From assembly GCA_965368975.1 (NCBI GenBank), contig CBDUPA010000012.1, positions 83,540 to 147,539 on the forward strand: a stretch of 64,000 nt of DNA. Direction: 5' to 3'. This DNA is from an uncultured bacterium. GTDB lineage: Bacteria > Acidobacteriota > Thermoanaerobaculia > Multivoradales > JAHZIX01. The position numbers were made by a program, and so were the translations under genes. Shown one piece after another: positions 1 to 64,000 of this stretch. Within the stretch, counting starts at the first letter, position 1, and every line of letters starts with the position of its first letter. The notes beneath the pieces are model-generated. The model was not told the origin of the DNA. It made no database searches and saw nothing but the letters and a program-made list of their open reading frames with translations.

Positions 1-609
1 GCAAGTACTGCAGCTGCGGCAGCTCGTGCTGCGCCGCCGCTGCCAGTCCCGGGCGGCGCAGCCGCAGCCAGACCTCGACCGCCGTAGCGTCTGTAGCGGT
101 CGCGTCCGCGAGCACGACGCCCGGGTGGAGCCTGGCGCGGTAGTCGTCGCTGCTGCGGCCACGGCGCACGGGCTCGGGGTCGAAGTCGGCGAACAGCTCG
201 GCTGCCGGACGCTGCAGCTCGCGCGCGGCTCGTTGCACGGGGTCGCTGTTCGTCGGCGGGATGGGTGTTGGTGGTAGGAGTGGCGGGGGCTCGCTCACCG
301 GAACCCGTGCGGCGCGCAGTTGCAGCACGTCGTCGATCGGCAGCACGTCGGGACGCGACCCCAGGTAGTCGGTGAACAGTTGGAAGGTAGGGCCCAGGTC
401 GCTGGCGGCGTCGATCAGGCGCTGCGCCCAGAGGCCGTCCGCGGCCTGGGAGTCGGTCGGGTTCGCGTCCGAGGAAGGTGTCGGGGCAGCCCCTCCGAAC
501 CAGCCCTGCTGCTCGAACCAGCTCGATCTTTCGAACAGGCCGTGCTGGGCCAGGCAGGCCTCGACGCGGTGACGAGCGTCGTCGCGGTGCACGCGGTGAC
601 CGGCGCGCC

Positions 610-1914
610 TCACGGTGCACCTCCGCCGACGGTTGCGTCTCGACCTGCTGGCGCGTCCCGATCTGCTGGCGCGCCTCGATATGCTGGCGTGCCGCGCTCG
701 CGGGCCGCTCGCGCCAGCTGGACCACCACCGCGCTGGCGCCCGGACCTCTGCCGCCGCTGGCGCCACCCTCGGCGTGGGCCAGCAGGGCACGCACCGGCT
801 CGATCAGCCGGACGTGCCAGGGGCTCGAGGTGACCGCTGGATGGTCGAGGAAGGCGTCGACCTCGGGGCCGGCGGGGGCCAGGCTGCGGCGCAGGAGCAG
901 GGCCGAGGCCACACCCTCGACGAAGGCGGCGTCGACCGCTTCGGGGTCGTGGCGCACGAAACGTTCGAGCACGAGAGGTCGCTCCAGGTTGACCAGGGTC
1001 GCGGCGTAGGCGATCCCGGCACTGCCGTTGTCGAGCGCCAGGCGATGCGGCGCTTCGTGCCGCAGGCGGCGCAGGGCGGCGTCGACAGTGCTGTAGCCCG
1101 GTAGCAGGTGCAGTGGCAGGAAGTAGAGCGCGCGCCCGACGCCGTGCCAGTAGACGACACTCACTGACGCTCTCGCGGCTGCCGGGTCCTGGCGCGCCAG
1201 CGCATCGCAAGCGCGGCCGAGGTCGGCGGTCAACTCGGGGAAGAAGCAGCGCACGGTGAGACCGAGGGCCTCCACCGCCGCGTCCTCGTGCGCGGTCTCG
1301 GCGTTGGCCTGGCACAGCGCCAGGAAGTCCTGCAGCACGCGGCGCGCGCCGTCGTCGTCGCCCGGCTGGAGAGCGGTGCACAGGTGTTCGGCCAGTGCCA
1401 TGCCCATGCCCAGGTGCGCCATGATCAGGGCGCCGTCGCTCAGCCGCAGGTCGTGCAGCAGACCGCGCGGTGCGGGGTCGTGGGCCAGCACGGCGGCGGC
1501 GTGGCCGTGACCGAGACCCTCGAGCAGCCAGGGCGCGTGGCTCGAGTCCAGGCCGAGAGCGTGCTCGGCGGCGACTTCGAAGACCTCGCGGCGCGCGGCC
1601 CGTTCATGAGGGCCGAGGCTGCTGCTGGCGCGGCGCACCAGGGTGTAGACCTCGAGCTTGTCGAGCAGTTCCTGGCGCACGGCGGTGCCGTCGGCGCTGG
1701 GGGCCAGGGCGCTCAGGGCGGCGTGGGTGTCGCTGGCCAGGCGCTCGCCGAAGCGGCGCCAGGTCGTCGCGGACAGGTCGCCGGGCAGCAGGTCGAACCA
1801 CTCGTTCTGGAAGTCGTCGCCGAGCCGGAAGAGGAGCTGCGGCAGCGGCGCCATGCGCCGGCGCGCGCGCAGGGAGAAGGCGTCGAGGGCGGCGGCGGCC
1901 GTGCGCAGGATCAC
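610..1914 (-). CDS. hypothetical protein; 4-nt overlap (ATGA) with upstream UbiB-like gene suggests co-translation
   Basis: 434-aa ORF immediately downstream of and overlapping the ABC1 kinase gene; no recognisable motif; high-GC genome so spurious ORF cannot be excluded. Confidence 0.4.
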   Translation of the reverse strand: MILRTAAAALDAFSLRARRRMAPLPQLLFRLGDDFQNEWFDLLPGDLSATTWRRFGERLASDTHAALSALAPSADGTAVRQELLDKLEVYTLVRRASSSLGPHERAARREVFEVAAEHALGLDSSHAPWLLEGLGHGHAAAVLAHDPAPRGLLHDLRLSDGALIMAHLGMGMALAEHLCTALQPGDDDGARRVLQDFLALCQANAETAHEDAAVEALGLTVRCFFPELTADLGRACDALARQDPAAARASVSVVYWHGVGRALYFLPLHLLPGYSTVDAALRRLRHEAPHRLALDNGSAGIAYAATLVNLERPLVLERFVRHDPEAVDAAFVEGVASALLLRRSLAPAGPEVDAFLDHPAVTSSPWHVRLIEPVRALLAHAEGGASGGRGPGASAVVVQLARAARERGTPAYRGAPADRDAPAGRDATVGGGAP

Positions 1915-3563
1915 GCCAGGCTCCGCAGGTTCGCCGCCAGGGCCAGGGCGGTGGCGGTGGTGAAGGTGAGGGCGGCGGTGAGCAGGTTGAGGCCGAGCGC
2001 CGGGTCGGGCAGGGAGGCGGCGACGGCGGCGCCACCGAGGGTGGCCAGCGCCAGCTGCACGGCGCGCGTGCGCCGCTGCTTGCCGGGCTGTGACCGCAGG
2101 TGGACGCGCACCGGCACGTCACCGGTGTTCAGGCGGTCGAGCAGGCGTGCTCCGCGCGCCGGGCCGTCGTGCAGCAGCTGCGCCGAGGCGGTGGTCCAGT
2201 CGAGCAGAGAATCGCTGCTCAGCAAGCGGCCTCGGTACTGCCAGCGCAGCAGACCGGCGCAGCGCTCGGCCAGGTAGGCGCTGAGGTCGAAGTCAGGCTC
2301 GAAGCGGGTGACCAGGCCGTCGATGGCGATCGAGGAGCGGATGTACTTGATGACGTTGCGCTCGGGCATGACGTTGGTGCGCCGGGACAGGTGCAGCATT
2401 TCGGTCATCACGCGCGTGAAGTTGGCCACCAGGCGTGGCCCGTCGGGGCCGTCGGCATACCAATCCGCCGACAGCGTGTCGAGGCCGGCCCGGAAGCCCT
2501 CGAGGTCGGACCCGTCGTCCCAGATGGTGACGCGCAGGAATTGCTCGTGGAACGTGTCCATGTCGCCGCGGGCGAGCGCCAGTGTCATGCGCATCAGGTG
2601 GCGGCGGGCGTACTCGTTCATCACGCCGGTGATGCCGAAGTCGATGTAGCCGACCACGTTGCGGTCCAGAATCATCAAGTTGGCCGGGTGCAAGTCGGCG
2701 TGGTAGACGCCCAGCTCGAAAGCGTTGGCCAGGAAGTTGTCGATCACGTGGCTCGCCACCTGCCGGCGGTCGAACCCGCGGCTGGCCAGGCGGCGCGACA
2801 AGACCTCGTCGCCGTGCTCGCGGGCGCGCAGGTAGTCGAGCAGGGTGACGCCGTCCAGGAACTCGACCACCAGCGTTCGGCGCGTGGTGTAGCGGTCGTA
2901 GACGCGCGGCACGTACTGGCCCGCGCGCCCCTGGATCCGCTGGCGCAGCGTCTCGGAGCAGCGCGCTTCGTGACGGTAGTCGAGCTCTTCACGCGTCCAG
3001 TCGACGAACTCGCGCAGCGGCTCGAGTAGCCAGTACAGCGGCGCCAGGCGCAGCCCACGGATGGTGGCCATCAGCGCCAGCATCATGCGGATGTCGCTCT
3101 TGAATTCACTGTCGACGTTGGGCCGTTGCACCTTGACCGCGACCTTCTGCCCGTCGAGCCAGGCGACGTGGACCTGTCCCACCGAGGCGGTGGCCAGCGG
3201 TTCGCGCTCGATCGAGTCGAAAACCTCGTCGGGCGCGCGCCCGAGTTCTTCTTCGACGATGCGCTCGACGTCGTGCCAGCCGAACGGGTCGACCTGGTCG
3301 AGCAGCTTGAACAGGGCGTTGCAGTACGCTAGCGGCAGGATGTCCGGTTGCAGGGCCAGCATCTGTCCCAGCTTCACGAAGGTACCGCCCAGGTCTTCGA
3401 GCGCCAGCCGCAGGCGCTCGGGACCCGGCAAGGACGGCCCCCAGCGGCGCGCCGCCCAGCTGGGTCCGCGTTGATGCAGCAGGTGCCCTAGGAGATGCGC
3501 CAGTCCATGGCGCAGGGCGATGCCGGCGACATGCACGAAGCGGCGCGGGGTGGTGGCACGCAT
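1911..3563 (-). CDS. ABC1/UbiB-family atypical protein kinase
   Basis: Motifs FVKLGQMLALQPDILP, ASVGQVHVA, VAVKVQRP and HADLHPANL are typical of ABC1/AarF/UbiB kinases; 550 aa. Confidence 0.8.
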   Translation of the reverse strand: MRATTPRRFVHVAGIALRHGLAHLLGHLLHQRGPSWAARRWGPSLPGPERLRLALEDLGGTFVKLGQMLALQPDILPLAYCNALFKLLDQVDPFGWHDVERIVEEELGRAPDEVFDSIEREPLATASVGQVHVAWLDGQKVAVKVQRPNVDSEFKSDIRMMLALMATIRGLRLAPLYWLLEPLREFVDWTREELDYRHEARCSETLRQRIQGRAGQYVPRVYDRYTTRRTLVVEFLDGVTLLDYLRAREHGDEVLSRRLASRGFDRRQVASHVIDNFLANAFELGVYHADLHPANLMILDRNVVGYIDFGITGVMNEYARRHLMRMTLALARGDMDTFHEQFLRVTIWDDGSDLEGFRAGLDTLSADWYADGPDGPRLVANFTRVMTEMLHLSRRTNVMPERNVIKYIRSSIAIDGLVTRFEPDFDLSAYLAERCAGLLRWQYRGRLLSSDSLLDWTTASAQLLHDGPARGARLLDRLNTGDVPVRVHLRSQPGKQRRTRAVQLALATLGGAAVAASLPDPALGLNLLTAALTFTTATALALAANLRSLA

Positions 3564-3567
3564 CGTC

Positions 3568-5250
3568 TCAGGCTCCAGCCTGGTCCAGAATGGAGCCGAA
3601 GAAGATCGACTTGCGGCGCTCCAGCATCTCGGCGATCGCGGCCTCCATGCGCTGGCGCACTTCCTGGCTCAGCTGGCGGACCAGCTCGGCGTCGTCGGCA
3701 GCGGCGGGGCCCTGCGCGTCGAAGTACTCGGCGACCGGCACGGGTTGCAGAAAGCGGGTGTGCCACTTGGAGGGCAGGGGCACGGTGCCCATGGTCGGGG
3801 TAATGGGCAGGTAGGGCCATTCGCTGAAGCGCTTGAACCAGCTCCAGTCGATGCGGCCGAAGATCGGGAAGATCTCGGCACTGCCGACGGTGACGAAGGG
3901 CACGATCGGTGCGCCGTGGCGTAGCGCCGCCTTGACGAATTCGTCGCGCCCGAAGCGCCCCAACTTGTAGGCGTCGCGGTAGGGCGTGAAGGCGCCGCGG
4001 ATGCCCTCGGGAAAGATGGCGAGGAGACCGTCGTTTTCGAGGATGCGGGCGCTGTTGTCGCGGCAGGCGTGCAGGCCGCCGCAGCGCAGCATGTAGGGCG
4101 CCAGGAAGGGAAACTTGACCAGCGTCGGATGGATCAGGAAGCGAGGGTAGCGCTGCAGCTCGCGCACCAGCAGGTGCAGCATCATGACGCCGTCCCAGGG
4201 CTGGTGGCCGCGGTGGACGCCGGCGAGCACCGCGCGCCCGCTGCGCGGCACGTGCTCCAGGCCCGCGACCTCGATGCGCCACCAGGCGTCGTGCAGGAAG
4301 CGGAAGAGCGTCTTGCCCAGGCGGCCGATGTACGCCGGGTCCATGCCGAAGTCGTCGTACCGGTTGGGCAGCGGCGACGCCGCGGAATTCTGCTGTGGGT
4401 CGCCCCGCGGCCCGGCGAAGGTGCGGGCGACCTCGGCGCTGGAGATGGCCGGTTCGACGCCCAGCTCGCGCCGCAACGTCTCGCCGCCGGCGGTCCAGCT
4501 GTGGCGCAGGTAGTCGCTGGCGTCGGCGGAGCGCGGCTGCAGCGGCGACGGCAGGCGACGGCTACCGGCGTGCCGTAGCGCCTGGCGCAGCGGTACGGCG
4601 ACCGGCGGCACGACGTGGTAGACACCGTTCTGCCCGCGCTGCACCCGGCGTTCGAGCAAGGCTTCGAGCGCGGCGGCCAGGTCGTCGAGACTGAGCAGTT
4701 GCACGGTCGGGTCGAATCCGACAGGCACGACAGCCCAGCGGCCGGGGTTTCGTCCGCTGAGCAGACGGGAGACGAGATCGTGGGCACCCGGCACCGGCGT
4801 GGGCGCCGGGCGCAGAATGGACAGGCGCGCGTCGGCGGCCGCGGCCAGTTCCGCGGCGCGCGCTTCCAAGGCCCGCCAGGCGTCGGCGATCGGATTGCGC
4901 TTGCGCGCCGCGCCGCGGTACTGCTCGCTCACCAGGCCCGCGTGGTGGTGGCTGGGAGCGTGGACGGCGGTGCTCGAGATCAGCACCAGGTGGCGCACCC
5001 CTGGTGGTAGTTCGTCGCTCGCCAGCGGTCCGCGCTGGCGCGCGGCGTCGAGCACGGCGGGGTCCCAGCACGGCGGCTGCGCCCACACGAGGGTGCTCGC
5101 CTCGGGGACCTCCTGTGTCGCTGCCGACTCGGGCGCAAACCACTGCCAGCTACCGCCCTGCCGCGCTTCCAGCGCTCGCTGCAGGTGGTCGCGCCAGGCA
5201 CCACGAGGGGCGCTGATGGCGACCGACGGACCGGCTGTGCCTTGGCTCAT
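3568..5250 (-). CDS. fusion protein: degenerate NAD-epimerase/SDR-like N-domain plus PlsC-type lysophospholipid acyltransferase C-domain
   Basis: C-terminal HRGHQPWDGVMM (HX4D acyltransferase motif) and FPEGIRG; N-terminal VRHLVLISSTAVH resembles an extended-SDR beta-strand but the GxxGxxG motif is absent. Confidence 0.65.
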   Translation of the reverse strand: MSQGTAGPSVAISAPRGAWRDHLQRALEARQGGSWQWFAPESAATQEVPEASTLVWAQPPCWDPAVLDAARQRGPLASDELPPGVRHLVLISSTAVHAPSHHHAGLVSEQYRGAARKRNPIADAWRALEARAAELAAAADARLSILRPAPTPVPGAHDLVSRLLSGRNPGRWAVVPVGFDPTVQLLSLDDLAAALEALLERRVQRGQNGVYHVVPPVAVPLRQALRHAGSRRLPSPLQPRSADASDYLRHSWTAGGETLRRELGVEPAISSAEVARTFAGPRGDPQQNSAASPLPNRYDDFGMDPAYIGRLGKTLFRFLHDAWWRIEVAGLEHVPRSGRAVLAGVHRGHQPWDGVMMLHLLVRELQRYPRFLIHPTLVKFPFLAPYMLRCGGLHACRDNSARILENDGLLAIFPEGIRGAFTPYRDAYKLGRFGRDEFVKAALRHGAPIVPFVTVGSAEIFPIFGRIDWSWFKRFSEWPYLPITPTMGTVPLPSKWHTRFLQPVPVAEYFDAQGPAAADDAELVRQLSQEVRQRMEAAIAEMLERRKSIFFGSILDQAGA

Positions 5251-5301
5251 GCGTCGTCTTCCTCAACTCCCCGGAAGCTGGCCACAGTCTCCAGCTCGCC
5301 G

Positions 5302-5607
5302 CTAGGCGGCGCTCTCGGCGGCCATCGCGGGTGCAGCGGCCGTCGCAGGTTCAGCAGTGGACGCCGTTCCCGCGTTCTTCAGAATCAGGTCGACGGCATC
5401 CTGGATCGTGCGCAACTGCTGCAGCCGTTCCTCCGGCAGCCCCAGCTGGAAGGCGTAGTCGATGTCGATGCCGATCTCGAGCAGCGACAGGGAGTCGAGG
5501 TCGAGATCGTCGAGAAACGAATCCTGATCGCCGATGGTTTCGGGGTCGATGCTGGTGATGCTGGCAATGATCTCTTTGACCTTGCTCCGAACTTCAGTTA
5601 CGTCCAT
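5302..5607 (-). CDS. acyl carrier protein
   Basis: DLDLDSLSLLE phosphopantetheine attachment motif; start chosen at MDVTEV with GAGGAGAA RBS 6 nt upstream; ORF-track start at 5640 rejected. Confidence 0.8.
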   Translation of the reverse strand: MDVTEVRSKVKEIIASITSIDPETIGDQDSFLDDLDLDSLSLLEIGIDIDYAFQLGLPEERLQQLRTIQDAVDLILKNAGTASTAEPATAAAPAMAAESAA

Positions 5608-5808
5608 AGCAATTCTCCTCAGCCGGTTCCCGGGCCACATGGCCCACAGCGGGCACTCCGCAGAAGTCTCTTGCAGAGAAGGTGCTGAATACTACCAATT
5701 GCTGAAGGTTTGTGGTAGTCGGTTGACGGGATGACGTCGGACCAGGCGTCAGCCAGCCGGTGGACGCCAACCAGGGGACACCCGCCGCGCGCGCCGCGCG
5801 CACTGTGA

Positions 5809-6120
5809 TCACAGCTGTCTCCGGTCGAGTTGCAGGGCCACGGCTACCACCCGCACGACCAGTTGCACCCGACTATTGACCGCTAGCTTGCGGTAGATGC
5901 GTTCGAGATAGGTGTGCACGGTGTGCGGCGAGATACCCAAGTGCTGCGCGATGGTGATCTCCTTGCCATCGTCGAAGACGCCGCGCACAATCTGGAGCTC
6001 CCGCGGCGACAGCGCCAAGATCTCGGCCAACTCGTTCCACTGCGCGATGGAAAAGATCTCGTGACCCTCTGGCTCCCAAGGCTGCGATGGGTCAGGTAGG
6101 ACCCTCTGTGCCTTGGCCAT
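5809..6120 (-). CDS. LuxR-family HTH transcriptional regulator (C-terminal LuxR/GerE domain)
   Basis: LSPRELQIVRGVFDDGKEITIAQHLGISPHTVHTYLERIYRKL matches the LuxR-type HTH; divergent from the TIR-STAND gene. Confidence 0.75.
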   Translation of the reverse strand: MAKAQRVLPDPSQPWEPEGHEIFSIAQWNELAEILALSPRELQIVRGVFDDGKEITIAQHLGISPHTVHTYLERIYRKLAVNSRVQLVVRVVAVALQLDRRQL

Positions 6121-6441
6121 GTCTCCCTCCTCTCGATGCTGCCGACTTAGTTGAGACCAGGACCTGCCAAGGAAATAAATATCAGTCTTTCTTTAATCTT
6201 ATAGCAAGACGGATCTCTGTCGAAGTCCCCCGGCCAGACGTCGGCTCTCCAGGGGGCATTTGCATGTGGTCGCATCTACTAGATCCGAGCCCACACTGCG
6301 GTGCCGGGGGCTGCGCCCTCCGGCCCGGTCCCTCGGCGGATCGAGCGTCGCCCCCAGCGAACTGTGTGGACCACATCCCAGACCGTCTCCGCTACAATCC
6401 CCTCGACCCTTCGCCACTTTTCGCAACCGGGGGATTGCTGC

Positions 6442-9306
6442 ATGCCCGAGCCGCTGTCTGTTTTTATTTCCTACTCACAAAAAGACGAGGCCTACCGTGA
6501 GGCTTTCGTCACGCACTGCGCCACGTTGCAGCAGCAAGGCTGGATCGATGCCTGGCACGATGGCCTGATCCCAACTGGTGAGGAATGGGAAGATGCGATT
6601 CTGGGCAAGCTGCGGAGCGCTCAGTTCGTGATGTGCCTGGTGTCGGCGAACTCGCTGGCGTCGGAGTACTGCTGCAAAGAGCGCGACGATGCGTTGGCGC
6701 GCGGTAAGCAATGCCTGGTGATTCCAGTGATTCTGGACGACTGTGACTGGCAGGCTTCACCGTTCGGTCGGCTGCAAGCCTTGCCCAAGCAGGCGGCGAT
6801 TGTGCCGGTGGCACTGTGGGAGAACCAGAATAGCGGTTGGAACAGCGTCATCCAGAGTCTGCGGCAGCTGATCAGGGAATGGTTTCCCACTCGAGCGAAA
6901 CAGGCGGCCTGGCCGAAGCCCAAGGGGCAGGTTGACGTCAACATCCACCGCCTCCCCACTCCCGGCCCGACCTTCGTCGGCCGCACGGACGAACTCGCCC
7001 GCCTCGACGCTGCCTGGACGAATCCGGACGTCCGCATCTTCAGCGTCGTGGCCGCGGGTGGCTTCGGCAAGTCGGCGCTGGTGCACCGGTGGACGCAGCA
7101 GTTGCAGGCGGACGGCTGGCGGGGCGCGGAGCGGGTGTTTGCGTGGTCGTTCTACTCTCAGGGGACGGCGGAAGCCCCGCAAGCTGGAGAAAGAGGGTCT
7201 CGACGCACGGCGGCGTCGGGGGAGCCGTTCTTGATCGAGGCGTTGGAGTGGTTCGGATGGGAGGGAGGGATACCCGCTTCAGCGAACAAGAAGGGCGAAG
7301 TCCTCGCCGACCTCGTGGCATCGACACGCACGCTCCTGATCCTGGACGGCCTGGAACCACTGCAACAGAGCAGCGAACTCCCCGGCGAGGCGGGCCACCG
7401 ACTGCTCGACCCGGGGATCAAGGCGTTCTTGCGCCAGCTGGCGACGAGTAACGCCGAGGGATTGTGCGTGCTGACGACACGGCTGCAAGTTGCCGACCTG
7501 GCGTCGCGGGAGGCTTCGACGGCGCCGGTGCTGCGGTTGGAGAAGTTGGAGAAGGCGACGGGCGCGGCGTTGTTGGAGGCGGTGGGGGTGACGGGGCCTC
7601 GGAAGGAGCTGGAGCGGGTGAGCAAGGAGTTCGAGGGGCATGCGTTGACGTTGCAGCTCTTTGGGACCTACCTGGTGAGGTACCACGGCGGCGGCATCAA
7701 GCACCGGACGGAGGTGCCGTCGCTTGTGACCAAGAAGGGGTTCCAGAATCCGGTAGAACGGGTGTTCAAGGCGTACGTCGAGCAGATGACGCCGGAGCAG
7801 TTGCGGGTGTTGTTGCTGCTCGGGCTGTTCGACCGTCCCGCCGAGCCGGAGGCGGTGGAGGCGGTACGGGCGGAGCCGGCGATTGCGGGGCTGACGGAGG
7901 GGATCAGCGCGGCGGACGAGGAGGCGTGGGTGGATGCGGTTGTCGAGCTGGAAGACTTGGGGTTGTTGCGGCGGGAGGGAGGAGCCTTGGACGCTCACCC
8001 TCTGGTGCGCGAGAGCTTCGGCGCGCGGTTGCAGACGGAGCACGCGGAGGCGTGGCGACAGGGCAATCGGCGGCTGTACGAGTATTACCAGGCGTCGACG
8101 GACGAGTTCCCGGAGACGCTGGAGCAGATGCTGCCGCTGTACACGGCGGTGGTGCATGGGTGTCGGGCGGGGTTGGAGCAGGAGGCGCTGCACGAGGTGT
8201 TGTTCAAGCGCATCAAGCGGGCTAGCGAATTCTACAGCACCAAGAAGCTCGGCGCCTTCGGCTCGGAGCTGACGGCGTTAGCGGCGCTGTTCGAGCGGCC
8301 CTGGGACCGTCCCGCCGTCGCGCTGACGGCAGCGGCCCAGGCGTGGCTGCTCAACCAGGCCGCCTTCGTGCTGCGCGCCCTGGGGCGGCTGTCGGAGGCG
8401 GTGGCGCCGATGGAGGCGGCGCTGGAGCTCGGCATCAAGCAGGAGAACTGGAAAGCAGCCGCGACCCGTGCCAGCAACCTCAGCGAGCTGACGCTGACGC
8501 TGGGGCGGGTGGCGGATGCGGTCGAGTTCGGGGCGCGCGGCGTCGAGTTGGCGGATCGGAGTGGGGATGAGTTCCAACGCATGGGTAACCGCACCACCCA
8601 GGCCGACGCGCTGCACCAGGCCGGCGTAATCGAGGCCGAATCAGGCGACGCCAGCGCGGCGCGCTTCGCCGAGGCCGAAGCGCTGCAGGCGGAGCGGCAG
8701 CCGCAGTACCCGAAGCTGTACTCGGTTCAGGGCTACCAGTACTGCGACCTGCTGCTGACGCAGTGCGCGCGGGCTGTGGACGTCTCGGCCGTGGACCTCT
8801 CGGCGGGGGAGCGGGCGGAGAAGCTCGACGCGGTGCGGCAGCGGGCGGAGACGACGTTGGCGTGGTTGACCCAGGCAGGGAAAGACGTCCTATCTGTCGC
8901 CCTGGACCACCTGACGCTCGGCCGGGTCCACCTGGCCCTGGAGCAGGTGAGCGAAGCGGCCCTGGCGCTGGAGCGGGCGGTGGCGGGGCTGCGGCAGGCT
9001 GGACACGAGTGGTTTTTACCCGCTGGCCTGTTGGCCCGCGCCGCGCTGCACCGCCACACCGGCGACGGCACGTCCGCCCGCCGTGACCTCGACGAAGCGC
9101 TGGAGATCGCCGAGCGGGGATCGATGCGGCTGCACGAGGCGGATGCGCACCTGGAGTGGGCGCGGTTGTTGTTGTCGGAGGGGAAGGTCGAGGAGGCGCG
9201 GGGGCACGTGGCGGTGGCGCGGCGGATTGTGGACGAGACGGGGTATGGGCGGCGTCAGCCTGAGATTGCGGAATTAGAGGAAAGGTTGGCGGTAGGTTCT
9301 GGGTAG
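6442..9306 (+). CDS. TIR domain - STAND NTPase (NB-ARC/NACHT-like) - TPR repeat protein
   Basis: N-terminal SVFISYSQKDEAYREAF TIR-like; Walker A VVAAGGFGKSAL; Walker B LLILDGLEP; C-terminal TPR-like helical repeats; start moved to ATG 6442 (MPEPLSVF) with GGGGGA RBS. Confidence 0.8.
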   Translation: MPEPLSVFISYSQKDEAYREAFVTHCATLQQQGWIDAWHDGLIPTGEEWEDAILGKLRSAQFVMCLVSANSLASEYCCKERDDALARGKQCLVIPVILDDCDWQASPFGRLQALPKQAAIVPVALWENQNSGWNSVIQSLRQLIREWFPTRAKQAAWPKPKGQVDVNIHRLPTPGPTFVGRTDELARLDAAWTNPDVRIFSVVAAGGFGKSALVHRWTQQLQADGWRGAERVFAWSFYSQGTAEAPQAGERGSRRTAASGEPFLIEALEWFGWEGGIPASANKKGEVLADLVASTRTLLILDGLEPLQQSSELPGEAGHRLLDPGIKAFLRQLATSNAEGLCVLTTRLQVADLASREASTAPVLRLEKLEKATGAALLEAVGVTGPRKELERVSKEFEGHALTLQLFGTYLVRYHGGGIKHRTEVPSLVTKKGFQNPVERVFKAYVEQMTPEQLRVLLLLGLFDRPAEPEAVEAVRAEPAIAGLTEGISAADEEAWVDAVVELEDLGLLRREGGALDAHPLVRESFGARLQTEHAEAWRQGNRRLYEYYQASTDEFPETLEQMLPLYTAVVHGCRAGLEQEALHEVLFKRIKRASEFYSTKKLGAFGSELTALAALFERPWDRPAVALTAAAQAWLLNQAAFVLRALGRLSEAVAPMEAALELGIKQENWKAAATRASNLSELTLTLGRVADAVEFGARGVELADRSGDEFQRMGNRTTQADALHQAGVIEAESGDASAARFAEAEALQAERQPQYPKLYSVQGYQYCDLLLTQCARAVDVSAVDLSAGERAEKLDAVRQRAETTLAWLTQAGKDVLSVALDHLTLGRVHLALEQVSEAALALERAVAGLRQAGHEWFLPAGLLARAALHRHTGDGTSARRDLDEALEIAERGSMRLHEADAHLEWARLLLSEGKVEEARGHVAVARRIVDETGYGRRQPEIAELEERLAVGSG

Positions 9307-9500
9307 GGGCGTCCCCATGTGGGCGCCCTGCGGCGGAACGCCGCATCCGGATCCGGATCCGGAGGGCGCAATGCCTTGCGCCCCTACGACCCTCCCGCCC
9401 CCCGAACGATACGCATGCGGGATGACATTACCGATGCGGACGTTCGGGGTCCCAGGTTTGACCCTCCTTCCACCCCGGTGATAGCGTCCAAACGACCCTA
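9306..9500. repeat. GC-rich palindromic repeat element, copy 1 (family with hairpin modules AGGGCGCAnnnnTGCGCCCCTAC and conserved CCGAACGTTACG core)
   Basis: Shares gggcgcaatgccttgcgcccctacgacc and ccgaacg(t/a)tacgcat blocks with the copies at 18172 and 19354. Confidence 0.6.
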
Positions 9501-9528
9501 CGCCCAAGGAAACCGAAGGAAAAACCCA

Positions 9529-10647
9529 GTGCCCGAATCCTCCGAATCCCTAGCCACCTCGACCGACACGCTGGACCTCACCGTCCACCGCGACAAGTCG
9601 AGCGAATTCCGCACCATGACGGGCGAGCCGGCGGTGGAGGCGAGCATCATCTTGATCGCGCATCCGGAGCACCAGCGCATGGGCACGCGCTACCGCCTGG
9701 TACCGGGGGAGATGCTGGAGGTCGGGCGGTCGTCGAAGGCGGGGGTGAGTCTGCCGGAAGTGGCGGCGTTGTCGAGGGTGCACGCGCGGCTGCAGCATCG
9801 CGGGGAGTGGGTGACGCTGGAGGATCTGGGGTCGACCAATGGCACCTACATCAACGGCCGACGCCTGCACGAACCGACGGCGCTACACAGTGGCGATCGC
9901 TTCCAGGTCTCGTCGGTGCACTTCAAGTTCCTGCACGAGAAAGACGTCGAGGCGGCGTACCACGAGGCGATTTACAACCTGGTGGCGCACGACGGGTTGA
10001 CCGAGGCCTACACCAAGCGCAAGTACGAAGAAGAAGCGGCGCGCGAGCTGGCGCGGGCGGCGCGGCACCGGCGGCCGTTGTCGTTGATCCTTCTCGACCT
10101 CGACCACTTCAAAGACACCAACGACACCCACGGCCACCTGGCCGGCGACGCGCTGCTCAAGCACTTCGCGGTGGTGGTGCGCCGGCACTTGCGGCCGGAG
10201 CAGATCTTCGCCCGCGTGGGCGGCGACGAGTTTGTGGTGCTGTCGCCCGAGATGACGGCGGCGCAGGCGGAGCGGCTGGCCGAGCGGCTGTGCCACAAGC
10301 TGGCGGCGTCGCCGCTGGAGTATGAAGACGTGCGGCTGACGATCTCGGTGTCGTGCGGGGTCGCCGAGTATGCGATGGACATGGAGCGGCCCGAGGATCT
10401 CTACGCCGCTGCCGACCGGGCGCTGTACAAGGCCAAGCTGGCCGGCCGGGGACGCGCCGTGCGGGCGGAGACGAATTCGGGCGCCATGCCGCCGCTGCCG
10501 GGCTCGGACCGCCGGTTCGAGAGCCACGGCTTCGAGGCCGGCTCCGGCAACGACGCGGAGGAGTCTTCGACCGACGTGGGCGAAGCGAAGGAAGACGCCG
10601 CCCAGGATGCGGCTGGCCGCGACCCGCAAGCGGATACGCGGGGCTGA
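9529..10647 (+). CDS. FHA domain - GGDEF diguanylate cyclase
   Basis: FHA-like RLVPGEMLEVGRS...TNGTYINGRRL; GGDEF motif ARVGGDEFVV; start set to GTG 9529 (AAGGA RBS) because the ORF-track 5' extension is encoded by the repeat element. Confidence 0.7.
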   Translation: MPESSESLATSTDTLDLTVHRDKSSEFRTMTGEPAVEASIILIAHPEHQRMGTRYRLVPGEMLEVGRSSKAGVSLPEVAALSRVHARLQHRGEWVTLEDLGSTNGTYINGRRLHEPTALHSGDRFQVSSVHFKFLHEKDVEAAYHEAIYNLVAHDGLTEAYTKRKYEEEAARELARAARHRRPLSLILLDLDHFKDTNDTHGHLAGDALLKHFAVVVRRHLRPEQIFARVGGDEFVVLSPEMTAAQAERLAERLCHKLAASPLEYEDVRLTISVSCGVAEYAMDMERPEDLYAAADRALYKAKLAGRGRAVRAETNSGAMPPLPGSDRRFESHGFEAGSGNDAEESSTDVGEAKEDAAQDAAGRDPQADTRG

Positions 10648-10673
10648 CGGCGAGCTTCGCCGAGGACGTCGAC

Positions 10674-12473
10674 ATGCTGCGCGAACTCCATGTACGCAAT
10701 CTCGCCGTGCTCGCCGGAGCGGCGGTGGATTTCGCCGCCGGCTTCAATGTGCTCACCGGCGAGACCGGTGCCGGCAAGTCGATCGTCGTCGACTGCCTGG
10801 AACTGCTGGCCGGGGGCCGTGCCAGTGCCGAGCTGATCCGAACCGACGCCGACAAGCTGATGGTCTCGGGCGTCTTCGAACCGGCCGGCAACGGCTGGAA
10901 GGTGCTGCTCGAAGAGGCCGGGCTGGACGCCGACGGGCGCGAGTTGCTGATCCGCCGCGAGGTCAGCCGCGAGGGGCGCAACCGGGTGTATGTGAACGAC
11001 CAGCCGACGACGCTGCGTCTGCTCGCGGACCTGGCACCGTCGCTGCTGCGCATCCACGGCCAGCGCGACGAGCTGGGGCTGATCTCGCCCGAGCTGCAGC
11101 GCGCCTGGCTCGATCGTGCCGGCGGCGACGAGGCCGGCCCACGGCTCGACGCGGTCGCCGACGCCCACCGCGCCTGGCGCCGGCTGGCACGGCGGCTCGA
11201 GAGCCTGACGGGTGACGAGGAGCTGCGCCGCCAGCGTCTCGACTTGCTGCGCTTCCAGGCGTCCGAGATCGACGCTGCTGAGGTGCGCGCCGGTGAGGAG
11301 GACGAGCTGCGCCAGGAGCGCGACCAGCTGCGCCACCGCGAGGCGGTGGTGGCGGCGCTGTCCGAGCTGGTCGAGCGGCTGTACGAGGGCGAGACGGCGG
11401 TGGTCGACGAGCTGGCCAAGAGTGGCCACCGGCTGCAGGACATCGGCGAGTGGGAGCCCGCGGCAGCGAGCTGGACGACGGAACTCGAGGAGCTGCGCAT
11501 CCGCGCCGAGGAGGTGGCGCGCGGCGTGCGCGAGCGCCTGGACGGCATGGAGAGCGACCCGCGACGCCTCAACGCGGTGGAGGACCGGCTGTCGACGCTC
11601 GAACGCCTGTGCCGCAAGTACCATGGCACGACCGACGACATCCTGGTGCGGCGCGCCGAGATCGCCGCCGAGCTCGAAGAGCTGGAAGGCGACGCCGAGA
11701 ACGTCGAGGAGCTGGAGGCCGAGGCGGCGGCGGCGCTGGACGTCTATCGCAAGGCCGCGCTGGCGCTGTCGGCGGCGCGCGTGCGCTGGGGACAGGGGCT
11801 GGCCGAGCGCATGACCGCCGAGCTGGCCGACCTGGCGCTGGCGCAGGCGCGGCTGGAGGTGCGGCTGGAGCGCAGGCCACAGCCGAGCAGTCCGCTGCTC
11901 GTCGACGGCGTGGCGGTCGACTTCTCGGCGGCGGGTGTCGACCAGGTCGCATTCTACTTCGCGCCCAACCCCGGCGAGGCACCGCAGCCGCTGTCCAAGA
12001 TCGCTTCTGGCGGTGAGCTGTCGCGCTTGTCGCTCGCTTTGCAGCTCGCGGCGCGGGCCGAAGGCATGCAAGATCGACCGACGCTGGTGTTCGACGAGGT
12101 CGACACCGGCATCGGCGGTGCCGAGGGTGCGGCGCTGGGGGCCAAGCTGCGACGCCTGGCGCGCGGTGGCCAGATCTTTGCCGTCACCCATCTGCCGCAG
12201 GTGGCCAGCTGCGGCGACCACCACCTGAAGGTGAGCAAGGAAGTGCGTGGCGGCCGGACCTTCGCCGAGGTCGAAGCGCTGAGCGACAGTGCCCGCGTCG
12301 ACGAGGTGGCGCGCATGCTCGGCGGCGAGACGCTGACGGACCTGTCGCGCCAGCACGCGCGCGAGCTGCTGCGGGATGGCCGTGAGCTACAGCGGGAAGG
12401 CACAGAGGGCGATCCGCCCTCCAGCAGCGGCAAGAAGCGCCCACGAGCCAAGCGCGCCGCCGCCGGGAGCTGA
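10674..12473 (+). CDS. recN: DNA repair protein RecN
   Basis: MLRELHVRNLAVL...FNVLTGETGAGKSIVVDCL N-terminal SMC-like Walker A; C-terminal ABC signature region; start at ATG 10674 with GAGGA RBS. Confidence 0.85.
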   Translation: MLRELHVRNLAVLAGAAVDFAAGFNVLTGETGAGKSIVVDCLELLAGGRASAELIRTDADKLMVSGVFEPAGNGWKVLLEEAGLDADGRELLIRREVSREGRNRVYVNDQPTTLRLLADLAPSLLRIHGQRDELGLISPELQRAWLDRAGGDEAGPRLDAVADAHRAWRRLARRLESLTGDEELRRQRLDLLRFQASEIDAAEVRAGEEDELRQERDQLRHREAVVAALSELVERLYEGETAVVDELAKSGHRLQDIGEWEPAAASWTTELEELRIRAEEVARGVRERLDGMESDPRRLNAVEDRLSTLERLCRKYHGTTDDILVRRAEIAAELEELEGDAENVEELEAEAAAALDVYRKAALALSAARVRWGQGLAERMTAELADLALAQARLEVRLERRPQPSSPLLVDGVAVDFSAAGVDQVAFYFAPNPGEAPQPLSKIASGGELSRLSLALQLAARAEGMQDRPTLVFDEVDTGIGGAEGAALGAKLRRLARGGQIFAVTHLPQVASCGDHHLKVSKEVRGGRTFAEVEALSDSARVDEVARMLGGETLTDLSRQHARELLRDGRELQREGTEGDPPSSSGKKRPRAKRAAAGS

Positions 12474-12474
12474 C

Positions 12475-13170
12475 GTGGCCGAGGCCGTGGCGCGCTGGAG
12501 CTGGGACCACGACCCGGCCGGGGTGCGCGCCCTGCTCGACGCCGGCGGCGTGCTGGCGATCCCCAGCGAATCGAGCTACGGCCTGGCGGTCGAGCCGACG
12601 AGCGTCGCGGGCGTCGAGGCGGTGTACCGGCTCAAGCAGCGCGACGCCGGCAAGCCGCTGCTGGTGGTGGTGGCGTCGCGGGCGCAGCTCGAAGCGCTCG
12701 GCGTCGCGGCACCCGCTCCGGCCTGGCGCGCGCTCGACGCCGCTTGGCCGGCACCCTTGACCGCCGTCTTGCCCCTGGCTCCCGAAGTCGCCGCCGGGAA
12801 CAATCTTCCTGCCGCGGCCGGTTCTTCTAGCTTGGCGGTGCGCATCCCCGATCACCCGCGGCTGCGCGCCTGGCTGGCCTGTGTCGGGCCGGTGACCGCC
12901 ACCAGCGCAAACCTCAGCGGTGAACCTCCCGTACTCAGTGCGGACGGTGCCGCCGAGTTGCTGGCCCGGCTGGCGCACAGCCCGGGGAACCACGTTCCCG
13001 TCGCAGTGATCGAAGGGGATGTGCCCGGCGGCCTCCCCTCGACGCTGATCGCCTGGGCGGGCTCTGATTCTGATCACCACGATGCCCCCGCCTGGCGCCT
13101 GCTGCGCGCCGGGCGCTACGACCTGACTGACACGGACTTCCAACCATTCATGGTACCTTCCCAGCGATGA
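12475..13170 (+). CDS. tsaC: L-threonylcarbamoyladenylate synthase (YrdC/Sua5 family)
   Basis: PSESSYGL and TSANLSGEPP motifs; GTG start 2 nt after the recN stop. Confidence 0.7.
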   Translation: MAEAVARWSWDHDPAGVRALLDAGGVLAIPSESSYGLAVEPTSVAGVEAVYRLKQRDAGKPLLVVVASRAQLEALGVAAPAPAWRALDAAWPAPLTAVLPLAPEVAAGNNLPAAAGSSSLAVRIPDHPRLRAWLACVGPVTATSANLSGEPPVLSADGAAELLARLAHSPGNHVPVAVIEGDVPGGLPSTLIAWAGSDSDHHDAPAWRLLRAGRYDLTDTDFQPFMVPSQR

Positions 13171-15275
13171 ACCAACCTCCTGCTCGTTTCCCGCGTCGAC
13201 GTCTTGCCACCTTCTTTCTCGGCCGCCGCGGTGCCGTGCTGCCGGTCTTGTGGGTCGCTGTCGTGGCCACCTTGTTGGCCCCTTCCTGGGCGACCGGATC
13301 GGCGCTGGCGCAGGACGAGCTGTCTCGCGACGAGTTGCCCGCGCAGCCACCCGTGCCGCACGACGAGATCGAAATCTTCGAACTGCACGAGGCGCGCGCC
13401 GGCCAGACGGGCTACGGCCTGTCCGTCTTCCAGGGGCGTGAGCCGCAGCGCTTCGAGGTCGAAGTGATTGGCGTCATGGAAGACTCGTCCGGCCTCGGCG
13501 ACGCCATCCTGGCGCACCTCAAGGGGCAGGGCCTGGAAGAGAGCGGCGTGCTCGGCGGCATGAGCGGCAGCCCGGTGTACATCGAGGGTCGCCTGGCCGG
13601 TGCCGTCGCCTTCAGCTGGAATTTCAGCCGCGGCGCCATCGCCGGCATCACGCCGATCCGCGACATGCGCCGCTTGCGTGTCGAGCCGGTCGCGGAAGTA
13701 CCCGCGGGCGAGATGGCGAGGTCGGACGCCTCGGTCTCGTCCTCAATCTCCACGACCACCCGGGAGGGCGCCGTGCCCGTTCCCAGCCTCGACGACCTGC
13801 TGCACCGGCGCTTCGACCAAGACCTGCTGCAGCAGCACCTCGCCGCGCTACGCCCGCCGACAGTGAGGGGTGGTGGTGGTCCCGAGGCGGCGACGTCCAA
13901 CGTTCAGTGGCTGGCCAGCGGCTTCAGTGACGGCGGCCGCCAGCTGCTGCGCTCGGCCCTCGGGCCCGTCACCTTTGGCGCGCCGATCCAGGAGCGGACC
14001 AGCGGCGCGGGACTGTTGGAAAGGGGGACACTGCTGGATCGTGGCGGCGACGATGGTGTCTCCGGCCTGCCCAGCGCGCGTCCGAACGCCCCCGATCTGA
14101 CCGCGCTCTACGAGCCCGACTTCACCGACGTTGCCAAGCCGGGCGGTGCGGTGATGGCGGCACTGGTCTTTGGCGACCTCAAGCTCGCCGCCGCTGGCAC
14201 CGTCACCGACGTCCAGGGCAACGACGTGGTCGCCTTCGGCCATCCCTTCCTGGGCGCCGGCCCGGTGCGCCTGCCGATGGCTTCGGCCGACATCGTCACC
14301 ACCGTCTCCAGCATCTTCAGCTCGTTCAAGGTCTCCAACATCGGCCGATTGGTCGGTACCGTGTGGCAGGACCGCTCCGCAGGCATCTACGGCCGCTTGG
14401 GCGAGGCGCCGCCGATCCTGCCTTTGACGGTGCGCTTGCATCCATCGGCCGGGCCGGGTGCTGACAGTGCGGAGGTCTACCAGATGTACCTGGCCGAAGC
14501 GCGCGACATCACGCCCGCTCTGCTCGGCACCGCCGCCGTCAGCATTCTCGACGTTGCCAGCCCGCGCCTGGGCGCCGGCAGCGTCGACCTGCGCGCCCGC
14601 TTCCAGATCGCTGGCCACGACGAACTGATCGTCGAGCAGAGCTTCGACGCGCCGCAGGCTGGCGTGCAAGCGATCATCACGACGCTCAGCTACGCCGCCT
14701 TCCTGATGCAGACACCGCAGGCGCCGCTCGACCTCGAAGCCATCGAGCTGGATTTCACCCTGCACCCGCGCCGCCGGCTGCAGACCCTGGTCGATGCCCA
14801 CCCGCTGCGCACCGTCGTCAAGCCCGGCGAGCGTCTGCCGGTATTCCTCGAACTCGAGTCCTACACCGGCGGTCGCCAGCGTCGCACCGTCGAGGTGCCG
14901 CTACCCGAGCATCTCGACGACGGTACCTACGTGCTGCTGGTCGCCGACGGTGCCAGCGCCGATGCGCTGCGCCTGGCGGTCGAGCCGCAAGACCCGACGT
15001 CGATCGACGACAGTCTGGCGATGCTGCGCGGCTTCCACTCCAACCGTGAAGTGCACGTCCTCGGCCTGGTGCCCGACCGCGGCCTGGTGCTCGGCGGCCA
15101 GGCCTTGCCGCGCGTGCCGGCGTCGATGCAGACCGTCTGGGGCCAGGCGCCGCCCGGCAGCACGCAGCCGCTCAATCTGGCGCTGGTCGACGAGACCAGC
15201 TGGACCTGGGACGAACCCGTCGCCGGCCTCGTTCGCATCGATTTGACGGTTCGCCGAGGAACCGGCCGTCGATGA
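13167..15275 (+). CDS. secreted peptidase S55 (SpoIVB-like) family serine protease
   Basis: Signal-like N-terminus; GGMSGSPVYIEGRLAGAV serine-protease motif; ATGA overlap with tsaC. Confidence 0.55.
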   Translation: MNQPPARFPRRRLATFFLGRRGAVLPVLWVAVVATLLAPSWATGSALAQDELSRDELPAQPPVPHDEIEIFELHEARAGQTGYGLSVFQGREPQRFEVEVIGVMEDSSGLGDAILAHLKGQGLEESGVLGGMSGSPVYIEGRLAGAVAFSWNFSRGAIAGITPIRDMRRLRVEPVAEVPAGEMARSDASVSSSISTTTREGAVPVPSLDDLLHRRFDQDLLQQHLAALRPPTVRGGGGPEAATSNVQWLASGFSDGGRQLLRSALGPVTFGAPIQERTSGAGLLERGTLLDRGGDDGVSGLPSARPNAPDLTALYEPDFTDVAKPGGAVMAALVFGDLKLAAAGTVTDVQGNDVVAFGHPFLGAGPVRLPMASADIVTTVSSIFSSFKVSNIGRLVGTVWQDRSAGIYGRLGEAPPILPLTVRLHPSAGPGADSAEVYQMYLAEARDITPALLGTAAVSILDVASPRLGAGSVDLRARFQIAGHDELIVEQSFDAPQAGVQAIITTLSYAAFLMQTPQAPLDLEAIELDFTLHPRRRLQTLVDAHPLRTVVKPGERLPVFLELESYTGGRQRRTVEVPLPEHLDDGTYVLLVADGASADALRLAVEPQDPTSIDDSLAMLRGFHSNREVHVLGLVPDRGLVLGGQALPRVPASMQTVWGQAPPGSTQPLNLALVDETSWTWDEPVAGLVRIDLTVRRGTGRR

Positions 15276-17671
15276 TGTCGCCGCCGATGACACTTCTTCT
15301 TTCCACCTCGACCTCGAAGCCACGGAGACCGCTCGCCGCCATGACCCACTCCCCGCGTCCCCGCCCTGCGCGCCGCGCCTCACTGGCGCCGCTCACCGCC
15401 GCTCCGCTCACGGCTGCTCTGCTCACGACCGCCTTGCTGCTGTCTCCGGCCCTGGCACCGCCCGCGAGCGCCACCGAGGTCAAGATCTTCCGCACCGCCG
15501 ACCGCGCCGGCTTCCTGGCTGGTGAGCTCGACGGCGTCAGCCTCGATCAGCTCGGCCGCCTGCGCCTGGCGGATCGCATCGAGCGCGTCAGCACCGTCGA
15601 GGAACCGTACCTGTACGCCGCCGCGGACTATCCGTCCGAGGATGGCGGCGGCTGGGTCGTCGGCACCGGTAGCGCCGGGCGTGTGTACCACGTGCGCCAG
15701 GACGGCACCTCCTCGCTGCTGTTCGAGGTCGCTGAGCCGCAGGTGCTGAGCGTGCTCAGCCACGGCGGCGCCGTCTACGTCGGCACCGGTCCGACCCCCG
15801 GCGCCGAGGCCACCGGCAAGGTCTACCGCTACACGCCGCCAGCGTCCGGCAGCGACGAAGCGACGCTCGAAGTCTTGTTCGACAGCGGCGAGACCTATGT
15901 TTGGGCGCTGGCCATGCTGAGCGATGGTCGCCTGGCGGTCGGCACCGGTACGCAGGGCAAGCTGTTCGCCCTCGACCTGAAGCAGGATCTGGCCGAGCAG
16001 GAAGCCACCCTGCTGCACGACTCCACGGACATCCACATCCGCAGCCTGCTGGCGCTTCCCGAGGACGGCGACTTCGGTGGTGGCCTGCTCGCCGGCACCG
16101 CTGGCGAAGGCCTGCTGCTACACGTCGCCGCCAACGGCACCACGCGCACGCTCTACGACGCGGCGCAGCCCGAGATCACCGCGCTGACCGCCGGCCCGGA
16201 CGCTAGCGGCTCCGGCGTGCGCGCGTATGCCGCCGCCATCGCCTCTGAAGCCTCCGGCGTCGACCTCGCACGCCGCGCCGCCCAGCAACAGCAGCAGCAA
16301 AGCCAGGAAGACCCGAGCAACGGCGACTCGCAGGCCGAGCTCGTCGCCCCGACACCCGACGGCACCGTCGGCTCGCGTCCCGGCAATTTCCGCGGCGGTC
16401 GCAGTGAGATCCTCACCATCGCCGCCGATGGCGTCGTCGAGAGCCTGTGGACGTTCCAGGAACAGACCGTCTTCAGCCTGCTCTACCTGGATGACCGCCT
16501 GTGGCTCGGCACCGGCGTCGAGGGCGAGCTGTTCAGCTTCCGCGGCGGCGACATGGTGGTCGAGAAGCAGAGCGAGGAGCGGCAGGTGATGGCGCTGCTG
16601 GCGAGCGAAGACGGCCCCGTCCTGGCCACCACCAACGGCGCCGCCGTCTACCGCGCCAGCGGTGGTCGAGAATCGGCGGGCATCTACACCAGCAGCGTCT
16701 ACGATGCCGAGGCCGTTTCGCGCTTCGGCAGCTTCCGCTGGTACGGCTCGCAGGCCGAGAAGGCTGCCAGCTTCTCCTTCCGCTCCGGCCTCTCCGCCTT
16801 CCCGGACGCCACCTGGTCCGACTGGACCGCACCCAAGAACGGCCACGAGATCGCCCTCGACACCCTGCCTGCCGGCCGCTACGTGCAGTGGCGCGCCGAG
16901 CTGAAGAATGGCGACGTGAGCCCGCGTCTCGACGCCGTCGAGCTGAGCTACCGGCAGCGCAACGCCAAGCCGCGCATCCACGAGCTGAGCGTCCTGGAAC
17001 CGGGGCAGATCCTGGTCCCCAGCACCTTCAACCCCAACGGCCAGACGTTCGAACCCGCGCACCCCAACCGCGATGGCATCTTCACCACCCTGCAGCCTGC
17101 CGCGCGCGAGGATGCCCGCCTCAAGACGCTGTGGAAGCTTGGCTACCGCTCGCTGTCCTGGAAGACCGAAGATCCCAACCAGGACGACCTCGAGTACACG
17201 CTGTCGTTCCAGCGCCAAGCGGACGTGGCGCCGGCAGACGACTGGTTGCCGATGGTCGAGAAGCTCGACGACGACCACCTCAGCTTCGACGCCACCGTGC
17301 TGCCCGATGGCATCTACCGTTTCCGTCTCGAAGCCAGCGATGCCGAGGCCAACCTGCCCGGCGAAGGCCAGAGCGCCGAGCGCGTCAGTGAGCCGGTGGT
17401 GATCGACCACAGTGTGCCGGTGCTGGTCAAAGCCGAGCGCCAGGGCAGTACCCTGCAGGTCGAAGTGCGCGACGCCTGGAACCCCCTGCGCGAAGTCGTC
17501 TACAGCGTCGATGCCGGCGAATGGCAACGCGCTCCCACCGCCGATGCCCTGGTCGACGGTCGGCGCGAAGTGCTGCAGATTCCGATCCCCGAAGGCGCCA
17601 AGCTGCTGATCCTGCGCTGCACCGACGCTGCCCACAACGTCATTACCTTCGACTTGTCCGGAGAGCTGTGA
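15272..17671 (+). CDS. secreted beta-propeller repeat protein of unknown function
   Basis: Repeated WVVGTG / VYVGTG / LAVGTG / LWLGTG blades; signal peptide ...PASA-TEV; ATGA overlap with upstream gene; true start may be MTHSPRP (15341). Confidence 0.5.
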   Translation: MMSPPMTLLLSTSTSKPRRPLAAMTHSPRPRPARRASLAPLTAAPLTAALLTTALLLSPALAPPASATEVKIFRTADRAGFLAGELDGVSLDQLGRLRLADRIERVSTVEEPYLYAAADYPSEDGGGWVVGTGSAGRVYHVRQDGTSSLLFEVAEPQVLSVLSHGGAVYVGTGPTPGAEATGKVYRYTPPASGSDEATLEVLFDSGETYVWALAMLSDGRLAVGTGTQGKLFALDLKQDLAEQEATLLHDSTDIHIRSLLALPEDGDFGGGLLAGTAGEGLLLHVAANGTTRTLYDAAQPEITALTAGPDASGSGVRAYAAAIASEASGVDLARRAAQQQQQQSQEDPSNGDSQAELVAPTPDGTVGSRPGNFRGGRSEILTIAADGVVESLWTFQEQTVFSLLYLDDRLWLGTGVEGELFSFRGGDMVVEKQSEERQVMALLASEDGPVLATTNGAAVYRASGGRESAGIYTSSVYDAEAVSRFGSFRWYGSQAEKAASFSFRSGLSAFPDATWSDWTAPKNGHEIALDTLPAGRYVQWRAELKNGDVSPRLDAVELSYRQRNAKPRIHELSVLEPGQILVPSTFNPNGQTFEPAHPNRDGIFTTLQPAAREDARLKTLWKLGYRSLSWKTEDPNQDDLEYTLSFQRQADVAPADDWLPMVEKLDDDHLSFDATVLPDGIYRFRLEASDAEANLPGEGQSAERVSEPVVIDHSVPVLVKAERQGSTLQVEVRDAWNPLREVVYSVDAGEWQRAPTADALVDGRREVLQIPIPEGAKLLILRCTDAAHNVITFDLSGEL

Positions 17672-18171
17672 TGCCCCATCGACGTCCCCCCGGAGCCCCC
17701 CTCACTGCCGTCTACCCGGGCTCCTTCGACCCCATCCATCACGGCCATCTCGACCTGATCGAGCGCTGTAGCGTGCTGTTCGACGAAGTCATCGTCGGCG
17801 TGCTGCACAACGAAGCCAAGCAGCCGCTGTTCACCAGCGCCGAGCGCGTCGAGATGATCTCCGAGCAGGTCACCCCCTTCGGCAACTGCCGCGTCGAGGC
17901 CTTCTCCGGCCTGCTCGTCGACTTCGTCGAAGGCGCCGGCGCCTCCTGCGTCATCCGCGGCCTGCGCGCCGTCGCCGACTTCGAGTACGAGTTCCAGATG
18001 GCGCTGATGAACCGGCGTCTCAACCCGAGAGTCGAGACCATGTTCATGATGCCCAAGGAGGACTACACCTTCCTGTCCAGCCGGACGGTGAAAGAAGTCT
18101 TCTTCCTCGGCGGCAACCTGGATGGCCTGGTGCCTGAGGGCGTGATCGAGCGGATGAAGGAGAAGTTGTAG
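17671..18171 (+). CDS. coaD: phosphopantetheine adenylyltransferase
   Basis: TAVYPGSFDPIHHGHLDLIERC (HxGH nucleotidyltransferase motif); GTGATG overlap with upstream stop. Confidence 0.85.
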   Translation: MPHRRPPGAPLTAVYPGSFDPIHHGHLDLIERCSVLFDEVIVGVLHNEAKQPLFTSAERVEMISEQVTPFGNCRVEAFSGLLVDFVEGAGASCVIRGLRAVADFEYEFQMALMNRRLNPRVETMFMMPKEDYTFLSSRTVKEVFFLGGNLDGLVPEGVIERMKEKL

Positions 18172-18333
18172 GGGTTCCAGGGGGAGGGCGCAATGCCTTG
18201 CGCCCCTACGACCCGCGCCCCCGCCCGAACGTTACGCATTCGGGAGATCCACCAGGCCGCGGAGTTCGTGCCGTGCGTAGCGTTCGGGGGAAGGGTGGTT
18301 CCGTAGGGGCGCAGGGGTCTGCGCCCTCTGGTG
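18172..18333. repeat. GC-rich palindromic repeat element, copy 2
   Basis: agggcgcaatgccttgcgcccctacgacc ... ccgaacgttacgcat ... gtaggggcgcaggggtctgcgccct; terminal inverted hairpins. Confidence 0.6.
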
Positions 18334-19353
18334 TCACAACATTCCCCGCAGCCACGCTCTCAGCCACAGAGGCCACCGCTTCCACCGCCCCGCCTCGACC
18401 GCCAGCTCCGCCGCCTCGACGCACAGGCGACGCCGCCAGTGCTCGCGCACCGCGTCGAACGTGTAGTCCTTCGCCCGCTCGCGCCCGTTCTCGACCATCG
18501 CCCGGTACAGCCCTGGCTCGGTGCGCAAGCGTCGGATCGCCGCTTTGGCGTCGTCCAGGCCCTCCACCTCGATGTAGTCCAGCTCCGAGCGGCGCAACTC
18601 GCGGTACGCCGCTTCCGGTCCCAGCAGCGCCGGAACCCCGGCGTGCCAGGCATTGACCAGCTTGGTGGCGGGCTTCTTCGAGTGCAACCGGCGATCCGGC
18701 GGACGGACGGCGAGGACGAGGTCGACGTCGCGGTAGTCGGGCCAGTGTGTCTCGGGCATCTCTTCCTTCTGGAAGGCGACCGAGTCGAGGTCCCAGGTCA
18801 TGTCCTGGTCGTGCAGGAAGGTCGGCCACGAAGGGTCGTGGAACGCGGGGTGCAGGTTGCCGTGGAAGCCCTTGTACGCCAGGTGCTCGACACGCGTGCC
18901 GCGCTGCGGATCGCGCGCTTGCAGTCCTGCCTGCGGCCAGTGCGGCACGTGCACGCGTCGCTGACCCGCATGCAGTGAGTCGTCGGCATAGACCCCGTTC
19001 TGCAGGATCTCGAGATCCGCCAGCCGTGCCGGCTTGAGGTCGCCGCGCACGCCGACCAGGACGAGATCGGCGTCTGTACCGCGACGCTGCAACTCCTTGC
19101 GCAGCGTGTGGCGGTGCTTGCTGTGGAAGACGACAACCTTGCTCTCCGGTGACACCGCGGGCAGCGCGTCCACCAGTTCCGCGTCCACCGGCGGCGACTG
19201 GCCCGCTCGCCGCAAGCGCAGGCAGGTTTGCAGGATCCAGGCATGCTCGCCGCGTCGGAAGGCGGTCCAGTCGCGGTCGGGGTCGAGGTGGAGGAGGGAG
19301 GGGAGCCCACTATGGGAAGACTCGTCTTGGTGGGGGAGGTAGAAGAGGATCAT
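18334..19353 (-). CDS. hypothetical protein (possibly a glycosyltransferase-like alpha/beta fold); flanked on both sides by repeat elements
   Basis: 339-aa ORF filling the gap between coaD and dusA; no diagnostic motif recognised. Confidence 0.4.
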   Translation of the reverse strand: MILFYLPHQDESSHSGLPSLLHLDPDRDWTAFRRGEHAWILQTCLRLRRAGQSPPVDAELVDALPAVSPESKVVVFHSKHRHTLRKELQRRGTDADLVLVGVRGDLKPARLADLEILQNGVYADDSLHAGQRRVHVPHWPQAGLQARDPQRGTRVEHLAYKGFHGNLHPAFHDPSWPTFLHDQDMTWDLDSVAFQKEEMPETHWPDYRDVDLVLAVRPPDRRLHSKKPATKLVNAWHAGVPALLGPEAAYRELRRSELDYIEVEGLDDAKAAIRRLRTEPGLYRAMVENGRERAKDYTFDAVREHWRRRLCVEAAELAVEAGRWKRWPLWLRAWLRGML

Positions 19354-19520
19354 GGGGAGCCCTCATCCGCCCCGGAGGGCGCAGACCCCTGCGCCCCTAC
19401 AGACCCGCGCCGCCGCCCGAACGTTACGTGGTCCGAATCGTTCATGCCGTGCGTTCCGTTCGGGGGTTGGGGTGGGTCGTAGGGGCGCAAGGCATTGCGC
19501 CCTGGGTGGTGGTTGGCTCC
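19354..19520. repeat. GC-rich palindromic repeat element, copy 3 (overlaps dusA 3' end)
   Basis: agggcgcagacccctgcgcccctacagacc ... ccgaacgttacg ... gtaggggcgcaaggcattgcgccct. Confidence 0.6.
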
Positions 19521-20509
19521 GCCACCTTCCCCGCCGCCGCCACCAACACCTCGACGCCCGCACCGTCGAGATGCGCCTTCTCGCTCAGGTACCGTCGCCA
19601 TGCACGCGCCCCTGGCTGGCCGGCGAAGAGCCCCAGCAGGTGACGGCTGATCCGCTTCAGCGGCACCCCCGCCGCCAGCTGGCGCTCGACGTACGGAAAG
19701 AGCCCTTCGACGACCGCGCGGCGTGTTGGCACTTCACCGTCGTCGCCAAAGATCGCCGTGTCCACCGACGCGAGGAAGTACGGATCTTCGTACGCAGCCC
19801 GCCCGATCATGCAGGCGTCGACGTGACGCAGGTGCTCCTGGATCGCGTCCAGCGTGCGGATACCGCCGTTGATCTCGATGTGCAGGTGCGGGAACTCCCG
19901 CTTGAGCCGATACACGTCGTCATAGCGCAGCGGCGGAATCGTCCGGTTCTCCTTCGGGCTCAGCCCCGACAACCACGCCTTGCGCGCGTGCACCGTGAAC
20001 CGATCCGCCCCGGCGCGCGCCACCACCTCCACGAAGCGCGCCATGTCCTCATAGCGGTCCAGGTCGTCAATGCCGATGCGATGCTTCACCGTCACCGGCA
20101 ACGCTACCGCCCCGCGCATCGCCTCCACCGCCCGCGCCACCTTCTCCGGCTCGGCCATCAAGCAGGCGCCAAAGCTCCCTTTCTGCACCCGGTCGCTCGG
20201 GCAGCCGACGTTCAGGTTCACCTCGTCATAGCCCAGATCCGCCGCGATGCGCGCGCACTCGCTCAGCTCCGCCGGATCGTCGCCCCCCAGTTGCAGCGCC
20301 AGCGGATGCTCCACCTCGTCATAGCCGAGCAAGGCGTCGCGGTTCCCATGCAACACCGCTCCCGTCGTCACCATCTCCGTGTACAGCAGTGAGTGTCGTG
20401 TCAGCTGGCGCTGGAAGACGCGGAAGTGCCGGTCGCTGTGATCCATCATCGGGGCGATGGAGACGGACGGCGTCGAGGTGCGGGGAGTGGGGAGCGGCGT
20501 GGGCGTCAT
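19442..20509 (-). CDS. dusA: tRNA-dihydrouridine synthase A
   Basis: Near-collinear with E. coli DusA: SIAPMMDHSDRHFR, LYTEMVTTGA, NLNVGCPSDRVQKGSFGACLM, HARKAWLSGLSPKENR, GARAWRRYLSE; the last 24 aa are encoded by the repeat element. Confidence 0.85.
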   Translation of the reverse strand: MTPTPLPTPRTSTPSVSIAPMMDHSDRHFRVFQRQLTRHSLLYTEMVTTGAVLHGNRDALLGYDEVEHPLALQLGGDDPAELSECARIAADLGYDEVNLNVGCPSDRVQKGSFGACLMAEPEKVARAVEAMRGAVALPVTVKHRIGIDDLDRYEDMARFVEVVARAGADRFTVHARKAWLSGLSPKENRTIPPLRYDDVYRLKREFPHLHIEINGGIRTLDAIQEHLRHVDACMIGRAAYEDPYFLASVDTAIFGDDGEVPTRRAVVEGLFPYVERQLAAGVPLKRISRHLLGLFAGQPGARAWRRYLSEKAHLDGAGVEVLVAAAGKVAEPTTTQGAMPCAPTTHPNPRTERTA

Positions 20510-20570
20510 GGCGGGGGTATTCTACCGAGGTGGGGAGATGGGGGCGATGTGGTGCTTCCGAGGGGCCGGG

Positions 20571-21881
20571 TCAGAGCCGCCAGTAGAGGTGGTAGACGGG
20601 GAAGGGACGGCCGCCGGCTCGCTCGGCGCGCAGGACCTCGTGCAGCACCAGGCGGAGGTCCTGCAGCGTGAGATGTCCGCCAGAGGCTTGATTGCCGAAC
20701 AGGCGTAGGGCGAGGGCGGCTTGGGGGCTGCACGTGAGATGGTCGGCGAGGGCGGCGATACGACGTGCCAGGTCGAGGTCGACAGCTTGCTCGCCTTGGT
20801 GCCCCGCCCTGGCATCGGCCTTGCGGCTCAGCTTGCGGCCGGTCTTGCGAGCGGGTGCCAGTCGCAGCTGCAAGCCGTGGCTGAGAACGAGGACCGCTTC
20901 CAGCGCTCGACGGACCTGGACGAATTCGTCAGCCAGGTCGATCCAGGGGCGCGGGTCGGTGGCGTCGTCGACGTCGAGATCCCGGCCAGCGAAAGGGGAG
21001 CGCACGCCCAGGTCGTCGCCGTGCAGCAGGCACAGCCAGCGCAGGTGCGGCGGTGACGTGTCGAAGCCGGCGGTGTCGGCGGCACGCAGGCCTTCTTCGA
21101 TCACTTCGCGGGCCCGCTCCCGGTGGCCGTGGTAGAGCAAGGCTCGTGCGGCCGCGGCGTGGGCGCTGTCGTCGACCAGGGACGGGGCGCTCAGGGCTTC
21201 CAGGTCACGCAGTAGGTTCCGCCGGCGCAGGCGATCTTGCCGCAGGTCGAGCATCATGCGTCCGAACAGTGCGCTGTGCCGCAGCGGGAAGGGGTCGGGC
21301 AGGCTGGCGGCAGGGTCGGAGTCTTCGGCTCTCCCCGTAAGCGCTATGGGTAGCCGGAAGGCCAGGTCGACGGCGGTCTCGACGTGGTCACGGGCGGCCG
21401 GCAGGTAGCCTTGCCAGCTGTTGTAACTGGCCAGGGCCCAGTGGATCAGCGTGCGGGTCGCGGGGTGCAGGGGCTGCTGGTCGGTGCTCAGGTCGAGCGC
21501 TTGGTGCAGTCGTCGATAGCCTTGGAGATGGTAGCCGGTGTAGCTGAGGAAGCGGCCCAACTGGGCCAGTGCCAGCGCGTGCAGTTCGCGCGCGTCGCCG
21601 GCGAAGTGACGCGTCTGCCGCAGCTGCGCCGTGATCTCGACGGCAAGCCGGGTCAGCTGCGACGCCGCGGCGGGGCTCTCGCGCACCACGGCCTCGGCGG
21701 CGGTGAACAGCATCGCGACGCTGCCGCTGGTGTGGTAACGGCTGTCCTTGCGTACGATGTCCACGCGCCGCTGGGGCGTCTCGCGCAGCAACCGGGCGAG
21801 CAGCGGCCGCACCTCGGCGATTTCGGGGCGTTGTAGGAGTTCTTGCAGGCTGGGTTCTTTGGATCTGCTGTCCTGAGGCAT
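20571..21881 (-). CDS. hypothetical helical (TPR-like) protein, paralogous in architecture to 23625..24902
   Basis: 436-aa ORF with GGAG RBS; helical-repeat composition; no catalytic motif. Confidence 0.45.
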   Translation of the reverse strand: MPQDSRSKEPSLQELLQRPEIAEVRPLLARLLRETPQRRVDIVRKDSRYHTSGSVAMLFTAAEAVVRESPAAASQLTRLAVEITAQLRQTRHFAGDARELHALALAQLGRFLSYTGYHLQGYRRLHQALDLSTDQQPLHPATRTLIHWALASYNSWQGYLPAARDHVETAVDLAFRLPIALTGRAEDSDPAASLPDPFPLRHSALFGRMMLDLRQDRLRRRNLLRDLEALSAPSLVDDSAHAAAARALLYHGHRERAREVIEEGLRAADTAGFDTSPPHLRWLCLLHGDDLGVRSPFAGRDLDVDDATDPRPWIDLADEFVQVRRALEAVLVLSHGLQLRLAPARKTGRKLSRKADARAGHQGEQAVDLDLARRIAALADHLTCSPQAALALRLFGNQASGGHLTLQDLRLVLHEVLRAERAGGRPFPVYHLYWRL

Positions 21882-22081
21882 GAGAGGGCTCCTCGTAGGC
21901 TGGAGAGACAGGATGCGGGCGGCAAACGACGGCGGCGGGAGGCGTCGAGGCTGCTGGCATCGACCCCGCCCGTCGCCCGTGGGGTCACGGTGGGTGGCTG
22001 TGTCGAGGCACCGTCAGCGCTGGCGAACCGGTGCGGGCCGCCTCGACTCGAGGGGGGCTCCTGAGCTCCAGGAGTGGCGGC

Positions 22082-22630
22082 CTACAGGGCTTCCGGCAGC
22101 GCGAGGCTGCGATCGACCCCCTCGAGACCAGCGGCCAGGTCGAGATCGAGACCGGTGACGCCGCGGCGCACAGCTGGGCTCGCCACCTCGACGCGGAGGC
22201 TCGGGCCGTCGATGCTCAGCCGCGGTGGGTGACGCAGCTTGCGAGCCACCGCGGCGATGGCGTTGGCGAAGGCGCAGGCGGCGGTGAAGTCCGGGAAGCG
22301 GTACTGCTTCTGCAACCCGCGTTCGCCTTCCTGCCAGCCCGGCAGGCGCTGTAGTTCGAGCGCCAGCTGCGCCGTCTCGACTTCGCCGACCTTGGTGTGC
22401 CCGGTACGGCTGGCTGTGGACAGTCGGCTGCAGCCACCGGTGGCGTCGACGGTGGTGCTGTCGGCTTGCCGCTCCGCATCGCTACCGATGCGTTCTGCTT
22501 TGAGCTTGTCGACGCTGCCGAGGCTTTCGATAGGGGGGCCTACACGCGCGGAGTCTGCGCTCGGGGAGCCCGCGCCGCGGCGAGTGTCGGTCGAGCGAGG
22601 GGAGCGTTGTCGTGCATGGGTTTTACTCAT
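22082..22630 (-). CDS. pterin-4a-carbinolamine dehydratase (PCD/DCoH)-like protein with about 90-aa Arg/Ser-rich N-terminal extension
   Basis: C-terminal YRFPDFTAACAFANAIAAVARKLRHPPRLSIDGPSLRVEVAS fits the PCD fold pattern; start moved to ATG 22630 (AAGGATGA RBS). Confidence 0.5.
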   Translation of the reverse strand: MSKTHARQRSPRSTDTRRGAGSPSADSARVGPPIESLGSVDKLKAERIGSDAERQADSTTVDATGGCSRLSTASRTGHTKVGEVETAQLALELQRLPGWQEGERGLQKQYRFPDFTAACAFANAIAAVARKLRHPPRLSIDGPSLRVEVASPAVRRGVTGLDLDLAAGLEGVDRSLALPEAL

Positions 22631-23252
22631 GGTCGTGTCATCCTTGATGAAGTGGGTTCGAGGTGAGTTTCGGCGGTAGCGCGCATGAATTCCTGCTGCA
22701 ATCTCCTTGGATTCGCGCTCATTGCAATGAAATTCATGCGCGATCTGGGGGCAGCTTAGGGATGCGATGCTGGCTTTGTCAAGTCTTAGGCAACGCAAAG
22801 GCATAGATTTTTATGCGGCTGATGCCGATCTGGACTGGAGGAAGCGTGTTCAGGCGAGTTCCGAAGGGCACGGCGAATCGCACCTCGGCAAGGAGGTGGG
22901 GAGGGAGCGGTCTGGGTACTGCAGAGTTGCCTCAGATCAAAGGGAATATTTCTTCTGCAAGATCAAATGTTCGCAGGAAGGGGGGGTGGCCCTGGGTTGT
23001 CGCCGCTGTGCGAGAGGCGTAGGATGGCCGTTTCGAGAAGCTGAGGAAGGGCGTAAGTAGTGCTAGAGGAACGAGTTGCGGGAGGAGGTCTACCGTCTCG
23101 GTGGCTGCTGGAGCAGCCCGCAAGAACGCCTGCGATAGTCTCTCTGGAGGCGACGGCTTGCTGAATGGGGCAAGTCGGCCTGAGTGTCTATATACATCTC
23201 AGTGGTATCCGTCATGAGGGCGGTGCCAAACATGGTGAAAAGGAGATGCGAA

Positions 23253-23351
23253 ATGCTGAAGTATGGTGAGGCGAAGAAGGCTGTCTACAGAGGATCGCTT
23301 ATCGACCCGATCGGGTTTGATAGAGGGTCATTGATCGATCCCATCGGATAG
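23253..23351 (+). CDS. candidate small ORF (32 aa) MLKYGEAKKAVYRGSLIDPIGFDRGSLIDPIG with an internal tandem repeat
   Basis: AAAGGAG RBS 7 nt upstream of ATG; lies in a 1-kb AT-richer intergenic region; below the ORF-track length cutoff. Confidence 0.25.
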   Translation: MLKYGEAKKAVYRGSLIDPIGFDRGSLIDPIG

Positions 23352-23624
23352 CCCCGCTGTCTCGGTCCTTCCGAGTCTAAACTGCTGAATCCCCCCCATC
23401 GTACTTCCCCATATGGCCCCGGGTGGCAGGCCCGGGGCCTCGACTTGCGTCAGTTACCGACCTCGACTACACTTTCGTCGATCCAGTAATATCTTTCCCG
23501 CAACCGGCTTGAATTCTGTCTTTCATGGATCACCGAATACTGGAAACGCCCGTGCGCTGTGATCCGCAGGGCGACTGTTGACGCATTGGCACCATGCTAC
23601 AGTGACCTAGGAGGACGAGACACC

Positions 23625-24902
23625 ATGACGGCATCCCATCCGGAACCGCTGCCGCTGACCTTGATTGCCGAGTATCTTGACGGATCCGCCGACGCCAACT
23701 CATTCTGGGACGATTGGGTGTCGGTTCTGCTGGAGAACCCGCGGTTCGCGGCCAGTTTCCACCGCCTCTTGGGGCTGAGCGAAGAGTTCAGCTTGCCGCA
23801 GCTGAGCCGGGTCGCCTACGAGGGCCCGGAGGCACGCGAGCTATTGCAGCGTCTGCGCTGCTTGCCGCCAGCGAGGCAGTGGCGCGAGGCACGCAATGCC
23901 AGTTGGGTGGTCAATTGGTGTTTGGTGCGCCTCTTGCTGCGAGAGAATCTCCGCATCACTCCGCAGGACGTGCACGAGGGCGGCCGCCTGGCGCGTTTGG
24001 CCCTGATGCTGGTGCGACGCTTGCCGGCTGCAGTCTACGGCACTGAGCGCTTGGCCGAACTGAGGGCACTGGCCTGGGCCAATCTGGCCAATGTCTATCG
24101 CGTGCGCGGTGATCTCAAGCAGGCCGACGCTCTCATGCAGCGTGCACTGCGTCGCCTCGGAGGAGAGCCGCTGCAAGAGCCCGGTCTGCGAGCGGATCTG
24201 CACCTGATTCAGGGTTCCATGCTCTACGATCAGCGGCAACTCGGTGCCGCCCGGATGGCCTTCGAGCAAGGCTTGAATCTCTGTCAGCACCCGCTTCGGC
24301 AAGAAACGGCCGCTATGCTTCAGATGCGGCTGGCCGCTCTGGACTACGAGGTGGCACACCTAGACAGTGCAATTGAGAGGACCGAGGCGGCCCTACGACT
24401 CATCGGCAAGTCTGGGGCTACGCGGCTCTTTGTGCAAGCGAGCTTCAATCTTGCGGATCTGTTTGCCCGAGCGGGCCGCTTCGACGAGGCGATGGCGCAG
24501 CTGTCTCAGCATCGGCAAGCCCTGCAAGTCTATGGGACGCCGAGTGATCAGTGCCGCGCCAACTGGTGCGAGGGGATCATCCACCAGGGGCTTGGCGAAT
24601 TTGGCGCGGCAGTGAAATGCTACGCGCGCGCAAAAAAAGCTTTCCTTTCTCTGGATTTGTGGTACGATGCAGCCATTGTCACGCTGGAGTTGGCTAGCTT
24701 ACTGCTCGAACACGGCAAAACAGCTGAAGTCAAGCAACTAGCGCTCGACACGCACAAGCTCTTTGAAATCCAGGACGTCGACCGCGAAGCTCTTGCAGCG
24801 CTAGAGCTCTTCCGCGAGGCAGCGACGCAGGAAGCCTTGTCGATCGAGATGCTGCAACGCATCGAAGCCGACTTCCGGCAAGCCTGCCGTGTCTCCGCTT
24901 AG
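23625..24902 (+). CDS. hypothetical TPR-like helical protein
   Basis: Start set to ATG 23625 (MTASHPEP) with GGAGGA RBS; TPR-like repeats (LANVYRVRGDLKQADALMQRAL etc.). Confidence 0.5.
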   Translation: MTASHPEPLPLTLIAEYLDGSADANSFWDDWVSVLLENPRFAASFHRLLGLSEEFSLPQLSRVAYEGPEARELLQRLRCLPPARQWREARNASWVVNWCLVRLLLRENLRITPQDVHEGGRLARLALMLVRRLPAAVYGTERLAELRALAWANLANVYRVRGDLKQADALMQRALRRLGGEPLQEPGLRADLHLIQGSMLYDQRQLGAARMAFEQGLNLCQHPLRQETAAMLQMRLAALDYEVAHLDSAIERTEAALRLIGKSGATRLFVQASFNLADLFARAGRFDEAMAQLSQHRQALQVYGTPSDQCRANWCEGIIHQGLGEFGAAVKCYARAKKAFLSLDLWYDAAIVTLELASLLLEHGKTAEVKQLALDTHKLFEIQDVDREALAALELFREAATQEALSIEMLQRIEADFRQACRVSA

Positions 24903-25028
24903 GCCTTGCGCCTGGGCGTTGGAGATCGCCGCGACATTTCTGGATATCTACACTTGGTGCACCAGCCTGGCGACCATCAGTAGCCTGATGGCCATCCTTC
25001 TGGTAGCTGGAACCTAAGAAATCGAGTT

Positions 25029-25111
25029 GGCCGGTGTAGGCGAACGGTCGGAGTTAAACCAGACTTCCGCCAAGTTTCCCGTTCGTCTACACCGGCCTTT
25101 AGTTTTTGGGG
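25029..25111. terminator. bidirectional intrinsic terminator between convergent genes
   Basis: 19-bp near-perfect inverted repeat ggccggtgtaggcgaacgg / ccgttcgtctacaccggcc followed by tttagtttttgggg. Confidence 0.5.
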
Positions 25112-25163
25112 CCTCGAGTTCTTAGGGCCCTCGGCTATTGAGCCCTTCAGTTCTGGGGAGAGC

Positions 25164-25730
25164 CTAGCGGAAGCAGGGGCGCTCCGGCCACGGGACGCGT
25201 TGCGGTAGATCTTGCGGTTCGGGAGTGGCCTGCAACTGACCCTGCAGAGCTGCCTCGACGGTCACACCGTCCGGCGCCAGCGGGTGATCCGGCAGCAGCT
25301 CGGCCAGGGGAAGCAGGGCGAACAGGCGTTGCTGGAGCCGTGGATGCGGCAGGGTGAGTTCCGGGCGCTGCAGGTGGGTGCTGCCGTAGAGCAGCAGATC
25401 GATGTCGAGAAGGCGCGCTGCGTTGCGCTGGCGCCGACGCCGGCCGGCGGCCAGCTCCAGCGCCTGGGTGACGGCCAGGACGGCCGTGGCCGGCAGTCGA
25501 CAGTCGCCGGTCAGCACGGCGTTGAGGTAGGGAGGCTGGGTTGCAGTCAGGGGCTGGGCTGTGTCCGTGGACTCGGACTGGGGCAGCCACAGGGGGCTAC
25601 GATAGAGGCCGGAGAGACGGGCGTGGCGCAGGCGCAGGCGATGCTGCAGAACGCGGGCAGCCTGCGCCAGGGTCGTTGCGACGTTGCCCAGGTTGGCACC
25701 CAGGCCCAGGGCCAGGACGACGGCCGGGGA
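25164..25730 (-). CDS. folK: 2-amino-4-hydroxy-6-hydroxymethyldihydropteridine pyrophosphokinase (HPPK); start codon unresolved
   Basis: Frame translation SPAVVLALGLGANLGNV...QPPYLNAVLTGD...RLLDIDLLLYG...LTLPHPRLQQRLFALLPLAEL is collinear with E. coli FolK; no ATG/GTG/TTG in frame between the upstream stop (25773) and the internal GTG at 25517. Confidence 0.55.
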   Translation of the reverse strand, partial: SPAVVLALGLGANLGNVATTLAQAARVLQHRLRLRHARLSGLYRSPLWLPQSESTDTAQPLTATQPPYLNAVLTGDCRLPATAVLAVTQALELAAGRRRRQRNAARLLDIDLLLYGSTHLQRPELTLPHPRLQQRLFALLPLAELLPDHPLAPDGVTVEAALQGQLQATPEPQDLPQRVPWPERPCFR

Positions 25731-25731
25731 A

Positions 25732-26070
25732 TCAGTCGTCGTCGTCCTCGTCGTCGCTGTCGTCGTCGTCGCTCAGGTCGGCACCTTCGAGTTCGCTCTC
25801 GAGGTCGTCATCCTCGAGATCGTCGTCGTCCTCGTCGTCATCTTTGGCGCCGTCCTCGAGCAGGTCCGAGTTGTCCTTCTTCGGCGCCTTCTCTTTCTCG
25901 GTCTTGACGGCGACGGGCGGTGGCGGTGCCGCGGCAGGCTTGCTCTTGCCGCTCGCCGGCGCTACCGGGGTGGCGCACTTGGGACAGGCGGGTTGCGGTC
26001 GGCCCAGGTCGTAAAACTTGGTGCTGCACTCACTGCAGGTGTGCTTGGTGCCCAGCTTGTTTTCAGCCAT
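25732..26070 (-). CDS. FYDLG-type zinc-ribbon protein with poly-Asp/Glu C-terminal tail
   Basis: MAENKLGTKHTCSECSTKFYDLGRPQPACPKCATPV (CxxC...CxxC); start moved to ATG 26070. Confidence 0.55.
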   Translation of the reverse strand: MAENKLGTKHTCSECSTKFYDLGRPQPACPKCATPVAPASGKSKPAAAPPPPVAVKTEKEKAPKKDNSDLLEDGAKDDDEDDDDLEDDDLESELEGADLSDDDDSDDEDDDD

Positions 26071-26236
26071 GATGAAAATCAGCCCCGTAGATCGGTTCAG
26101 CCGTTGGATTCGTCCCACATGGGAATCTGTCGACGTGCCGCGAAGAGCGCTTGCCCCCGGCGCGGCGGGAAGATACCATGCCGCAGGTCCGCGCTGGGAC
26201 CAGTTCGGCTGGAAGCAGCGCTTCTTATACCCCAAG

Positions 26237-27052
26237 ATGCGAATGTCGACAACGATTTCTACTGCAAGTTCCCTGACGTCGTGGCTGGCCAATGTCGCCC
26301 GCTACGGGGCGATCGCGCTGCTGGCGCTGCTTCTGGCAGCTTCGCTGCTGGCGCCTGCGTTGATCGCTCAGGCGTCCGATGTACCCGATCCTTCCGAGCC
26401 CGGGCTGAGCGCTGACGAGCAACTGCGCCGGCTGCTGGCTCGTGTTCAGTACGAGCAGCGCAACACGCGCACGCTGCACGCCGACTTCCGGCTGCTGCAG
26501 CAGAGTGAGCTGCTGCTCGAGCCGCAAGAGTCGTCCGGCGAGCTGTTCTACCGTGCACCGGACGAGGTGCGCTGGGAGTACAGTTCCCCTGAACCGATGA
26601 CGGTGGTCATTCGCGAGGATCGTATGCTCACCTGGTACCGCGATCTGCATCGAGCCGAGCGGGCGCAGGTGGGCAGTTATTCCGAGCGGGTGATGAAGTA
26701 TCTCAACGCTGCCAACTCCTTGGACGCGTTGCTCGAATACTTCGACGCCCGGGTCAGCTTCGCGCAGCTCGACCAGCCCTACCAGGTCAAGCTGGAGGCC
26801 AACAGCCCGCGCGTGGCGCGGCGTCTGAGTGGCATGACGCTGTGGATCGACCGCGAGCTGTACCGGCCGGTGAAGATCATCGTCGAATCGGCGGACGGCG
26901 ACGTGACGGAGTTCCAGTTCGAGAACTTCCGGGTCAACGGTGAGTTGCCCGAGGGCGTGTTCGACGTCGAGCTACCACCGGACGTCGAAGTGCGCGACGT
27001 CGAGCTGGGTAGTTCCAGCTCTGGAGCCGCCGCGAGCGGCGGTCACTTCTGA
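26237..27052 (+). CDS. LolA-like outer-membrane lipoprotein carrier / lipoprotein-sorting fold protein
   Basis: Signal peptide then LolA-like beta-barrel pattern (LHADFRLLQQSELL, MTLWIDRELYRPVKIIV); start set to ATG 26237. Confidence 0.55.
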   Translation: MRMSTTISTASSLTSWLANVARYGAIALLALLLAASLLAPALIAQASDVPDPSEPGLSADEQLRRLLARVQYEQRNTRTLHADFRLLQQSELLLEPQESSGELFYRAPDEVRWEYSSPEPMTVVIREDRMLTWYRDLHRAERAQVGSYSERVMKYLNAANSLDALLEYFDARVSFAQLDQPYQVKLEANSPRVARRLSGMTLWIDRELYRPVKIIVESADGDVTEFQFENFRVNGELPEGVFDVELPPDVEVRDVELGSSSSGAAASGGHF

Positions 27053-27080
27053 GCCCTGGCCGCGAGCGGGGGGAGCTGCG

Positions 27081-28733
27081 ATGAGCGACGACCAGTTCAA
27101 GTGGCCGGTCTCGGACACGCCGCCTCCCAGGAGCATGCCGACGGGGAGCCGGCCGCCGGGTGGTTTCGACTTCCCGTCGCGCCGCGGCTTCCTGGGCCGA
27201 CCGGGGGGCCGCTACCGTGCTGGCGTTTTCGCCTGTGGTGGCGGCGGGCTCGGCCCGATCCGTTTCGATCTCCTGCCGCCGGAGGAGGACGTCAAGGAGC
27301 CGCCGGAGTTCGCCACCTTCATCGGCCAGCGCTTCATGGGCATTCCGGTGGAGTGGGAGCAGACGCATCTGCCGACCCACATGCGCGAGCCACCGCGCGA
27401 GCTCGAGGAGAGCCCGAGTGCGGTTGCCGTGCGCGAAGGACGGCTGGAGCGGCGCGGTCGTCTGGGCCGCCTGGTGACGCCGCACGGTGCCATCTTCACG
27501 CCCGCCTTCATGCCGGTGGGCACGCTCGGTGCGGTCAAAGGCTTGCCGTCCTGGGAGCTCGAAGCCCTGGGCGCCAACGTCATGCTGAGCAACTTCTACC
27601 ACCTGGCGGTGCGGCCCGGTCTCGAGCAGATCATCGCTGCCGGTGGTGTGCACGACTTCACCGGCTGGCGTGGCCCGATTCTCACCGACAGCGGCGGCTA
27701 CCAGATCTGGAGCCTGCCGGATCTGCGCAAGATCGACGACGACGGCGTCAGCTTCCGCAACCATGTTGACGGCTCGCCGATGCGCCTGACGCCCGAGTCG
27801 GTGGTCGACGGCCAGTACTGGATCGGCGTCGACATCGCCATGGTGCTGGACGAATGCCCGCCGGCCGGCGGTAGCTACGAGGAAGTAGCGGCGTCCTGGA
27901 AGCGCACGCTGGCGTGGGCCGGCCGGGCGCGCGACGCCTGGGCGCGCCACGACGCCGAGGCCGGGCTGTTCGGCATCGTCCAGGGCGGTGTCTACGATGA
28001 CCTGCGTCGGCGCGCGGCACGCGATCTCGAAGACCTCGACTTCGACGGCTACGCCATCGGTGGTGTCAGCGTCGGTGAGCCGGAGGCCGACCGCCGCCGC
28101 GTCGTCGAGGTGACGGCACCCGAGTTGCCCTTCGACAAACCGCGCTACCTGATGGGGGTCGGCTATCCGCTCGACATCGGTCACGCCGTGCTGCACGGTG
28201 TCGACCTGTTCGACTGCGTGCTGCCGTCGCGCAATGCTCGCCATGGCTTGCTGTTCCAGCGCGGCGGGGGTGTCGTCAAGATCAAGAACTCCCGCTACCA
28301 GCATGCCCACGGCCCGATCGACGCCGCCTGCGCCTGCCCGGTGTGCCAGCAACACACGCTGGCCTTCGTGCACCATCTCTTCCGCTGTGGCGACATCACA
28401 GGCCAGGTCTTGGCGACGGTGCACAATGTCTACCATTACCTTGACTTTATGTCGGAGCTTCGGCAAGCTATCGCGACCGGTGTGCTGGTGGAAACCATCG
28501 CCGACTGGTGTGGTGTCGATCCGGCTGAGCTGAACGTCAGCGAAGAAGAAGCCGAACTCGCCCGCCAGGGTGTGGCGCTTCGGGAGCGGGAACGCGAACG
28601 GTTCGAAGAAGAATCGATTCGCCCGACTGCCGAGGAGTGGGCCGCGTCGAAACGGTTGGCGACACAAGCGGCGCAATACGCCGACGCCACAACCGCTCCG
28701 GCGCCCGCTCACAAGCCGAAGAGAAGGTCGTAG
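27081..28733 (+). CDS. tgt: queuine tRNA-ribosyltransferase with about 95-aa N-terminal and about 80-aa C-terminal extensions
   Basis: LVTPHGAIFTPAFMPVGT, LTDSGGYQ, GYAIGGVSVGE and CxCxxC...H zinc motif (CACPVCQQH); GGGGGAG RBS before ATG 27081; upstream of yajC-secDF as in the canonical operon. Confidence 0.85.
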   Translation: MSDDQFKWPVSDTPPPRSMPTGSRPPGGFDFPSRRGFLGRPGGRYRAGVFACGGGGLGPIRFDLLPPEEDVKEPPEFATFIGQRFMGIPVEWEQTHLPTHMREPPRELEESPSAVAVREGRLERRGRLGRLVTPHGAIFTPAFMPVGTLGAVKGLPSWELEALGANVMLSNFYHLAVRPGLEQIIAAGGVHDFTGWRGPILTDSGGYQIWSLPDLRKIDDDGVSFRNHVDGSPMRLTPESVVDGQYWIGVDIAMVLDECPPAGGSYEEVAASWKRTLAWAGRARDAWARHDAEAGLFGIVQGGVYDDLRRRAARDLEDLDFDGYAIGGVSVGEPEADRRRVVEVTAPELPFDKPRYLMGVGYPLDIGHAVLHGVDLFDCVLPSRNARHGLLFQRGGGVVKIKNSRYQHAHGPIDAACACPVCQQHTLAFVHHLFRCGDITGQVLATVHNVYHYLDFMSELRQAIATGVLVETIADWCGVDPAELNVSEEEAELARQGVALRERERERFEEESIRPTAEEWAASKRLATQAAQYADATTAPAPAHKPKRRS

Positions 28734-28932
28734 CCAAGATCTCGTGACGAGCTTCGTGACGGAGCGCGCTACGACAAGCCACAGACTGCCCTCCGCCGGC
28801 AACGTCCGCCGCTAGGAGCGAAACAACCCCCGAGTCAGAAGAATCCGCGAGCCGAGCGGTCACGGTCCGTTTCGGGACCGTCGGAGAAGCGTCGCCTCGG
28901 TGCCCGCGGGGCAAAGTTTTCAGGAGCACAAC

Positions 28933-29334
28933 ATGTCGATTTCATGGCTGCCCACGTGGATTGGGCCGCTCGCCACGGATGCTTTGGCTGGTCCTTTCAG
29001 CACGTTGGAAGGGCTGGGTAGGTTCTTGGCGCAGGCCGGCGGAGCGGGTGCAAGCGCGTTCGGTCAGCTGGCGCCGATCATCATCATCGTCGTCATCTTC
29101 TACATCATCGTCTTCCTGCCGCTGCGCAAGCAGCGCAAGCAGCACGCCACGATGTTGGAAGAACTACAGAAGGGCGACAAGGTGGTGACCAACGGCGGCC
29201 TTTACGCCGAAATCGTGTCGGTGGACGCGGACACCGTGATCGTCAAGGTGGCCGACAACGTCAAGCTCCGCATGATGAAGTCCGCGGTGGCGGGCAAGCA
29301 GGGTGAGGAACTCACCGGGAGCACGCAACAATGA
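28933..29334 (+). CDS. yajC: preprotein translocase subunit YajC
   Basis: Single TM helix IIIIVVIFYIIVFLP, LRKQRKQ, GDKVVTNGGLYAEIVSVD; GGAG RBS. Confidence 0.8.
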   Translation: MSISWLPTWIGPLATDALAGPFSTLEGLGRFLAQAGGAGASAFGQLAPIIIIVVIFYIIVFLPLRKQRKQHATMLEELQKGDKVVTNGGLYAEIVSVDADTVIVKVADNVKLRMMKSAVAGKQGEELTGSTQQ

Positions 29335-30914
29335 ACAACAGTCTAGTGATTCGCGCCCTGGTGATCTTGGGCGTCTTGGTGTGGGCGGCGTTCTCCGCTT
29401 ACCCGCCGCAGGAGAGCATCAACCTCGGCCTCGACCTGCGCGGCGGCATGCACTTGGTGCTGGAGGTCGAGACCAACGACGCTCTGCGCGCCGAGACCGA
29501 CCAGGACATGGACACGATGCGGGGCCAGCTGGCCGAAGAGGGCATCACCGGTGTGGTGCTCGAACGCAGTGCCCCGGCGGCCGACGGTAGCGTCTTCGCT
29601 TTCACCCTCAGCGGTGTGCCCGCTGGCGAGGACGACACGGTCGATCAGATCCACACGGATTACCTCGGCGACGATTGGGACATGAGCCGCAGCGGTGACA
29701 CCTACCGCTTCAGCCTGACCGAGAGTGCCAAGCGCGACCTGCGCAGCCGCACCGTCGACCAGGCGCGGCGCACCATCGAGCGGCGTGTCGACGCGTACGG
29801 CGTCGCCGAGCCGGCGATCCAGCGTCAAGGTTTCGGCGACAGCGAGCGGCTGGTCGTCCAGCTCCCCGGTGTCGACGACCCGGAGCGCGTCAAGGACCTG
29901 ATTCAGGACACCGCTTTCCTCGAGTTCCGCCTGCTCGATGAGCGCACTCCCAACGGCGCCGGCACGCGCGAGCAACTGCTGTCTCAGTTCGGCGGTACCC
30001 TGCCGGCCGACGTCGAGATCTTCCCCAGCGTGCTGGGACCCGAAGAGAGCGGCGAGCAGTTCTACGCCGTACAGGCCTCCAGCGTGCTCACCGGTCGCGA
30101 CCTGCGCAACGCGTCGGTAGGAGCCGGCGAGTTCAACGAGCCGGTGGTGAACTTCCGTCTCAGCTACGAGAAGGGCACCCAGTTCGGCGAGATGACCTCG
30201 TCCAACATCGGTCGCCGCATGGCCATCATCCTCGACGGCCAGGTGCTGTCGGCGCCCTCGATCAACGGTCGCATCAATGATCGCGGCATGATCGAAGGTG
30301 GCTTCGACCAGGCCGAGGCGCTCGACCTGTCGCTGGCCCTCAAGTCCGGTGCGCTGCCCGCCGGCATCACCACCCTGGAAGAGCGCACCGTTGGCCCGTC
30401 GCTGGGCCAGGACTCGATCGACCAGGGCCTCGAGGCTGGCCTCTACGGCGCCGGCTTGGTGGTGGTGCTGATGTTGGTCGTCTACCTGCTGTCGGGCATG
30501 AACGCCATCTTCGTGCTGGCGATGAACGTGGTGCTGGTGTTCGGCGCTCTGGCATCGCTCGGCGCCACGCTGACGCTGCCCGGTATCGCCGGCATCATCC
30601 TGACCATCGGCATGGCGGTCGACGCCAACGTGCTGATCTTCGAGCGCATCCGCGAAGAGCTGCGGATCAAGCCGGTGAAGGCGGCGGTCAAGGCCGGCTT
30701 CGAGAAGGCTTTCTCGTCGATCCTGGACGCCAACGTCACCACCCTGATCGCGGCGATCTTCCTGTTCCAGTTTGGCACCGGCCCGATCCGCGGCTTCGCC
30801 GTCACGCTCAGCGTCGGCATCTTCGCTTCGGTGTTCACCGCGGTCTTCGTGAGCCGCTTCCTCTTTGACCTGTGGCTCTCCCGCTCGACGGCGGTGGAAT
30901 CGATCTCGATTTGA
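29331..30914 (+). CDS. secD: protein-export membrane protein SecD
   Basis: INLGLDLRGGMHLVLEV and RND-like C-terminal 6-TM bundle; ATGA overlap with yajC. Confidence 0.9.
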   Translation: MNNSLVIRALVILGVLVWAAFSAYPPQESINLGLDLRGGMHLVLEVETNDALRAETDQDMDTMRGQLAEEGITGVVLERSAPAADGSVFAFTLSGVPAGEDDTVDQIHTDYLGDDWDMSRSGDTYRFSLTESAKRDLRSRTVDQARRTIERRVDAYGVAEPAIQRQGFGDSERLVVQLPGVDDPERVKDLIQDTAFLEFRLLDERTPNGAGTREQLLSQFGGTLPADVEIFPSVLGPEESGEQFYAVQASSVLTGRDLRNASVGAGEFNEPVVNFRLSYEKGTQFGEMTSSNIGRRMAIILDGQVLSAPSINGRINDRGMIEGGFDQAEALDLSLALKSGALPAGITTLEERTVGPSLGQDSIDQGLEAGLYGAGLVVVLMLVVYLLSGMNAIFVLAMNVVLVFGALASLGATLTLPGIAGIILTIGMAVDANVLIFERIREELRIKPVKAAVKAGFEKAFSSILDANVTTLIAAIFLFQFGTGPIRGFAVTLSVGIFASVFTAVFVSRFLFDLWLSRSTAVESISI

Positions 30915-30931
30915 CGGAGGCGTAGCCTGAT

Positions 30932-32116
30932 ATGCGATTTCTCACCGATCCGAAAATCGACTTCATGGGCATGCGAAAGGGCTTCATTGTCCTTTCCGTC
31001 GTGCTGGTGTTGTCGTCCCTGTCCTACCTTGTCTACGCCTACAGCAACGACGAGCTGAACGTCGGCATTGACTTTGCCGGCGGTACGCAGATCACCCTGC
31101 AATTCGGGGACACGCCCGATATCGATCAACTGCGCACGATCCTCAACGACGCCGGCATCGCCAAGCCGCAGATCCAGCGCTTCGGCCTCGCTGAGCGCAA
31201 CGAGCTGTTGATTCGCACCGCCACCGTCGAAGGCAGTGAAGAAGGCGCTTCCGACGCCCTCTTCGCCGCGCTCGACGGCGCTTACAACCCCGGTTCCGGC
31301 GCCGGTGACGACCTCAACCGCATGGGCCCCGATGCCGTTGCCCGCCTGCTCACCGCGTCCAACCCGCTCGGGCTGGATCTCATCCCCGGTGCTGTACCCG
31401 ATGAGTACCGGCAGATCGGTGAAGCCGTCATCGCGCAGCGTCGCGACGTCGGCCTACTGGCCAGTTGGGACGACCTGGCGAACATCGACGGCATGAGTCC
31501 CGAGAAGCTGACGGCCCTGCAGGACTCCACGCACCTGGGTGCCTTCTCGCTGCTCAGCGTCGAGAACGTCGGTCCGCAGATCGGCAGCGAGCTGAAGTCC
31601 AAGGGTATCTGGGCGGTCGTCTTCTCGCTCGTCGGCATGCTGGCCTACATCGCCTTCCGTTTCCAGCTGCGCTTCGGTATCGGCGCCGTGGTCGCCATCT
31701 TCCACGACGTCCTGATCACGCTCGGCATCTATGCCTTCCTCGGCTTCGAGTTCAACCTCACCCTGATCGCCGCCTTCCTGACGCTGGTCGGGTACTCGGT
31801 GAACGATACGGTGGTGGTTTTCGACCGTGTGCGTGAGAACATGCAACGCTTGCGCCGGGAGCCGTTGGTCGAGACGCTCAACAAGTCGCTCAACCAGACC
31901 CTCAGCCGTACGGTGATGACGTCCATGACCACCTTCCTGGTCGTGCTGACGCTCTTCGTCTTCGGTGGCCAGGTGATCCGCGGCTTCGCCTTCGTGCTCA
32001 CCGCCGGTGTCGTGGTCGGCACTTACTCCTCCGTCTTCGTCGCCTCGCCGGTGGTGCTGGCGTGGGAAGCCCGCTTCAGCAAGGAAGCACGGACGCGGCG
32101 TAGAGAAAGCAAGTAG
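30932..32116 (+). CDS. secF: protein-export membrane protein SecF (with roughly 80-aa insertion in the periplasmic domain)
   Basis: IDFAGGTQITLQF and C-terminal 6-TM bundle collinear with SecF; 394 aa against the usual ~310-320. Confidence 0.9.
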   Translation: MRFLTDPKIDFMGMRKGFIVLSVVLVLSSLSYLVYAYSNDELNVGIDFAGGTQITLQFGDTPDIDQLRTILNDAGIAKPQIQRFGLAERNELLIRTATVEGSEEGASDALFAALDGAYNPGSGAGDDLNRMGPDAVARLLTASNPLGLDLIPGAVPDEYRQIGEAVIAQRRDVGLLASWDDLANIDGMSPEKLTALQDSTHLGAFSLLSVENVGPQIGSELKSKGIWAVVFSLVGMLAYIAFRFQLRFGIGAVVAIFHDVLITLGIYAFLGFEFNLTLIAAFLTLVGYSVNDTVVVFDRVRENMQRLRREPLVETLNKSLNQTLSRTVMTSMTTFLVVLTLFVFGGQVIRGFAFVLTAGVVVGTYSSVFVASPVVLAWEARFSKEARTRRRESK

Positions 32117-32186
32117 GACGTACGTCGTTCCGTCCGAAATCCGGGTAGGGGCCGCCCTGCCGCGTCGCCACATCCCTGGATGCATC

Positions 32187-32219
32187 AACCCCCGCCTCTT
32201 GGCGGGGGTTGGTGTTTGC
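32187..32219 (+). terminator. intrinsic terminator after secF
   Basis: aacccccgcc-tctt-ggcgggggtt hairpin followed by ggtgtttg. Confidence 0.5.
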
Positions 32220-32420
32220 GGGCAAATTCCGTCGCTGTACCGGGATTCCCGGCAGGCAAGAAATGCGCGCCGCGCCGTGCCAGGATTGGCGCAAAAAGTT
32301 CCTCTGTCGTAGGACAAGCCCGGGATCACTTGTGCTCCGAGGCACGGCCGGCCGCCGTCGCCAAATCACAGAGTAAAAAGGGCTTGCGTCGATCCAGGGC
32401 GTGTTCTAGAATTGGAACTA

Positions 32421-33248
32421 ATGCTCTCTCGAATCGCGCGCCACCGCTTCGTGGAATTGATCCGCTCCCTGGACGCCAGAACCGACCTCGCCGAGGTTGC
32501 TTTGGTCGTGGCGGCCGAGACCACGCCCGGTCTGGATATCGAGGCCTACCTGCATCGTCTCGACTCCATGGCCGAAGAAGCGGATCGACGCACGCGTGCC
32601 GCCGAAGAGCCCCACCAGCGCATCGAGACGCTGAACCGCTACCTGTTCGAAGATCTCGGCTTCATCGGCGACGATGACGACTACTACAACCCGCGCAACA
32701 GCTTCCTCAACGAGGTTCTCGACCGCCGCTCCGGCATTCCCGTGACGCTGGCCCTGGTCTACCTCAGCCTCACTCGCCGCCTCGGCTGGCCGGTGGTCGG
32801 TGTCGGTTTCCCGGCGCACTTCCTGGTCAAGTACACGCGGCCGCAGATCCTCGTCGACCCTTTCACCGGCGAAGTGATCAACAAGCGCGAGTGTCGCCGC
32901 CGCTTGCGCATCGCCTTGGGCGACAACGCCGAGTGGCGCGACGACTACCTCGATCCCGCCGCGCCCGTAGACATCGTCCTGCGTTTGCTCACCAACCTCA
33001 AGCACATCTACATCCAGAGCCAGCGTCACGAACTAGCGCTCAGCTGCTGCGAACGCCTACTCCTGCTGCTACCGGACTCGCCCAAAGAGCTGCGGGATCG
33101 CGGGCTGGTACTGCTCGAACTGGAATGCCGCGAGGAGGCCTACGCCGACTTCGAACGCTTCCTCGAACTGGCCCCCGAAGACCCCGCCGCCGAAGCCGTG
33201 CGCGATGTGCTGTCGATGGCACGGCAGCAGATTCCCCTGGTCAACTGA
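32421..33248 (+). CDS. SirB1/YchA-like protein (transglutaminase-like N-domain plus TPR C-domain)
   Basis: Overall similarity to the UPF0162 family (GFPAHFLVKY...; C-terminal TPR LLLLPDSPKELRDRGLVLLELECREEAYADFERFLELAP). Confidence 0.55.
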   Translation: MLSRIARHRFVELIRSLDARTDLAEVALVVAAETTPGLDIEAYLHRLDSMAEEADRRTRAAEEPHQRIETLNRYLFEDLGFIGDDDDYYNPRNSFLNEVLDRRSGIPVTLALVYLSLTRRLGWPVVGVGFPAHFLVKYTRPQILVDPFTGEVINKRECRRRLRIALGDNAEWRDDYLDPAAPVDIVLRLLTNLKHIYIQSQRHELALSCCERLLLLLPDSPKELRDRGLVLLELECREEAYADFERFLELAPEDPAAEAVRDVLSMARQQIPLVN

Positions 33249-33324
33249 GCCTCCTCCTCCGCCTCTGCCTGCGCCGGAACTGAATATTCAGAGAGATAAT
33301 AAATCTTTGCAGCTAAGAGCTTAT

Positions 33325-33353
33325 TTGACAGCGGCTGCAAGCCTGGTTACGAT
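33325..33353 (+). promoter_or_regulatory. sigma70-like promoter: TTGACA - 17 nt - TACGAT, in an AT-richer 200-nt region upstream of the precursor peptide
   Basis: Consensus -35 hexamer and near-consensus -10 with 17-nt spacer, about 110 nt upstream of ATG 33463. Confidence 0.4.
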
Positions 33354-33462
33354 TTCCCCATATTCTCCTATTGCGGGTCCTCTTCTCGAAGCCATTCGAA
33401 TCACGGTCATCCGGAGCCCCAGCGGTTCCTTATCTCACCACGTGACCTTTGGAGGACACATC

Positions 33463-33585
33463 ATGAACAAGAGCAAGAAGCCCGTCTCGCTGAACCTCGA
33501 ACTCGAAACCGTCGAGTCCCGCTGCAAGCCGGGCTGTGGCAGCTCCACCACGCTGCCGCTGTGCACCTGTCCCATTTCTTGCTGA
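33463..33585 (+). CDS. candidate RiPP (class I lanthipeptide-like) precursor peptide MNKSKKPVSLNLELETVESRCKPGCGSSTTLPLCTCPISC
   Basis: Perfect GGAGGA RBS 6 nt upstream; leader has an FNLD-like LNLEL motif; C-terminal 21 aa contain 5 Cys and 7 Ser/Thr; immediately upstream of split LanB genes. Confidence 0.55.
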   Translation: MNKSKKPVSLNLELETVESRCKPGCGSSTTLPLCTCPISC

Positions 33586-33591
33586 GGCGAT

Positions 33592-34695
33592 TTGGCTACC
33601 GGATCGGACCGTGAATCCGGTCCGGTAGCGGTACTCCTGAGCACCGTTTTCGCCCCATCGCCTGGGCAGCCCCCTGCCCCGGTATACACTAGAGGCGTGA
33701 AACAACCCGAGTCTCCGGAATCTGAGCATCCGGACCGTGATCCGGTCCCCGTACCGCCGGCTTCTCTGCAGGCTACTGCCGAGACGGAAGGCAACTACCC
33801 CGACCTGTACCTGGTTGCCGAGTGCGGCGAGCAGGATCAAGAGAAATTGGTGCGCGAACTGGTGGCCCCGATCGTGGCCGAGATCCGGGATCATCCGGAA
33901 CTCGAGTCGCTGTTCTTCGTGCGCATGAGCAAGCCTACCTGGCAAGTCCGCCTGCGTGTCGTCGGAGACTTGGAGTGGTTGCAGAACCGCTGCAGGCGCG
34001 TGATGTGCCTGCGTCTCGACGCCTTGCGCGGCCGGCGGGCGGTGCACGACTTCAGCCTGGGGCACTACGGGCGTGAGCTCGAGCGCTACGGCGGTGAAGG
34101 CGGCATGCGCATCGCCGAACAGCTGTACCACCACGACTCGCTCGCCTGCTTGGACCTGATCACCGCCGAGGCCCGCGGCCTGCTCGAACGTTCGCGGCGT
34201 GAGCTGGCGCTGCTCTACAGCGAGCGGCTGGCCAATCGGTTGGGCCTGCATGGCGAAGACCGCTCGCGCTTTTACCGCTACGGCTACCAGTGGACCTTCC
34301 AGACCGAGACCTGGGACCAGAGCGATGCCGACGCACTAGAAGAACGGTTCGAGCAACTGGAGGCCGGGCTGCGCTCCCTCTTTCCGCTGGGTGGCAAGGC
34401 ACCGCCCGAGACGGATCTCTGGGGCGGAGACGAGCCGGCGCGCGTTGGTGCCGGCCTGGCAGCGTCGCAAGAACCAGCGCTGGCACGGCTGCTCAAGGGG
34501 CACAGGGCGGGGCGCATCGGCGGTGATCTGGCCTACCTCGGCTGGTCCTACTGCCACCTCTTCTGCAACCGCCTGGGCATCGACCCGTCCGGCGAGGCGG
34601 TACAGCGCTACCTGATGCACCTGTACCACTACCGCGTCCGTGCCCAGGGCTCGCTGCCGGGGCCCTTGCTCACCGAAGCGGCCAGCGACACCTGA
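33592..34695 (+). CDS. stand-alone lanthipeptide dehydratase C-terminal (glutamate-elimination, SpaB_C / thiopeptide-type bacteriocin biosynthesis) domain protein; start uncertain
   Basis: LFFVRMSKPTWQVRLRV and GHYGRELERYGGEGG resemble the FxRY...HxRLR and ERYGG signatures of the LanB elimination domain; the ORF-track TTG start lies inside the hairpin, so the real start is probably downstream. Confidence 0.55.
   Translation: MATGSDRESGPVAVLLSTVFAPSPGQPPAPVYTRGVKQPESPESEHPDRDPVPVPPASLQATAETEGNYPDLYLVAECGEQDQEKLVRELVAPIVAEIRDHPELESLFFVRMSKPTWQVRLRVVGDLEWLQNRCRRVMCLRLDALRGRRAVHDFSLGHYGRELERYGGEGGMRIAEQLYHHDSLACLDLITAEARGLLERSRRELALLYSERLANRLGLHGEDRSRFYRYGYQWTFQTETWDQSDADALEERFEQLEAGLRSLFPLGGKAPPETDLWGGDEPARVGAGLAASQEPALARLLKGHRAGRIGGDLAYLGWSYCHLFCNRLGIDPSGEAVQRYLMHLYHYRVRAQGSLPGPLLTEAASDT
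33595..33629 (+). promoter_or_regulatory. GC-rich stem-loop directly after the precursor stop codon (possible attenuator setting precursor:enzyme stoichiometry)
   Basis: gctaccgga...tccggtagc 9-bp arms plus an inner ggaccg/cggtcc pair; no T-tract. Confidence 0.3.
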
Positions 34696-34698
34696 ACG

Positions 34699-37464
34699 AT
34701 GGGGGACGGCTACCCCCGAGAGGCGGACTGCTGGCAGAGAGGGCCCCGCATCGCCCTCCTACGACTGGCGTTGCAACCCTGGCAGCGTCTGCAGGCTCTG
34801 CGCGCCGACGCGACCGTCGGGCACCTGGCCGTGGCCCGCCAGGCACAGGCCGAGCTCGACGCCCTCGTGCCGACGCTCGAGGCCGCACTGTTCACCGCCG
34901 CCGGTCCCAAGCGTCCCGCCGCCGGTCCCGTGGAGGCAGCGCGACGCCTGGCGTGCGTCGCGCTACGGCGGGCGGTGCACAATGGTCGGGAGTTGGACGC
35001 CTCGACACTCGGGAGCAGTGACCGCGACGGTGATCTGCAAGGGCAGCTGCAGCGATATAGCGAGCTGAAGGCTACTGTCGAGCGTGCCCGTGCCGCGGCG
35101 TTGCAGGCCTGCCAGGCCGAGTTGCCGCGGGCACGTCAGCACGTTCTCGACGCCAGCGCTGAACCGCTCCAGGCGGCGGCGCTAGCACTGGTCAGCCGAT
35201 CGCTGTTCCGCCGGCTGCAGCGTCTGCAGGCCGCAGCCGCACCCCATACTCAGGCCCGCGACGCCCAGACCCACGATACGCGTCACACCGTCGCCAAACT
35301 GCTCGCCTACCTCGACCGTGCCGCCAGCAAGACCAGCCCCAACGGCCTTTTCTGCGCCACCGCCGTCGCAACCTGGGGCGAGCGCCTGAACGTCCACCGC
35401 CTCGCTACGCCGCCGCGTGTCGATCTGCGCCTCAACGTCACCGAAGCGCGCAAACTCACCGCCCACCTCGGCTTCGGCCCGCAGATGGATGCCCTCGTGC
35501 GACCCCGTGTCACCACGACGCTGCATCGCCAATCCGCGGAGTCCGGCGAAGTCCTGACCTTCTGGCGCACAGCCTCGCTGCGTCGACCTGAGGACGACGA
35601 AGCTCTCCAGCGCCTGGGCGCACAGCCGATCGTCGACCTCTTCGTGCAACTGGCGGATGGTCGTCGCTCCGTTCCCGAACTCCTCCTGGCCGTCGCCAGC
35701 GCGGCGGCAGAGCACGGCATGGAAGTCAGCGTCGAGCAATTGGAGCCCTTCTTCCGCCAGCTCGTCGACGCCGGCCTGCTGCACGCCGAGATCGAGCTGC
35801 CGTACGGCTGCGGCCGCCCCCTGCGCGCGTTTGCGCATCGAGTTGAGGAACCGGCTGTCGACGGGGCCCCAAGGATTGCCGAGCTCGAAGCCATCGAAGC
35901 CGACCTCGACGCCGTCAACGCCACGCCCATCGAGGCCGCCGCTGCCGTCCGTCTGCCCGCCATCCTCGACGACCTGGCACGGCGTCTCGACGCCCAGGCA
36001 GCCACCCTGCCCGAACTGGCCCGGCCGCTCGTGCGCGATGAACTCTTCCGTCTCGACGCGGCCCTCGACGCGGCACCCGGTCGGCAAACCACCCTGCCGT
36101 GTCCCTGGCGCGACGCCCTGCAGCCCACCGTCGACGGCTACGCGCGCCTGTTCGCCTCGATGTACCCGTCGTCAAACTATCGTCAGCGCCTGGCGTCCGC
36201 CTTCCTGGAGCACTGGCCCGCGGACACCGACATCCCCCTGCTCGACCTCTACCATCACTTCCAACCACCACCCCCGGATTCCCGCGTACTCGACTTCCCG
36301 TGCCCGAGCAGCGATGTCGATAGCCAGCCGTACCAAGCCTGGCAGCAAGCCCGCGCCCTGCTCGTCGAGCTGGCCAGACAGGCCAGGGCGGCCGGGGAGC
36401 ACGAAGTCCGTCTCGACGACACCGCCTGGCATGCCTTGACGCATCCGCTTTCCGACCCAACCGGTCCTTCTGAGACGCTGAAGTGGACCGCCGGCGTTCT
36501 CTTCCAGCCCGTGCTCGCCAGTTCCGCGAACCGAAAGCAGCAGAACCGGCTCGTCCTCAACGCCCTCTTCTCGGGCACCGGCGTTGCCTTCGCCCGCTTT
36601 GCCGACCTGCACCCCGAAGTCGAGCCTGAGCTGCGCCGGCAACTCCGTGCCTCGGACTCTGCCGAAACCGCCCAAGTCCCCATCGTCGCCGAGCTGACCT
36701 ACAACCACTGGGGCCGCACCGCCAACGCCGGCCTGCGTCCACGACTCCACGAGTGGGAACTCGAACTCCCCGGTGACCGCGCCTCCGATGCTGGCTACGC
36801 CGCTGGCAAGGTCCTCACCCTCGCCGACCTCACCCTGCGCTACGACTCCACCGAGCAGCGCTTCCACCTGCGTCGCATCCAAGACGGTCGCCAGGTCCTC
36901 CCCGTTCTGTCGAGCGGCGTCAGCCCCGAAGGCCTGGTGGCGCTGCTGGTGGCGATCGGGCGTCAAGAGCAGCAGCCCCTTGGTCTGCTCCCCGGCTTCG
37001 CCTGGCCGGAAGAAGAGCTGGAACAAGACTTCCCAGACGGCGTTGAGACCTGGCCCCGCTTCGTCCGAGCTGTTTCTTCGGAGGCAGGCACTGACGAGAT
37101 CGACCTCGAAATCGTCCTCTGGCGCCGCCGCTGGCGCTTCCCCCGCGCCACCATTCCCAAACCCCCAAAGTCCCGCCCCGGCGACGACGCTGACCTCCAC
37201 CTCGCTACCTACTTCGCAGCCGTCGACACCTGGCGCCACCACCACCTCCTTCCTCGCCACATCTACCTCCACACCGCCACCGTCCGCAAGCCCACCCACG
37301 TCGATCTCGAATCCCCCCTCCACGTCGAGCTGCTGCGTCGACGCCTGGCGTCAGAGAAGGGAGATGTCTACGTCACCGAAGCGCTGCCGGGGCCAGAGGG
37401 TCTGTGGTGGGGCGGTGGAGACGAGCGCTCGAACGTCGAGGTGCTGGTGCAGTTGGGGGTGTGA
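34699..37464 (+). CDS. lanthipeptide dehydratase N-terminal (tRNA-Glu-dependent glutamylation) domain protein
   Basis: LLAYLDRAASKTSPNGLFCATAVATWGE corresponds to the R-TPFGLF-GV hallmark of LanB N-domains (compare NisB RSTTRATPFGLFSGV); 921 aa matches that domain size; 3-nt gap to upstream gene. Confidence 0.6.
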   Translation: MGDGYPREADCWQRGPRIALLRLALQPWQRLQALRADATVGHLAVARQAQAELDALVPTLEAALFTAAGPKRPAAGPVEAARRLACVALRRAVHNGRELDASTLGSSDRDGDLQGQLQRYSELKATVERARAAALQACQAELPRARQHVLDASAEPLQAAALALVSRSLFRRLQRLQAAAAPHTQARDAQTHDTRHTVAKLLAYLDRAASKTSPNGLFCATAVATWGERLNVHRLATPPRVDLRLNVTEARKLTAHLGFGPQMDALVRPRVTTTLHRQSAESGEVLTFWRTASLRRPEDDEALQRLGAQPIVDLFVQLADGRRSVPELLLAVASAAAEHGMEVSVEQLEPFFRQLVDAGLLHAEIELPYGCGRPLRAFAHRVEEPAVDGAPRIAELEAIEADLDAVNATPIEAAAAVRLPAILDDLARRLDAQAATLPELARPLVRDELFRLDAALDAAPGRQTTLPCPWRDALQPTVDGYARLFASMYPSSNYRQRLASAFLEHWPADTDIPLLDLYHHFQPPPPDSRVLDFPCPSSDVDSQPYQAWQQARALLVELARQARAAGEHEVRLDDTAWHALTHPLSDPTGPSETLKWTAGVLFQPVLASSANRKQQNRLVLNALFSGTGVAFARFADLHPEVEPELRRQLRASDSAETAQVPIVAELTYNHWGRTANAGLRPRLHEWELELPGDRASDAGYAAGKVLTLADLTLRYDSTEQRFHLRRIQDGRQVLPVLSSGVSPEGLVALLVAIGRQEQQPLGLLPGFAWPEEELEQDFPDGVETWPRFVRAVSSEAGTDEIDLEIVLWRRRWRFPRATIPKPPKSRPGDDADLHLATYFAAVDTWRHHHLLPRHIYLHTATVRKPTHVDLESPLHVELLRRRLASEKGDVYVTEALPGPEGLWWGGGDERSNVEVLVQLGV

Positions 37465-37638
37465 GGGGGAGGTAGTTGCAGTCCAGGGCACTCGAGTCCT
37501 TGGTCTGCTTGACTGCGGTTTGCCGCGTACTAGATCAAGGGTTTCTTGTCTCTTTCGTAGTTGGGTAACGAGTGTCGCCGTCAATGAGTGACAGGGCAGC
37601 TCGAGTCACGAACCAGGTGACAAAAAGGGGATTGCATC

Positions 37639-40362
37639 GTGGTCGTATGTCTCTTGGAGACAGTCGTTCGAAGAGCAGTGACAGCTGCTGCGATTCTGAC
37701 GCTTGTCGTGGGACTGGGCTTACAGGCACAGTCAGGGTCTGCTAACGCCCCGAAAGGGGCCCAGTTTGTCTTCGTGATCGATGATTCTGGCAGCATGGGG
37801 CAGCCGGAACACGGGCTTACAGACCCCGATCGGCTGGCTGTGTTCGCGGTGCGTGCTCTACTGGGTGTGCTCGACGACCGGGACTGGGCGACAGTTGTTC
37901 GTCTCAATGGCCCTCGCGAGGGTGAAGATCCGCTATCGCTGGCGCCTTTGGGAGATGCGCACCGAACCCGGCTGATGGAGGTTCTGCAGCTGGACGCGGA
38001 ACTGGCGCGATATGAGGGGGAGTACACGCCTTGCCGAAGGGCTCTACAGGCCGTCAAGCGGATGCTCGAAGGGTCGGATAGGCAGAACATTTCCCAAGTC
38101 GTGATCTTCCTTTCGGATGGCAAGTGCACACCGGTAACGCAAGGGGAAGATCGTGTCCTTGACTTTGCTGAAGGTTTGCGCTCGGCTCAGGGAGAGAATC
38201 CGCGCCTTCAGTTCTACTTTCTGCGATTCGAAGGGCAAGAGTACACTCCGGGGCTGGAGCAGCTGGCCGAGAACACCGGAGGTTCGGCGATCGAGGTCCG
38301 ACAGGGGGATCCGACGCGGATCCTCTACACCTTTGCGCAAGCGCTGGCCCGCTCGCAGGGCTACGAACCTCTGATCCTCAGTCCGAGCGTGCGGCAGCTG
38401 CCGGCCTACCGGGGGGCCAACCGAGTCCGCTTGCTGGCAATTGCGCGCGGCGATCAGGGAGAGCCGTTGGCGGTGCGCGTCCGGCGTCGTCAAGGGGGCG
38501 GAGTCGATACGGTGCCGATCGAGCAGGGCACCCACAGATTCCCGGGGCAACAGGGGTATCGCTTCGCTTCGGTGCAGTATCGGCCGGTCGAGCAGCCGGT
38601 GGAGGTGGAGGTGGTCGGAGCCGGCGAGGATTGGGAGGTCGTTGCCTTGCCGGAATATCACCTGGCGGTCAACCTGGCCTTGCGTCGTGGTGGCTGTGAG
38701 GAGGAAGGCGAGACCCTGGGTGGCGTCACGCCAGCCGGAAGCGGATTGTGTGCGGTGATCGAGCTAGTCAATGAGGAAGGGCGCGTGGTGGGCAAGGAGG
38801 TGACCACCGGGCAGTTACAGGCTTCCTTGCGTCAGACAGTCCCGGGTGGTTCCGAGCCTCGGCTGATTTCGGCAACGGAAGCTTCCTCGGATCTCGCCAG
38901 CTTCCGCTTGGATATACAAGGGCTCGAGAGCGGTCACCACGAGTTTCAGGGGCAGGTCCAGTTGGGGACCCAGGTTGACGATCCCCGAGTTCTGACGGGC
39001 ACTGCGCGAACACTGCAAGCAGTAGATCTGGCGATCCGGCCGGTTCCGAGTGAGCTGCGACTCGATCCAATCCAGCCCGGTGAGGTCAGCCGTCAGAGCC
39101 TGGAGATCCATGGCAACTTCGCGCCGTCGGAAGCCGTGGTCTCCTTGGAAGAGGGAGAGAATCTGCCGAGCTGCGTGACCTTAAGCTTTGACGGCAAGGA
39201 GCTTGGAGAGACCATCTCGATTCGTCCAAAGCAGGGCTACTGGGTCGAATTTCGGGCGGCCAAAGCCTGCGGCGAGACGCAAGGTCGACAGGTCGATGCG
39301 CGCCTGCGCCTGGAGCTTGCGGGACTCGATTCGATTGCCATACCGGTAACCTTTCGCTTGGAGAACAACGCCCAACGCCGAGATCCGACAACAGTGGAAT
39401 TGCGGGCAGGTACGACGAGAGAGGTCGATGTAGCAATCCCCGCGGCCTGGAATTCTTTCGACGTACAAGCAACCGCCGCCGAGAATGCGCAGGGCGAAAC
39501 CTATGAGTTGCTGCGCGCTGAGATTCTGAGCGAGCCTCCGATTCCCTCTGAAGACGGTGAAGCCTCAGGTCGCCAGCGAGTCGAGGGATTGACCGCTGAA
39601 CAGGGACTGTCTCTGCAACTCGTAGCTTCGGGCTGTTGCAGGTCCGGGACCTACGCCCTCGATGTCTACCTGTGGCCCAAGGTCGGTGCCACGACCATCG
39701 TACCGCTGGTCGTCGAAGTCGAGGCCAGCTGGTGGACCTGCTACGGCTCTTGGGTGCTCGCGGGGACCATCGGTCTCTTGGCTGGCTTGCTGGTGTTCTA
39801 TGTCCTGAGCATGTTCAGTCATACCACCTTGCTCGACCGAGACCAGCTGAGCGCTCGTCTAGTGCCCTTACGCTGGCCTCGCCATCGCGGCGCACCGCAA
39901 CCCGCCAGCAATCGCAGTAGTGACCGAGAAGAGGTCGAAGACATTGTGCACAGTGAAGTCTCTAGCCTGCAGCGGGTGCGGAGCTGGCTACGAGCCAATC
40001 CCCTGGTCTTTGGCTCGCCTGGGCGAGAGTACAGAGAGACGGCCGAACTCTTTTTGACCACTGATCTCGGGCTAACCTCGATTTCCCTGGTATTGGAGCG
40101 GGATGTCGTCGACCGACTCCGGACGAGCGAGGAGATCGACACTTGGGAAGAGGGGAGGCTCTTCGCGCGCGCCGGCAATCCCGTCTCCTTCTTTGTCGTG
40201 CGCGGTCCGAGCAAGAAAGTTCAGCAGATGACTCCGGAAGGCTGGTTCGGCAAGGTCGATGACCTGACTGTCGAGCAGGTTTCCAAAGGACAAAGATTCA
40301 TTCGTCAGCTTTCCATCAAAGAGCGCAAAGAAGGCGCTGTGGCCGGGTGGGTTCTGGAATAG
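37639..40362 (+). CDS. von Willebrand factor A domain membrane protein (signal peptide, extracytoplasmic vWA, C-terminal TM helix and cytoplasmic tail)
   Basis: MIDAS motif FVFVIDDSGSMG; C-terminal TM WVLAGTIGLLAGLLVFYVL; GTG start. Confidence 0.7.
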   Translation: MVVCLLETVVRRAVTAAAILTLVVGLGLQAQSGSANAPKGAQFVFVIDDSGSMGQPEHGLTDPDRLAVFAVRALLGVLDDRDWATVVRLNGPREGEDPLSLAPLGDAHRTRLMEVLQLDAELARYEGEYTPCRRALQAVKRMLEGSDRQNISQVVIFLSDGKCTPVTQGEDRVLDFAEGLRSAQGENPRLQFYFLRFEGQEYTPGLEQLAENTGGSAIEVRQGDPTRILYTFAQALARSQGYEPLILSPSVRQLPAYRGANRVRLLAIARGDQGEPLAVRVRRRQGGGVDTVPIEQGTHRFPGQQGYRFASVQYRPVEQPVEVEVVGAGEDWEVVALPEYHLAVNLALRRGGCEEEGETLGGVTPAGSGLCAVIELVNEEGRVVGKEVTTGQLQASLRQTVPGGSEPRLISATEASSDLASFRLDIQGLESGHHEFQGQVQLGTQVDDPRVLTGTARTLQAVDLAIRPVPSELRLDPIQPGEVSRQSLEIHGNFAPSEAVVSLEEGENLPSCVTLSFDGKELGETISIRPKQGYWVEFRAAKACGETQGRQVDARLRLELAGLDSIAIPVTFRLENNAQRRDPTTVELRAGTTREVDVAIPAAWNSFDVQATAAENAQGETYELLRAEILSEPPIPSEDGEASGRQRVEGLTAEQGLSLQLVASGCCRSGTYALDVYLWPKVGATTIVPLVVEVEASWWTCYGSWVLAGTIGLLAGLLVFYVLSMFSHTTLLDRDQLSARLVPLRWPRHRGAPQPASNRSSDREEVEDIVHSEVSSLQRVRSWLRANPLVFGSPGREYRETAELFLTTDLGLTSISLVLERDVVDRLRTSEEIDTWEEGRLFARAGNPVSFFVVRGPSKKVQQMTPEGWFGKVDDLTVEQVSKGQRFIRQLSIKERKEGAVAGWVLE

Positions 40363-40408
40363 AGCTCGAGGCCGGTCCGAAAACAAAAGCAAAATTGCGA
40401 GGTTGAAC

Positions 40409-43400
40409 ATGGCCAGAGATCGTAAGTTGATCGTCGAAGAACTCCTGACCAAGCCCAGCGGCGTGTGTCCGATGCTGTTCGTTGGTATGGGAGGAGCGGG
40501 TTGCAGGATGGTGGAGCGGATCGCCGGTCATCTCCGAGGTCGACCGGATTATAAAGAACGCTTCAAAGATCTGGTCAAGTTCGCCATGATCGACAGCAAT
40601 GTCAATGATCTGGAAGGGTATCGAGAAGTGGCCAATGCAACCTTCCTGATCAGTGACTTCGAGAAGGAGGAGTACGCCAATCTGGCCTCTGGCAAGAAGT
40701 TCCTGGAACCGCAGCAGTACTTTACACAGTGGGTGCCGTCGGACTATCGCTTCCGCTCCGGAGATACCTCGGGGGCTGGCCAGATTCGCATCGAATCTCG
40801 TCTGGGTGTTTACTACCAGATGAAGCACAAACAATTCGTGCCCAGATTCCGCAGTCTCTTGGAGAGTCTGAAGTCGCACGAGAACGGACATCGGAGGTTG
40901 GACTCCGACGAGATCCGGATCGTACTCTGCTATTCCGTCGCCGGCGGAACCGGCTCCGGTTGTCATCTGCCAGTGGCCTATATGTTGCGGGATCAGGCCG
41001 ACGACCTGGGCAAGCCGACTTTGATCGGTGTTGCGGTGTTGCCGGCGGTCTTCGAGGACAAGGTCGGCGTCAATAAGGATGGTGTTTTTGCCAACGGTTA
41101 TGCAGCTCTGAAGGAAACCGAGCATTTGATGAAGCTCGGTGCCCCGGATTCTCGGTTCTTTCCCGAGAAGGGGATCGAGTTTCACTACAACCCCGCCGAT
41201 GAATCGAAGCGAACGGTTCACGCGCGTCCCTTCGACTTCCTTTATCTGATCGACAAACCCGAGTCGTTCAGCGTTCCCGAGCCGGTGGATGCTGCGGCGG
41301 ACGGACTCTATCTGCAGTTCTTCTCGCCCCTCTACGGGGCCCAGCTCTCCGACTACGACAACTACACGCAGTACCAGAGGTTCTTGGTACCGGAAGACTT
41401 CGAAGAGGGAGGCATTCCGGGCTTCTCGACCTTCTATGGCTCCTACGGTTGCGCAGTGCTCCTGGTGCCGGTTCCCGGCCTGGTGGAGTATTGCAGCCAG
41501 GCTGCCGCCCTGGCGTTGATTCGGGCCAGCTTCATGGGGGATATCCCAGCGGATCCGATGTACGAGCCCTTGCGCATCGACAGCGACCGCTTCTATGAAG
41601 TCAAGGAGCGCGACGACGAGGATGCGCAGCTCTTCCAGGCTGCGGATATCCCCAGTCAGCCTCAGAAAGAGCGTCGCCGAAGGTTGTTCGATCGGCTTTT
41701 TGCCAAGCGGGTGCGCCTGCTGGCGGCGTGTGAGTACCGGGCTGACCGCGACGGCCGGTTCCGCGGCATCTTCCGGCACGGCCACTATCTCGGAACCATC
41801 CCGAAGCTCGACGGTAGCGCCGTCATGGACATGGAGCGGTTCGACGAAGAGGCCGAGCGCGAGCGCGAGCTGGTCGGTGGCAAGCTCAGCGTTTCGATCG
41901 GCGGCATCATCCTGCCCGCCTTGGTCGGACTGCCGGGGGACGACCCCGGACTCCTGCAACGGGCGCACCAAGCGATCAAGAACTTCAAGGTCGACAAGCC
42001 GCGTCGTGACATGCGGGTCAACGAACTACGAGCGCGCGGCGACGCGTGGCGGACGATGTTGAGGGATGAGGGGCGTCAACGCCTGCGCGATGGCTACAGC
42101 GATGGCACGGTGCAGGTGCCTGGCATGGAGAGCCTGGTGCAAATGGACTTCCTGCGCCGGGAGGCGGGAGAGGTCGAGCTGGCGGCCAAGCGCTACGCGG
42201 TGCTCTCTCTGCTCGACGCGGTGGATTGGGAACAAGCGCCGGAAGACGAGGCCGAGTCCAACTTCGATGTCCAGGAGAAGAAGCCCACGGCCAAGGCCGA
42301 CGATGCCTTGATCGAGCACGTAATCAACCAGGCTCGGGATCTGGCCTTCCGCGACATCCGCCGCGAGTTCCTGTCCCAATTGGGCGAGTTGCGCGAGGCG
42401 CTGGAGAGCATCGCCGACGAGATGCGGGAGCTGGAGCAGGGGTCGACCAACCTGGAGCGCGAGTACGGTCGTCGCCTGGAGCGCCTGCAGTTCCAGGGCG
42501 AGGAGTCGGCCAATCAGTACATCCTGGACGCCGAGGCGTTGCAAGGGGAAGACAATCGACGCTTCTGGGACTTCTACTTCGAGGACAAAATCGCAGCTCT
42601 GCCCGAGTTGTCGCTGAGCAATGCTCGCGTGCAACAAATCCTGAGTGACACCGTCATCGAGCTATCGCAGCGTACGGGCCGCAGCACGAGCACGTCACGC
42701 CTGGAGAAACTGTTCACCGCGTTGCGCAAGTATGCCCAGGACTTCCTCGACAAGCGGATCGGCGGTGATCGTCACTCACCGGACCTGGAACGTCGCGAAG
42801 GGTTGACGCTGTCGGATGCGCTGGAGCTGGAGATCACCTACCGAGCGCTCTATCGCAGCTACGCCGAAGCGATCCAGGGGCAGGGGGACAAGGTCATTCG
42901 TCGCATTCTCTCCGAATACCGCGCCCTGCCCGACGAGAAGCAGATCGATTTCGCGGAGCCCAAGCACCAGGACTATCTGCGCGACAAGATCAAGCGGGTA
43001 GTGCAGGAGAAGGCATCCCTGCTCTGTGTCTACAACCACTCACGCGATCAGCATGGTGGCGTGCGGCCAAACCATATCTTCCTGGCCGCGATTGATGAGA
43101 ACTTCAAGAACAGCAACATCGAACAGGCGCTGAAAGATGCCGACATCGATGATCTCAAGTGGGTGTCCGGCAGCTGGCACAACGCCAAAGAGATCGTCTT
43201 CTACCGCGCGGTGTTGAATGTTCCGCTTTACACCTTCGGTCGGCTCGACCAGATGAAGCACCACTATGAAAGCTTCCGCAGTCTGAGGCGGCGCTCGAAG
43301 GTGCTGCACATCGACAAGAACTGGGAGGGTGACCAGCTCTGTGACCTGGATCCGGGCACGCTCAAAGAAGTGCATCGTCAACTAACCGTGCGCGACCAGA

Positions 43401-44278
43401 TCATCAACTTCACCTCGCTGCTGAGCAGCAAGCATCCGCGCATCGATGAGAAGGGGGCTACCTGCATCTTGCGTCGGCGCGGGCGCTACTATCTGCTGGA
43501 TCCGACCCTCAGCAAGATACCCGATGAGCACGATCCTGGTTCGACCTTGTTGGGCGACGCCCTGGCCCGAGCCATCGAACGCTTGCCCGAGGTGCTCGAT
43601 GCCGAGCGCGTGAACTTCAGCGAGTACCGGGATTCGCTGCACGGTGTACGCAATGGCATGGCCCCGTGGCTGCTGGGCAAGATCTGCAGGTTACCTTTCC
43701 AGTGGCGCCTGCAATACGAAGATTTGAGCAACCACTATGGGCATCAGCGTTCGATCGAGCAGCAAGAGATTCTGCGTGATCTGAAAAACTCCTACGAGAA
43801 GCTCAATGAAGCGCTGGACTCTCTGCTCGCGGAACTGCGCAATCGTCGACTCGAGAGTCGGACCCGCAAGGAGGACTTCACGGTCTACGCTCGCCGCTTG
43901 ACCGCCCAGCAGGCCAAGGATGCACTGGATCAGAGCATCAAGGTGCTGGCCAACTACAGCGAGGCCTGGAGCAAGGTCGAGGACAGCTCGCAGGTCCCGG
44001 ATACCCCCGAGTCGTTCGTGGATCTCTTCCAGCCTCTGGACCATGGCAAGTTGCAGAGCATGCTCGACAAGTTGCACAAGCCGATCCTTGATGACGATGA
44101 TGACGATGAGGAAGGCGATGGCCCCGGCCCAGCCAAGCCCCCAGCGGAGCCGGTCAAGCGCCCAGCGGAGCCAGACAAGCCCTCAGCGGAGCCAGACAAA
44201 GACTCGGCGGAGCCAGACGAAGACTCTGCCACTGAAGAGCCTTCGGAACCAGATCCCACTGAAACCGAAGGGTCATGA
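40409..44278 (+). CDS. tubulin/FtsZ-superfamily GTPase with about 800-aa coiled-coil and acidic-repeat C-terminal extension
   Basis: G-box MLFVGMGGAGCRMV; tubulin signature SVAGGTGSGCHLPV; ATG 40409 with GAGG RBS (ORF-track TTG 40403 also possible). Confidence 0.75.
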   Translation: MARDRKLIVEELLTKPSGVCPMLFVGMGGAGCRMVERIAGHLRGRPDYKERFKDLVKFAMIDSNVNDLEGYREVANATFLISDFEKEEYANLASGKKFLEPQQYFTQWVPSDYRFRSGDTSGAGQIRIESRLGVYYQMKHKQFVPRFRSLLESLKSHENGHRRLDSDEIRIVLCYSVAGGTGSGCHLPVAYMLRDQADDLGKPTLIGVAVLPAVFEDKVGVNKDGVFANGYAALKETEHLMKLGAPDSRFFPEKGIEFHYNPADESKRTVHARPFDFLYLIDKPESFSVPEPVDAAADGLYLQFFSPLYGAQLSDYDNYTQYQRFLVPEDFEEGGIPGFSTFYGSYGCAVLLVPVPGLVEYCSQAAALALIRASFMGDIPADPMYEPLRIDSDRFYEVKERDDEDAQLFQAADIPSQPQKERRRRLFDRLFAKRVRLLAACEYRADRDGRFRGIFRHGHYLGTIPKLDGSAVMDMERFDEEAERERELVGGKLSVSIGGIILPALVGLPGDDPGLLQRAHQAIKNFKVDKPRRDMRVNELRARGDAWRTMLRDEGRQRLRDGYSDGTVQVPGMESLVQMDFLRREAGEVELAAKRYAVLSLLDAVDWEQAPEDEAESNFDVQEKKPTAKADDALIEHVINQARDLAFRDIRREFLSQLGELREALESIADEMRELEQGSTNLEREYGRRLERLQFQGEESANQYILDAEALQGEDNRRFWDFYFEDKIAALPELSLSNARVQQILSDTVIELSQRTGRSTSTSRLEKLFTALRKYAQDFLDKRIGGDRHSPDLERREGLTLSDALELEITYRALYRSYAEAIQGQGDKVIRRILSEYRALPDEKQIDFAEPKHQDYLRDKIKRVVQEKASLLCVYNHSRDQHGGVRPNHIFLAAIDENFKNSNIEQALKDADIDDLKWVSGSWHNAKEIVFYRAVLNVPLYTFGRLDQMKHHYESFRSLRRRSKVLHIDKNWEGDQLCDLDPGTLKEVHRQLTVRDQIINFTSLLSSKHPRIDEKGATCILRRRGRYYLLDPTLSKIPDEHDPGSTLLGDALARAIERLPEVLDAERVNFSEYRDSLHGVRNGMAPWLLGKICRLPFQWRLQYEDLSNHYGHQRSIEQQEILRDLKNSYEKLNEALDSLLAELRNRRLESRTRKEDFTVYARRLTAQQAKDALDQSIKVLANYSEAWSKVEDSSQVPDTPESFVDLFQPLDHGKLQSMLDKLHKPILDDDDDDEEGDGPGPAKPPAEPVKRPAEPDKPSAEPDKDSAEPDEDSATEEPSEPDPTETEGS
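44138..44226 (+). repeat. four tandem 21-nt coding repeats (PAEPVKR/PAEPDKP/SAEPDKD/SAEPDED) at the C-terminus of the FtsZ-like protein
   Basis: cc(c/t)cagcggagcc(g/a)g(t/a)caa(g/a) units repeated head-to-tail. Confidence 0.5.
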
Positions 44279-47200
44279 CCAACCTGGTGTATCCGGCTCC
44301 GGGTATCGTTGTGGGCGTTGGCCGCTTTGGGCTGGCGGTCCTCGAAAAGCTCGGCGAGGATTGGCAACAGCTGAAGCTATCGGGGGCCGGGCCGTCGTGC
44401 GAGAACCTACGCCTGTTTTGGGTCCATCCAGAGCAGGACGACGAGGGCTGTTGGCGGGAAATCGAGCTGCCCGAGCTGAACACCGCCAATTACAGTGAAG
44501 ATGGCGACTGGCCGTCGATCGTGCTCGACTTCGTGCTCTTGCGCACCATGGGATTGATCCGCTATCGCCATGGCATCTACCAGGTGGCTTCGCCGCGCGA
44601 TTGCGGCCCGGTGCGAACGGCCGATCTCGAGTATCCGGAGACCAAAGACAAAGAAGATCCTGAAGCAGAAGAAGCCAAGAAGGATCGCGAAGAAGATAAG
44701 CGACTGGTGCGCCGCCGCTTCTTCGACTGGCTCGACCTGGCTCCCGACCCCGTCGAGGCCGCGGAGCGACTGAAGAAGAAGGCCGAGCGTGAGCCGGTAT
44801 TGCACCTCTTCATCTCTCCCTTGCTGCACCGGGTGCGGCAGGGCCACAGCCCGTGGATCTTGATGGCTGCGATCCTGCGCTGTAGTTGCTTGCGCGCCGG
44901 TCGAGACCCTTCGCCGTGGCGCTGGGTTCGCGAACAGGAGGCGCAAGGCAAGATCGACCAGGAGGCCATCCAGACGGTATGCGAGGACCGTGACAGGTTT
45001 CTCGACCGTTTCGCGCCAGCACCCCTGAAGCCCTCACCACAGCCCGAGGTCGATGAGGGGGAAGTCGAGGGGAGAAAGACGGACGTCTGGAAGTTCGAAG
45101 AGACGGAGATCGTCATTCCCAAGATCTTTCGGCCCCAGGAGGGAGATCCGGAGCCGCCGATCGATACCTTTCACCTGCTGCGTGAGAACTGGCAGGTATC
45201 CGGCTGGGCGACCGATCTCGAGACGCAGAAACAGCAGGGTTTCAAACCGCTGCAGGTGAGCCATTTCCGCCTGGGTCTTTTTGACCACTGTCAACACCGG
45301 GAGTCGAGAGAGCCCGAGTTGACAAAGGCCTTCGAGAAGCGACTCAAGTGCACGTCCAGGCTCTTGCATCGGGGGCTGGTTCGGTTGTGGGTCGATCTCA
45401 AGCGCGAGCAGGTAGAAGAGCAGGCTCTCGCCACCGGTGAGCGCCGCCATCGCCTGCTCGATGAAGCACTACAGCAAAGCTTGAAGATCCTGGAGAAGTT
45501 GGTCGTGGATCCGCTGAAGGACGCTCCCGGCAAGGAGAAAGAGGGCGAGTGCTTGAGCGATCTCTTGCGCTGTCCGGTCGACTTGCCGGACCAGCCGACC
45601 CAGTTTCTGCGCAACCAGTGCTTCGATCCTGACTCGCGGTGGTTGCGGGACAGCGCCTTGGAACGACGCCTGGTAGCTCTCGGGCTGGGAGACCCGTGGC
45701 GCGCCGCGCCGCGACGGCGGGGATTGTTCCAGGAGGTGATCCTCGAGAAGCAAGCCGAGGGCGGCTGCGCTCCAGGCGAGAGCGATGATCGCCCCCGATG
45801 CACGGAGATCGCCAAAGAGCCCAAGTCCGCTGGCGAAGGCCGGGGTCGATTCCGCAAGCAGCTGAACCAGACGGTCCGAGAGTTGTTGGACTTTTCCTAC
45901 CTGGGAAGGTACCGCGAGCGCTTGACTCGCACACCGCCACGTCTGACGGTCTTTGTCGTCGGTGACATGAGCGAGCCCTTTACGCGCATCAAGATGCAGC
46001 AAGTCCTCAAGGACGTTCACTCGGAACTGCTGCGGGCCTTCAGCTCCGTGTTCGAACTGAACCGGGATGGCTTCGATCGTGCCTTGTCCGTCATGCCGAT
46101 TCTCTGGATGCCGCATCCGGCGGATCCGTTCGGTGGTGAGGAGCCACTGAAGACACGCCTGGAGGAGGCGGTGATCATCGATGCGGTGCACGGTATTCGA
46201 CGCTGGGTCGAGGCGGTGTTACCCGGTGCGCGGCGCCGGATCTCGCAGATTTTCATCAACAGCAGGGTCACGGACAACGCGGTCTTGAGCATGGACGACA
46301 GCGTCAACCAGACGCGCGACTTCCTATCCTTCCAACTGCGCAATGACCTATCGCGCGATGACTGGCTGCGTCGGACCGCGGTGGGTCCGGGGGGCGACGA
46401 CTACTTCGCCTCGTTCGCCTGCTGCGAGATCGAGTTCCCGGCGGAGAGGGCGCGCGAATACCTGGCCAATCGCATCGCTCGCGACTGCTTGCGTCAGCTG
46501 CAGGTGGAAGCTGAATGGCGGGGGCGCGAGGCGGTCAAGGTACCCGATCCCTCATCCATGGAAGAGCTGGTCGGAGAGGCGAGTTCGCGTCTGCAGCAGG
46601 AGACGGAAAGGGAGGCGAAGGGTCTGACGGACGCCATCTGGAATGCCCTGCCGCAGGGCGAGAGCTCCCGGCGCTGCATGCCGCGCAAGGAGATCCTGAG
46701 CCACTTCTCGGAGCGTTTCGAAAGCCGACTGTGGGCGGACATCACGCGACTGTGGCGACAGCTGACCCAGCGTCGAGGTCACATGGATGACTTTGTCGAT
46801 TCCTTGCGACACCAGATCTCCCGGCAGCTGCATGGTGCGCTGCCCGACATCCGGCGTCAGAGTGACGACGAGGTGTACCAGGCCAGTGGGCAAGGTATCC
46901 AGGCGGCACTCTCGCGCCTGCAGGAACGCCGCTGGCAAGCCTTCAAGCAGCTGCAGGAGGCGGAGGAAGAACGTCTCCAGGCCGAGGAGGCCTGCCAGCA
47001 GAATCAGCGGCCGAACCGTGGCAGGCTGTCGCGGGCCCGTCTGGCAGTCACGGAGGCAGCGAAAGCCAAGCCGGATTGTGGTCCGCAGCGCTTCGGTCTT
47101 CTCGCCTGGGGCCTGTTGGCTCCGATCACCGCGGTGTTGCCCGCTCGTTTGTTGGAGTCCGAACTGGGCTGGTGGGCGTTGCCTTTGGTGATTGTTTTGC

Positions 47201-48330
47201 TGATCGTATTGGCGGGTGTCTCGCTCTGGGCCTTGACGCGCCATCGGTATCGTCAGCTGCAGGCCGCGATCGAGACGATGGCATCGGCCGTTCATCGCAT
47301 GGTGTCCGGCGGCAGTGACTCTAGCCTGGTGGCGGCCGGGGCGTCCTTGCGTTCCTTCCTGGAGACCCGCCTGCGCCTGACCGCGGCGCTGGCCCGGCGC
47401 GGCTTTTCGCTCCACGTATTCGAGCAAGCGGCGGTGGATGAAGCTCTGGGTCTGCGCTTGCGCGAGAGCGTCGACATCCAGCTGCACAAGATGATGCGCC
47501 GAGCCGAGAGCCTCAAGGTACGTCCCGGCGGAGCCAGTGGCAACGAGCGCGATGATCTGCGAGATCTCTTTGTGCGGCGCGCCGGAGAACGCGTCGAGAA
47601 GCTGATCGATCCCGACCACCTGCTCGAGTACTACCACACCCGCGTGCGTCCGGACGACGTACCGGTGCAGGAGTTCATCGAGCAGGTCGGTGGTCTCCAA
47701 GATTGGCGCCGAACCGCGTGCCTGTCCGATTCCACGGCGGTCATGGCATGGGGACAGGAACTCTTCACTACCCTGGTCGACAAACCGATCACGGAACTCG
47801 ACTACTTCACCGAGGCGGTGGGGGAGCAGTTGCGGCGATTCGTCCTGCGCAATTACTCGAATATCGGTTTCGGGGCCAAGTTCCTGGGCTACGAAGGGCT
47901 GGATCCGGATGGCATCCGCCTGGTCGCCGATGCTTCCCTGGTGGCCGACCAGGCCTTGCTGCATGCCTATGCCTGGGCCGTGGAGCAGCAGGAAGACCAT
48001 GCCCGTCGCAACCGTGAGGTGAGTCGCGCGGCGCGCACGCTGGAGACGATCGCGGCCAAGGTCCGACCCAATGCCGCCTACATGCTCTCCTTGGTCCAGG
48101 GCGTGCGAGCCCACAGCGTACACAACCTGAAGCGCTTCGAGTCGTTCCATGATCGACCCGAGGGTCCGGACTCGGACGCGATCCACTACCTGACGGGCTA
48201 TGAAGAGAAAGCCAAAGAGTTTTACCAGTGGATCAGCGCCGAGGATGCCGCGCCGCGCGCACGGCAGGACGAAAATACTACGACTGCCAGCTCTGGGGAG
48301 ATAGAAGATCATGGACCCGACGTGGATTGA
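44275..48330 (+). CDS. 1351-aa protein with N-terminal FtsZ-like G-box remnant, long helical region and two C-terminal TM helices
   Basis: ATGA overlap with the FtsZ-like gene; N-terminus PGIVVGVGRFGLAVLEKL; TM pair LLAWGLLAPITAVLP / WALPLVIVLLIVLAGVSLWAL. Confidence 0.55.
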   Translation: MTNLVYPAPGIVVGVGRFGLAVLEKLGEDWQQLKLSGAGPSCENLRLFWVHPEQDDEGCWREIELPELNTANYSEDGDWPSIVLDFVLLRTMGLIRYRHGIYQVASPRDCGPVRTADLEYPETKDKEDPEAEEAKKDREEDKRLVRRRFFDWLDLAPDPVEAAERLKKKAEREPVLHLFISPLLHRVRQGHSPWILMAAILRCSCLRAGRDPSPWRWVREQEAQGKIDQEAIQTVCEDRDRFLDRFAPAPLKPSPQPEVDEGEVEGRKTDVWKFEETEIVIPKIFRPQEGDPEPPIDTFHLLRENWQVSGWATDLETQKQQGFKPLQVSHFRLGLFDHCQHRESREPELTKAFEKRLKCTSRLLHRGLVRLWVDLKREQVEEQALATGERRHRLLDEALQQSLKILEKLVVDPLKDAPGKEKEGECLSDLLRCPVDLPDQPTQFLRNQCFDPDSRWLRDSALERRLVALGLGDPWRAAPRRRGLFQEVILEKQAEGGCAPGESDDRPRCTEIAKEPKSAGEGRGRFRKQLNQTVRELLDFSYLGRYRERLTRTPPRLTVFVVGDMSEPFTRIKMQQVLKDVHSELLRAFSSVFELNRDGFDRALSVMPILWMPHPADPFGGEEPLKTRLEEAVIIDAVHGIRRWVEAVLPGARRRISQIFINSRVTDNAVLSMDDSVNQTRDFLSFQLRNDLSRDDWLRRTAVGPGGDDYFASFACCEIEFPAERAREYLANRIARDCLRQLQVEAEWRGREAVKVPDPSSMEELVGEASSRLQQETEREAKGLTDAIWNALPQGESSRRCMPRKEILSHFSERFESRLWADITRLWRQLTQRRGHMDDFVDSLRHQISRQLHGALPDIRRQSDDEVYQASGQGIQAALSRLQERRWQAFKQLQEAEEERLQAEEACQQNQRPNRGRLSRARLAVTEAAKAKPDCGPQRFGLLAWGLLAPITAVLPARLLESELGWWALPLVIVLLIVLAGVSLWALTRHRYRQLQAAIETMASAVHRMVSGGSDSSLVAAGASLRSFLETRLRLTAALARRGFSLHVFEQAAVDEALGLRLRESVDIQLHKMMRRAESLKVRPGGASGNERDDLRDLFVRRAGERVEKLIDPDHLLEYYHTRVRPDDVPVQEFIEQVGGLQDWRRTACLSDSTAVMAWGQELFTTLVDKPITELDYFTEAVGEQLRRFVLRNYSNIGFGAKFLGYEGLDPDGIRLVADASLVADQALLHAYAWAVEQQEDHARRNREVSRAARTLETIAAKVRPNAAYMLSLVQGVRAHSVHNLKRFESFHDRPEGPDSDAIHYLTGYEEKAKEFYQWISAEDAAPRARQDENTTTASSGEIEDHGPDVD

Positions 48331-51300
48331 TGTTGCCTGGCAGGTGATCTGGCAGGCCATTGCCGGCGTCTTGGTCTGGCTCGATAGCCAGTCGCTCTAT
48401 GTGATCCTCGGCTGTGTGGGCGGCCTGCTGAGCTTTGTCTATGGTTTGGCATATGGCCTGCAATGGCGGCTCGTCAAGTTTCTCGAGCCGCGACCGGAAC
48501 AGACAGCGCCGCTGGGACGTTGGGAGGCCATGTCTTCCCTCTTGGCACCGGTGACGGTCGTATTCTTCGTGCTGGAGGGCATCACCCGCTCGCTGCATCG
48601 CCGGGTGCGAGGTTCGAAGGAACCAGACTGGAAGGTCAAGCACTCGAGTTCCGCCAAGAACCATGGCAAGCCGATCTTGATCGCGACCTTGGGGCCGACC
48701 TTTCTGCTCGCCGGTGTCTTCACTGCTGTGGTCTACTGGTTGGCCCGTCTCGGCGAGCCTCTGTTCGCCGAAGCGTTCTCTCATGCGGGTCCATATCCTT
48801 TCTGGGAGTCCAAGCTGCTCAGTGCCTTGTTGGTCCTCGAAGCTCCGCCAGACATCTTCCCGTTGGCGAGCCATCCCAAGGTATCGCTGGTCCTGAGCTT
48901 GCTCTTCTGGACAGCTCTCTGGTGGACGTGCGGCAATCTGCTGCGAGGCTTCGTCTATCGAACCGACTTGCAGCGCAACCTGGCGGGCCGCCGCGATACA
49001 GCCTTGCCGCTGTGGACCTCCTGGTTCGGGGTCAAGAAGCTGACCGAGGCCGGTGAGGCCTACCGGGGTTGGGCCGCCTGGCTGGTGACGGCGGTCATCC
49101 TGCTGACCGTCGGTGCTGGCATGACGCTGAACCCGGCTCCCGGCTCTACCACTGCCGGTGTTGTTGATGGCCTGGAGCCAGCAGTCCAGGTTTCGCCGTC
49201 CGCGCTCGCCGTCGCCTTGATCCTCGCCTTGTCTTGGGTGCTGCACCTGCACCTCAAAGGCAAGCATTTTGAGCCGGAGCCCAAGTCCCGAAGGGAAGCG
49301 ATCGTGCCGTCGGAAGGCCTGCCGGGATGGCAGCGTGTCGTGGCCAAGTTGGAGGAACGGTATCGCCTGACGCCGCCGGAGTTTCGCGGCGAGCGACCGT
49401 TGCTGGCCCCCGCGTTCACCGTACCTACAACGGCTCTCCAGGTGCTCTCGCCCCTGGTTCCTGAACTCCTGCAGGAGCCGGAGCAGAGTCCGGAAATCCG
49501 GCAGACACCGCCGCTGAACGTGATGCAGGCGAAGGTGCTCGAAAGTCTTTCGCTGTTTGGCTATGTCCACCTGCAGCCCCCCACCACCGGCGATGTCCTG
49601 GAACTTTCGAGTAGTGGTCCAGGAGCGGTCGAGGACCGTAGTGGGTTATCTGAGCGCCACCAGATCGTGCTGGCCCCCGAGGGCAGTGGCAAGACGACTC
49701 TGGCCATACTCGCCGCCGCCAACAATACCCTCGTGCATGCCCGAGCGACGCTGCTGATCACGCGGTCGGGGGAACAAGCGGACGAACTCCAGCTCAAGTT
49801 CCAGGAGGTCGTCGAGCCCTCCACGGTGCGCTGGAACCTGCGGTTTCGCCGCATGGGCCAAGACTTCGCGTCAGACCTCAGTCGCGACATCGTGCCCGAC
49901 ATCGTGATCTCGAGCCTGCACGAACTCACCACCGGCATGCTCGACAACGCGGAGGTCTATGCCGACTTCCTGCGCAACGTCGGGCTCGTGGTAGTGGACG
50001 ATGTAGAGTCCTTCGCCGGAGCCGTCGAGATTCACGCCCAGCTGGCCTTCCGCCGTCTCCGCCTGCTCTTCCGGCAAGTTTCCGAGGTCGAACAGCTCGG
50101 TGAGGCCAACGCACCGTTGATGCTGATCCTGGGCGTCGATTCGATGAAAGAAATGGCTGCCTGGGCCAAGAGTCTGTGCGGTGTCCAGGCCGTGGTGCGG
50201 AACTTTCCCGCCGCCATGGCGGAGACCGACCAGTCGAAAGACAGCGCATCAGAGGGCAGTCCATCAGGGGACAGGTCATCAGGGGACAGTACATCAGGGG
50301 ATAGAGCCTCCGAGGAGGGCGCGCGACAGCAGAAATGGCTTCCGTTCAGCGCCCTGCAAAGCCACCAGGGGCGGCAACTGACCGTGCCGGAGGTCGTCGC
50401 CGCCTGTGAAGCCGCTGGCGTGCCCTGGTGCTATCGACCCTGCGGTGACGGTCGTCGGCATCGAGGCCGTGGTCCGCTACTCCTGGAGCAGGAGCCCGAG
50501 CACGCCACGGCATCGCCACGGGATGCCTGTGTGATCTTCTTGGATGGTCGATGGAGCGAGGTACGCAGAGAGCTGCAGCGGAGTCCGTGGGCCGGGTACC
50601 AATCGAGACGGCAAGAGGTCATCTTCCTCGTCCTGGTCGATCCCGAGGAGGCGCTGGCCTGCGGCGAACTCGACCCGGACCTGGGTTTCGAGGCCTCGCA
50701 CGATCACGTGCGTCCAGACTTGGCGGAGGAACTCGTGACCTTGCCGCTGCCGGTCGTGCGCCCGCCATCGAGCCACGTCTTGCAGTCTCACCTGCTCTCC
50801 GATCTCGTGCAGAGTTGGTTCGAAGTCAAGGACCTGGTGGATACCTTCGAAGTCCCCGTGGCGCATCGTCTACGCTATTTGCAGTCGCAGGGCATGTTGC
50901 TGATGGAGGAGCGAAGCGACGTCCAGGCCGCACTGAAGGAGTACGAAGCCAAAGTTTACGTACGTGCCCTTGCAGCCTCCCTGGCCATCGACGAGGCCGG
51001 AGGCAGCGCCAACGACGGCATCATCGAGTATCCGCCCCTGGACAAGGTGCGACAAGTCGAGCTGGTGGCCAGGTCGGCGGTGACGATCCGCAATCGAGCC
51101 GATCACACGCTGCTGCGCACGGTCGAGGCCGATAGCGCGGCCTGGATCTACTACCCGGGGCGCATCTTCGAGGACTCTCGCGGCCGCTTCGTCGTGGTCG
51201 GCCGAGTCCGTCGAGGAGATCGACTGGGTGCCATCGAGGTCGAGCCCGTATTGCACGACAACTTTTCCAGTCCACGGCGTTGGTTCGAGCGCATCGAGCC

Positions 51301-52258
51301 GGAGACCTCGAGCCGAGAGAAACTCTCCGTCGCCGCCGACTCCGACTCGTCGGCGCACTGCGAGGCGCACGGCTATGCTCTGTATGAAAAGGAACCGGTT
51401 CTGCTGGGGCGGCACAGCATCGAACTCGGCCTGGTCGCGATCGAACTGAAGCTACATTCGTTGGCGGTCTTCCGACTCGACAGGTCGACCTTCGAGGTGC
51501 GCGCGCGGGAGATTCACGCGCAGCGAGCGCAGAGCGAGTTTCCGCCGGCAGAACTGCAGACAATCGCGGTCTCGTTGCACCCCAATCCCCAGGAATCGAG
51601 CCCATCTGCTCCGAAGCTGCACCTGGCGGCAGCGCGCTTGCTCACCGCGCTGTTGCGCTTTGTGCTGCCGCTGATCTATCGCAACGTCCAGGATCGCTTG
51701 GAGGTCGCGTTGATCTTCCCGGGGGAGGACGGCGACAAGAGGTTCACAGCACCGTGGGATTCGGAGCTGGAGTCCGAGGCGGCCCTCTACCTCTTCGACC
51801 TGCACCAGGGGGGAGATGGCACTGCGCGGGCTCTGTACCGGGATGGCGTCGAGCTACCGCTGCGCTTCTGCCGACACTTCCTGGCCACGGACGTGGACGT
51901 GGAGCGGATCTTCCGGCTCCATGGGCACGAGAGTAGCTTGCAGGAGGTCAAGGTAACCCATGGAGGTCCCGAGGCGGTTGGGAACGATGCTGAGCCAGAG
52001 GACGAGATACTGGAAGCGTGGCCTTGGCAAGAGATCCGTGCTGGGTTGCTGGCCTGGTTGGATAGTCGTCTTCATCCGGAGTCCGTCTCCTGGGCCGAGG
52101 CCGAAGCGTCGGCTGCTGAGGAGGTTACGGAGGATACTGAACTAGAGGCAGAAGACCTGGAGGCAAGTGCCCCGGGCGATCACGCACAGACCGCTGAAAG
52201 TTCCACCGTCGAAGAAGCCACCGCCGAAGAGTCCACTGCTGAGACGGAAGAGGCTTGA
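48311..52258 (+). CDS. 1315-aa polytopic membrane protein (about 7 TM) fused to an SF2-helicase-like P-loop ATPase and an acidic C-terminus
   Basis: N-terminal TM helices; Walker A LAPEGSGKTT; Walker B VVVDDVESF; 20-nt overlap with the upstream gene. Confidence 0.55.
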   Translation: MDPTWIDVAWQVIWQAIAGVLVWLDSQSLYVILGCVGGLLSFVYGLAYGLQWRLVKFLEPRPEQTAPLGRWEAMSSLLAPVTVVFFVLEGITRSLHRRVRGSKEPDWKVKHSSSAKNHGKPILIATLGPTFLLAGVFTAVVYWLARLGEPLFAEAFSHAGPYPFWESKLLSALLVLEAPPDIFPLASHPKVSLVLSLLFWTALWWTCGNLLRGFVYRTDLQRNLAGRRDTALPLWTSWFGVKKLTEAGEAYRGWAAWLVTAVILLTVGAGMTLNPAPGSTTAGVVDGLEPAVQVSPSALAVALILALSWVLHLHLKGKHFEPEPKSRREAIVPSEGLPGWQRVVAKLEERYRLTPPEFRGERPLLAPAFTVPTTALQVLSPLVPELLQEPEQSPEIRQTPPLNVMQAKVLESLSLFGYVHLQPPTTGDVLELSSSGPGAVEDRSGLSERHQIVLAPEGSGKTTLAILAAANNTLVHARATLLITRSGEQADELQLKFQEVVEPSTVRWNLRFRRMGQDFASDLSRDIVPDIVISSLHELTTGMLDNAEVYADFLRNVGLVVVDDVESFAGAVEIHAQLAFRRLRLLFRQVSEVEQLGEANAPLMLILGVDSMKEMAAWAKSLCGVQAVVRNFPAAMAETDQSKDSASEGSPSGDRSSGDSTSGDRASEEGARQQKWLPFSALQSHQGRQLTVPEVVAACEAAGVPWCYRPCGDGRRHRGRGPLLLEQEPEHATASPRDACVIFLDGRWSEVRRELQRSPWAGYQSRRQEVIFLVLVDPEEALACGELDPDLGFEASHDHVRPDLAEELVTLPLPVVRPPSSHVLQSHLLSDLVQSWFEVKDLVDTFEVPVAHRLRYLQSQGMLLMEERSDVQAALKEYEAKVYVRALAASLAIDEAGGSANDGIIEYPPLDKVRQVELVARSAVTIRNRADHTLLRTVEADSAAWIYYPGRIFEDSRGRFVVVGRVRRGDRLGAIEVEPVLHDNFSSPRRWFERIEPETSSREKLSVAADSDSSAHCEAHGYALYEKEPVLLGRHSIELGLVAIELKLHSLAVFRLDRSTFEVRAREIHAQRAQSEFPPAELQTIAVSLHPNPQESSPSAPKLHLAAARLLTALLRFVLPLIYRNVQDRLEVALIFPGEDGDKRFTAPWDSELESEAALYLFDLHQGGDGTARALYRDGVELPLRFCRHFLATDVDVERIFRLHGHESSLQEVKVTHGGPEAVGNDAEPEDEILEAWPWQEIRAGLLAWLDSRLHPESVSWAEAEASAAEEVTEDTELEAEDLEASAPGDHAQTAESSTVEEATAEESTAETEEA

Positions 52259-52262
52259 AGAG

Positions 52263-53084
52263 TCAAGAATGCGGACGCAAGTGGAACTCGTTCAAAGAGT
52301 AGTTCGCAATCGGAACCTCGAGGTAATCGTTTTCGTACAAGTGTTTGCGTAGGAGTCTTGAGAGTGCTTCTGGCGAGTCGATGTTGATCTTCTCCAAGAC
52401 AGCGACGAGCATTACATTCCTTTGTTCCCGTGTTTTATCGGCACCTTTTCTTGAGCAGTCGGGATCCTTAAAGCGCCCGAGGTTTACGGAATACAGTTTC
52501 CTGCCGCCAGACAGGTCGGCAATGGTGCGTACCCAAGAGATCAGCTGGTCCGCTCTGGAGCGCGCGCGCTCTTCTTCCAGATGGTGGATGGCCGCGATCT
52601 CACAGGAGGCCATGCCAATGGCAATAATGTCGGTGGCCTGTTCAACACTCGCTTGTAGTCCGGTAGAATTCAGGAACGCAAAGACATCTGCTTCTTTATT
52701 TCCAGCATTCATGATGACATCAGCCCGCCCGATGGGCCAGTAGTGTTCGCGGTCCAGAATGGCGATGTCCATCCAAACTTCCTCACCATTGGGGCCGTTC
52801 GCCTGGACGCGTCTTGTGTCCGTTCCCTCAGTAGGAAGATGTCCTGGTTCAAAACAAGGAGAGGGACAGGGACGTGGAAGCTCAGGGCCGTCGATATCGG
52901 GAGGATCATCGCTGCCAACATCGTTATCTAGAAGATCATTGATAACCACTGGAGGGTCTTGGGGTCCGGCTGCAAACTGGCTGCTGTACTTTTCTAGGTA
53001 AGGCTCGACTGTTACAGACAGGACCAGTGAGAAGAAGGCGCTTACAGAGGCCCATAATAGATCCTTCTTTGTAAAGAAACTCAT
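52263..53084 (-). CDS. hypothetical membrane-anchored protein in a lower-GC islet
   Basis: N-terminal TM/signal LLWASVSAFFSLVLSVTV; local GC visibly lower (~50%) than the flanks. Confidence 0.35.
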   Translation of the reverse strand: MSFFTKKDLLWASVSAFFSLVLSVTVEPYLEKYSSQFAAGPQDPPVVINDLLDNDVGSDDPPDIDGPELPRPCPSPCFEPGHLPTEGTDTRRVQANGPNGEEVWMDIAILDREHYWPIGRADVIMNAGNKEADVFAFLNSTGLQASVEQATDIIAIGMASCEIAAIHHLEEERARSRADQLISWVRTIADLSGGRKLYSVNLGRFKDPDCSRKGADKTREQRNVMLVAVLEKINIDSPEALSRLLRKHLYENDYLEVPIANYSLNEFHLRPHS

Positions 53085-53094
53085 TATCTGATTC

Positions 53095-53649
53095 CTATGA
53101 AATGACGGTGATAAGTCCAACCAGTAGGCCACCAACACCGACGAACAAGCTGGCAGAGGAAATCCATTTTTCACGCTTGCGCTGTGCAGATTGCTCTTGC
53201 ATCTGTTGTTTTAGATGCTGTGTTAGGGGCTGCAAGAGATGGTTATTGCTCGGCAGATTCTCGTCCAGACGTTTGAGGTGTAATTGAATGTCTTTGGGCA
53301 ATCCTTGAAACGGCTCTTCTGACTCCAGCTGTTTTAGGAAATCTTCGATTCTGTCTAGGAAGGTCGAAGGAGTCTCATCCATCTCACCTGTGATCACTCT
53401 GCTGAGAAGACTCTCGAGGGAGTGCTTGAGGCCGACGGTATTAACGTCATGTGTCCGGGCAAGGCTTCGAACTCGAGACCAGGTCACATCTTCGTGACTC
53501 AATGCTTTGGTGAGATCTTCTCTGAAGTTTGCCAACTCTTTGGGGCGTTCGTTGCGTTCCTTCACTTCTGAGAGAAAAGCGACCATACCAACAGAACTGC
53601 CGATAGCAGTCCCGAGCAAGACGAGAATTAGGATATAGGTAATTTCCAT
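53095..53649 (-). CDS. hypothetical small membrane protein (N- and C-terminal TM helices) in a lower-GC islet
   Basis: ITYILILVLLGTAIGSSVGMVAFL and LFVGVGGLLVGLITVIS hydrophobic ends; 10-nt gap to the downstream gene. Confidence 0.35.
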   Translation of the reverse strand: MEITYILILVLLGTAIGSSVGMVAFLSEVKERNERPKELANFREDLTKALSHEDVTWSRVRSLARTHDVNTVGLKHSLESLLSRVITGEMDETPSTFLDRIEDFLKQLESEEPFQGLPKDIQLHLKRLDENLPSNNHLLQPLTQHLKQQMQEQSAQRKREKWISSASLFVGVGGLLVGLITVIS

Positions 53650-53801
53650 AGATCTGTAGATTTCTGTGCTGGATTTCCGGGAATGGCTCCACTAAGAAGA
53701 AACGCGAGAACACGTCGATTCCCGGACCAACGGCTGTACTCAATCTCGGCGGAAAAATTCAGCTTGGCTTTCTGAGTGGCTTAGATCATGAAGACGGGCC
53801 C

Positions 53802-55967
53802 TCAAACCCGCGACGCCACCCACTCGCTGATCCTCCCGTGCGCAGTCACCAGCGCCGACTTGCGGGCACGCGTCAGCGCGACGTAGAGGAGGGCGCGTTC
53901 CATGAGTTCGGTTTCGCGCTGGATGGCTCGGTCTTTGGAGTAGCGCACGCGGGTGCGCCAGGGCATGTTGTCGTCGCTCAGGCCGGCGACGATCATGTGG
54001 TCGTACTCTAGGCCTTTGACGCGGTGCATGGTGGCGACGCGTAGGCCGGGTTTGTCGGCGTCGTCGCTGGTGTCGCGGCCCAGACGCAGGGTGGGGACGC
54101 CTCGGTCTTCTAGGGCTTCGGCGTAGCGGTCGGCGAGGGCGTTGGTGCGGGCGACGAGGCAGGCGTGGGTGGTCTCGCGGTCGGTGAGCCATTGGGCGAT
54201 GGCTTCGACTTCGTCGTCGAAGGTGGGTAGTTCGAGGGTTTGGGGGACCGCGCCGTGGGTGAGGGAGCGGTAGCCTTGACGCGAGTCGGCGGTGCCGTCG
54301 AGGTCGTCGAATTCTTGGTTCTCGAGCACGGCGACGGCGTAGCGGCGGATTTCGTCGGTGGTGCGGTAGTTGATGCGCAGGCGGCGGCCGCGACCGCGGA
54401 TGTTGACGCCAGCGTGGGAGAGCACGACGCGCTTACGGTAGATGCGCTGGTGGCCATCGCCGACCAGGAAGAGGTCGTCCGGCTTTTCGGGGACGGCGGC
54501 GCGCAGCAGGCGGAAGGCGTTGGTGCTCATGTCTTGCGCTTCGTCGACGACGATGGAGCGTAGCGCCAGCTGTACGCGGCCGGCTTCGAGCAGCACGCAG
54601 GCGTCGAGCAGGGCGTCTTCGGGTTCGCGCAGGCCGTGCTTGTCGAGCTGGTGGCGGTATTCTTCGAATACCGGCCAGATCGCCTTGCGCTGGGCGCGAC
54701 TGAGGCGCTCACCGCGACCGGCGCGGCTGGCTCGCTTGTAGTCTTTCCAGCTCTGGCAGCCTTGCGCCTGCACCACGGCTTCCCACTCGTCGCGGTAGAA
54801 GGACTCGGAGACTTCGAGGTGGGTTGCGGGATCGGATGCGCTGCTGGGCGCCAGCGTGAGGGCGGAGTCCCAGGAGTCCTTCAGCGGGCCACGGCTCGGA
54901 TCCCAGTACTTGATCCGGTATTCGTAGCCGGCGCGCAGCAGCAGGTCACGCACCCATTTGTCGATGTTGACGACATCGATGCGTCGCAGCGCTTCGGGTG
55001 GGCACAGGCGCGCCAGGTTGGCGCGGATGTCGTTGGCCAGGTTCTTGGTGAAGGTGGTGAAGAGGATGCGATCGCCGGGGGCGACGAAGACGTTCTGCGC
55101 CAGGTAGGCGGCGCGATGCATGGCGACGACGGTCTTGCCGGTACCGGCGCCGCCGAGCACGCGCACGGGACCGTTCCAGCTACGCTCGACCAGTTTGCGC
55201 TGGCTCGGGTGCAGGAAGGTGCGCCACTTTTCGAGCGGCGCGTCGAGCATCGCCTGCAGGCTGGCGTCGTCCTCGACGACCACGAAACGCCGCTTGGTGG
55301 CGTCGCGTTCGAGGGCGCGGTCGATGTCCGAGGTGTCGATGTCGGGCTCGGCGGACACCGCCATGGCCTGTTCGACTTCTTCCAGCGACTCGCCCTCGCT
55401 GAGCCAGTAGAGGGCTTCGAAAGCCTCGGGCGGCAGCTGCGCGGAAAGGGCCTCCAGTTCGTGGGCCCTGCGCAGCGCGCGCACCTCGTCGAGCTGGGGC
55501 TCGGGGACGCCGAGGCGCAGGAGTTCGCGGTCGCGGATGGCGTCGAAGAGGCGCGTTTCGACGGTGCCGGCACTTGCTGCCGGCGTCTCTGCCCCGTCCC
55601 GGGGCGACGCCGTCGCTTGGCGGCTGAAGACCTGCAGGGCGCCGGTTTCCGGGTGCACCGAGACGCTCTTGTGCTCGGCCCAGCGCATGGCTTTGTCGTG
55701 GTGGTCGATCCACAACAGCAGGTAGGTGTTGCCCTTCTCGGGCTGACGTACGATGGCTCGGTACTCCAGGTCGATGCGCACGGTGCGTAGACGCGGATCG
55801 GAGAAGGTGCTGATGGGCTCGTAGTTGATGCTGGACTGCGTGGGGTCCTGACGGAATTTGCGCAGGAACTTGCTCACCTTCTTCTGCTGTGCGCGCGGGA
55901 TGAGCGCGAAGGCATCGAAGAATTCCTCGTAGATCGCGACTTTGAAGGTTTGCTCGTAGGCCATCAC
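53802..55967 (-). CDS. UvrD/REP-family (SF1) helicase with N-terminal RelE/ParE-like domain
   Basis: Walker A VLGGAGTGKTVVAMHRAAYL; SF1 motifs; N-terminal 100 aa follow a RelE/ParE pattern (...RTVRIDLEYRAIVRQPEKGNTYLLLWIDHHDKAMRW); GTGATGA overlap with the upstream giant gene. Confidence 0.75.
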   Translation of the reverse strand: MMAYEQTFKVAIYEEFFDAFALIPRAQQKKVSKFLRKFRQDPTQSSINYEPISTFSDPRLRTVRIDLEYRAIVRQPEKGNTYLLLWIDHHDKAMRWAEHKSVSVHPETGALQVFSRQATASPRDGAETPAASAGTVETRLFDAIRDRELLRLGVPEPQLDEVRALRRAHELEALSAQLPPEAFEALYWLSEGESLEEVEQAMAVSAEPDIDTSDIDRALERDATKRRFVVVEDDASLQAMLDAPLEKWRTFLHPSQRKLVERSWNGPVRVLGGAGTGKTVVAMHRAAYLAQNVFVAPGDRILFTTFTKNLANDIRANLARLCPPEALRRIDVVNIDKWVRDLLLRAGYEYRIKYWDPSRGPLKDSWDSALTLAPSSASDPATHLEVSESFYRDEWEAVVQAQGCQSWKDYKRASRAGRGERLSRAQRKAIWPVFEEYRHQLDKHGLREPEDALLDACVLLEAGRVQLALRSIVVDEAQDMSTNAFRLLRAAVPEKPDDLFLVGDGHQRIYRKRVVLSHAGVNIRGRGRRLRINYRTTDEIRRYAVAVLENQEFDDLDGTADSRQGYRSLTHGAVPQTLELPTFDDEVEAIAQWLTDRETTHACLVARTNALADRYAEALEDRGVPTLRLGRDTSDDADKPGLRVATMHRVKGLEYDHMIVAGLSDDNMPWRTRVRYSKDRAIQRETELMERALLYVALTRARKSALVTAHGRISEWVASRV

Positions 55968-58900
55968 TCAGTCTCCTCTGCTAGCGCCTCTGCTAGTACC
56001 TCGGCCAGCGGCGAGACGTCGACCGTCCCGTCGGGCTCGAGCGCCAGGTCTTCCAGGTAGAAAAGTCTCCAGTCCGCCGCCGGCTCGCCGACGGCCCAGG
56101 CGCTGTCGGCGTACGAGGTGAGCGCGACGCGCGCGGTGTGCCACACCAGTTCGGCCTCGCTCCACACGGTATCGCGCTGGTTCGGTATGTCGTCACCGAC
56201 CACCGGCTCCACGATGCCCGCGGCGATCATGGCCTCGGCGGCGCCTCGGTAGGCGTCCTCGATCTCGTCGAGCTGTGTCCAGATTGCATCCTCGCCTTCC
56301 GGGCCGTGCTCGGCGAGGCTGCGCAGCTGAGCGATGCCGCTGTAGTCGCCGACGTCCGATGTGGTGACGAAGACGATGTCGTCGATCGCGCGCAGCCACT
56401 GGAAGAGACGCAGGAAGCCACGCCACGCCCGGTGCATCTGCGGCAGTTCGCGCCGATCTTCGCGGTCGTCGAGTTCGCGGTCGTCGAGGCGGGCGAGCAC
56501 GGTCACTCGCTGACCATCGTGGGCGGCCATCCACTCGATCTGCCGCGGCTCGCCCCAGGTGCCGCTGGCGAGGGCGCGGGGCCTCGTCGCGGCGAGCTGG
56601 TCGCGTAGGGCTTCCGGTGCCGCTTGCCGCGCGAACTCGGTCCAGGCGCGTTGCTGACTCGGCAGCGTGGCTTCGAGTCGAGGTACCAGCGCCGCCGCCG
56701 CCAGGTCGCGCCACGGCAAGCCGTTGGCATCTTGGAGGTCCTGCAAGAGCCAGCGGAAGGTCGACTGTTGCGGCAGGTCGGTGAACTGGGTGAGGCCCAG
56801 CTGCTGGAGAGCCTTCTTGAAGTCACCCAGGTCGAGCGCCGCCAGTTCGGGCGCGGGCTCGACCTCGGTGGATCTCGTCAGCTCGGCTTCCAGATCGTCC
56901 CAGGTGAAGGTCCACACGTCCCAGCCCGCGGCCAGCAGTGCCTGGCGCTGGCGCAGGTCCTGCCCCAAGCGATCTTGGTGGAACTGCCAGCCGTCGAGGA
57001 AGATGGCCAGACGACGATCGGTGGCGGCGCTGGCCGGTCGCAGCACGAAGTCGATCGAGACGCCGATGCCGCCGGTCTCGGCCCTCGGCGGTTCGACCTG
57101 CGGCTCGATACGCCATTGGGCGTCGCCCAGCGTCCACAGCCAAGCATCTTTGATGCCGATCGGGATCCGCTTCAGCTGGGCTGGGTGCTGTTCGTTGCCG
57201 GCGCGTAGTAGGGCTTCGAGGAAGCGGGCTTCGAGGGCACTGTCGAGCAGGCCGGAGTGGCTGATGTCGCCCAGGCGTTCGATTTCCTGCACGCTGTCGG
57301 CGCGCGCCAGGATGCGGCGCAGGATCTCGGAGGCCGTGCGCGCCGAGGTGTCGCGCATCTCGCGACTGTTGCGGTAGCCGAAGAGGCAGCGATAGCAGCC
57401 TTCCACCAGCTTGCCGGCTCGGTTCGTGGTGCCCCAGCAGGCGCAGCCCTCGATCCGTTGCAGGCTCGCCTCGAGAGCTCGGAACAGGGGTATCGTGGCA
57501 TCGGCATCGGGCGTGACCAGCTGTTTCAGAAAGCCGGTGCCGCCGGGCACGGAGTCGAAGAGCACCAGGTACTGGCGGCGCAGCGTGCTGTCGGGAGTCG
57601 GTTCGGAGTAGACGGTGGTGCGCAGGTGGTCGACGCTGCCGGCGAAGTAGCTCTCCAGCCCCAGCTGCAGGGCGGCGGTGAACGAGTTGAGCTGGCGCGT
57701 GCCGGCGAAGTCGGTGATCGGCAGCAGCAGGCGCAGGGCCTCGGACTCGAGCTGGCGGTAGAGATAGACGCAGGACTCGATCTGCTCGTCCGTGTCCTTG
57801 CGTCGCGACGGGCAGGACAGCAGGTGGTCGGTCTTCTCACCCTTGCGCGTCGCCTGCACCTTGCCGCAGCGTGCGCACAGCTCGAAACCCTGGCGCACCA
57901 TGGCTCGGCCGGCGATGGTGTTGCGCGCGCCCAGGTCGGAGGGTTCGCCGAAGTTGATGTCGCGAAAGGTCACCCGTGCGCAGTACTCGAAGCCGAAGGG
58001 GTGACGGTCGTCGTCCAGCCGCCAGGCGCGCGAGGAACTGCGAGTGTCGAAGGTGGGCAGGATGTCGCGCTCGAAGAAGCGCGGCTGGCGTTCGTCGCGA
58101 TCGTCGCGAATCCGGGAGTTGCGGTCGGATTCTCTGGCGAATACTTGCTCCAGCTTCAGCAGGCGCTGGGTCTGGCCGCTGTCGCGCCAGTCGGCGGCGC
58201 CGCAAACCGGGCAGGCCGTGTGCGCATCGCCGGTGTCGATCGACTCGGCGTGGCTGCACTCGGGGCAGAAGCGCCAGGTCTCGAGCTTGGAGGACGAGAG
58301 ATCGACGGCGTCGATGCCCACGCGTCGTCCCGAAGCGTAGAACTCGGCGCCAGGCGCCAGCTCGGCCAGGGCGCTCGACGGCGAGCGCTTGTACTCGTAG
58401 GTCCAGGTTTCGTAAGGACTCCCCTGGGCTGGAGGGTGCTTCTTGCGCCGCCAGATCACCGAGCGCAGTCGCACCGCCGACTCCGGGAAGGCGTAGTTGG
58501 GCAGCAGGCCCTGGTCGGTGAGGAATTCGAGCGTCGAGCGCTGGTTGATCGCCTTGATCAGGCCGATCAGGGCCTCTTTCTCGGCTTCGCGCTCGTCGAT
58601 CTGCTCCTGGTGGTCCTTGTCGCGGGCCTCGGTGGCGCGTAGCACTTTGAGTTGCTTGCGCAGGGTCTCTACGTTGGCGCGGTGTGCTTCGCGCTGCTTG
58701 CGTTCCTTGTGCAGGGTGTCGAGCAGGCGGCTTTCGAGGGTCGCCTCGATGTGGTGCAGGGCATCTCGAGCTTGCGCCTTCTCGGGCTGCTCGCTGTCGA
58801 GTTCAGCTTTGGCCTCCGCGCCGAGCAGGAAGCGCTCCAGGTGGGCGGCGGTGGGCGGTCCGATCTCGTCCTCGAACATCTCGAGGAATTCTCGCAGCAG

Positions 58901-61900
58901 GCGCGGACGCTCCTGCTTCACGAAGGCGAGCAGGTTGCTCGGGAACCGCTCGACGTCCGGCTGGTTGCCTTGGTTGAGCACGCTGCGCAGCTGCGGCGGT
59001 AACTCGGCACGGTCACCCTCGACGCCGACCCAGCGATCGATGCAGAAGGCGGTGAGCTGGCGTTCGAGCACGGCTCCGGTGTCGAGAAAGACACCGGGCG
59101 GCGGCACGTCACCGGCGATCATCTCGTGCGGCTGGGCGAAGAAGTAGAGGTCGTGCGGCTTCGCCGCGGCGACGGTGAGCACGAAGGCGTTGCCATCGCG
59201 CCGGCCGGCGCGGCCGATGCGCTGCAGGTAGCTGGCCTGGCCGGGTGGTACCGAGCACAGGATGGCGCTCGACAGGTCGCCGATGTCGATGCCCATCTCC
59301 AGCGTCGGCGTGCAAGAGAGCAGGTTCGGGTACCACGGCCGCCGCGCCTCGGGATCGTCCAGCTCCGGCGACGGTTCGAATGCTTTGAACTCGATCTCGA
59401 TGCGCTCGCGCTCGGCGCGCTCCAGCAGGCCGGTATGCTCCTGGGCAAAGATGCGCTGCAGGTGACCGCTGCGGTAGAGATGGCCGAAGTAGTCGTGTGC
59501 CGGCGCGGCGTCCGGACGGTAGACGCCGGCACAGCCCGTGCGCAGGCAGGGTACGCCGTGCCAGCGTTCGGCCAGCGCGCGGCTGGCGTGGGTGCGGTGA
59601 CCGCAGACGTGGCAAGCCAAGGCTGCACTGTGCGGGCTGATGACCAGCGCTTCTTCGCGCAGACCCCAGATCTGCTCACCCTTGGATGCACTGCGCTCGT
59701 CGAGCAGGCCGACTCGCACCAGCGCGCTCAGCACCACCGGGTACAGCGAGCCGGCGTCGGCGACCAGGCCGGGGCCACCCAGGAAGCAGGCATCGGCCCA
59801 GCGTGCATACCAGGATTCCCCGCCCCGTCCGGTGCGGCTCCAGGTGTCGAAGCGACGGCCGGTGCGGTCGGTCAGGAAGCTGGGCAGGCGCGAGCTGCTC
59901 TTGTAGCCGGGCAACGCCGGTTGCCGGGAGAAGGCATGGACATCCTTGCCGCAGCTCTCGATATAGGCGCCCGGCAGGCTGCGTGCCAGGATGCCGCCGC
60001 GCAGGCGCAGGTGTTGTAGCAGTCCGAGCACGAACGCCTCGACGCGCCGCGCTTCGACCTGGCGCAGGCCGGGCACCTCGTTGCGCACCACCTCCACCAA
60101 GGCCGCCACCGCGGTCTCTACATCGCCCGGCCGCAGGTCGGCGACGGCGCAGCCGGTGCGGGTCAGTGAGCGGCCGATCTCCGCCTGCAGCGAGAACTCG
60201 GTCAGCACCTCGAAGGCCAGGCGCTGGTCGATGAGGTCCGGCAGGTCGGAGGCGCGCGGTAGCTCGCCGTCGCGACGCAAGGCGTCCCAATCGTGCAGCC
60301 AGGCCATGTTGGGCGCCAGGAAGGTGGCGACGAAGGTCGCCTCGTCGTGCGCCTGCCGAGCCCACGGGCCGAGCCCGTCGGCCAGCTCGCGCAGCGTGGT
60401 TTCGCCCAGGGGCTCGAGCGCTTGCAGCATCGCGATGCGCAGGTTGGTACGCCAGGTGCGAGCGGCAAAGAAGCCGGCCCGGTGCGCCGCGTCTTGCACG
60501 CTGTCGGAGAAGGTGAGCAGCTTCTTGTCGTCGTTGAAGCGCGAGGCGAAGAGCTGGTCGATGTGCACGCTGGTCAGCGTGGCGGCGCGGAAGCCGACGA
60601 TGGCCAGGCTCTCGCGTGCGCGGCAGAAGGGGCAGTCGCGCACCAGGGCTTGCCGGCTGGCGGTGGACTGAGCTTCGAAGATTTCGATCACCCGCAGCGT
60701 CTCGTCGGCGTGCTCCGCGTCGACCTTGATCAGGTTCTTCACGTCGAGCTCGAAGGCGCTGTGCTGGAGCCGGTCGTCGGCGGGCCAGGCGTTGGCGGGG
60801 AACAGGAAGCGTACGCGGCTGCTGCGCCCGAAGTAGGCGTCGTAGAAGCGCCGCGGCAGGCAGCGATAGAGGTACGGCCGATCGCGTTCCACCACAGTGC
60901 CCCAGCCCAGGGCGCCGCATTCGCGGCAGTGGATCATCGGCAGGTGGCGGTCTTGCTCCTCCTCGTCGAGGTCGTCGGAGTGCCGCAGGTGCGGCTGCGG
61001 TCCAACGTTGGCGACCAGGCGTCGCAGCTCGCGTTGCCACAGCTGCACGCGCACCTCCAGCAGCGGCGCCGCCGGTCTCGGTCGCCCCTCGGCGCGCCGC
61101 CGCTCGGCCACTTCGGGCAACTCGTGACGCCAGGCGCGAGCCTCGGAGACCAGGCCCAGCAGGCTGAGCACGGCGAGGCGGGCGAACTGGGCGTCCCGGT
61201 GCCAAGCGTCGCGCCTGCGCCGCATCTCGTGCACGGCGTCGTCCAGCGTCGTGGCCTGGCCATCGAGGGCGCGCAGCAGGTCGTGGAAGGCGGCATGGTG
61301 GCGCAACTGCCGCCCCAACTCGACGCTGCGCTCGAACGATTCAGGCCCAGTGAGTTCGCCCTCACCGTCGGCGCCGATCGTCGCCGCTACGTCTGCCGGG
61401 AACCACAGGGCGAGCTGCGCCGCCAGCCAGGCGTGCGGGTCCGGGGCCTGCGCCGCGTCGAGTCGCTCCAGGTCTTCAGCGTCCGGTTCCTCGGTGTAGC
61501 GGATCTCGCAGCCGTGCAAGAACTGCTCCACACTCTGCCGCGTCTCGCCGATGATGGCGTCGGCGTCGAAGGGTTCGCCGAAGACCTTACGCGCATAGTC
61601 CCGCAGCTGTTCTCGCGCCGCCTCGCCGCCCAGCGTGGCGCTGGTGCCGATGCAGGCCAGCGAGCCGTCGTCCACGTCGAGACGCCGCTTGAGGCGTCGC
61701 AGCAGGCAGGCCAGGTCGGTGCCCTGGGCGCCGTCGAAGGTGTGGATCTCGTCGACCACCAGGAAGCGCAGCGTGCCCTTCACGTTGTGCTGCCAGATGC
61801 GCTGATCGCGTGGACGCAGCAGCAGGTAGTCGAGCATCTTGTAGTTGGTGAGCAGGATGTCCGGCGGCGCTTCTTGCAGGGTGGCGCGATCGGTGATCAC

Positions 61901-62461
61901 GTGGTCCGCCCCCATGCGCGTCTCGCCGTGTGCCGACCCACGACGCTTGCCCTTGCCACCGCTACCCCCGTCCCCCACGTAGAGCCCCGCCGTCACGCGG
62001 CCGCGCAGCTTGTGGTTGTCATAGATCCGCCGCGCGATGCGCGCCGCCTGGTCGCTGGCCAGCGCGTTCATGGGGTAGATCAAGATCGCCTTGACGCCCG
62101 GCTCGTGCGCCGTCTGCAGGCAGTGGTCGAGAATCGGAAGCAGGAAGCTCTCGGTCTTGCCGGAGCCGGTGCCGGTGGCCAGCAGGGTGCTCTGCTTGCG
62201 TCGACCGCCGAGGCGGGCGAACACTTGTTCCTGGTGGTGATGGGGAGGAAACCCGAGCGGTACGTCGGGGAAGACGTCTGGGGTCTCGCCGCTCAGGAAG
62301 GGCATCTTGACGGAGAGGTAGGGCCCCTTGAACAGCATGCCGTCGTCCGCGAGCAGGTGTTCGACGACGTTCTCCATGCCCGGCGTGGAGGACCAGAAGG
62401 AGAAGCGCAGGAAGTCTTGCAAGCCCTGTTCGAGCTGGCGGTGGATGGCGGAGGGGATCAA
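55964..62461 (-). CDS. Druantia DruE-like giant helicase: SF2 DEAD/DEAH helicase + DUF1998-type zinc module + C-terminal DUF559/Vsr-like endonuclease-fold domain
   Basis: Walker A ATGTGSGKTES; DEIH box FLVVDEIHTF; motif VI QRIGRAGRR; CPECSH...CPVCG and CARCG...C zinc pairs; C-terminal IDFVL...IFLDGWQFH...GWDVWTFTWDDL; 2165 aa; TTG start overlapping the upstream stop. Confidence 0.7.
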   Translation of the reverse strand: MIPSAIHRQLEQGLQDFLRFSFWSSTPGMENVVEHLLADDGMLFKGPYLSVKMPFLSGETPDVFPDVPLGFPPHHHQEQVFARLGGRRKQSTLLATGTGSGKTESFLLPILDHCLQTAHEPGVKAILIYPMNALASDQAARIARRIYDNHKLRGRVTAGLYVGDGGSGGKGKRRGSAHGETRMGADHVITDRATLQEAPPDILLTNYKMLDYLLLRPRDQRIWQHNVKGTLRFLVVDEIHTFDGAQGTDLACLLRRLKRRLDVDDGSLACIGTSATLGGEAAREQLRDYARKVFGEPFDADAIIGETRQSVEQFLHGCEIRYTEEPDAEDLERLDAAQAPDPHAWLAAQLALWFPADVAATIGADGEGELTGPESFERSVELGRQLRHHAAFHDLLRALDGQATTLDDAVHEMRRRRDAWHRDAQFARLAVLSLLGLVSEARAWRHELPEVAERRRAEGRPRPAAPLLEVRVQLWQRELRRLVANVGPQPHLRHSDDLDEEEQDRHLPMIHCRECGALGWGTVVERDRPYLYRCLPRRFYDAYFGRSSRVRFLFPANAWPADDRLQHSAFELDVKNLIKVDAEHADETLRVIEIFEAQSTASRQALVRDCPFCRARESLAIVGFRAATLTSVHIDQLFASRFNDDKKLLTFSDSVQDAAHRAGFFAARTWRTNLRIAMLQALEPLGETTLRELADGLGPWARQAHDEATFVATFLAPNMAWLHDWDALRRDGELPRASDLPDLIDQRLAFEVLTEFSLQAEIGRSLTRTGCAVADLRPGDVETAVAALVEVVRNEVPGLRQVEARRVEAFVLGLLQHLRLRGGILARSLPGAYIESCGKDVHAFSRQPALPGYKSSSRLPSFLTDRTGRRFDTWSRTGRGGESWYARWADACFLGGPGLVADAGSLYPVVLSALVRVGLLDERSASKGEQIWGLREEALVISPHSAALACHVCGHRTHASRALAERWHGVPCLRTGCAGVYRPDAAPAHDYFGHLYRSGHLQRIFAQEHTGLLERAERERIEIEFKAFEPSPELDDPEARRPWYPNLLSCTPTLEMGIDIGDLSSAILCSVPPGQASYLQRIGRAGRRDGNAFVLTVAAAKPHDLYFFAQPHEMIAGDVPPPGVFLDTGAVLERQLTAFCIDRWVGVEGDRAELPPQLRSVLNQGNQPDVERFPSNLLAFVKQERPRLLREFLEMFEDEIGPPTAAHLERFLLGAEAKAELDSEQPEKAQARDALHHIEATLESRLLDTLHKERKQREAHRANVETLRKQLKVLRATEARDKDHQEQIDEREAEKEALIGLIKAINQRSTLEFLTDQGLLPNYAFPESAVRLRSVIWRRKKHPPAQGSPYETWTYEYKRSPSSALAELAPGAEFYASGRRVGIDAVDLSSSKLETWRFCPECSHAESIDTGDAHTACPVCGAADWRDSGQTQRLLKLEQVFARESDRNSRIRDDRDERQPRFFERDILPTFDTRSSSRAWRLDDDRHPFGFEYCARVTFRDINFGEPSDLGARNTIAGRAMVRQGFELCARCGKVQATRKGEKTDHLLSCPSRRKDTDEQIESCVYLYRQLESEALRLLLPITDFAGTRQLNSFTAALQLGLESYFAGSVDHLRTTVYSEPTPDSTLRRQYLVLFDSVPGGTGFLKQLVTPDADATIPLFRALEASLQRIEGCACWGTTNRAGKLVEGCYRCLFGYRNSREMRDTSARTASEILRRILARADSVQEIERLGDISHSGLLDSALEARFLEALLRAGNEQHPAQLKRIPIGIKDAWLWTLGDAQWRIEPQVEPPRAETGGIGVSIDFVLRPASAATDRRLAIFLDGWQFHQDRLGQDLRQRQALLAAGWDVWTFTWDDLEAELTRSTEVEPAPELAALDLGDFKKALQQLGLTQFTDLPQQSTFRWLLQDLQDANGLPWRDLAAAALVPRLEATLPSQQRAWTEFARQAAPEALRDQLAATRPRALASGTWGEPRQIEWMAAHDGQRVTVLARLDDRELDDREDRRELPQMHRAWRGFLRLFQWLRAIDDIVFVTTSDVGDYSGIAQLRSLAEHGPEGEDAIWTQLDEIEDAYRGAAEAMIAAGIVEPVVGDDIPNQRDTVWSEAELVWHTARVALTSYADSAWAVGEPAADWRLFYLEDLALEPDGTVDVSPLAEVLAEALAEETE

Positions 62462-64000
62462 GCGCGGTCCTTCCCGTCAGCGAGCGGACGGCCTTGTTCG
62501 GCGAATCTTTTGGTGAAATGTTCCCAGGCGACCGCGTAGTCCTTCTCGCGGTCGCAGCGCACCCACGGCGCCTGGTACACGATCGTCTTCTCGCGCGGGC
62601 CGCCGGGCAGAGTGTCGTCCATCACGACCTGGGTCACGGTCTCGTTGCCGGTGTAGCCGGCTTCTTCGGACATGTGTTGGACGTCGTTCCAGCAGGGGTT
62701 CGGATCTTTCTTGCTGGTGGTGCGGTTCAGGCCGACACCCACCAGGCCGCGCGAGTTGGTGAAGACGATGCGGCCGTTGCGGTCGTACCAGGTGTCGGCT
62801 TCGTAGGAGCGCAGGACGGGGAATTGGACGCGGTAGATGGTCTGGAGTTGTTCGAGGGTGAGGCCGAGGGCCATGGAGATCAGGACGTCGATTTCTACCA
62901 GCACGGCGCGGCGGGCGGCGTCGGGGCGGATGGCGGAGTCGCGGGTCCAAGACTGGTCGCTCGATGCGAAGGGCTGTTCCAGGAATTGAGAGAGGAAAGG
63001 TGTCGCTTCTGTACTCCACTCCCGCCTGGATCGGCGATTCCAGAGATCTGCGAAGTGGGTGGTGAGGCAAACGAGGCTACAGACTCGGGCGACGAGAGCT
63101 TCCTGGATCTTGGACTCGGGGATGATCGGTAGGCGCCGCGCCAGGTTTGGTCGGAAGTCTCCAGAGCCGCTCGATTTGATCAGGAAGTCAATCGGTAAAG
63201 ACATCCACGTCCCAGCTACAGCTACAGCCTGAGTCTCATTCGAAAAACAATAACTGTAGACACCGTCGATGTGCGCTGTGCCTGGTGGTGAGATGGCCGG
63301 TTGCAGTGTGCGCTCACTTGTCGGGCCCAGACCTCTGTTCACCACGAGTCGAAAGTAGTCCAGTACCGCGTTCGGGGCATCATCCGAGGCCCAAGGGACT
63401 TTGGGCGATCGCGTCCGATAGTCTGAGGGCTCGGCATTGGGCAGATAGATCGAGCGCGGCAGATAGTCTTCTGGTAGCTCCGTCAGGTCCAGTACGTCAT
63501 AGCAGCTGTTGTTCGTGACCTCTGCGCGCGGAGTCTTGTAGAACGGATTACCGACGTGGAAGTGCGGTCCGGAAATAATCCATTCGTGTACATCTTGCGG
63601 GAACCTCACCTCCTTTCGGATGGTTCCATCCCGCTGAGACCGGGACTCGTGCCACATTTCTGCCGACTTGTAGCAGTCTGCCGGCAGATCGCCCAGTTTC
63701 AATGGACTGACAGCGAACGCTTCGAGCGCCTGAAGCAAGGTCGCAGAATGGAGCGCCGGAAGCTTGGCCTCCGTTGCCGGAGTGTCCGGTTCGTCATAGA
63801 GACGAGCAAAGAGTTCCAGCTCCGTCTCCGTGATGCGCAGAATCCGATCACGATGACCGCGCGTCTCCCAGCTGTTCTCGTCGTCCTTGATCCCGGGCAC
63901 CGGGCCGTAGCCATCGTGGGCATGACACTCGTCGATGGTTGCGGGGACGAAGAGATTTGCCAGGTGCGTGAAGTCCGGAGTGCTTCTTTGGGCTCCATAG
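62458..64000 (-). CDS. large hypothetical protein, 5'-truncated by the window edge (frame stays open to position 64000); possible DruH-like partner
   Basis: ORF-track 480-aa ORF begins at an internal GTG; upstream codons (...FVPATIDECHAHDGYGPV) continue without a stop to the window end; 4-nt overlap with the DruE-like gene. Confidence 0.5.
   Translation of the reverse strand, partial: YGAQRSTPDFTHLANLFVPATIDECHAHDGYGPVPGIKDDENSWETRGHRDRILRITETELELFARLYDEPDTPATEAKLPALHSATLLQALEAFAVSPLKLGDLPADCYKSAEMWHESRSQRDGTIRKEVRFPQDVHEWIISGPHFHVGNPFYKTPRAEVTNNSCYDVLDLTELPEDYLPRSIYLPNAEPSDYRTRSPKVPWASDDAPNAVLDYFRLVVNRGLGPTSERTLQPAISPPGTAHIDGVYSYCFSNETQAVAVAGTWMSLPIDFLIKSSGSGDFRPNLARRLPIIPESKIQEALVARVCSLVCLTTHFADLWNRRSRREWSTEATPFLSQFLEQPFASSDQSWTRDSAIRPDAARRAVLVEIDVLISMALGLTLEQLQTIYRVQFPVLRSYEADTWYDRNGRIVFTNSRGLVGVGLNRTTSKKDPNPCWNDVQHMSEEAGYTGNETVTQVVMDDTLPGGPREKTIVYQAPWVRCDREKDYAVAWEHFTKRFAEQGRPLADGKDRA

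Follow-up and report, generated by a model that had tools for sequence, protein, structure and literature searches.

The Avs (AVAST) proteins Avs1-5 are antiviral STAND proteins. A further set, Avs7-21, is described in PMC13581612. The E. coli 'TIR-II' TIR-TPR system is validated as antiphage, about 30% of its relatives have an ATPase domain, the wider TIR-II family is reported to contain TIR-ATPase-TPR forms, and 12 of 12 TIR systems tested protect through cell death or growth arrest (PMC11350192). The bNACHT proteins follow an effector-NTPase-sensor logic (10.1101/2022.07.19.500537), and the conflict systems of multicellular prokaryotes combine STAND or related NTPases with swappable TIR, nuclease and PNP modules and repeat sensors, their hosts being environmental, complex bacteria (PMC7159879, PMC8195603). 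We analysed a window of 64,000 nucleotides (the whole stretch of DNA studied) from an uncultured Acidobacterium, in which one gene encodes a 954-aa TIR-STAND-TPR protein. Similar to the Avs proteins, it is a single chain with an N-terminal effector, a STAND NTPase and a large TPR-like sensor. By description only, it is also like TIR-II, a single-protein TIR and TPR defence, although the tested E. coli protein has no STAND module. The multicellular-prokaryote systems share its modules and its kind of host; they are often multi-gene with adaptor domains, whereas the present system is a single gene, no Death-like or adaptor domain was detected in its product, and its sensor is conserved rather than diversifying.

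Architecture of the TIR-STAND-TPR protein

The gene occupies 6442..9306 (+) within an enclosing ORF at 6301..9306 (+), as found from the ORF list, public gene calls and domain searches. Translation from the ATG at 6442 yields 954 aa before a TAG stop, the product named in the preliminary description and identical to that of the public gene calls. The N-termini of family members align at the same Met, and a Shine-Dalgarno-like GGGGGA run lies 7 nt 5' of it. The product is NLR-like, a "sensor-switch-killer" protein encoded intact by one gene, and its three-part architecture was recovered by Pfam, profile searches, the AF2 model and Foldseek.

The TIR effector domain (aa 1-150, 6442..6891, +) is of a ThsB1-like subtype and includes a helical extension at aa 126-147. 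Pfam TIR_2 matched residues 7-112 (E 9.9e-17, 62 bits vs a 28-bit cut-off), profile searches matched solved TIR structures, and the segment shows strand/helix alternation in the AF2 model. The PADLOC model PDLC00420 for ThsB1 of type I Thoeris matched aa 6-166 with E 2e-31, covering the TIR and the helical extension. Unlike in Thoeris, no ThsA or cognate effector gene lies nearby, no neighbour is conserved, and one chain joins the TIR to a sensor-switch of its own. Since ThsB1 is a signal-producing subtype, NAD+ depletion is not the sole possible chemistry. The candidate catalytic Glu80 (codon 6679..6681, +) stands in Y76-x3-E80, with the canonical aromatic+4 spacing, and lines up with the Glu in 'WCWDE' (Cat1), 'WTNYE' (AbTir) and 'WCVRE' (RPS4), each pairwise alignment to a solved TIR being weak (E 0.05-0.2). 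The family profile placed its conserved Glu on this target Glu by way of a 1-residue indel, because of which the register of Glu80 is one residue off most of the family; a Glu is present at column 80 or 81 in 50/50 members. The refuting outcome named in the preliminary description, an N-terminal domain that does not align with TIR folds or lacks the catalytic Glu, was thus not observed, and the domain is a putative NADase.

A low-confidence linker (aa 151-175, 6892..6966, +; pLDDT <50 over aa 151-161) is, judging from pLDDT, pS and the junctions in relatives, the probable recombination boundary between effector cassette and chassis. It leads into the STAND nucleotide-binding domain (aa 176-360, 6967..7521, +), assigned by motifs, fold and profiles, in which the previously named Walker A GGFGKS (residues 206-211, 7057-7074, +) and Walker B LLILDGLEP (residues 298-306, 7333-7359, +) were located together with a sensor-1 'TTR' (7474-7482, +); the motifs of this domain are invariant in 50 relatives. 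AAA_16 at 177-358 and NACHT stayed under their Pfam cut-offs. In the helical and winged-helix domains (aa 361-555, 7522..8106, +), delimited by conservation and fold matches, 'GHAL' (7636-7647, +) and 'DAHPLVR' (7990-8010, +) are, from their position and general knowledge of NB-ARC motifs, what we take to be GLPL and MHD, respectively. H400 is kept in 49/50 relatives and D517, H519, P520, L521 and R523 each in 50/50. The predicted STAND switch motifs (Walker A, Walker B, sensor-1 'TTR' and the MHD-like His) are all intact.

The remainder is a TPR-like alpha-solenoid of about 10-11 helical hairpins (aa 556-954, 8107..9303, +; Pfam, AF2 and Foldseek), a putative sensor. TPR_12 at 634-704 exceeded its Pfam cut-off, TPR_2 was also matched, and TPR_MalT matched in 25/50 relatives. 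The hairpins have pLDDT mostly >90 and resemble LGN/Pins TPR proteins in Foldseek. Mean pairwise identity across phyla is 59% in the TPR region vs 60% in the NTPase, and a sensor conserved to this degree would fit a conserved trigger and, equally, a non-immune ligand.

The AF2 model of the whole protein (pLDDT 86, pTM 0.71) had as its best Foldseek match the STAND-TPR protein 6mfv (E 9.5e-13, 801 aligned columns), which covers NTPase and TPR sensor in a closed conformation. Apaf-1 (3.4e-8), RPP1 (5e-8) and Avs3 (8dgc, 4e-7), CED-4 and NRC resistosomes were also matched, and the inactive-state structures 1z6t and 3sfz fitted better (rmsd ~9 A) than active oligomers (19-29 A). The predicted NBD-HD-WHD fold therefore matches those of Apaf-1, CED-4, plant NLRs and Avs3. 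MalT/AfsR-type proteins share TPR_MalT-like repeats with it; they and 6mfv have no TIR or toxic effector, their sequence similarity is limited to the TPR repeats, and MalT and AfsR carry DNA-binding outputs. The plant TNLs Roq1, RPP1 and ADR2 likewise place a TIR before an NB-ARC-type NTPase. The family profile is collinear with them through TIR and NBD over 210-300 residues, Walker A, 'TTR' sensor-1 and the MHD-like His are in common, and the model matches RPP1 chains. The TNLs differ in having LRR and C-JID instead of a TPR solenoid and a DDVW Walker B instead of the NACHT-like DGxEP; Pfam NB-ARC was not reached here and was sub-threshold in 4/50 relatives. To our knowledge, the EDS1-type downstream pathway is absent from bacteria. 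The Walker B DGxE is shared with bNACHT proteins, and Pfam NACHT matched sub-threshold in 21/50 relatives, whereas 'TTR', the HPL/MHD-like motifs and the Apaf-1/CED-4 fold point to the AP-ATPase side. When PADLOC v2 was applied, as the preliminary description proposed, only the TIR was matched; the STAND-TPR body matched no model, whether for Avs or for STAND-based systems, either here or among 50 relatives. Membership in a named Avs or bNACHT family is not supported on this ground.

Surroundings of the gene

A standalone LuxR/GerE HTH gene of 103 aa (5809..6120, -; GerE E 1.9e-15) is divergent from the TIR-STAND gene across a 321-bp spacer (6121..6441), which was characterised by promoter scan, upstream comparison and GC. 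A presumed sigma70-like promoter for LuxR lies on the minus strand at 6223->6196, and TACAAT at 6393-6398, also present upstream of the copy in the relative (L095), may serve the TIR-STAND gene as its -10. The region 6121..6440 had been described as an AT-rich promoter relative to its flanks. It does hold a 76-bp core at 41% GC (6140-6215), but the flanks are as low (LuxR gene 61.5%, TIR-coding segment 59.8%) as the spacer (60.4%), so the GC trough spans about 5300-6900 and not the promoter alone.

Beyond LuxR, the predicted ACP/lipid genes were found on the minus strand (a PP-binding ACP and an acyltransferase), with an ABC1 kinase; a c-di-GMP cyclase is also among the local neighbours. The claim that the gene stands alone in a housekeeping neighbourhood holds locally, on the evidence of the neighbours' domains, the lack of a recurrent neighbour and synteny. 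It does not hold for the contig, where the presence of a DruE-like / Type IIG RM / UvrD-like operon about 45 kb away means that it is not purely housekeeping. On the other side, the repeat element noted earlier is a nested GC-rich hairpin over the stop codon (9303..9450, from inverted repeats), within which lies a dispersed, REP-like repeat of ~55 nt. Besides the copy with its core at 9360-9425, four others are found at 18.2-19.5 kb, and the five copies in the window were aligned. The hairpin arms include the inverted repeats GTAGGGGCG/CGCCCCTAC and others, and no match was found in Rfam. The contigs of a close relative break in this region, and the hairpin/repeat is possibly a transcript end or an assembly-breaking element.

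Spread of the family and exchange of the effector

The family comprises 2,744 clusters at E<=1e-30, and 582/600 scanned stretches were confirmed as belonging to it, with bacteria of many phyla represented as well as some archaea. Across this large, horizontally spread family the STAND-TPR chassis is shared and about 50-60% conserved. Among the best 120 hits, 27 have the body joined at about aa 130-170 to other N-terminal modules, the alternative effectors attaching at about aa 150-170, in the linker region: HNH (2e-13), SLFN_AlbA_2 (1e-12), PNP_UDP_1 (8e-21), SEFIR (2e-12) and, weakly, Mrr_cat_2. The PNP phosphorylase module was found as TIR+PNP and the Mrr-like nuclease is only possible. Library representatives show the same swapping. 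Effectors are also exchanged on a conserved chassis in Avs proteins, and N-terminal exchange of this kind is typical of immune or conflict STANDs. As PMC13581612 counts a clade among the defence STANDs when at least 50% of its members carry effectors of this sort, the family would come under that effector-based definition.

The exchange seems to have reached the present gene itself. Synonymous divergence from the closest relative is saturated in the TIR segment (pS 0.72 vs 0.30), pS falling from 0.79 at aa 101-150 to 0.32 at aa 151-200, and the GC3 of the segment is foreign (0.73 vs 0.87 in the body). Saturated pS and foreign GC3 indicate that, since the two lineages separated, recombination at the linker (near aa 150) has replaced the TIR cassette. 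In that sister lineage the gene copy is frameshifted, and here it is located where synteny breaks; it thus has accessory status. No recurrent neighbour gene was observed in 82 related loci, so it is a single-gene module. The defence-island signal is low, about 8-10 of 128 immediate neighbours matching any PADLOC model at 1e-8, and, unlike Avs, the family occurs mainly in environmental phyla. Relatives were not found on viral contigs or phage records, nor at full length on plasmids.

Proposed function and alternatives

The observation of a TIR-STAND-TPR gene is confirmed, and the overall interpretation of the preliminary description, whose NLR/Avs-like reading agrees with the family-wide swapping of toxic N-terminal domains, is partly supported. 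Taking Avs and bNACHT proteins, plant TNLs and Apaf-1 as analogues, we consider it probable that the protein is a single-chain NLR-like immune (conflict) sensor in which a TIR effector, a STAND switch and a TPR sensor would bring about NAD+-cleaving abortive infection. The resting protein would be a closed monomer, probably ADP-bound, with His519 of the MHD-like motif keeping it closed. Autoinhibition would be released when the TPR solenoid binds its trigger, which is probably a protein conserved in phages or other mobile elements, and nucleotide exchange would then drive oligomerisation through the NBD. The TIR domains gathered in this way may form composite active sites cleaving NAD+, and the infected cell would stop growing or die.

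Once activated, the TIR might instead signal as Thoeris ThsB and plant TNLs do, by making a second messenger of nucleotide type (cADPR isomer, His-ADPR or pRib-AMP-like molecule) to which an unlinked effector encoded elsewhere in the genome responds. The ThsB1 match, reaching 1e-56 in relatives, and the collinearity with signal-producing TNLs are in keeping with this, as is a related Acaryochloris TIR in a multi-gene NB-ARC / TIR / TPR row. We nevertheless find it rather unlikely, given 82 loci without a conserved neighbour and gene flanks in the window without a ThsA/SLOG/Macro-type partner. In sister members the same slot holds directly toxic HNH, Mrr-like and PNP modules, which argues that it holds a terminal effector, and a Thoeris survey left out Avs-type and standalone TIRs, treating them as likely NAD+-depleting effectors (10.64898/2025.12.03.692087). 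Somewhat more doubtful is a non-immune, MalT/AfsR-like STAND ATPase whose TPR senses an endogenous metabolite or stress, the TIR being a protein-protein adaptor or a regulated NAD+ switch (dormancy, or programmed cell death in aggregates). The top fold match, 6mfv, is an archaeal protein with no immune annotation, similarity to AfsR, MalT and TPR_MalT is seen weakly in NCBIfam/Pfam, and the strongly conserved TPR region, the housekeeping context with its adjoining c-di-GMP cyclase and the weak defence-island association would all suit such a role; comparative genomics ties such systems to bacteria of multicellular habit (PMC7159879). The protein, however, has no DNA-binding output domain, the swappable modules are nucleases, NADases and phosphorylases and not regulators, the family is distributed patchily, in an HGT-like manner that takes in archaea, and the gene is accessory and has had its effector cassette replaced.

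The divergent LuxR protein, paired with the TIR-STAND gene in the preliminary description, could repress or activate it from the shared spacer as a two-gene module, with the sigma70-like LuxR promoter and the AT-rich core at hand and some PADLOC CARF/CasR-associated HTH models weakly matching the LuxR protein. This we hold to be improbable. Of 82 related loci, just one is flanked by a LuxR-like HTH, about 5 kb off, and the genes adjoining the closest LuxR homologues are of R-body, CotH, PEP-CTERM and pyruvate-dehydrogenase type, with no STAND or TIR gene among them. The ACP, acyltransferase and ABC1 genes follow LuxR downstream and read in its direction, and an inverted-repeat search gave no clear palindromic operator near the putative -10 at 6393-6398. 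The LuxR gene is an incidental neighbour whose adjacency is not conserved.

The immune-sensor reading thus places the protein in a kind of system already known, in a very large, multi-phylum family apparently without characterisation; the newly seen detail is the replacement of the effector cassette.

The TIR-STAND gene and its product

The open reading frame of the TIR-STAND gene extends over 6301..9306 on the plus strand, and the ATG at 6442 is its supported start. The N-termini of family members align at this Met, a GGGGGA run lies 7 nt 5' of the ATG, and public gene calls contain the identical product on a 247-kb contig, in agreement with the 954-aa protein proposed in the preliminary description. 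A GerE/LuxR-type HTH gene (5809..6120, minus strand, 103 aa; GerE E 1.9e-15) precedes it, and past this LuxR gene lie genes for an ACP, an acyltransferase and an ABC1 kinase on the minus strand. Genes for an FHA-GGDEF cyclase, RecN and Sua5 follow downstream. No paralogue of the TIR-STAND gene was found in the window, and no tRNA was found across its entire length. The spacer between the two divergent genes (6121-6441) had been taken for a promoter region richer in AT than its flanks. It does have a core of 41% GC within 60.4% GC overall, but the LuxR gene and the TIR-coding segment have a GC content as low as that of the spacer. A TACAAT hexamer at 6393-6398, 44 nt before the ATG of the TIR-STAND gene, is kept in the upstream sequence of the closest relative and is a candidate -10 box of the gene. 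A sigma70-like promoter on the minus strand (6223-6196, TCGACA-16-TAAGAT) is directed at the LuxR gene.

The N-terminal domain aligns with TIR folds. TIR_2 (PF13676) matched residues 7-112 with an E value of 9.9e-17 (62 bits against the Pfam cut-off of 28 bits) and was also found in all 50 relatives. The AlphaFold2 model of this part has the alternating beta-alpha, flavodoxin-like pattern (E5-10, H13-31, E35-39, H49-59, E62-67, H75-87, E92-97; pLDDT 80-90). Searching the PDB with the whole protein by phmmer gave nothing useful, whereas domain-level and profile searches did match, the family TIR profile reaching 22 solved TIR structures at E<=1e-3. Residues 6-166 also matched the PADLOC model of the Thoeris protein ThsB1 (PDLC00420, E 2e-31).

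When the TIR domain alone was used in phmmer, Glu80 of the aromatic-x3-Glu motif Y76-C-C-K-E80, at the start of helix C, was paired with the Glu of Cat1 'WCWDE', AbTir 'WTNYE' and RPS4 'WCVRE'. This Glu is established as the catalytic one in AbTir, RPS4 and SARM1-type TIRs. In the MAFFT alignment of 50 family sequences, the window protein has Arg81 in the conserved Glu column and Glu80 in the column before it, which could be read as an inactive TIR. The family TIR profile, however, brings its conserved Glu to the plant-TIR Glu only by deleting one residue, so most family members must carry a one-residue insertion (aromatic+5), while the canonical spacing of aromatic+4 is found in the window protein and its closest relative, which share 'YCCKER'. 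The inactive reading was rejected on account of the pairwise alignments that choose Glu80, this indel and the shared 'YCCKER'. A Glu stands at one of the two columns in 50/50 members. The preliminary description had named a missing TIR fold, or a missing catalytic Glu together with no defence phenotype, as what would speak against it; the TIR matches and the alignment of Glu80 show the fold and the Glu to be in place.

The two nucleotide-binding motifs that had been noticed are present, Walker A GGFGKS at residues 206-211 and Walker B LLILDGLEP at 298-306, and G206, G207, G209, K210, D302 and E305 are invariant in 50 sequences. Five family motifs are invariant or nearly so, GGxGK[ST], DGxEP, 'TTR' (345-347), 'GHAL' (399-402) and 'DxHPLVR' (517-523), with T345, T346, R347 and D517-x-H519-P-L-V-R523 invariant in the same 50 sequences. 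The first two are the P-loop and Walker B by position; from their position and general knowledge, the other three probably correspond to RNBS-B/sensor-1, GLPL and MHD. The window protein did not reach the Pfam threshold for NB-ARC (PF00931) or NACHT (PF05729), and its AAA_16 match at 177-358 is below threshold (21.7 bits against a cut-off of 32.6 bits). Matches among the 50 relatives were all weak: NACHT in 21 (best 1.3e-7) and NB-ARC in 4 (best 1.6e-4), and AAA_16 was matched in 40. Among annotated plasmid proteins, those nearest to the NBD are cyanobacterial and labelled 'NB-ARC domain-containing', with an identity of about 26%.

The AlphaFold2 model built on the family alignment, a confident one (pLDDT 86.3, pTM 0.71), was compared with the PDB by Foldseek. 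The matches included the STAND-TPR protein 6mfv (E 9.5e-13), Apaf-1 (3sfz, 3.4e-8; 1z6t, 2.4e-7), RPP1 (5e-8), Avs3 (4e-7), CED-4 (2a5y, 3e-6) and the NRC2/3/4 resistosomes, and the NBD-HD-WHD fold common to Apaf-1, CED-4 and NLRs is thus present in the predicted structure. Structures in the inactive state superposed better on the model (rmsd of about 9 A) than active oligomers (19-29 A), which suggests that the protein was modelled closed and at rest. The C-terminal part is all helices and forms a TPR solenoid, with TPR_12 above the Pfam cut-off at 634-704 and Foldseek matches to LGN/Pins-type TPR proteins. The architecture first described, a TIR domain followed by a P-loop STAND NTPase and TPRs, is therefore borne out by the agreement of the Pfam matches (TIR_2 and TPR_12), the motifs and the Foldseek matches.

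Family spread and effector swapping

A word-indexed search returned at least 2,696 matches, many of them full-length at 42-53% identity. When 1.84 billion representatives were searched exhaustively, 2,744 clusters came out at E<=1e-30 and 15,203 at E<=1e-10. In species-representative genomes, at least 582 of the 600 stretches scanned were confirmed; in this search of genome contigs the single protein found no relatives but the family alignment used as query did. The hosts include Acidobacteriota, Chloroflexota, Planctomycetota, Bacteroidota, Myxococcota, Desulfobacterota, Nitrospinota and methanogenic archaea, and several genomes carry two copies. The family is large, phyletically broad and apparently uncharacterised.

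The STAND NTPase and TPR solenoid (residues ~150-950, the chassis) are conserved and the N-terminus is exchangeable. Another module is joined to the body at ~130-170 in 27 of the 120 best matches, and in two of these 120 the TIR domain is found at the C-terminus instead. The swapped modules identified with Pfam are HNH (2e-13), SLFN_AlbA_2 with HATPase_c_4 (1e-12), TIR with PNP_UDP_1 (8e-21), SEFIR (2e-12), a TIR of a distinct type and, weakly matched, Mrr_cat_2. An effector-STAND-repeat sensor architecture with effector swapping was thus found among both the best matches and the library representatives. Averaged over sequence pairs, identity is 0.40 in the TIR, 0.60 in the NBD, 0.53 in the HD-WHD and 0.59 in the TPR region, so the sensor is as conserved as the NTPase.

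The closest relative, from the same samples as a RecN about 91-93% identical, carries an orthologue (P0002). The flanking housekeeping genes of this relative share 87-91% amino acid identity with those of the window, and P0002 is 88% identical to the window copy in the NBD, 91% in the HD-WHD and 82% in the TPR region, but only 63% in the TIR. By the Nei-Gojobori method, TIR residues 1-150 have pS 0.72, dS ≈ 2.5 (saturated) and dN/dS 0.12, against pS 0.30, dS 0.38 and dN/dS 0.21 for body residues 176-659. The divergence switches between codon windows 101-150 and 151-200, with a breakpoint at about codon 150, so that in window coordinates the discontinuity separates 6442-6891 (TIR) from 6892-9303 (the rest). 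GC3 differs in the same way, 0.73 in the TIR segment against 0.87 in the body of the window copy and 0.63 against 0.86 in the relative. From the contrast in divergence and GC3, the common ancestor of the two TIR modules should be much older than that of their chassis, and the sequences indicate that the TIR cassette was replaced by recombination at the linker. Fast adaptive evolution of the TIR was considered as another explanation and rejected: with a dN/dS of 0.12 the domain is still under purifying selection, and this value together with the saturated dS argues for replacement and not for positive selection.

P0002 also lacks one nucleotide, at nt ~2020-2026 of the relative's sequences L095/L096 (Logan SRR16995658/9; window ~8400-8425). 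This 1-nt deletion, identical in two assemblies, puts the reading frame out at about residue 660, so that the sister lineage's copy is probably a pseudogene. The copy in the window is unbroken, and the frameshifted one is consistent with a dispensable accessory gene.

Other elements of the window

The repeat element reported downstream of the gene is real. It is one copy (9360-9425, plus strand) of a REP-like dispersed repeat of about 55 nt, with further copies at 18183-18245 (plus), 18274-18328 (minus), 19372-19428 (plus) and 19442-19503 (minus). Its core is a hairpin, GGGCGCA-loop-TGCGCCC, then CTACGACCC...CCCGAACG; the loop variants are ATGCCT and GACCCC, and the stem is kept in both. The copies at 18.2-19.5 kb form inverted pairs flanking genes, and contigs of the close relative end close to the copy that follows the TIR-STAND gene. 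Neither this repeat nor any other part of 5-21 kb matched an Rfam family.

About 45 kb from the TIR-STAND gene, a defence-type operon on the minus strand (53802-63900) runs off the end of the window. It comprises a UvrD/GajB-like helicase (53802-55967), a DruE-like helicase of 2,165 aa (55964-62461; PADLOC DruE1, E 3.6e-99) and a Type IIG restriction-methyltransferase (62458-63900; E 3.9e-76), of which only the C-terminal ~480 aa fall inside the window and the N-terminus lies beyond it. Three tandem, overlapping giant genes on the plus strand (40403-52258) encode, in this order, proteins of 1,291, 1,351 and 1,315 aa. The first has a Tubulin_2 domain at its N-terminus (E 8.8e-41), the second gave no Pfam match, and the third has a region weakly resembling a DEAD helicase. 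GC3 in these genes is 0.76-0.77 against ~0.87 in core genes, PADLOC had no match in any of the three, and they may form a cassette with an accessory or conflict role. On the plus strand at 33592-37464, a LanB-type lantibiotic dehydratase is split into Lant_dehydr_C (33592-34695) and Lant_dehydr_N (34699-37464), which suggests that this locus makes a lanthipeptide or thiopeptide-like product. A TPR_MalT-like repeat protein of 447 aa (23559-24902, plus strand), which has no NTPase domain, is encoded inside a stretch of lower GC (22-26 kb, GC 0.62-0.64).

Genomic context, known systems and proposed mode of action

The host is a bacterium of the class Thermoanaerobaculia, to which the best RecN matches with an organism name all belong, at 63-66% identity (the top one at 65%); the highest match outside the sister lineage, at 69%, carries no such name. 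The block of FHA-GGDEF, RecN and Sua5 genes is kept in relatives and the sequence upstream of it differs, which puts the TIR-STAND gene at a synteny breakpoint. When the flanking ORFs of 82 related loci (with ~6 kb of flank per locus) were clustered all against all, no family occurred in more than 6 loci, and the families that did recur were generic PKS or PAS-kinase genes. With no conserved partner, the gene behaves as a single-gene module, as had been proposed when it was said to stand alone. About 8-10 of 128 immediate neighbours of family members match PADLOC at 1e-8, as single-HMM matches that are not system calls and have no proper null. No full-length relative was found on viral contigs, phage records or plasmids, the plasmids giving partial matches only. 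The closest TIR among plasmid records (48% identical) is on pREB8 of Acaryochloris marina (NC_009933.1, 46718-57146), where a 365-aa TIR gene lies between a 1,293-aa NB-ARC gene and a 671-aa TPR gene on the same strand; this row of three genes resembles a split form of the fused architecture.

Avs proteins, bNACHT proteins and plant TNLs are established examples of this architecture and of the logic that the window protein is likely to follow, and the gene opens no new category. The family shares with Avs (AVAST) and bNACHT systems the effector-STAND-repeat sensor arrangement with effector swapping, but the NTPase-sensor body of the window protein has no match to the HMMs of Avs1-5 or bNACHT. 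That part of the antiphage NLR/Avs-like assignment which concerns architecture is thus retained, and membership in a named system is not. No model in PADLOC-DB v2 matched the STAND-TPR body in the window protein and 50 relatives; the PADLOC matches are to effector-domain models only (ThsB1, SAVED_TIR, bSEFIR and the TIR part of PDC-S66). The family profile is collinear, from TIR into NB-ARC, with the plant TNLs Roq1 (6-219), ADR2 (7-302) and RPP1 (6-223), but the plant sensor is an LRR (+ C-JID) and that of the window protein a TPR solenoid. The protein belongs to the TIR and STAND superfamilies, and it cannot be demonstrated to be a member of Avs1-5, bNACHT, Thoeris or the plant-type TNLs; by analogy, we infer that it works like an Avs/NLR-type receptor.

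Avs proteins, bNACHT proteins, plant TNLs and Apaf-1 offer the analogy by which the domain identities, intact motifs, predicted fold, effector swapping, single-gene behaviour and accessory status reported here can be read. A ligand bound on the TPR solenoid would free a closed, nucleotide-locked monomer, NTP-dependent oligomerisation would juxtapose the TIR domains, and these would cleave NAD+, so that the infected cell would arrest growth or die. The main rival starts from the likeness of the TIR to ThsB1, since a TIR of this type might instead make a signalling nucleotide for an unlinked effector, as in Thoeris; no ThsA or other Ths effector gene is adjacent to the window gene.

A module controlled by the LuxR protein is less likely. 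The two genes had been described as divergently paired, and LuxR is, with FHA-GGDEF, an immediate flank of the TIR-STAND gene. With tblastn, however, the LuxR protein was matched at only one of the 82 loci, ~5 kb from the gene and not adjacent, and its homologues (60-70% identical, 100-130 aa) adjoin R-body, CotH, PEP-CTERM and pyruvate-dehydrogenase genes, with no STAND or TIR gene beside them in the three contexts seen. The pairing is therefore not conserved. Inclusion of LuxR among the co-directional ACP/lipid genes was also rejected, since its homologues lack such synteny, and it is best regarded as a free-standing small regulator. A non-immune regulatory role of the TIR-STAND protein is likewise less likely than the proposed receptor function. 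STAND clades are classed as defence-associated by the criterion that toxic effectors are swapped while the NTPase-sensor chassis is conserved (PMC13581612), and such swapping is also the hallmark of NTP-dependent conflict systems known from comparative genomics (PMC7159879).

We regard as rather unlikely a fuller reading, in which an unnamed STAND family spans many phyla and counts 2,700 clusters or more at 50% identity. Its TIR-NBD would then stand nearest, among prokaryotes, to the plant TNL chassis as a collinear counterpart (TIR, P-loop, 'TTR', MHD-like His), its unusually conserved TPR sensor would read one conserved trigger, and its effector would be a plug-in cassette recombined at a fixed linker even between sister strains, with saturated dS and foreign GC3 in the first ~150 codons as the trace.

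If the proposed receptor function is right, the gene represents a very abundant family of NLR-like immune receptors in soil and sediment phyla such as Acidobacteriota, Chloroflexota, Planctomycetota, Myxococcota and methanogenic archaea, in which, to our knowledge, almost no phage-defence experiments have been done. Automated defence annotation probably misses this family because the PADLOC v2 models do not cover it. The sensor, at ~59% identity across phyla, predicts a single conserved trigger, which could be found by the co-expression screens now used for Avs proteins. Finally, the sharp break in dS and GC3 at the TIR-linker boundary of two close relatives is a clean natural case of an effector cassette replaced on a fixed NLR chassis, an event that is usually inferred only from surveys of domain architecture.

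Follow-up and report, generated by a model that had tools for sequence, protein, structure and literature searches.

A rare, conserved operon of the bacterial tubulin relative FtsZl1 with a putative degenerate tubulin-fold partner and a membrane-embedded DEAD-like ATPase

What four large co-directional genes of an uncultured Thermoanaerobaculia bacterium encode, and what their products may do together, is the question raised by positions 37639-52258 (forward strand) of the 64,000-nucleotide stretch of DNA analysed here (the window; contig CBDUPA010000012.1). The four ORFs, designated P1 to P4 and found where a sequence-only reading had placed them, form a single operon: P1 and P2 are spaced by 46 nt, and the stop/start overlaps claimed for the downstream genes are present, with 4 nt (ATGA) between P2 and P3 and 20 nt between P3 and P4. 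The operon is rare and strongly conserved, and its core is FtsZl1, a bacterial tubulin relative already known as a family. Operons combining vWA and FtsZl1 genes have been described, and predicted to be a membrane-remodelling system, by Makarova and Koonin (2010; PMC2875224), the comparative genomics to which the earlier reading referred. New relative to those operons are the putative degenerate membrane-anchored tubulin-fold neighbour P3 and the membrane-embedded ATPase P4. Coordinates are listed in Table 1.

Table 1. Features of the operon and the adjacent genes (window positions).
Feature	Position	Strand	Basis
P1, exported/periplasmic vWA protein, 907 aa	37639..40362	+	Pfam, hydropathy, alignment of 32 homologues
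P1 vWA domain, residues 44-215	37768..38283	+	Pfam VWA_2 E=1.4e-5, VWA E=1.1e-3
P1 MIDAS motif D48-D-S50-G-S52 (DDSGS)	37780..37794	+	Translation; conservation in 32 homologues
P1 transmembrane helix, residues 706-724	39754..39810	+	Kyte-Doolittle mean 2.23, 19 residues
P2, FtsZl1/Pfam Tubulin_2 protein, cytoplasmic, 1289 aa from ATG 40409 (1291 aa from 40403)	40409..44278	+	PF13809
P2 Tubulin_2 domain, residues 25-373 (numbering from 40403)	40475..41521	+	PF13809 E=8.8e-41, profile positions 1-355 of 356
P2 T1/G-box GMGGAGCRMV, residues 28-37	40484..40513	+	Translation, family alignment
P2 T4 tubulin signature GGTGSG, residues 181-186	40943..40960	+	Translation, family alignment
P3, putative cryptic degenerate tubulin-fold paralogue, 1351 aa, anchored via TM hairpin	44275..48330	+	
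P3 first strand-helix-strand, T1-like GVGRFG, residues 8-52	44296..44430	+	Aligns to P2 T1 loop
P3 insertion of ~470 aa inside tubulin-like domain, residues 53-519	44431..45831	+	Confidently modelled
P3 tubulin-like core, second half, residues 520-760	45832..46554	+	Sole P3 part matching compact relatives
P3 TM hairpin, residues 942-960 and 969-987	47098..47235	+	Hydropathy
P4, polytopic membrane protein fused to DEAD-like P-loop ATPase, 1315 aa	48311..52258	+	
P4 Walker A GSGKT, residues 458-462	49682..49696	+	G458, G460 invariant; K461, T463 at least 90% conserved
P4 Walker B/motif II DDVE, residues 563-566	49997..50008	+	D563 invariant; D564, V565, E566 at least 90% conserved
w303, 273 aa from Met31 of 303-aa ORF	52263..53084	-	Convergent with P4, 4 nt stop-to-stop
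s184, 184 aa, adjacent to w303	53095..53649	-	41% identity to neighbour of w303 homologue in L054

P1 is predicted to consist of a hydrophobic N-terminal leader, the vWA domain, a variable Cys-containing periplasmic region, one transmembrane helix and a conserved cytoplasmic tail of about 180 aa. The VWA_2 match of the single sequence is a weak assignment (26.1 bits, slightly below the 27-bit cut-off). Across 32 aligned homologues the MIDAS motif and the downstream T and D are all at least 90% conserved, and the vWA domain and the tail are better conserved than the middle region.

The test set in advance for P2 was alignment of its N-domain to the tubulin/FtsZ fold, and a significant match to the Tubulin_2 profile was obtained over practically its whole length. 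The two GTP-binding motifs pointed out earlier, G-box and tubulin signature, are intact and invariant or nearly so across 33-40 homologues; the family as a whole shows little or no variation in the T1, T3-like (GDTSGAGQIR), T4 and T5-like (PAVFED) segments. The best PDB matches of the AlphaFold model are FtsZ, CetZ and tubulins (Foldseek E~3e-4, probability 1.0), for a model of moderate quality (pLDDT 65) in which the expected T7-loop region is poorly predicted. The GTPase domain is followed by a long conserved helical/globular region that includes short coiled-coil segments, and then by an acidic Pro-rich tail. The claim of about 800 aa of coiled coil was overstated: a crude heptad scan gave only about 107 residues (646-677, 1112-1152 and 1163-1196), and the C-terminal 800 aa hold invariant Gly/Pro/aromatic motifs of the kind usually seen in globular domains. 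Homologues number 468, and the best 120 of these 468 have 51-80% identity across about 95% of the length. Since no experimental study of any FtsZl1 family member was found in the literature searched, GTP hydrolysis, polymerisation and a membrane effect of P2 are assumptions.

P3, which has no Pfam family, is probably another protein of the tubulin fold, a degenerate paralogue anchored in the membrane and without the glycine-rich GTP signature. In its T1-like segment G14, G16 and G19 are invariant (40-51 homologues), and at the T4 position VVGDMSEPFTR is found in place of GGTGSG. Compact relatives of about 820-870 aa lack the large insertion and also have a TM segment, near residues 485-520. 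The best structural matches of P3 include BtubA, AtubB2 and alpha-tubulin; Foldseek did not confirm the tubulin fold, and there is a minor chance that P3 is a generic Rossmann-like (dinucleotide-binding) protein and no tubulin relative. The paired-tubulin reading would then be wrong, and the locus would amount to a usual vWA-FtsZl1 operon whose membrane partners are specific to the lineage.

P4 corresponds well to the 7-TM protein fused to a Walker A/B SF2-like ATPase described from the sequence: hydropathy gives 7-8 hydrophobic/TM segments in residues 1-320, and the DEAD domain (residues 446-583; E=2.7e-7) scores 30.9 bits, above the Pfam cut-off of 26. A conserved middle region follows, and then a degenerate MZB/DUF1998-like end (residues ~1113-1211), which matches the MZB domain of a neighbouring DruE-like protein (hhalign E=0.0014). 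Among 27 P4 family members DEAD was matched in all and MZB weakly in five, while Helicase_C, the second RecA-like domain, was found in none. Similarity to TIGR03817, a "helicase/secretion neighbourhood" DEAH helicase, is weak (E=0.0043, far below cut-off).

The order vWA-FtsZl1-pseudotubulin-ATPase is found in 29 of 50 related genome loci, carried by Thermoanaerobaculia, Bradymonadales and Myxococcota, with Persicimonas caeni, Lujinxingia and Bradymonas among the cultured carriers; because the order is identical in so many loci, the arrangement is far beyond chance, and the synteny and vWA co-occurrence on which the earlier reading depended extend to dozens of genomes. A distant clade has the P2-P3-P4 triad in compact form. 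In most genomes a fifth gene, encoding a lipoprotein, accompanies the operon; it is missing from the window copy, which therefore may be not fully functional.

In heterodimeric tubulins (alpha/beta-tubulin, BtubA/BtubB and Asgard AtubA/B), both partners bind GTP and retain the signature motif. P2 and P3 resemble these as adjacent paralogous tubulin-fold proteins, although P3 lacks the signature and has the insertion and TM hairpin, and its pairing with P2 is what we infer. FtsA, ZipA and SepF, membrane partners that hold a soluble tubulin-family polymer, would be functional analogues only; their folds are unrelated to FtsZ, whereas the proposed tether P3 would itself be a tubulin-fold paralogue. 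P4 shares a DEAD-type RecA1 domain, Walker A/B motifs and a weak MZB-like end with a D..GG.G core with MrfA, DISARM DrmA/DrmB and Druantia DruE (DEAD/DEAH with C-terminal MZB/DUF1998). It differs from them in its polytopic N-terminal membrane domain, the undetected Helicase_C and the absence of the four-cysteine cluster, and PADLOC matched it to none of these families.

Compared with the FtsZl1 operons of PMC2875224, P2 is a clear member (FtsZ-like N-domain with GGTGSG, long helical/coiled-coil region, alpha-helical C-terminal domain), and a vWA gene with intact MIDAS directly upstream and several membrane-associated partners are likewise shared. The window operon has neither the diverged P-loop GTPase nor the kinase, and adds P3 and a TM-DEAD ATPase, a helicase-like partner being absent from the neighbourhood tables of that paper. 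In the available parts of the paper and its tables, Thermoanaerobaculia and Bradymonadales carriers do not appear, and the sole myxobacterial entry, Plesiocystis, has another neighbourhood. Related systems have been reinterpreted as conflict systems (Kaur, Burroughs, Iyer and Aravind, 2020; PMC7159879). The GAP1-N2-type DO-GTPase systems of that study also have tubulin-domain proteins fused to coiled-coil/alpha-helical regions, a membrane-bound vWA protein with extracellular vWA domain, two tubulin genes in Firmicute versions and a proposed near-membrane action. The window operon differs from them: neither the defining DO-GTPase/GAP1 pair nor an FNIII-repeat component was found in it, its second tubulin-fold protein is a degenerate one that is anchored in the membrane and escapes recognition by Pfam, and an SF2-type ATPase replaces the GTPase switch; the phyla are also different.

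We tentatively favour an envelope-spanning, nucleotide (GTP/ATP)-driven, membrane-bound assembly made from two tubulin-superfamily proteins, with a role in local membrane/envelope remodelling. P2 would be the GTP-binding subunit, and P3, a diverged paralogue fixed in the inner membrane by its hairpin, would pair with it and most likely tether or nucleate P2 oligomers/filaments at the cytoplasmic membrane face. P1 would expose its vWA domain, binding a ligand in a metal-dependent way, to the periplasm and its conserved tail to the cytoplasm, and could thereby couple an envelope-side interaction to the P2/P3 assembly. P4 may perform ATP-driven work at the membrane, either to remodel the assembly or to transport a substrate, and the lipoprotein and a small periplasmic protein would complete the envelope side in most genomes. 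The most likely role would be that proposed for FtsZl1 operons in 2010, namely local remodelling and not cell division.

A biological-conflict (anti-phage/anti-invader) system is a possible but rather unlikely alternative, in which the periplasmic vWA domain would sense an invader, the tubulin pair would form a threshold-setting NTP-dependent multimer as proposed by Kaur et al. (2020), and the membrane DEAD/MZB-like ATPase would attack incoming nucleic acid or harm the membrane (abortive infection). Related neighbourhoods of tubulin and vWA genes, of which some combine a pair of tubulin genes with a vWA protein outside the cell, were classed as conflict systems (PMC7159879), but the defining DO-GTPase and GAP1 are absent from the window, as is a variable effector. 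Defence helicases, among them the DruE-like protein encoded 4 kb away, typically combine DEAD with MZB/DUF1998, yet none of the module genes belongs to a known defence family in PADLOC. The patchy, phylum-crossing distribution (about 45 of 185,579 species representatives), the lower GC (60-63% against 67-69% in the flanks) and the adjoining DruE-like, UvrD/GajB-like and Type IIG genes are expected features of mobile conflict systems; however, defence genes adjoin the operon in only one of eight annotated loci, that of the window's genome, and the module was not found on viral contigs or plasmids. A ParE toxin/YD-shell cassette is inserted within the operon at one locus (L057), and a Meiothermus plasmid carries a classical vWA-FtsZl1 trio amid BREX/HEPN genes. 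One clade has a gene for a DpdF-like helicase downstream of the operon, but this lineage's gene and two kinases were the only PADLOC matches, among those listed, in 100 flanking ORFs of 30 loci (E<=1e-8; 25 families listed of 63 matched). The unusually high conservation of P2 also argues against conflict.

It is still less probable that the operon encodes a trans-envelope translocation machine, in which the polytopic domain of P4 would be the conduit, its SF2 motor would push DNA or protein as DEAD-like motors do in SecA/ComFA, and the tubulin pair, vWA protein and lipoprotein would be scaffold or outer parts. The direct fusion of a 7-8 TM domain with a DEAD-like P-loop domain whose Walker A/B motifs are intact is consistent with this, and the periplasmic vWA domain, lipoprotein and small periplasmic protein would put parts in every envelope layer, but channel, secretin, pilin or substrate genes were not recognised and the 27 P4 homologues lack a detectable Helicase_C. 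Two further links, the TIGR03817 similarity and a SEC-C-motif protein beside the FtsZl1 gene in one variant locus (L059), are each single and weak, and the reading is supported by analogy only.

Outside the four genes, w303 and s184 (52263-53649) belong to the conserved neighbourhood of the module; like the tubulin-like character of P3 and the missing fifth gene, they had escaped the earlier reading. The w303 product, probably periplasmic, has an N-terminal TM segment, a Pro-rich linker and a domain of about 170 aa bearing two invariant Cys, with no relatives found in Pfam or PDB. Its homologues adjoin the module at 14 loci; in the clade of the window they follow it on the minus strand, and in others they precede P1 on the plus strand, and an s184 homologue is present in L005 as well as L054.

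P2, the FtsZ-like protein of the module, adds a member to a family already described, and the module around it represents a new version of such loci, in which FtsZl1 is combined with a cryptic membrane protein (P3) of probably degenerate tubulin fold and with a putative membrane SF2-like ATPase (P4). A periplasmic vWA protein, P1 in the window, and a lipoprotein are usually added to this three-gene core.

Features of the module and its flanks in the window
Feature	Coordinates	Strand	Description
Dehydratase pair	33592-37464	+	Split LanB-type lanthipeptide/thiopeptide dehydratase genes directly 5' of P1: Lant_dehydr_C (367 aa), then Lant_dehydr_N (921 aa)
P1	37639-40362	+	907 aa; hydrophobic leader, vWA domain with MIDAS D48-x-S50-x-S52, variable Cys-containing stretch, transmembrane (TM) segment at residues 706-724, conserved tail of ~180 aa
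P2	40409-44278	+	FtsZl1 (Tubulin_2) protein, 1289 aa from ATG 40409
P3	44275-48330	+	1351-aa membrane protein, probably of degenerate tubulin fold
P4	48311-52258	+	TM segments and DEAD-like ATPase domain
w303	52263-53084	-	Convergent with P4; 52% GC; TM, Pro-rich linker, domain with two invariant Cys
s184	53095-53649	-	Convergent with P4; 48% GC
UvrD/GajB-like helicase	53802-55967	-	In defence-type row adjoining module
DruE-like protein	55964-62461	-	2165 aa; DEAD, Helicase_C, MZB and REase_MTES_1575 domains; PADLOC DruE models, E=3.6e-99
Type IIG restriction-methyltransferase-like protein	62458-63900	-	C-terminal part, E=3.9e-76; may run past window end

Four long ORFs, all co-directional, lie between 37639 and 52258. 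A gap of 46 nt with a GAGG-like site before the P2 ATG separates P1 from P2, and the following genes overlap (P2 and P3 share ATGA, P3 and P4 share 20 nt), as the sequence-only reading had described for the downstream partners. That reading had also placed a vWA partner with an intact MIDAS upstream of the FtsZ-like gene. The single-sequence Pfam score for this domain is borderline (VWA_2, E=1.4e-5); the MIDAS and the later Thr and Asp are conserved at 90% or more in 32 homologues, which bears the assignment out, and the vWA-FtsZl1 gene adjacency was found in at least 29 loci. Because the leader of P1 is followed by a single TM segment, the vWA domain should be outside, in the periplasm, and the conserved tail inside, in the cytoplasm. 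In one clade (L006:1599-3491, L034:1812-3460 and similar loci), an extra P1-like gene and a w303-like gene are located upstream of P1 on the same strand. The extra gene resembles the TM and cytoplasmic-tail part of P1 alone (residues ~646-866), and this suggests that the tail is an independent docking module.

P2 matched the Pfam family PF13809 (Tubulin_2) over profile positions 1-355 of 356, scoring 140.8 bits where the cut-off is 27 (E=8.8e-41). Both claimed GTP-binding motifs, GMGGAGCRMV and GGTGSG, are present exactly as stated; GMGGAG and GGTGSG are invariant or nearly so among 33-40 homologues, and the T1, T3-like (GDTSGAGQIR), T4 and T5-like (PAVFED) loops are likewise invariant or near-invariant across the family. 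An AlphaFold model of residues 1-490 alone (pLDDT 65) found its best PDB matches in FtsZ of Staphylococcus aureus, in CetZ and in tubulins, with ~291 columns aligned by Foldseek at E between 3e-4 and 3e-3 (prob 1.0) and modest TM-scores of 0.35-0.44. A PDB sequence search with the P2 profile returned nothing. The N-terminal domain thus aligns with the tubulin/FtsZ fold in both the whole-profile and the structural comparison. Since the model is FtsZ/tubulin-like and these loops are conserved, P2 should bind GTP. The length and domain order of P2 fit the FtsZl1 architecture, and the 800 aa of coiled coil attributed to it earlier proved overstated: a crude heptad scan gave ~107 residues, and invariant Gly, Pro and aromatic motifs occur in the region. 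In the literature searched, we found no experimental study of the FtsZl1 family and no report of GTP hydrolysis or polymerisation for any of its members.

The third protein has no Pfam family of its own; Tubulin_2 gave a weak partial match on its residues 664-739 (E=0.022). A word-indexed search collected 126 homologues, all of 1300-1450 aa except for a few partial ones, and an exhaustive phmmer search gave just 99 matches among 1.84 billion representatives. The latter also detected compact relatives (~820-870 aa), which lack the insertion and match residues 521-745 of P3 alone. The N-terminus of P3, YPAPxIVVGVGRFGLAVLE, resembles a T1 loop with invariant G14, G16 and G19. When full-length profiles of the P3 and P2 families were compared, only a meaningless 34-column match was obtained, and sub-region hhalign with the insertion still present was collinear and insignificant. 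With a core profile from which the insertion was taken out and to which the compact relatives were added, P3 aligned with the FtsZl1 N-terminal domain from end to end over 256 collinear columns (E=8.8e-5, prob 60%), pairing T1 with T1, RLTVFVVGDMSEP with IRIVLCYSVAGGTGSG, and PILWMPHPAD with VAVLPAVFED. The score was 40.9, against 16-24 for one reversed and 20 block-shuffled controls. P3 was also assigned to the tubulin/FtsZ fold. Because the profile alignment runs end to end and exceeds the controls, the best reading of P3 is as a diverged paralogue of FtsZl1 in which the glycine-rich nucleotide signature has been lost. GGTG(S/T)G is missing in P3, the aligned position being VVGDMSEPFTR in P3 and L/DxGE-type motifs in the compact relatives; with this signature lost, the protein is probably a degenerate, non-catalytic paralogue. 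The P3 model had no significant match in PDB by Foldseek. A TM hairpin at residues 942-987 is followed by a further cytoplasmic domain of 350 aa. A tubulin fold in a "hypothetical" family of 1351 aa that lacks a Pfam model is in itself a useful annotation result.

The first 320 residues of P4 contain 7-8 hydrophobic segments and are followed by a DEAD-type P-loop domain that exceeds the Pfam cut-off (PF00270, 30.9 bits against 26), so the fusion of a multi-TM protein with a Walker A/B SF2-like ATPase is as had been proposed. All 27 aligned homologues carry the DEAD match, with GSGKT and DDVE conserved. None of them matched Helicase_C (the second RecA-like domain, motifs IV-VI) at E<=0.01, and no helicase was found in PDB by the P4 profile search; we therefore call P4, on its sequence features, a polytopic-membrane SF2-like ATPase and not a helicase. 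The MZB domain (MrfA Zn-binding, DUF1998) was weakly matched by 5 of the 27 (best E=0.0014). The C-terminal YLFDLHxGGxGxARAL of P4 aligned, at the D..GG.G core, with the MZB domain that the adjacent DruE-like protein carries (hhalign E=0.0014); P4 lacks the four-Cys zinc cluster. NCBIfam gave nothing above noise for the module proteins.

Homologues of P2, 51-80% identical over ~95% of the length, were found in Acidobacteriota, Bradymonadales and Myxococcota. Carriers include Thermoanaerobaculia with Ca. Multivoradales (Acidobacteriota) and, in Bradymonadales, Persicimonas, Lujinxingia and Bradymonas, which are cultured, genetically approachable predators. A scan with the P3 profile of one genome per species in 185,579 species gave 50 loci, and all four genes recur in the same order and strand in 29 of them, which answers the question of synteny raised earlier; called-gene tables agree in seven loci. 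The remaining loci are mostly cut by contig ends, and two have insertions between genes. Protein lengths and gene content are constant across ~30 complete loci, and no variable effector domains were found between close relatives among them. Loci L061-L063, together with 12 metagenome loci collected with a 6-sequence alignment, also show the order FtsZl1, compact P3, TM-DEAD protein wherever the contig allows; a weak vWA match lies upstream of this triad in four of them. With the same order kept in the compact-P3 loci, the three-gene core is conserved in two deeply diverged clades.

Several variants were observed among the related loci. In L059, the FtsZl1 gene is closely preceded by the gene for a 657-aa SEC-C motif protein (2659-4632) and separated from the compact P3-like gene by one for an alkaline phosphatase, and there is no adjacent P4-like gene. 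A Bradymonadales-like chromosome has a ~6.8-kb cassette between the P2 and P3 homologues (L057:13738-20601, same place as in L040) with a ParE toxin, an antitoxin, a YD-shell fragment and small ORFs. Plasmids carry just distant FtsZl1 genes (24-27% identity). Meiothermus taiwanensis plasmid pMtWR-220 (L058:1-18371) has a distantly related trio of vWA, tubulin-like and hypothetical genes in a defence-island-like setting: it is bordered on one flank by helicase-related, DUF1156, Swt1-HEPN and ATP-binding genes, and on the opposite flank by brxL. The gene after the classical FtsZl1 on this plasmid was considered as P3-like and was left unsupported (E=0.25).

The PF13809 family is the FtsZl1 of Makarova & Koonin (2010; PMC2875224), where it was suggested to be the branch of the tubulin/FtsZ superfamily that has diverged most; Santana-Molina et al. 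(2023) equated Tubulin_2 with FtsZl1 and added no functional data. The 2010 work agrees with what the sequence-only reading said of FtsZ-like families beside vWA genes. Besides vWA genes with an intact MIDAS, its operons (PMC2875224) were described with a diverged GTPase, with kinases, with membrane proteins specific to a lineage and with OmpA-like proteins, the last as a peptidoglycan-binding partner in several genomes, and membrane remodelling is their predicted role. The window is like them in having an intact-MIDAS vWA gene adjoining the FtsZl1 gene. The diverged P-loop GTPase (Walker A/B and TxKD), frequent but not universal in those operons, is missing here: no GTPase family was found by Pfam or NCBIfam in P1-P4, w303, s184 or G5, and the sole P-loop domain is the DEAD-like one. 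A different setting was given by Kaur et al. (2020; PMC7159879), who placed tubulin and vWA neighbourhoods, some with two tubulin genes, within GAP1-N2 DO-GTPase conflict systems. Two incompatible readings of FtsZl1, membrane remodelling and conflict, are thus on record.

We favour, at a little short of an even chance, a membrane-bound, GTP/ATP-driven tubulin assembly that would act on the envelope; all of its functional steps are inferred. The observations made from the sequence alone were confirmed overall, and their interpretation is supported. A conflict system is appreciably less probable, and its case comes from the patchy distribution across phyla, the GC drop of the module (60-63%, against 67-69% on both flanks), the toxin cassette within the L057 operon and the classical vWA-FtsZl1 trio among BREX/HEPN genes on the Meiothermus plasmid. 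However, GAP1-N2 systems (PMC7159879) need one or two TRAFAC DO-GTPases and none was detected in the module or its conserved neighbours, gene composition is constant, and the module had no Pfam match at E<=1 to GAP1 (GAP1-N2, -M, -C) or the FNIII-repeat, in a Pfam set that may hold no GAP1 models. PADLOC also gave no convincing match, the best being E=3.8e-5 (LeoBC, to the coiled region of P3) and then 5.6e-4 with no system assembled, and w303 and G5 had no match. Neighbours are unremarkable in seven other annotated loci; 100 flanking ORFs from 30 loci gave, among the 25 PADLOC families with most matches out of 63, one lineage's DpdF-like gene and two kinases; and neither a copy of the module nor a P3 relative was found on viral contigs. 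That the module is a translocation machine seems improbable to us.

A more specific and rather doubtful proposal is that FtsZl1 and P3 form an obligate heteromer of one GTP-binding and one degenerate tubulin-fold subunit, which would be held in the inner membrane and acted on by the membrane-embedded SF2 ATPase. If true, this would be a previously unrecognised bacterial membrane-bound tubulin machine whose three-gene core is shared by two or more clades that diverged deeply, and an "active plus partner" tubulin pair would have evolved independently in bacteria. Such an active/inactive couple, bound directly to the membrane, would bear on the evolution of tubulin heterodimers and of membrane-bound cytoskeletal filaments. 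With its fixed three-gene core and no extra GTPase switch, the module is a cleaner handle than the systems described so far.

In complete loci, the near-universal fifth gene encodes a lipoprotein of 350-400 aa, with a start overlapping the P4 stop (e.g., L053:13930-15138, L002:21624-22673). No trace of it was found across the whole 64-kb window, where a convergent gene follows 4 nt after P4 (52258-52263). This gene, w303, has homologues beside the module in 14 loci and s184 in three (L004/L054, L005), with a short partial match in L053; their positions vary. Their GC contents are far under those of both module and flanks, and the module with w303 and s184 looks like a horizontally acquired block; no tRNA gene was found in the window as an integration landmark. 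No relatives of w303 were found in Pfam or PDB. Its motif pattern is like OmpA_C, a resemblance in motifs only, with hhalign E=0.57 for OmpA and 0.11 for Pal, using approximate probe sequences. A general defence-island location, considered from the adjacent DruE-like, GajB-like and Type IIG genes, was rejected, as this adjacency is specific to the window genome. In one Thermoanaerobaculia lineage, a 1350-aa Toprim-topoisomerase IA-RecQ-HRDC fusion is encoded convergently just after the operon (L055:15309-19367, L034:19788-23903, L012:19782-23858); the L055 protein is a full-length PADLOC DpdF match (E=0), with no other dpd genes in that stretch. In two Bradymonadales-type loci, a diadenylate cyclase (DAC) gene of 198 aa (L001:4552-5148, L057:5150-5746) precedes the vWA gene by ~1-2 kb, which could reflect lineage synteny or a link with c-di-AMP signalling.

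Follow-up and report, generated by a model that had tools for sequence, protein, structure and literature searches.

The 3' portion of a very probable ARMADA type II anti-phage operon, with divergent ArmB, ArmC and ArmD

The window analysed here is a 64,000-nucleotide stretch of DNA from an uncultured bacterium, and positions 53802 to 64000 carry three minus-strand open reading frames, lying where the original prediction had placed them (Table 1). Read in the direction of transcription, they are the final third of armB, a complete armC and a complete armD, and all three have the GC3 > GC1 > GC2 pattern of coding DNA. The armB frame (62458 to 63999) stays open as far as the edge and is, as predicted, 5'-truncated by the window. 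Stop and start codons overlap at both junctions. At armB/armC (cgcgcTTGAtc) the overlap is TTGA, with TTG as the armC start; armC/armD reads gaGTGATGGcc, with either a GTGA overlap (GTG start) or a one-base overlap in TGATG (ATG start, as in database protein P0121). Of the overlaps first proposed, TTGA is as given, and the letters cited as GTGATGA are actually GTGATGG. No tRNA or Rfam family was found anywhere in the window, so an integration site was not identified; no integrase was seen in the window, and terminator-like sites 3' of armD were no more than expected by chance.

Table 1. Genes and predicted domains of the locus (window coordinates; residue numbers refer to the gene product)
Feature	Coordinates	Strand	Description
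armB 3' fragment	62458..64000	-	Last 513 codons; N6-adenine methyltransferase, PglX/type IIG-like, about 1580-1640 aa whole
armC	55964..62461	-	YprA-family DExH helicase-nuclease, 2165 aa, TTG start
armC RecA1 lobe	61562..62248	-	About residues 72-300; Walker A GSGKT (K102), DExH box VVDEIH (D237/E238/H240)
armC RecA2 lobe core	59042..59464	-	About residues 1000-1140; motif VI QRIGRAGR at 1080
armC MZB/DUF1998 zinc-binding domain	57383..57679	-	Residues 1595-1693; C1673, C1675, C1689, C1692; PF09369 above gathering score
armC nuclease domain (predicted)	56867..57253	-	About residues 1737-1865; Vsr/DUF559-like PD-(D/E)xK
armC C-terminal tail	55967..56854	-	About residues 1870-2165; a further pair of alpha/beta domains, well folded (AF2 pLDDT mostly above 90)
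armD	53802..55967	-	GajB-like UvrD/SF1 helicase with a RelE-fold domain fused at its N-terminus
armD RelE/YoeB-fold domain	55620..55964	-	About residues 1-115 (ATG numbering); AF2 pLDDT 90.6
armD UvrD-type SF1 helicase core	53820..55217	-	About residues 250-715; Walker A GTGKT (K277), Walker B VVDEAQD (D474)

ArmC is identical in sequence and length to its database copy (P0001). Its description as a giant protein with SF2 helicase motifs and DUF1998 holds: GSGKT, VVDEIH and QRIGRAGR were located, and Pfam matched DEAD (2.1e-19, residues 76-280), Helicase_C (3e-07, residues 1045-1088) and MZB/DUF1998 (PF09369, 8.3e-11). The RecA1 motif residues are invariant in 25 homologues. An insert of ~700 aa with conserved CxxC pairs (C512/C515, C610/C613 and C950/C953) parts RecA1 from RecA2, an architecture that agrees with the ARMADA description (PMC12458937). 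Two Cys-pair modules with invariant cysteines (C1399/C1402/C1417/C1420 and C1529/C1532/H1546/C1550) lie N-terminal of the MZB domain, whose cysteines are likewise invariant. Pfam and pairwise scores place the protein, with its DExH core and DUF1998/MZB, among the YprA-family helicases and there in the ArmC clade.

The C-terminal DUF559/Vsr-like nuclease fold of the original prediction, which quoted IDFVL, FLDGWQFH and GWDVWTFTWDDL (all present in the protein), agrees with an invariant core, sub-threshold Pfam matches and a weak structural match. The invariant residues are D1804, D1823, G1824, H1828, D1835, R1839, W1850, W1854 and D1856, of which the first six are kept in 25-51 homologues, E. 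coli ArmC included. The isolated domain matched MTES_1575 (1.3e-05) and DUF559 (0.017), both under the gathering score, and MTES_1575 also matched 11 of 24 homologues. An AF2 model (pLDDT 90.7) had the TnsA endonuclease as its best PDB fold match (Foldseek, E 4.6e-3, prob 0.94); a PDB profile search gave no sequence match. From conserved residues and the model, we propose with moderate confidence that ArmC carries a Vsr-type nuclease domain with its catalytic residues retained. The tail domains weakly resemble EEP folds (Foldseek with a three-domain model: ExoIII, E 1.1; TDP2, E 1.2) and showed no relation to the nuclease domain when the three C-terminal domains were compared with hhalign. Their E. 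coli counterpart has been described as inactivated EEP plus Vsr domains; in ARMADA type II, such domains after the active nuclease are frequent but not invariable.

ArmD is 720 aa long if read from the ATG at 55964 (identical to P0121); starting at the GTG (55967) would make it 721 aa. The predicted UvrD-like helicase downstream of the giant protein was recovered by Pfam (UvrD-helicase, 1.1e-24; UvrD_C, 2.6e-18; AAA_19, 5e-14), and the best PADLOC label was GajB (3e-27). The model of its N-terminal domain, with invariant residues Y48, E49, R63, R69, H89, D90 and W95, matched RelE (2khe, 1wmi), YoeB and YafQ at the top of the Foldseek PDB search (prob 1.00, TM 0.69-0.78 on target), and 20 of 39 homologues matched Pfam ParE_like and 13 matched Gp49. 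ArmD therefore resembles RelE/YoeB toxins in its N-terminal fold and Gabija GajB in its core; it differs from the former in being fused to a helicase and having no antitoxin gene, and from the latter in having no GajA partner.

The upstream reading frame had been thought to lack recognisable domains, like DruH. No Pfam match or similarity to DruH was found; nonetheless, it aligned with the PADLOC model REase_MTase_IIG (PDLC03614, 1.3e-79, profile positions 1110-1577 of 1584) and with residues 1120-1639 of E. coli Sakai ArmB, ECs_5262 (44% identity, E 5e-132). This C-terminus places a PglX-like methyltransferase directly upstream of armC, as in ARMADA type II. The SAM-binding/NPPW motif residues of E. 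coli ArmB, G605 and N971, are upstream of the aligned region, and the part of armB with the catalytic NPPW region falls past the window edge. The first two thirds of armB, and armA, should lie just past base 64000. Exact-protein look-ups with ArmC and ArmD led to no contig, and metagenome contigs do not contain a 38-mer taken from the edge of the window (exact match).

Work of 2025-2026 introduced ARMADA as an anti-phage system and tested it in E. coli, with type II loci in O157:H7 NCTC 12900, EDL933 (z5899-z5902) and Sakai (ECs_5261-5264) (PMC12458937, PMC13463889). We used the Sakai locus (L003), its identity taken from PMC13463889, as a reference. In E. coli, the four genes jointly give direct, non-abortive protection against many phages; this needs every one of the genes, an ATPase motif in each of ArmA, ArmC and ArmD, and the ArmB NPPW motif (PMC12458937, PMC13463889). 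Over essentially the full aligned length, identity to the Sakai proteins was 36% for ArmC (1244 bits), 44% for ArmB and 49% for ArmD (from residue 6 on). Gene order in the visible part (armB-armC-armD) is the same, as are the domains of ArmC (DExH helicase, several zinc modules and MZB, then a Vsr-like nuclease in the C-terminal part with extra domains after it) and of ArmD (RelE-fold domain, then GajB-like UvrD helicase). Residues mutated in E. coli are kept, with ArmC K110/D234 and ArmD K266/D454 corresponding to K102/D237 and K277/D474 here. The locus differs from that of E. coli in its limited identity, its high G+C content and non-enterobacterial host, and in having no Druantia III or Zorya II adjoining it.

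On the homology of its products to validated E. coli proteins, their domain content, the coupled junctions and the conserved neighbourhood, we regard the region, with high confidence, as the 3' portion of a four-gene anti-phage operon (armA-armB-armC-armD) of ARMADA type II. The fused nuclease and the extra SF1 helicase had been taken as marks of an unusual Druantia variant; the Vsr-like nuclease on ArmC and the SF1 helicase gene both belong to the architecture that defines ARMADA type II (Bell et al. 2025, PMC12458937). ArmD agrees with the type in its UvrD domains, GajB match, 49% identity, RelE/YoeB fold and overlap with armC. The locus adds one more case to a system already known and is no unusual variant of Druantia.

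Gene neighbourhoods were compared in a sample of 80 related genome loci, which does not include the source locus. Directly 3' of armC, armD was found in 60 of 68 assessable loci; 40 of the 52 assessable for armB had it upstream in the same orientation, and armA (SNF2) was upstream in most loci having enough flank. The order SNF2, methyltransferase, ArmC, ArmD was seen in Magnetococcus MC-1 and in the closest relative (ArmC 62% identical), with methyltransferases of 1579 and 1631 aa. A tubulin-like operon adjoins the locus described here; across the 80 related loci it showed no co-occurrence with ARMADA.

An alternative is that the locus is what remains of a decayed or incomplete ARMADA, with armB truncated and armA missing, and no longer has a defence function, or that armC and armD work without the methyltransferase. 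A protein-database search with the ArmB fragment gave a best match of 65% identity, and the source ArmB was absent while ArmC and ArmD of the same contig were present; its gene may therefore be interrupted by the end of a contig or labelled a pseudogene. Among the related loci, 12 of 52 had no armB within 8-10 kb upstream of armC. Against this alternative, which we regard as unlikely, the visible armB is an uninterrupted frame with a coding GC pattern that stays similar to E. coli ArmB to its end, it is translationally coupled to armC, and ArmC and ArmD keep all catalytic motifs.

The original prediction had read the giant protein as DruE of a Druantia type III-like system, with a DruH-like upstream partner and an added SF1 helicase. 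The DruE-like, YprA-family helicase in a defence operon stands; the Druantia system does not. PADLOC does give DruE models as best on the protein (DruE1, 3.6e-99; DruE3, 1.6e-91), DUF1998 is present, and ArmC is the closest sister of DruE (PMC12458937). However, the DruE of the same E. coli island scored 114 bits, with helicase motifs alone aligned, against 1244 bits for ArmC, and no PLD domain matched, the nuclease being Vsr-like. The PADLOC check suggested with the prediction returned REase_MTase_IIG and GajB for the partners and no Druantia partner: DruA-D, DruM/F/G, DruH and DruF/DruL were all missing next to the helicase, whose neighbours are ArmB and ArmD, and DruH was found in 0 of 80 related loci. 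The signature gene of Druantia types I-IV is lacking; the protein that the DruE HMMs match is an ArmC orthologue. We consider the Druantia reading very improbable. A PADLOC label of Druantia type IV was likewise rejected, type IV being DruE+DruF+DruL (PMC8565338).

Equally improbable is a class 1 DISARM variant with DrmA and DrmB fused and DrmC replaced. Upstream genes of relatives match DrmD (the SNF2 gene, 3.5e-105) and DrmMI (3e-53), and helicase plus DUF1998 is a combination common to DrmAB; yet DrmA models scored 1.6e-15 on ArmC against 1e-99 for DruE models, NCBIfam DISARM_DrmAL reached 18 bits against a cutoff of 999, helicase and DUF1998 sit in one 2165-aa frame with no PLD DrmC, and armC is followed by armD, a helicase foreign to DISARM, rather than by a PLD gene. 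Class 1 DISARM (DrmD, DrmMI, DrmA, DrmB, DrmC) shares with ARMADA type II a SNF2 helicase and a large adenine methyltransferase (both seen in the relatives) and a YprA-type helicase with DUF1998; it differs in splitting helicase and DUF1998 between two genes, in having its nuclease as a PLD protein of its own and in lacking a UvrD/RelE protein.

The labels DruE, REase_MTase_IIG and GajB were best because PADLOC 2.0.0, a 2023 release, is older than ARMADA. NCBIfam holds no ARMADA-specific model, and all its matches to the locus were far under cutoff. Tools from before late 2025 (PADLOC 2.0.0, Pfam, NCBIfam) call ARMADA genes DruE, type IIG restriction-modification enzyme and GajB/UvrD, and such labels invite false calls of a novel Druantia variant.

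There is no published account of the biochemical mechanism of ARMADA. For the ARMADA type II operon proposed here, ArmB, as a PglX/DrmMI-like adenine methyltransferase, may mark or read a DNA motif and so supply self/non-self information, as in BREX and DISARM. ArmA (SNF2) and ArmC, a YprA-type DExH translocase with five zinc modules, would load on phage DNA, probably, to judge from the related DruE, where single strand meets duplex in replication intermediates. ArmC would cut the DNA through its C-terminal Vsr-like nuclease (D1804, D1823, H1828), with ArmD as a putative second, UvrD-type motor whose RelE/YoeB-fold domain, keeping the YoeB-like catalytic positions E49, R69 and H89, may cut RNA or act as a sensor. 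Druantia type III DruE is a helicase-nuclease activated at forked DNA (bioRxiv 10.64898/2026.05.13.724313, 10.64898/2026.05.12.722862), and ArmC probably acts on ssDNA/dsDNA junctions in a similar way, judging from their shared features: the two are sister clades of the YprA helicase lineage, and both are large DExH helicases that carry zinc-module insertions, DUF1998 and, C-terminally, a nuclease. They differ in that DruE has PLD-type nuclease domains and a DruH exonuclease partner, whereas ARMADA here has a Vsr-like nuclease and, as partners, a methyltransferase and two further helicases.

As a divergent, high-G+C ARMADA representative (36-49% identity to the E. coli proteins), this copy may help structural and biochemical work on the system. 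ArmC D1804, D1823 and H1828 and the ArmD RelE-fold residues E49, R69 and H89, invariant across this distance, are targets for mutagenesis.

The gap between armB and armC in ARMADA type II could be a conserved "cargo slot" for unrelated defence systems, with this locus as an empty-slot form, a reading that we put forward tentatively. The main text of the founding paper (PMC12458937) describes a strict gene order and does not mention genes between armB and armC. Unrelated genes (1-5.4 kb) part armB from armC in 20 of 52 related loci; they are mostly co-oriented and mutually non-homologous. Among the 10 largest of these inserts, 9 matched defence models, namely, Dsr2, PsyrT, Septu PtuA, GmrSD-like, PDC-S06, PDC-S39, PDC-S68, an ABC-ATPase and a pAgo-associated Schlafen-like protein.

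The three minus-strand ORFs in 53802-64000, each carrying the signature of high-G+C coding sequence (GC3 > GC1 > GC2), are armB (3′ fragment), armC, and armD of a new, divergent representative of a known and validated system, ARMADA type II. This type was defined by Bell et al. 2025 (PMC12458937), with ArmA as a BrxHII-like SNF2 helicase, ArmB as a PglX-like methyltransferase, and ArmC as a YprA-like helicase carrying an active Vsr-type nuclease in its C-terminal part, after which inactivated EEP and Vsr domains often follow. In Escherichia coli, it protects against 13 of 80 phages, requires all four genes as well as the ATPase and NPPW motifs, and acts directly and nonabortively (PMC12458937); a second study confirmed ARMADA defense for genes z5899-z5902 of EHEC EDL933 (PMC13463889). 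Every type II feature testable within the window was present.

Features of the window, with positions and strand
Feature	Position	Strand	Remarks
Housekeeping genes	1-33 kb		TGT, SecD, SecF, HPPK, LolA
Split LanB-type lanthipeptide/thiopeptide dehydratase pair	33586-37464	+	Lant_dehydr_C 3e-33, then Lant_dehydr_N 1.5e-46
Three overlapping large genes	40268-52258	+	Convergent on ARMADA operon
Tubulin-like gene	in 40268-52258	+	1336 aa; N-terminal Tubulin_2 (PF13809) GTPase domain, 9.5e-41
Second large gene	in 40268-52258	+	1351 aa; sole match weak, PADLOC LeoBC (dynamin-like), 3.8e-05
Third large gene	in 40268-52258	+	1315 aa; DEAD-type ATPase core, N-terminal hydrophobic stretch
Two small ORFs directly downstream of armD	52263-53649	-	184 aa (N-terminal hydrophobic helix); ~269-303 aa
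ARMADA operon part	from 53.8 kb
armD	53802-55967	-	721 aa from GTG; 720 aa from adjacent ATG (database form, P0121)
armC	55964-62461	-	2165 aa, TTG start; identical database protein of equal length (P0001)
armB fragment	62458 to window edge	-

The genes overlap at both junctions (armB/armC, cgcgcTTGAtc; armC/armD, gaGTGATGGcc) and are therefore translationally coupled. The original prediction had the first overlap right (TTGA) and the second wrong by one letter (GTGATGA for GTGATGG); the protein motifs it quoted were all found in the sequence.

ArmC matched DEAD (2e-19), Helicase_C, and MZB/DUF1998 (8e-11, above threshold) in Pfam, with a sub-threshold match to REase_MTES_1575. Its top PADLOC labels were DruE models (3.6e-99, versus 1.6e-15 for DrmA), and the locus had been read as a Druantia-like trio; the three ORFs and the joining of helicase with DUF1998 held, and the Druantia identity did not. 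In direct comparison with the E. coli Sakai island (L003), ArmC aligned over its full length with the ArmC encoded there (36% identity, 1244 bits); its match to the DruE from that island scored 114 bits and did not extend beyond the helicase motifs. Druantia was rejected, as Druantia partner genes and a PLD nuclease were absent and ArmC is not DruE; PADLOC’s “Druantia type IV” (DruE, DruF, and DruL) is not applicable. DISARM was likewise rejected, with helicase and DUF1998 fused and DrmC absent.

A protein database search returned hundreds of full-length ArmC relatives (~2100 aa, 40-66% identity, 99-100% coverage), and so the nuclease tail belongs to the whole family and is no local addition. 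The fused nuclease and the SF1 helicase, once taken as marks of an unusual variant, are both hallmarks of the ARMADA family. Residues 1700-2165 were modelled as three alpha/beta domains (pLDDT 90.7), with TnsA endonuclease as the top PDB fold match (E 4.6e-3, whole model). The first domain, searched in isolation, matched MTES_1575 (1.3e-05) and DUF559 (0.017), both below the gathering score, and D1804, D1823, G1824, H1828, D1835, and R1839 are invariant in the homologue alignment; fold matching and profile-profile comparison assigned no family to the other two domains. Conserved cysteine pairs (512/515, 610/613, 950/953) and larger sets (1399/1402/1417/1420, 1529/1532/1546[H]/1550, 1673/1675/1689/1692) agree in sequence with the zinc-binding modules that type II ArmC proteins have been described as carrying, including both inserts in the OB region.

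The armB fragment stays open, free of in-frame stops, as far as base 63999 and is therefore cut by the window edge; armA and the catalytic part of armB would lie beyond it. Its product had no Pfam match and matched the PADLOC type IIG methyltransferase model (1e-79) at profile positions 1110-1577 of 1584 only, making it the C-terminal third of a ~1580-aa protein. It was 44% identical to residues 1120-1639 of 1644 of Sakai ArmB (E 5e-132). Set against DruH, to which it had been likened, it showed no significant similarity. A protein database search with the fragment gave nothing above 65% identity, though that database contains ArmC and ArmD from this contig, which hints that the source armB is cut by the contig end or lacks protein annotation.

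ArmD is a UvrD-family helicase (Pfam; top PADLOC labels, GajB and NERD+UvrD) with 49% identity to E. coli ArmD in an alignment beginning at residue 6. An AlphaFold2 model of its N-terminal 240 residues (pLDDT 90.6) had RelE, archaeal RelE, YoeB, and YafQ as top PDB matches (prob 1.00; TM 0.69-0.78 on target; rmsd 2.5-3.9 Å), and homologue N-termini matched Pfam ParE_like (20/39) and Gp49 (13/39). Y48, E49, R63, R69, H89, D90, and W95 are invariant (n = 43 homologues). E49 aligned to the position taken as catalytic E46 of E. coli YoeB; R69 and H89 presumably pair with YoeB R65 and H83 (aligned by eye only). This RelE/YoeB-fold domain looks catalytically competent.

All four genes were seen together in relatives. 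In Magnetococcus marinus MC-1 (L001), the order is a BrxR-like regulator, an SNF2 helicase (954 aa; PADLOC DrmD, 3.5e-105), a methyltransferase (1579 aa; REase_MTase_IIG, 1.5e-267; Pfam Eco57I and N6_Mtase), the 2099-aa ArmC homologue, and a UvrD helicase of 712 aa. The closest relative (L084; 62% identity) shares the four genes from the SNF2 to the UvrD helicase, then has an integrase. The MC-1 regulator is of the BrxR/WYL type (L001:1412-2308) and the integrase of the tyrosine type (L084:18638-20185); the window shows neither.

Scanning species-representative genomes turned up 80 related loci spread over many phyla, none with a DruH homologue. armD lies directly 3′ of armC in 60 of the 68 loci with enough downstream sequence. 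In the 52 loci whose upstream sequence extends for 8 kb or more, armB directly adjoins armC in 20 and lies 1-5.4 kb away in a further 20. The other 12 (L007, L017, L019, L031, L055, L059, L063, L064, L073, L077, L079, and L082) showed no armB on the armC strand within 8-10 kb upstream; they may have larger insertions or a rearranged operon, or may consist of armC and armD only. L059 carries armB on the opposite strand, L007 has an armA-like gene downstream, and in L031, armD lies 7.5 kb downstream of armC.

The armB-armC interval of 20 of the 52 assessable loci (L005, L012, L018, L021, L024, L025, L030, L037, L038, L042, L043, L046, L050, L052, L057, L061, L067, L070, L072, and L075) is taken up by 1-5.4 kb of genes that are mostly co-oriented and unrelated to one another (e.g., L021:6056-9994, L018:4972-10004, and L050:6217-9971). 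Of the 10 largest proteins encoded in the inserts, nine have matches among defense models: Dsr2 (7.7e-208), PsyrT (4.5e-287), PDC-S68 (E 0), PDC-S06 (1.2e-265), PDC-S39 (4.5e-144), Septu PtuA (2.3e-94), a GmrSD-like protein, an ABC-ATPase, and a Schlafen-like protein. The interval resembles an internal cargo slot of the operon; the main text of the founding paper makes no mention of such inserts (PMC12458937), and the window’s own locus has none.

Judged from protein anatomy, ArmB would provide motif-specific methylation or recognition, as in PglX and DrmMI, ArmA and ArmC would be DNA motors, with the Vsr-like domain of ArmC as the DNA-cutting effector, and ArmD would supply an SF1 motor and the RelE/YoeB-fold domain. 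Cutting would probably occur at single-strand/duplex junctions, by analogy with the sister protein DruE, which has been shown to act there.

Elsewhere in the 64-kb window, no tRNA gene was found, and the LanB-type pair separates the housekeeping block from the variable region. The three large genes had no PADLOC system or NCBIfam match and no co-occurrence with ARMADA across the 80 related loci; they are possibly an undescribed island-borne system. A weak terminator-like hairpin (53724-53705) lies between armD and the two small ORFs, such sites being no more frequent than chance. These ORFs had no family matches and, with a G+C of 0.48-0.51 versus 0.62-0.69 in the flanks, were probably acquired recently.
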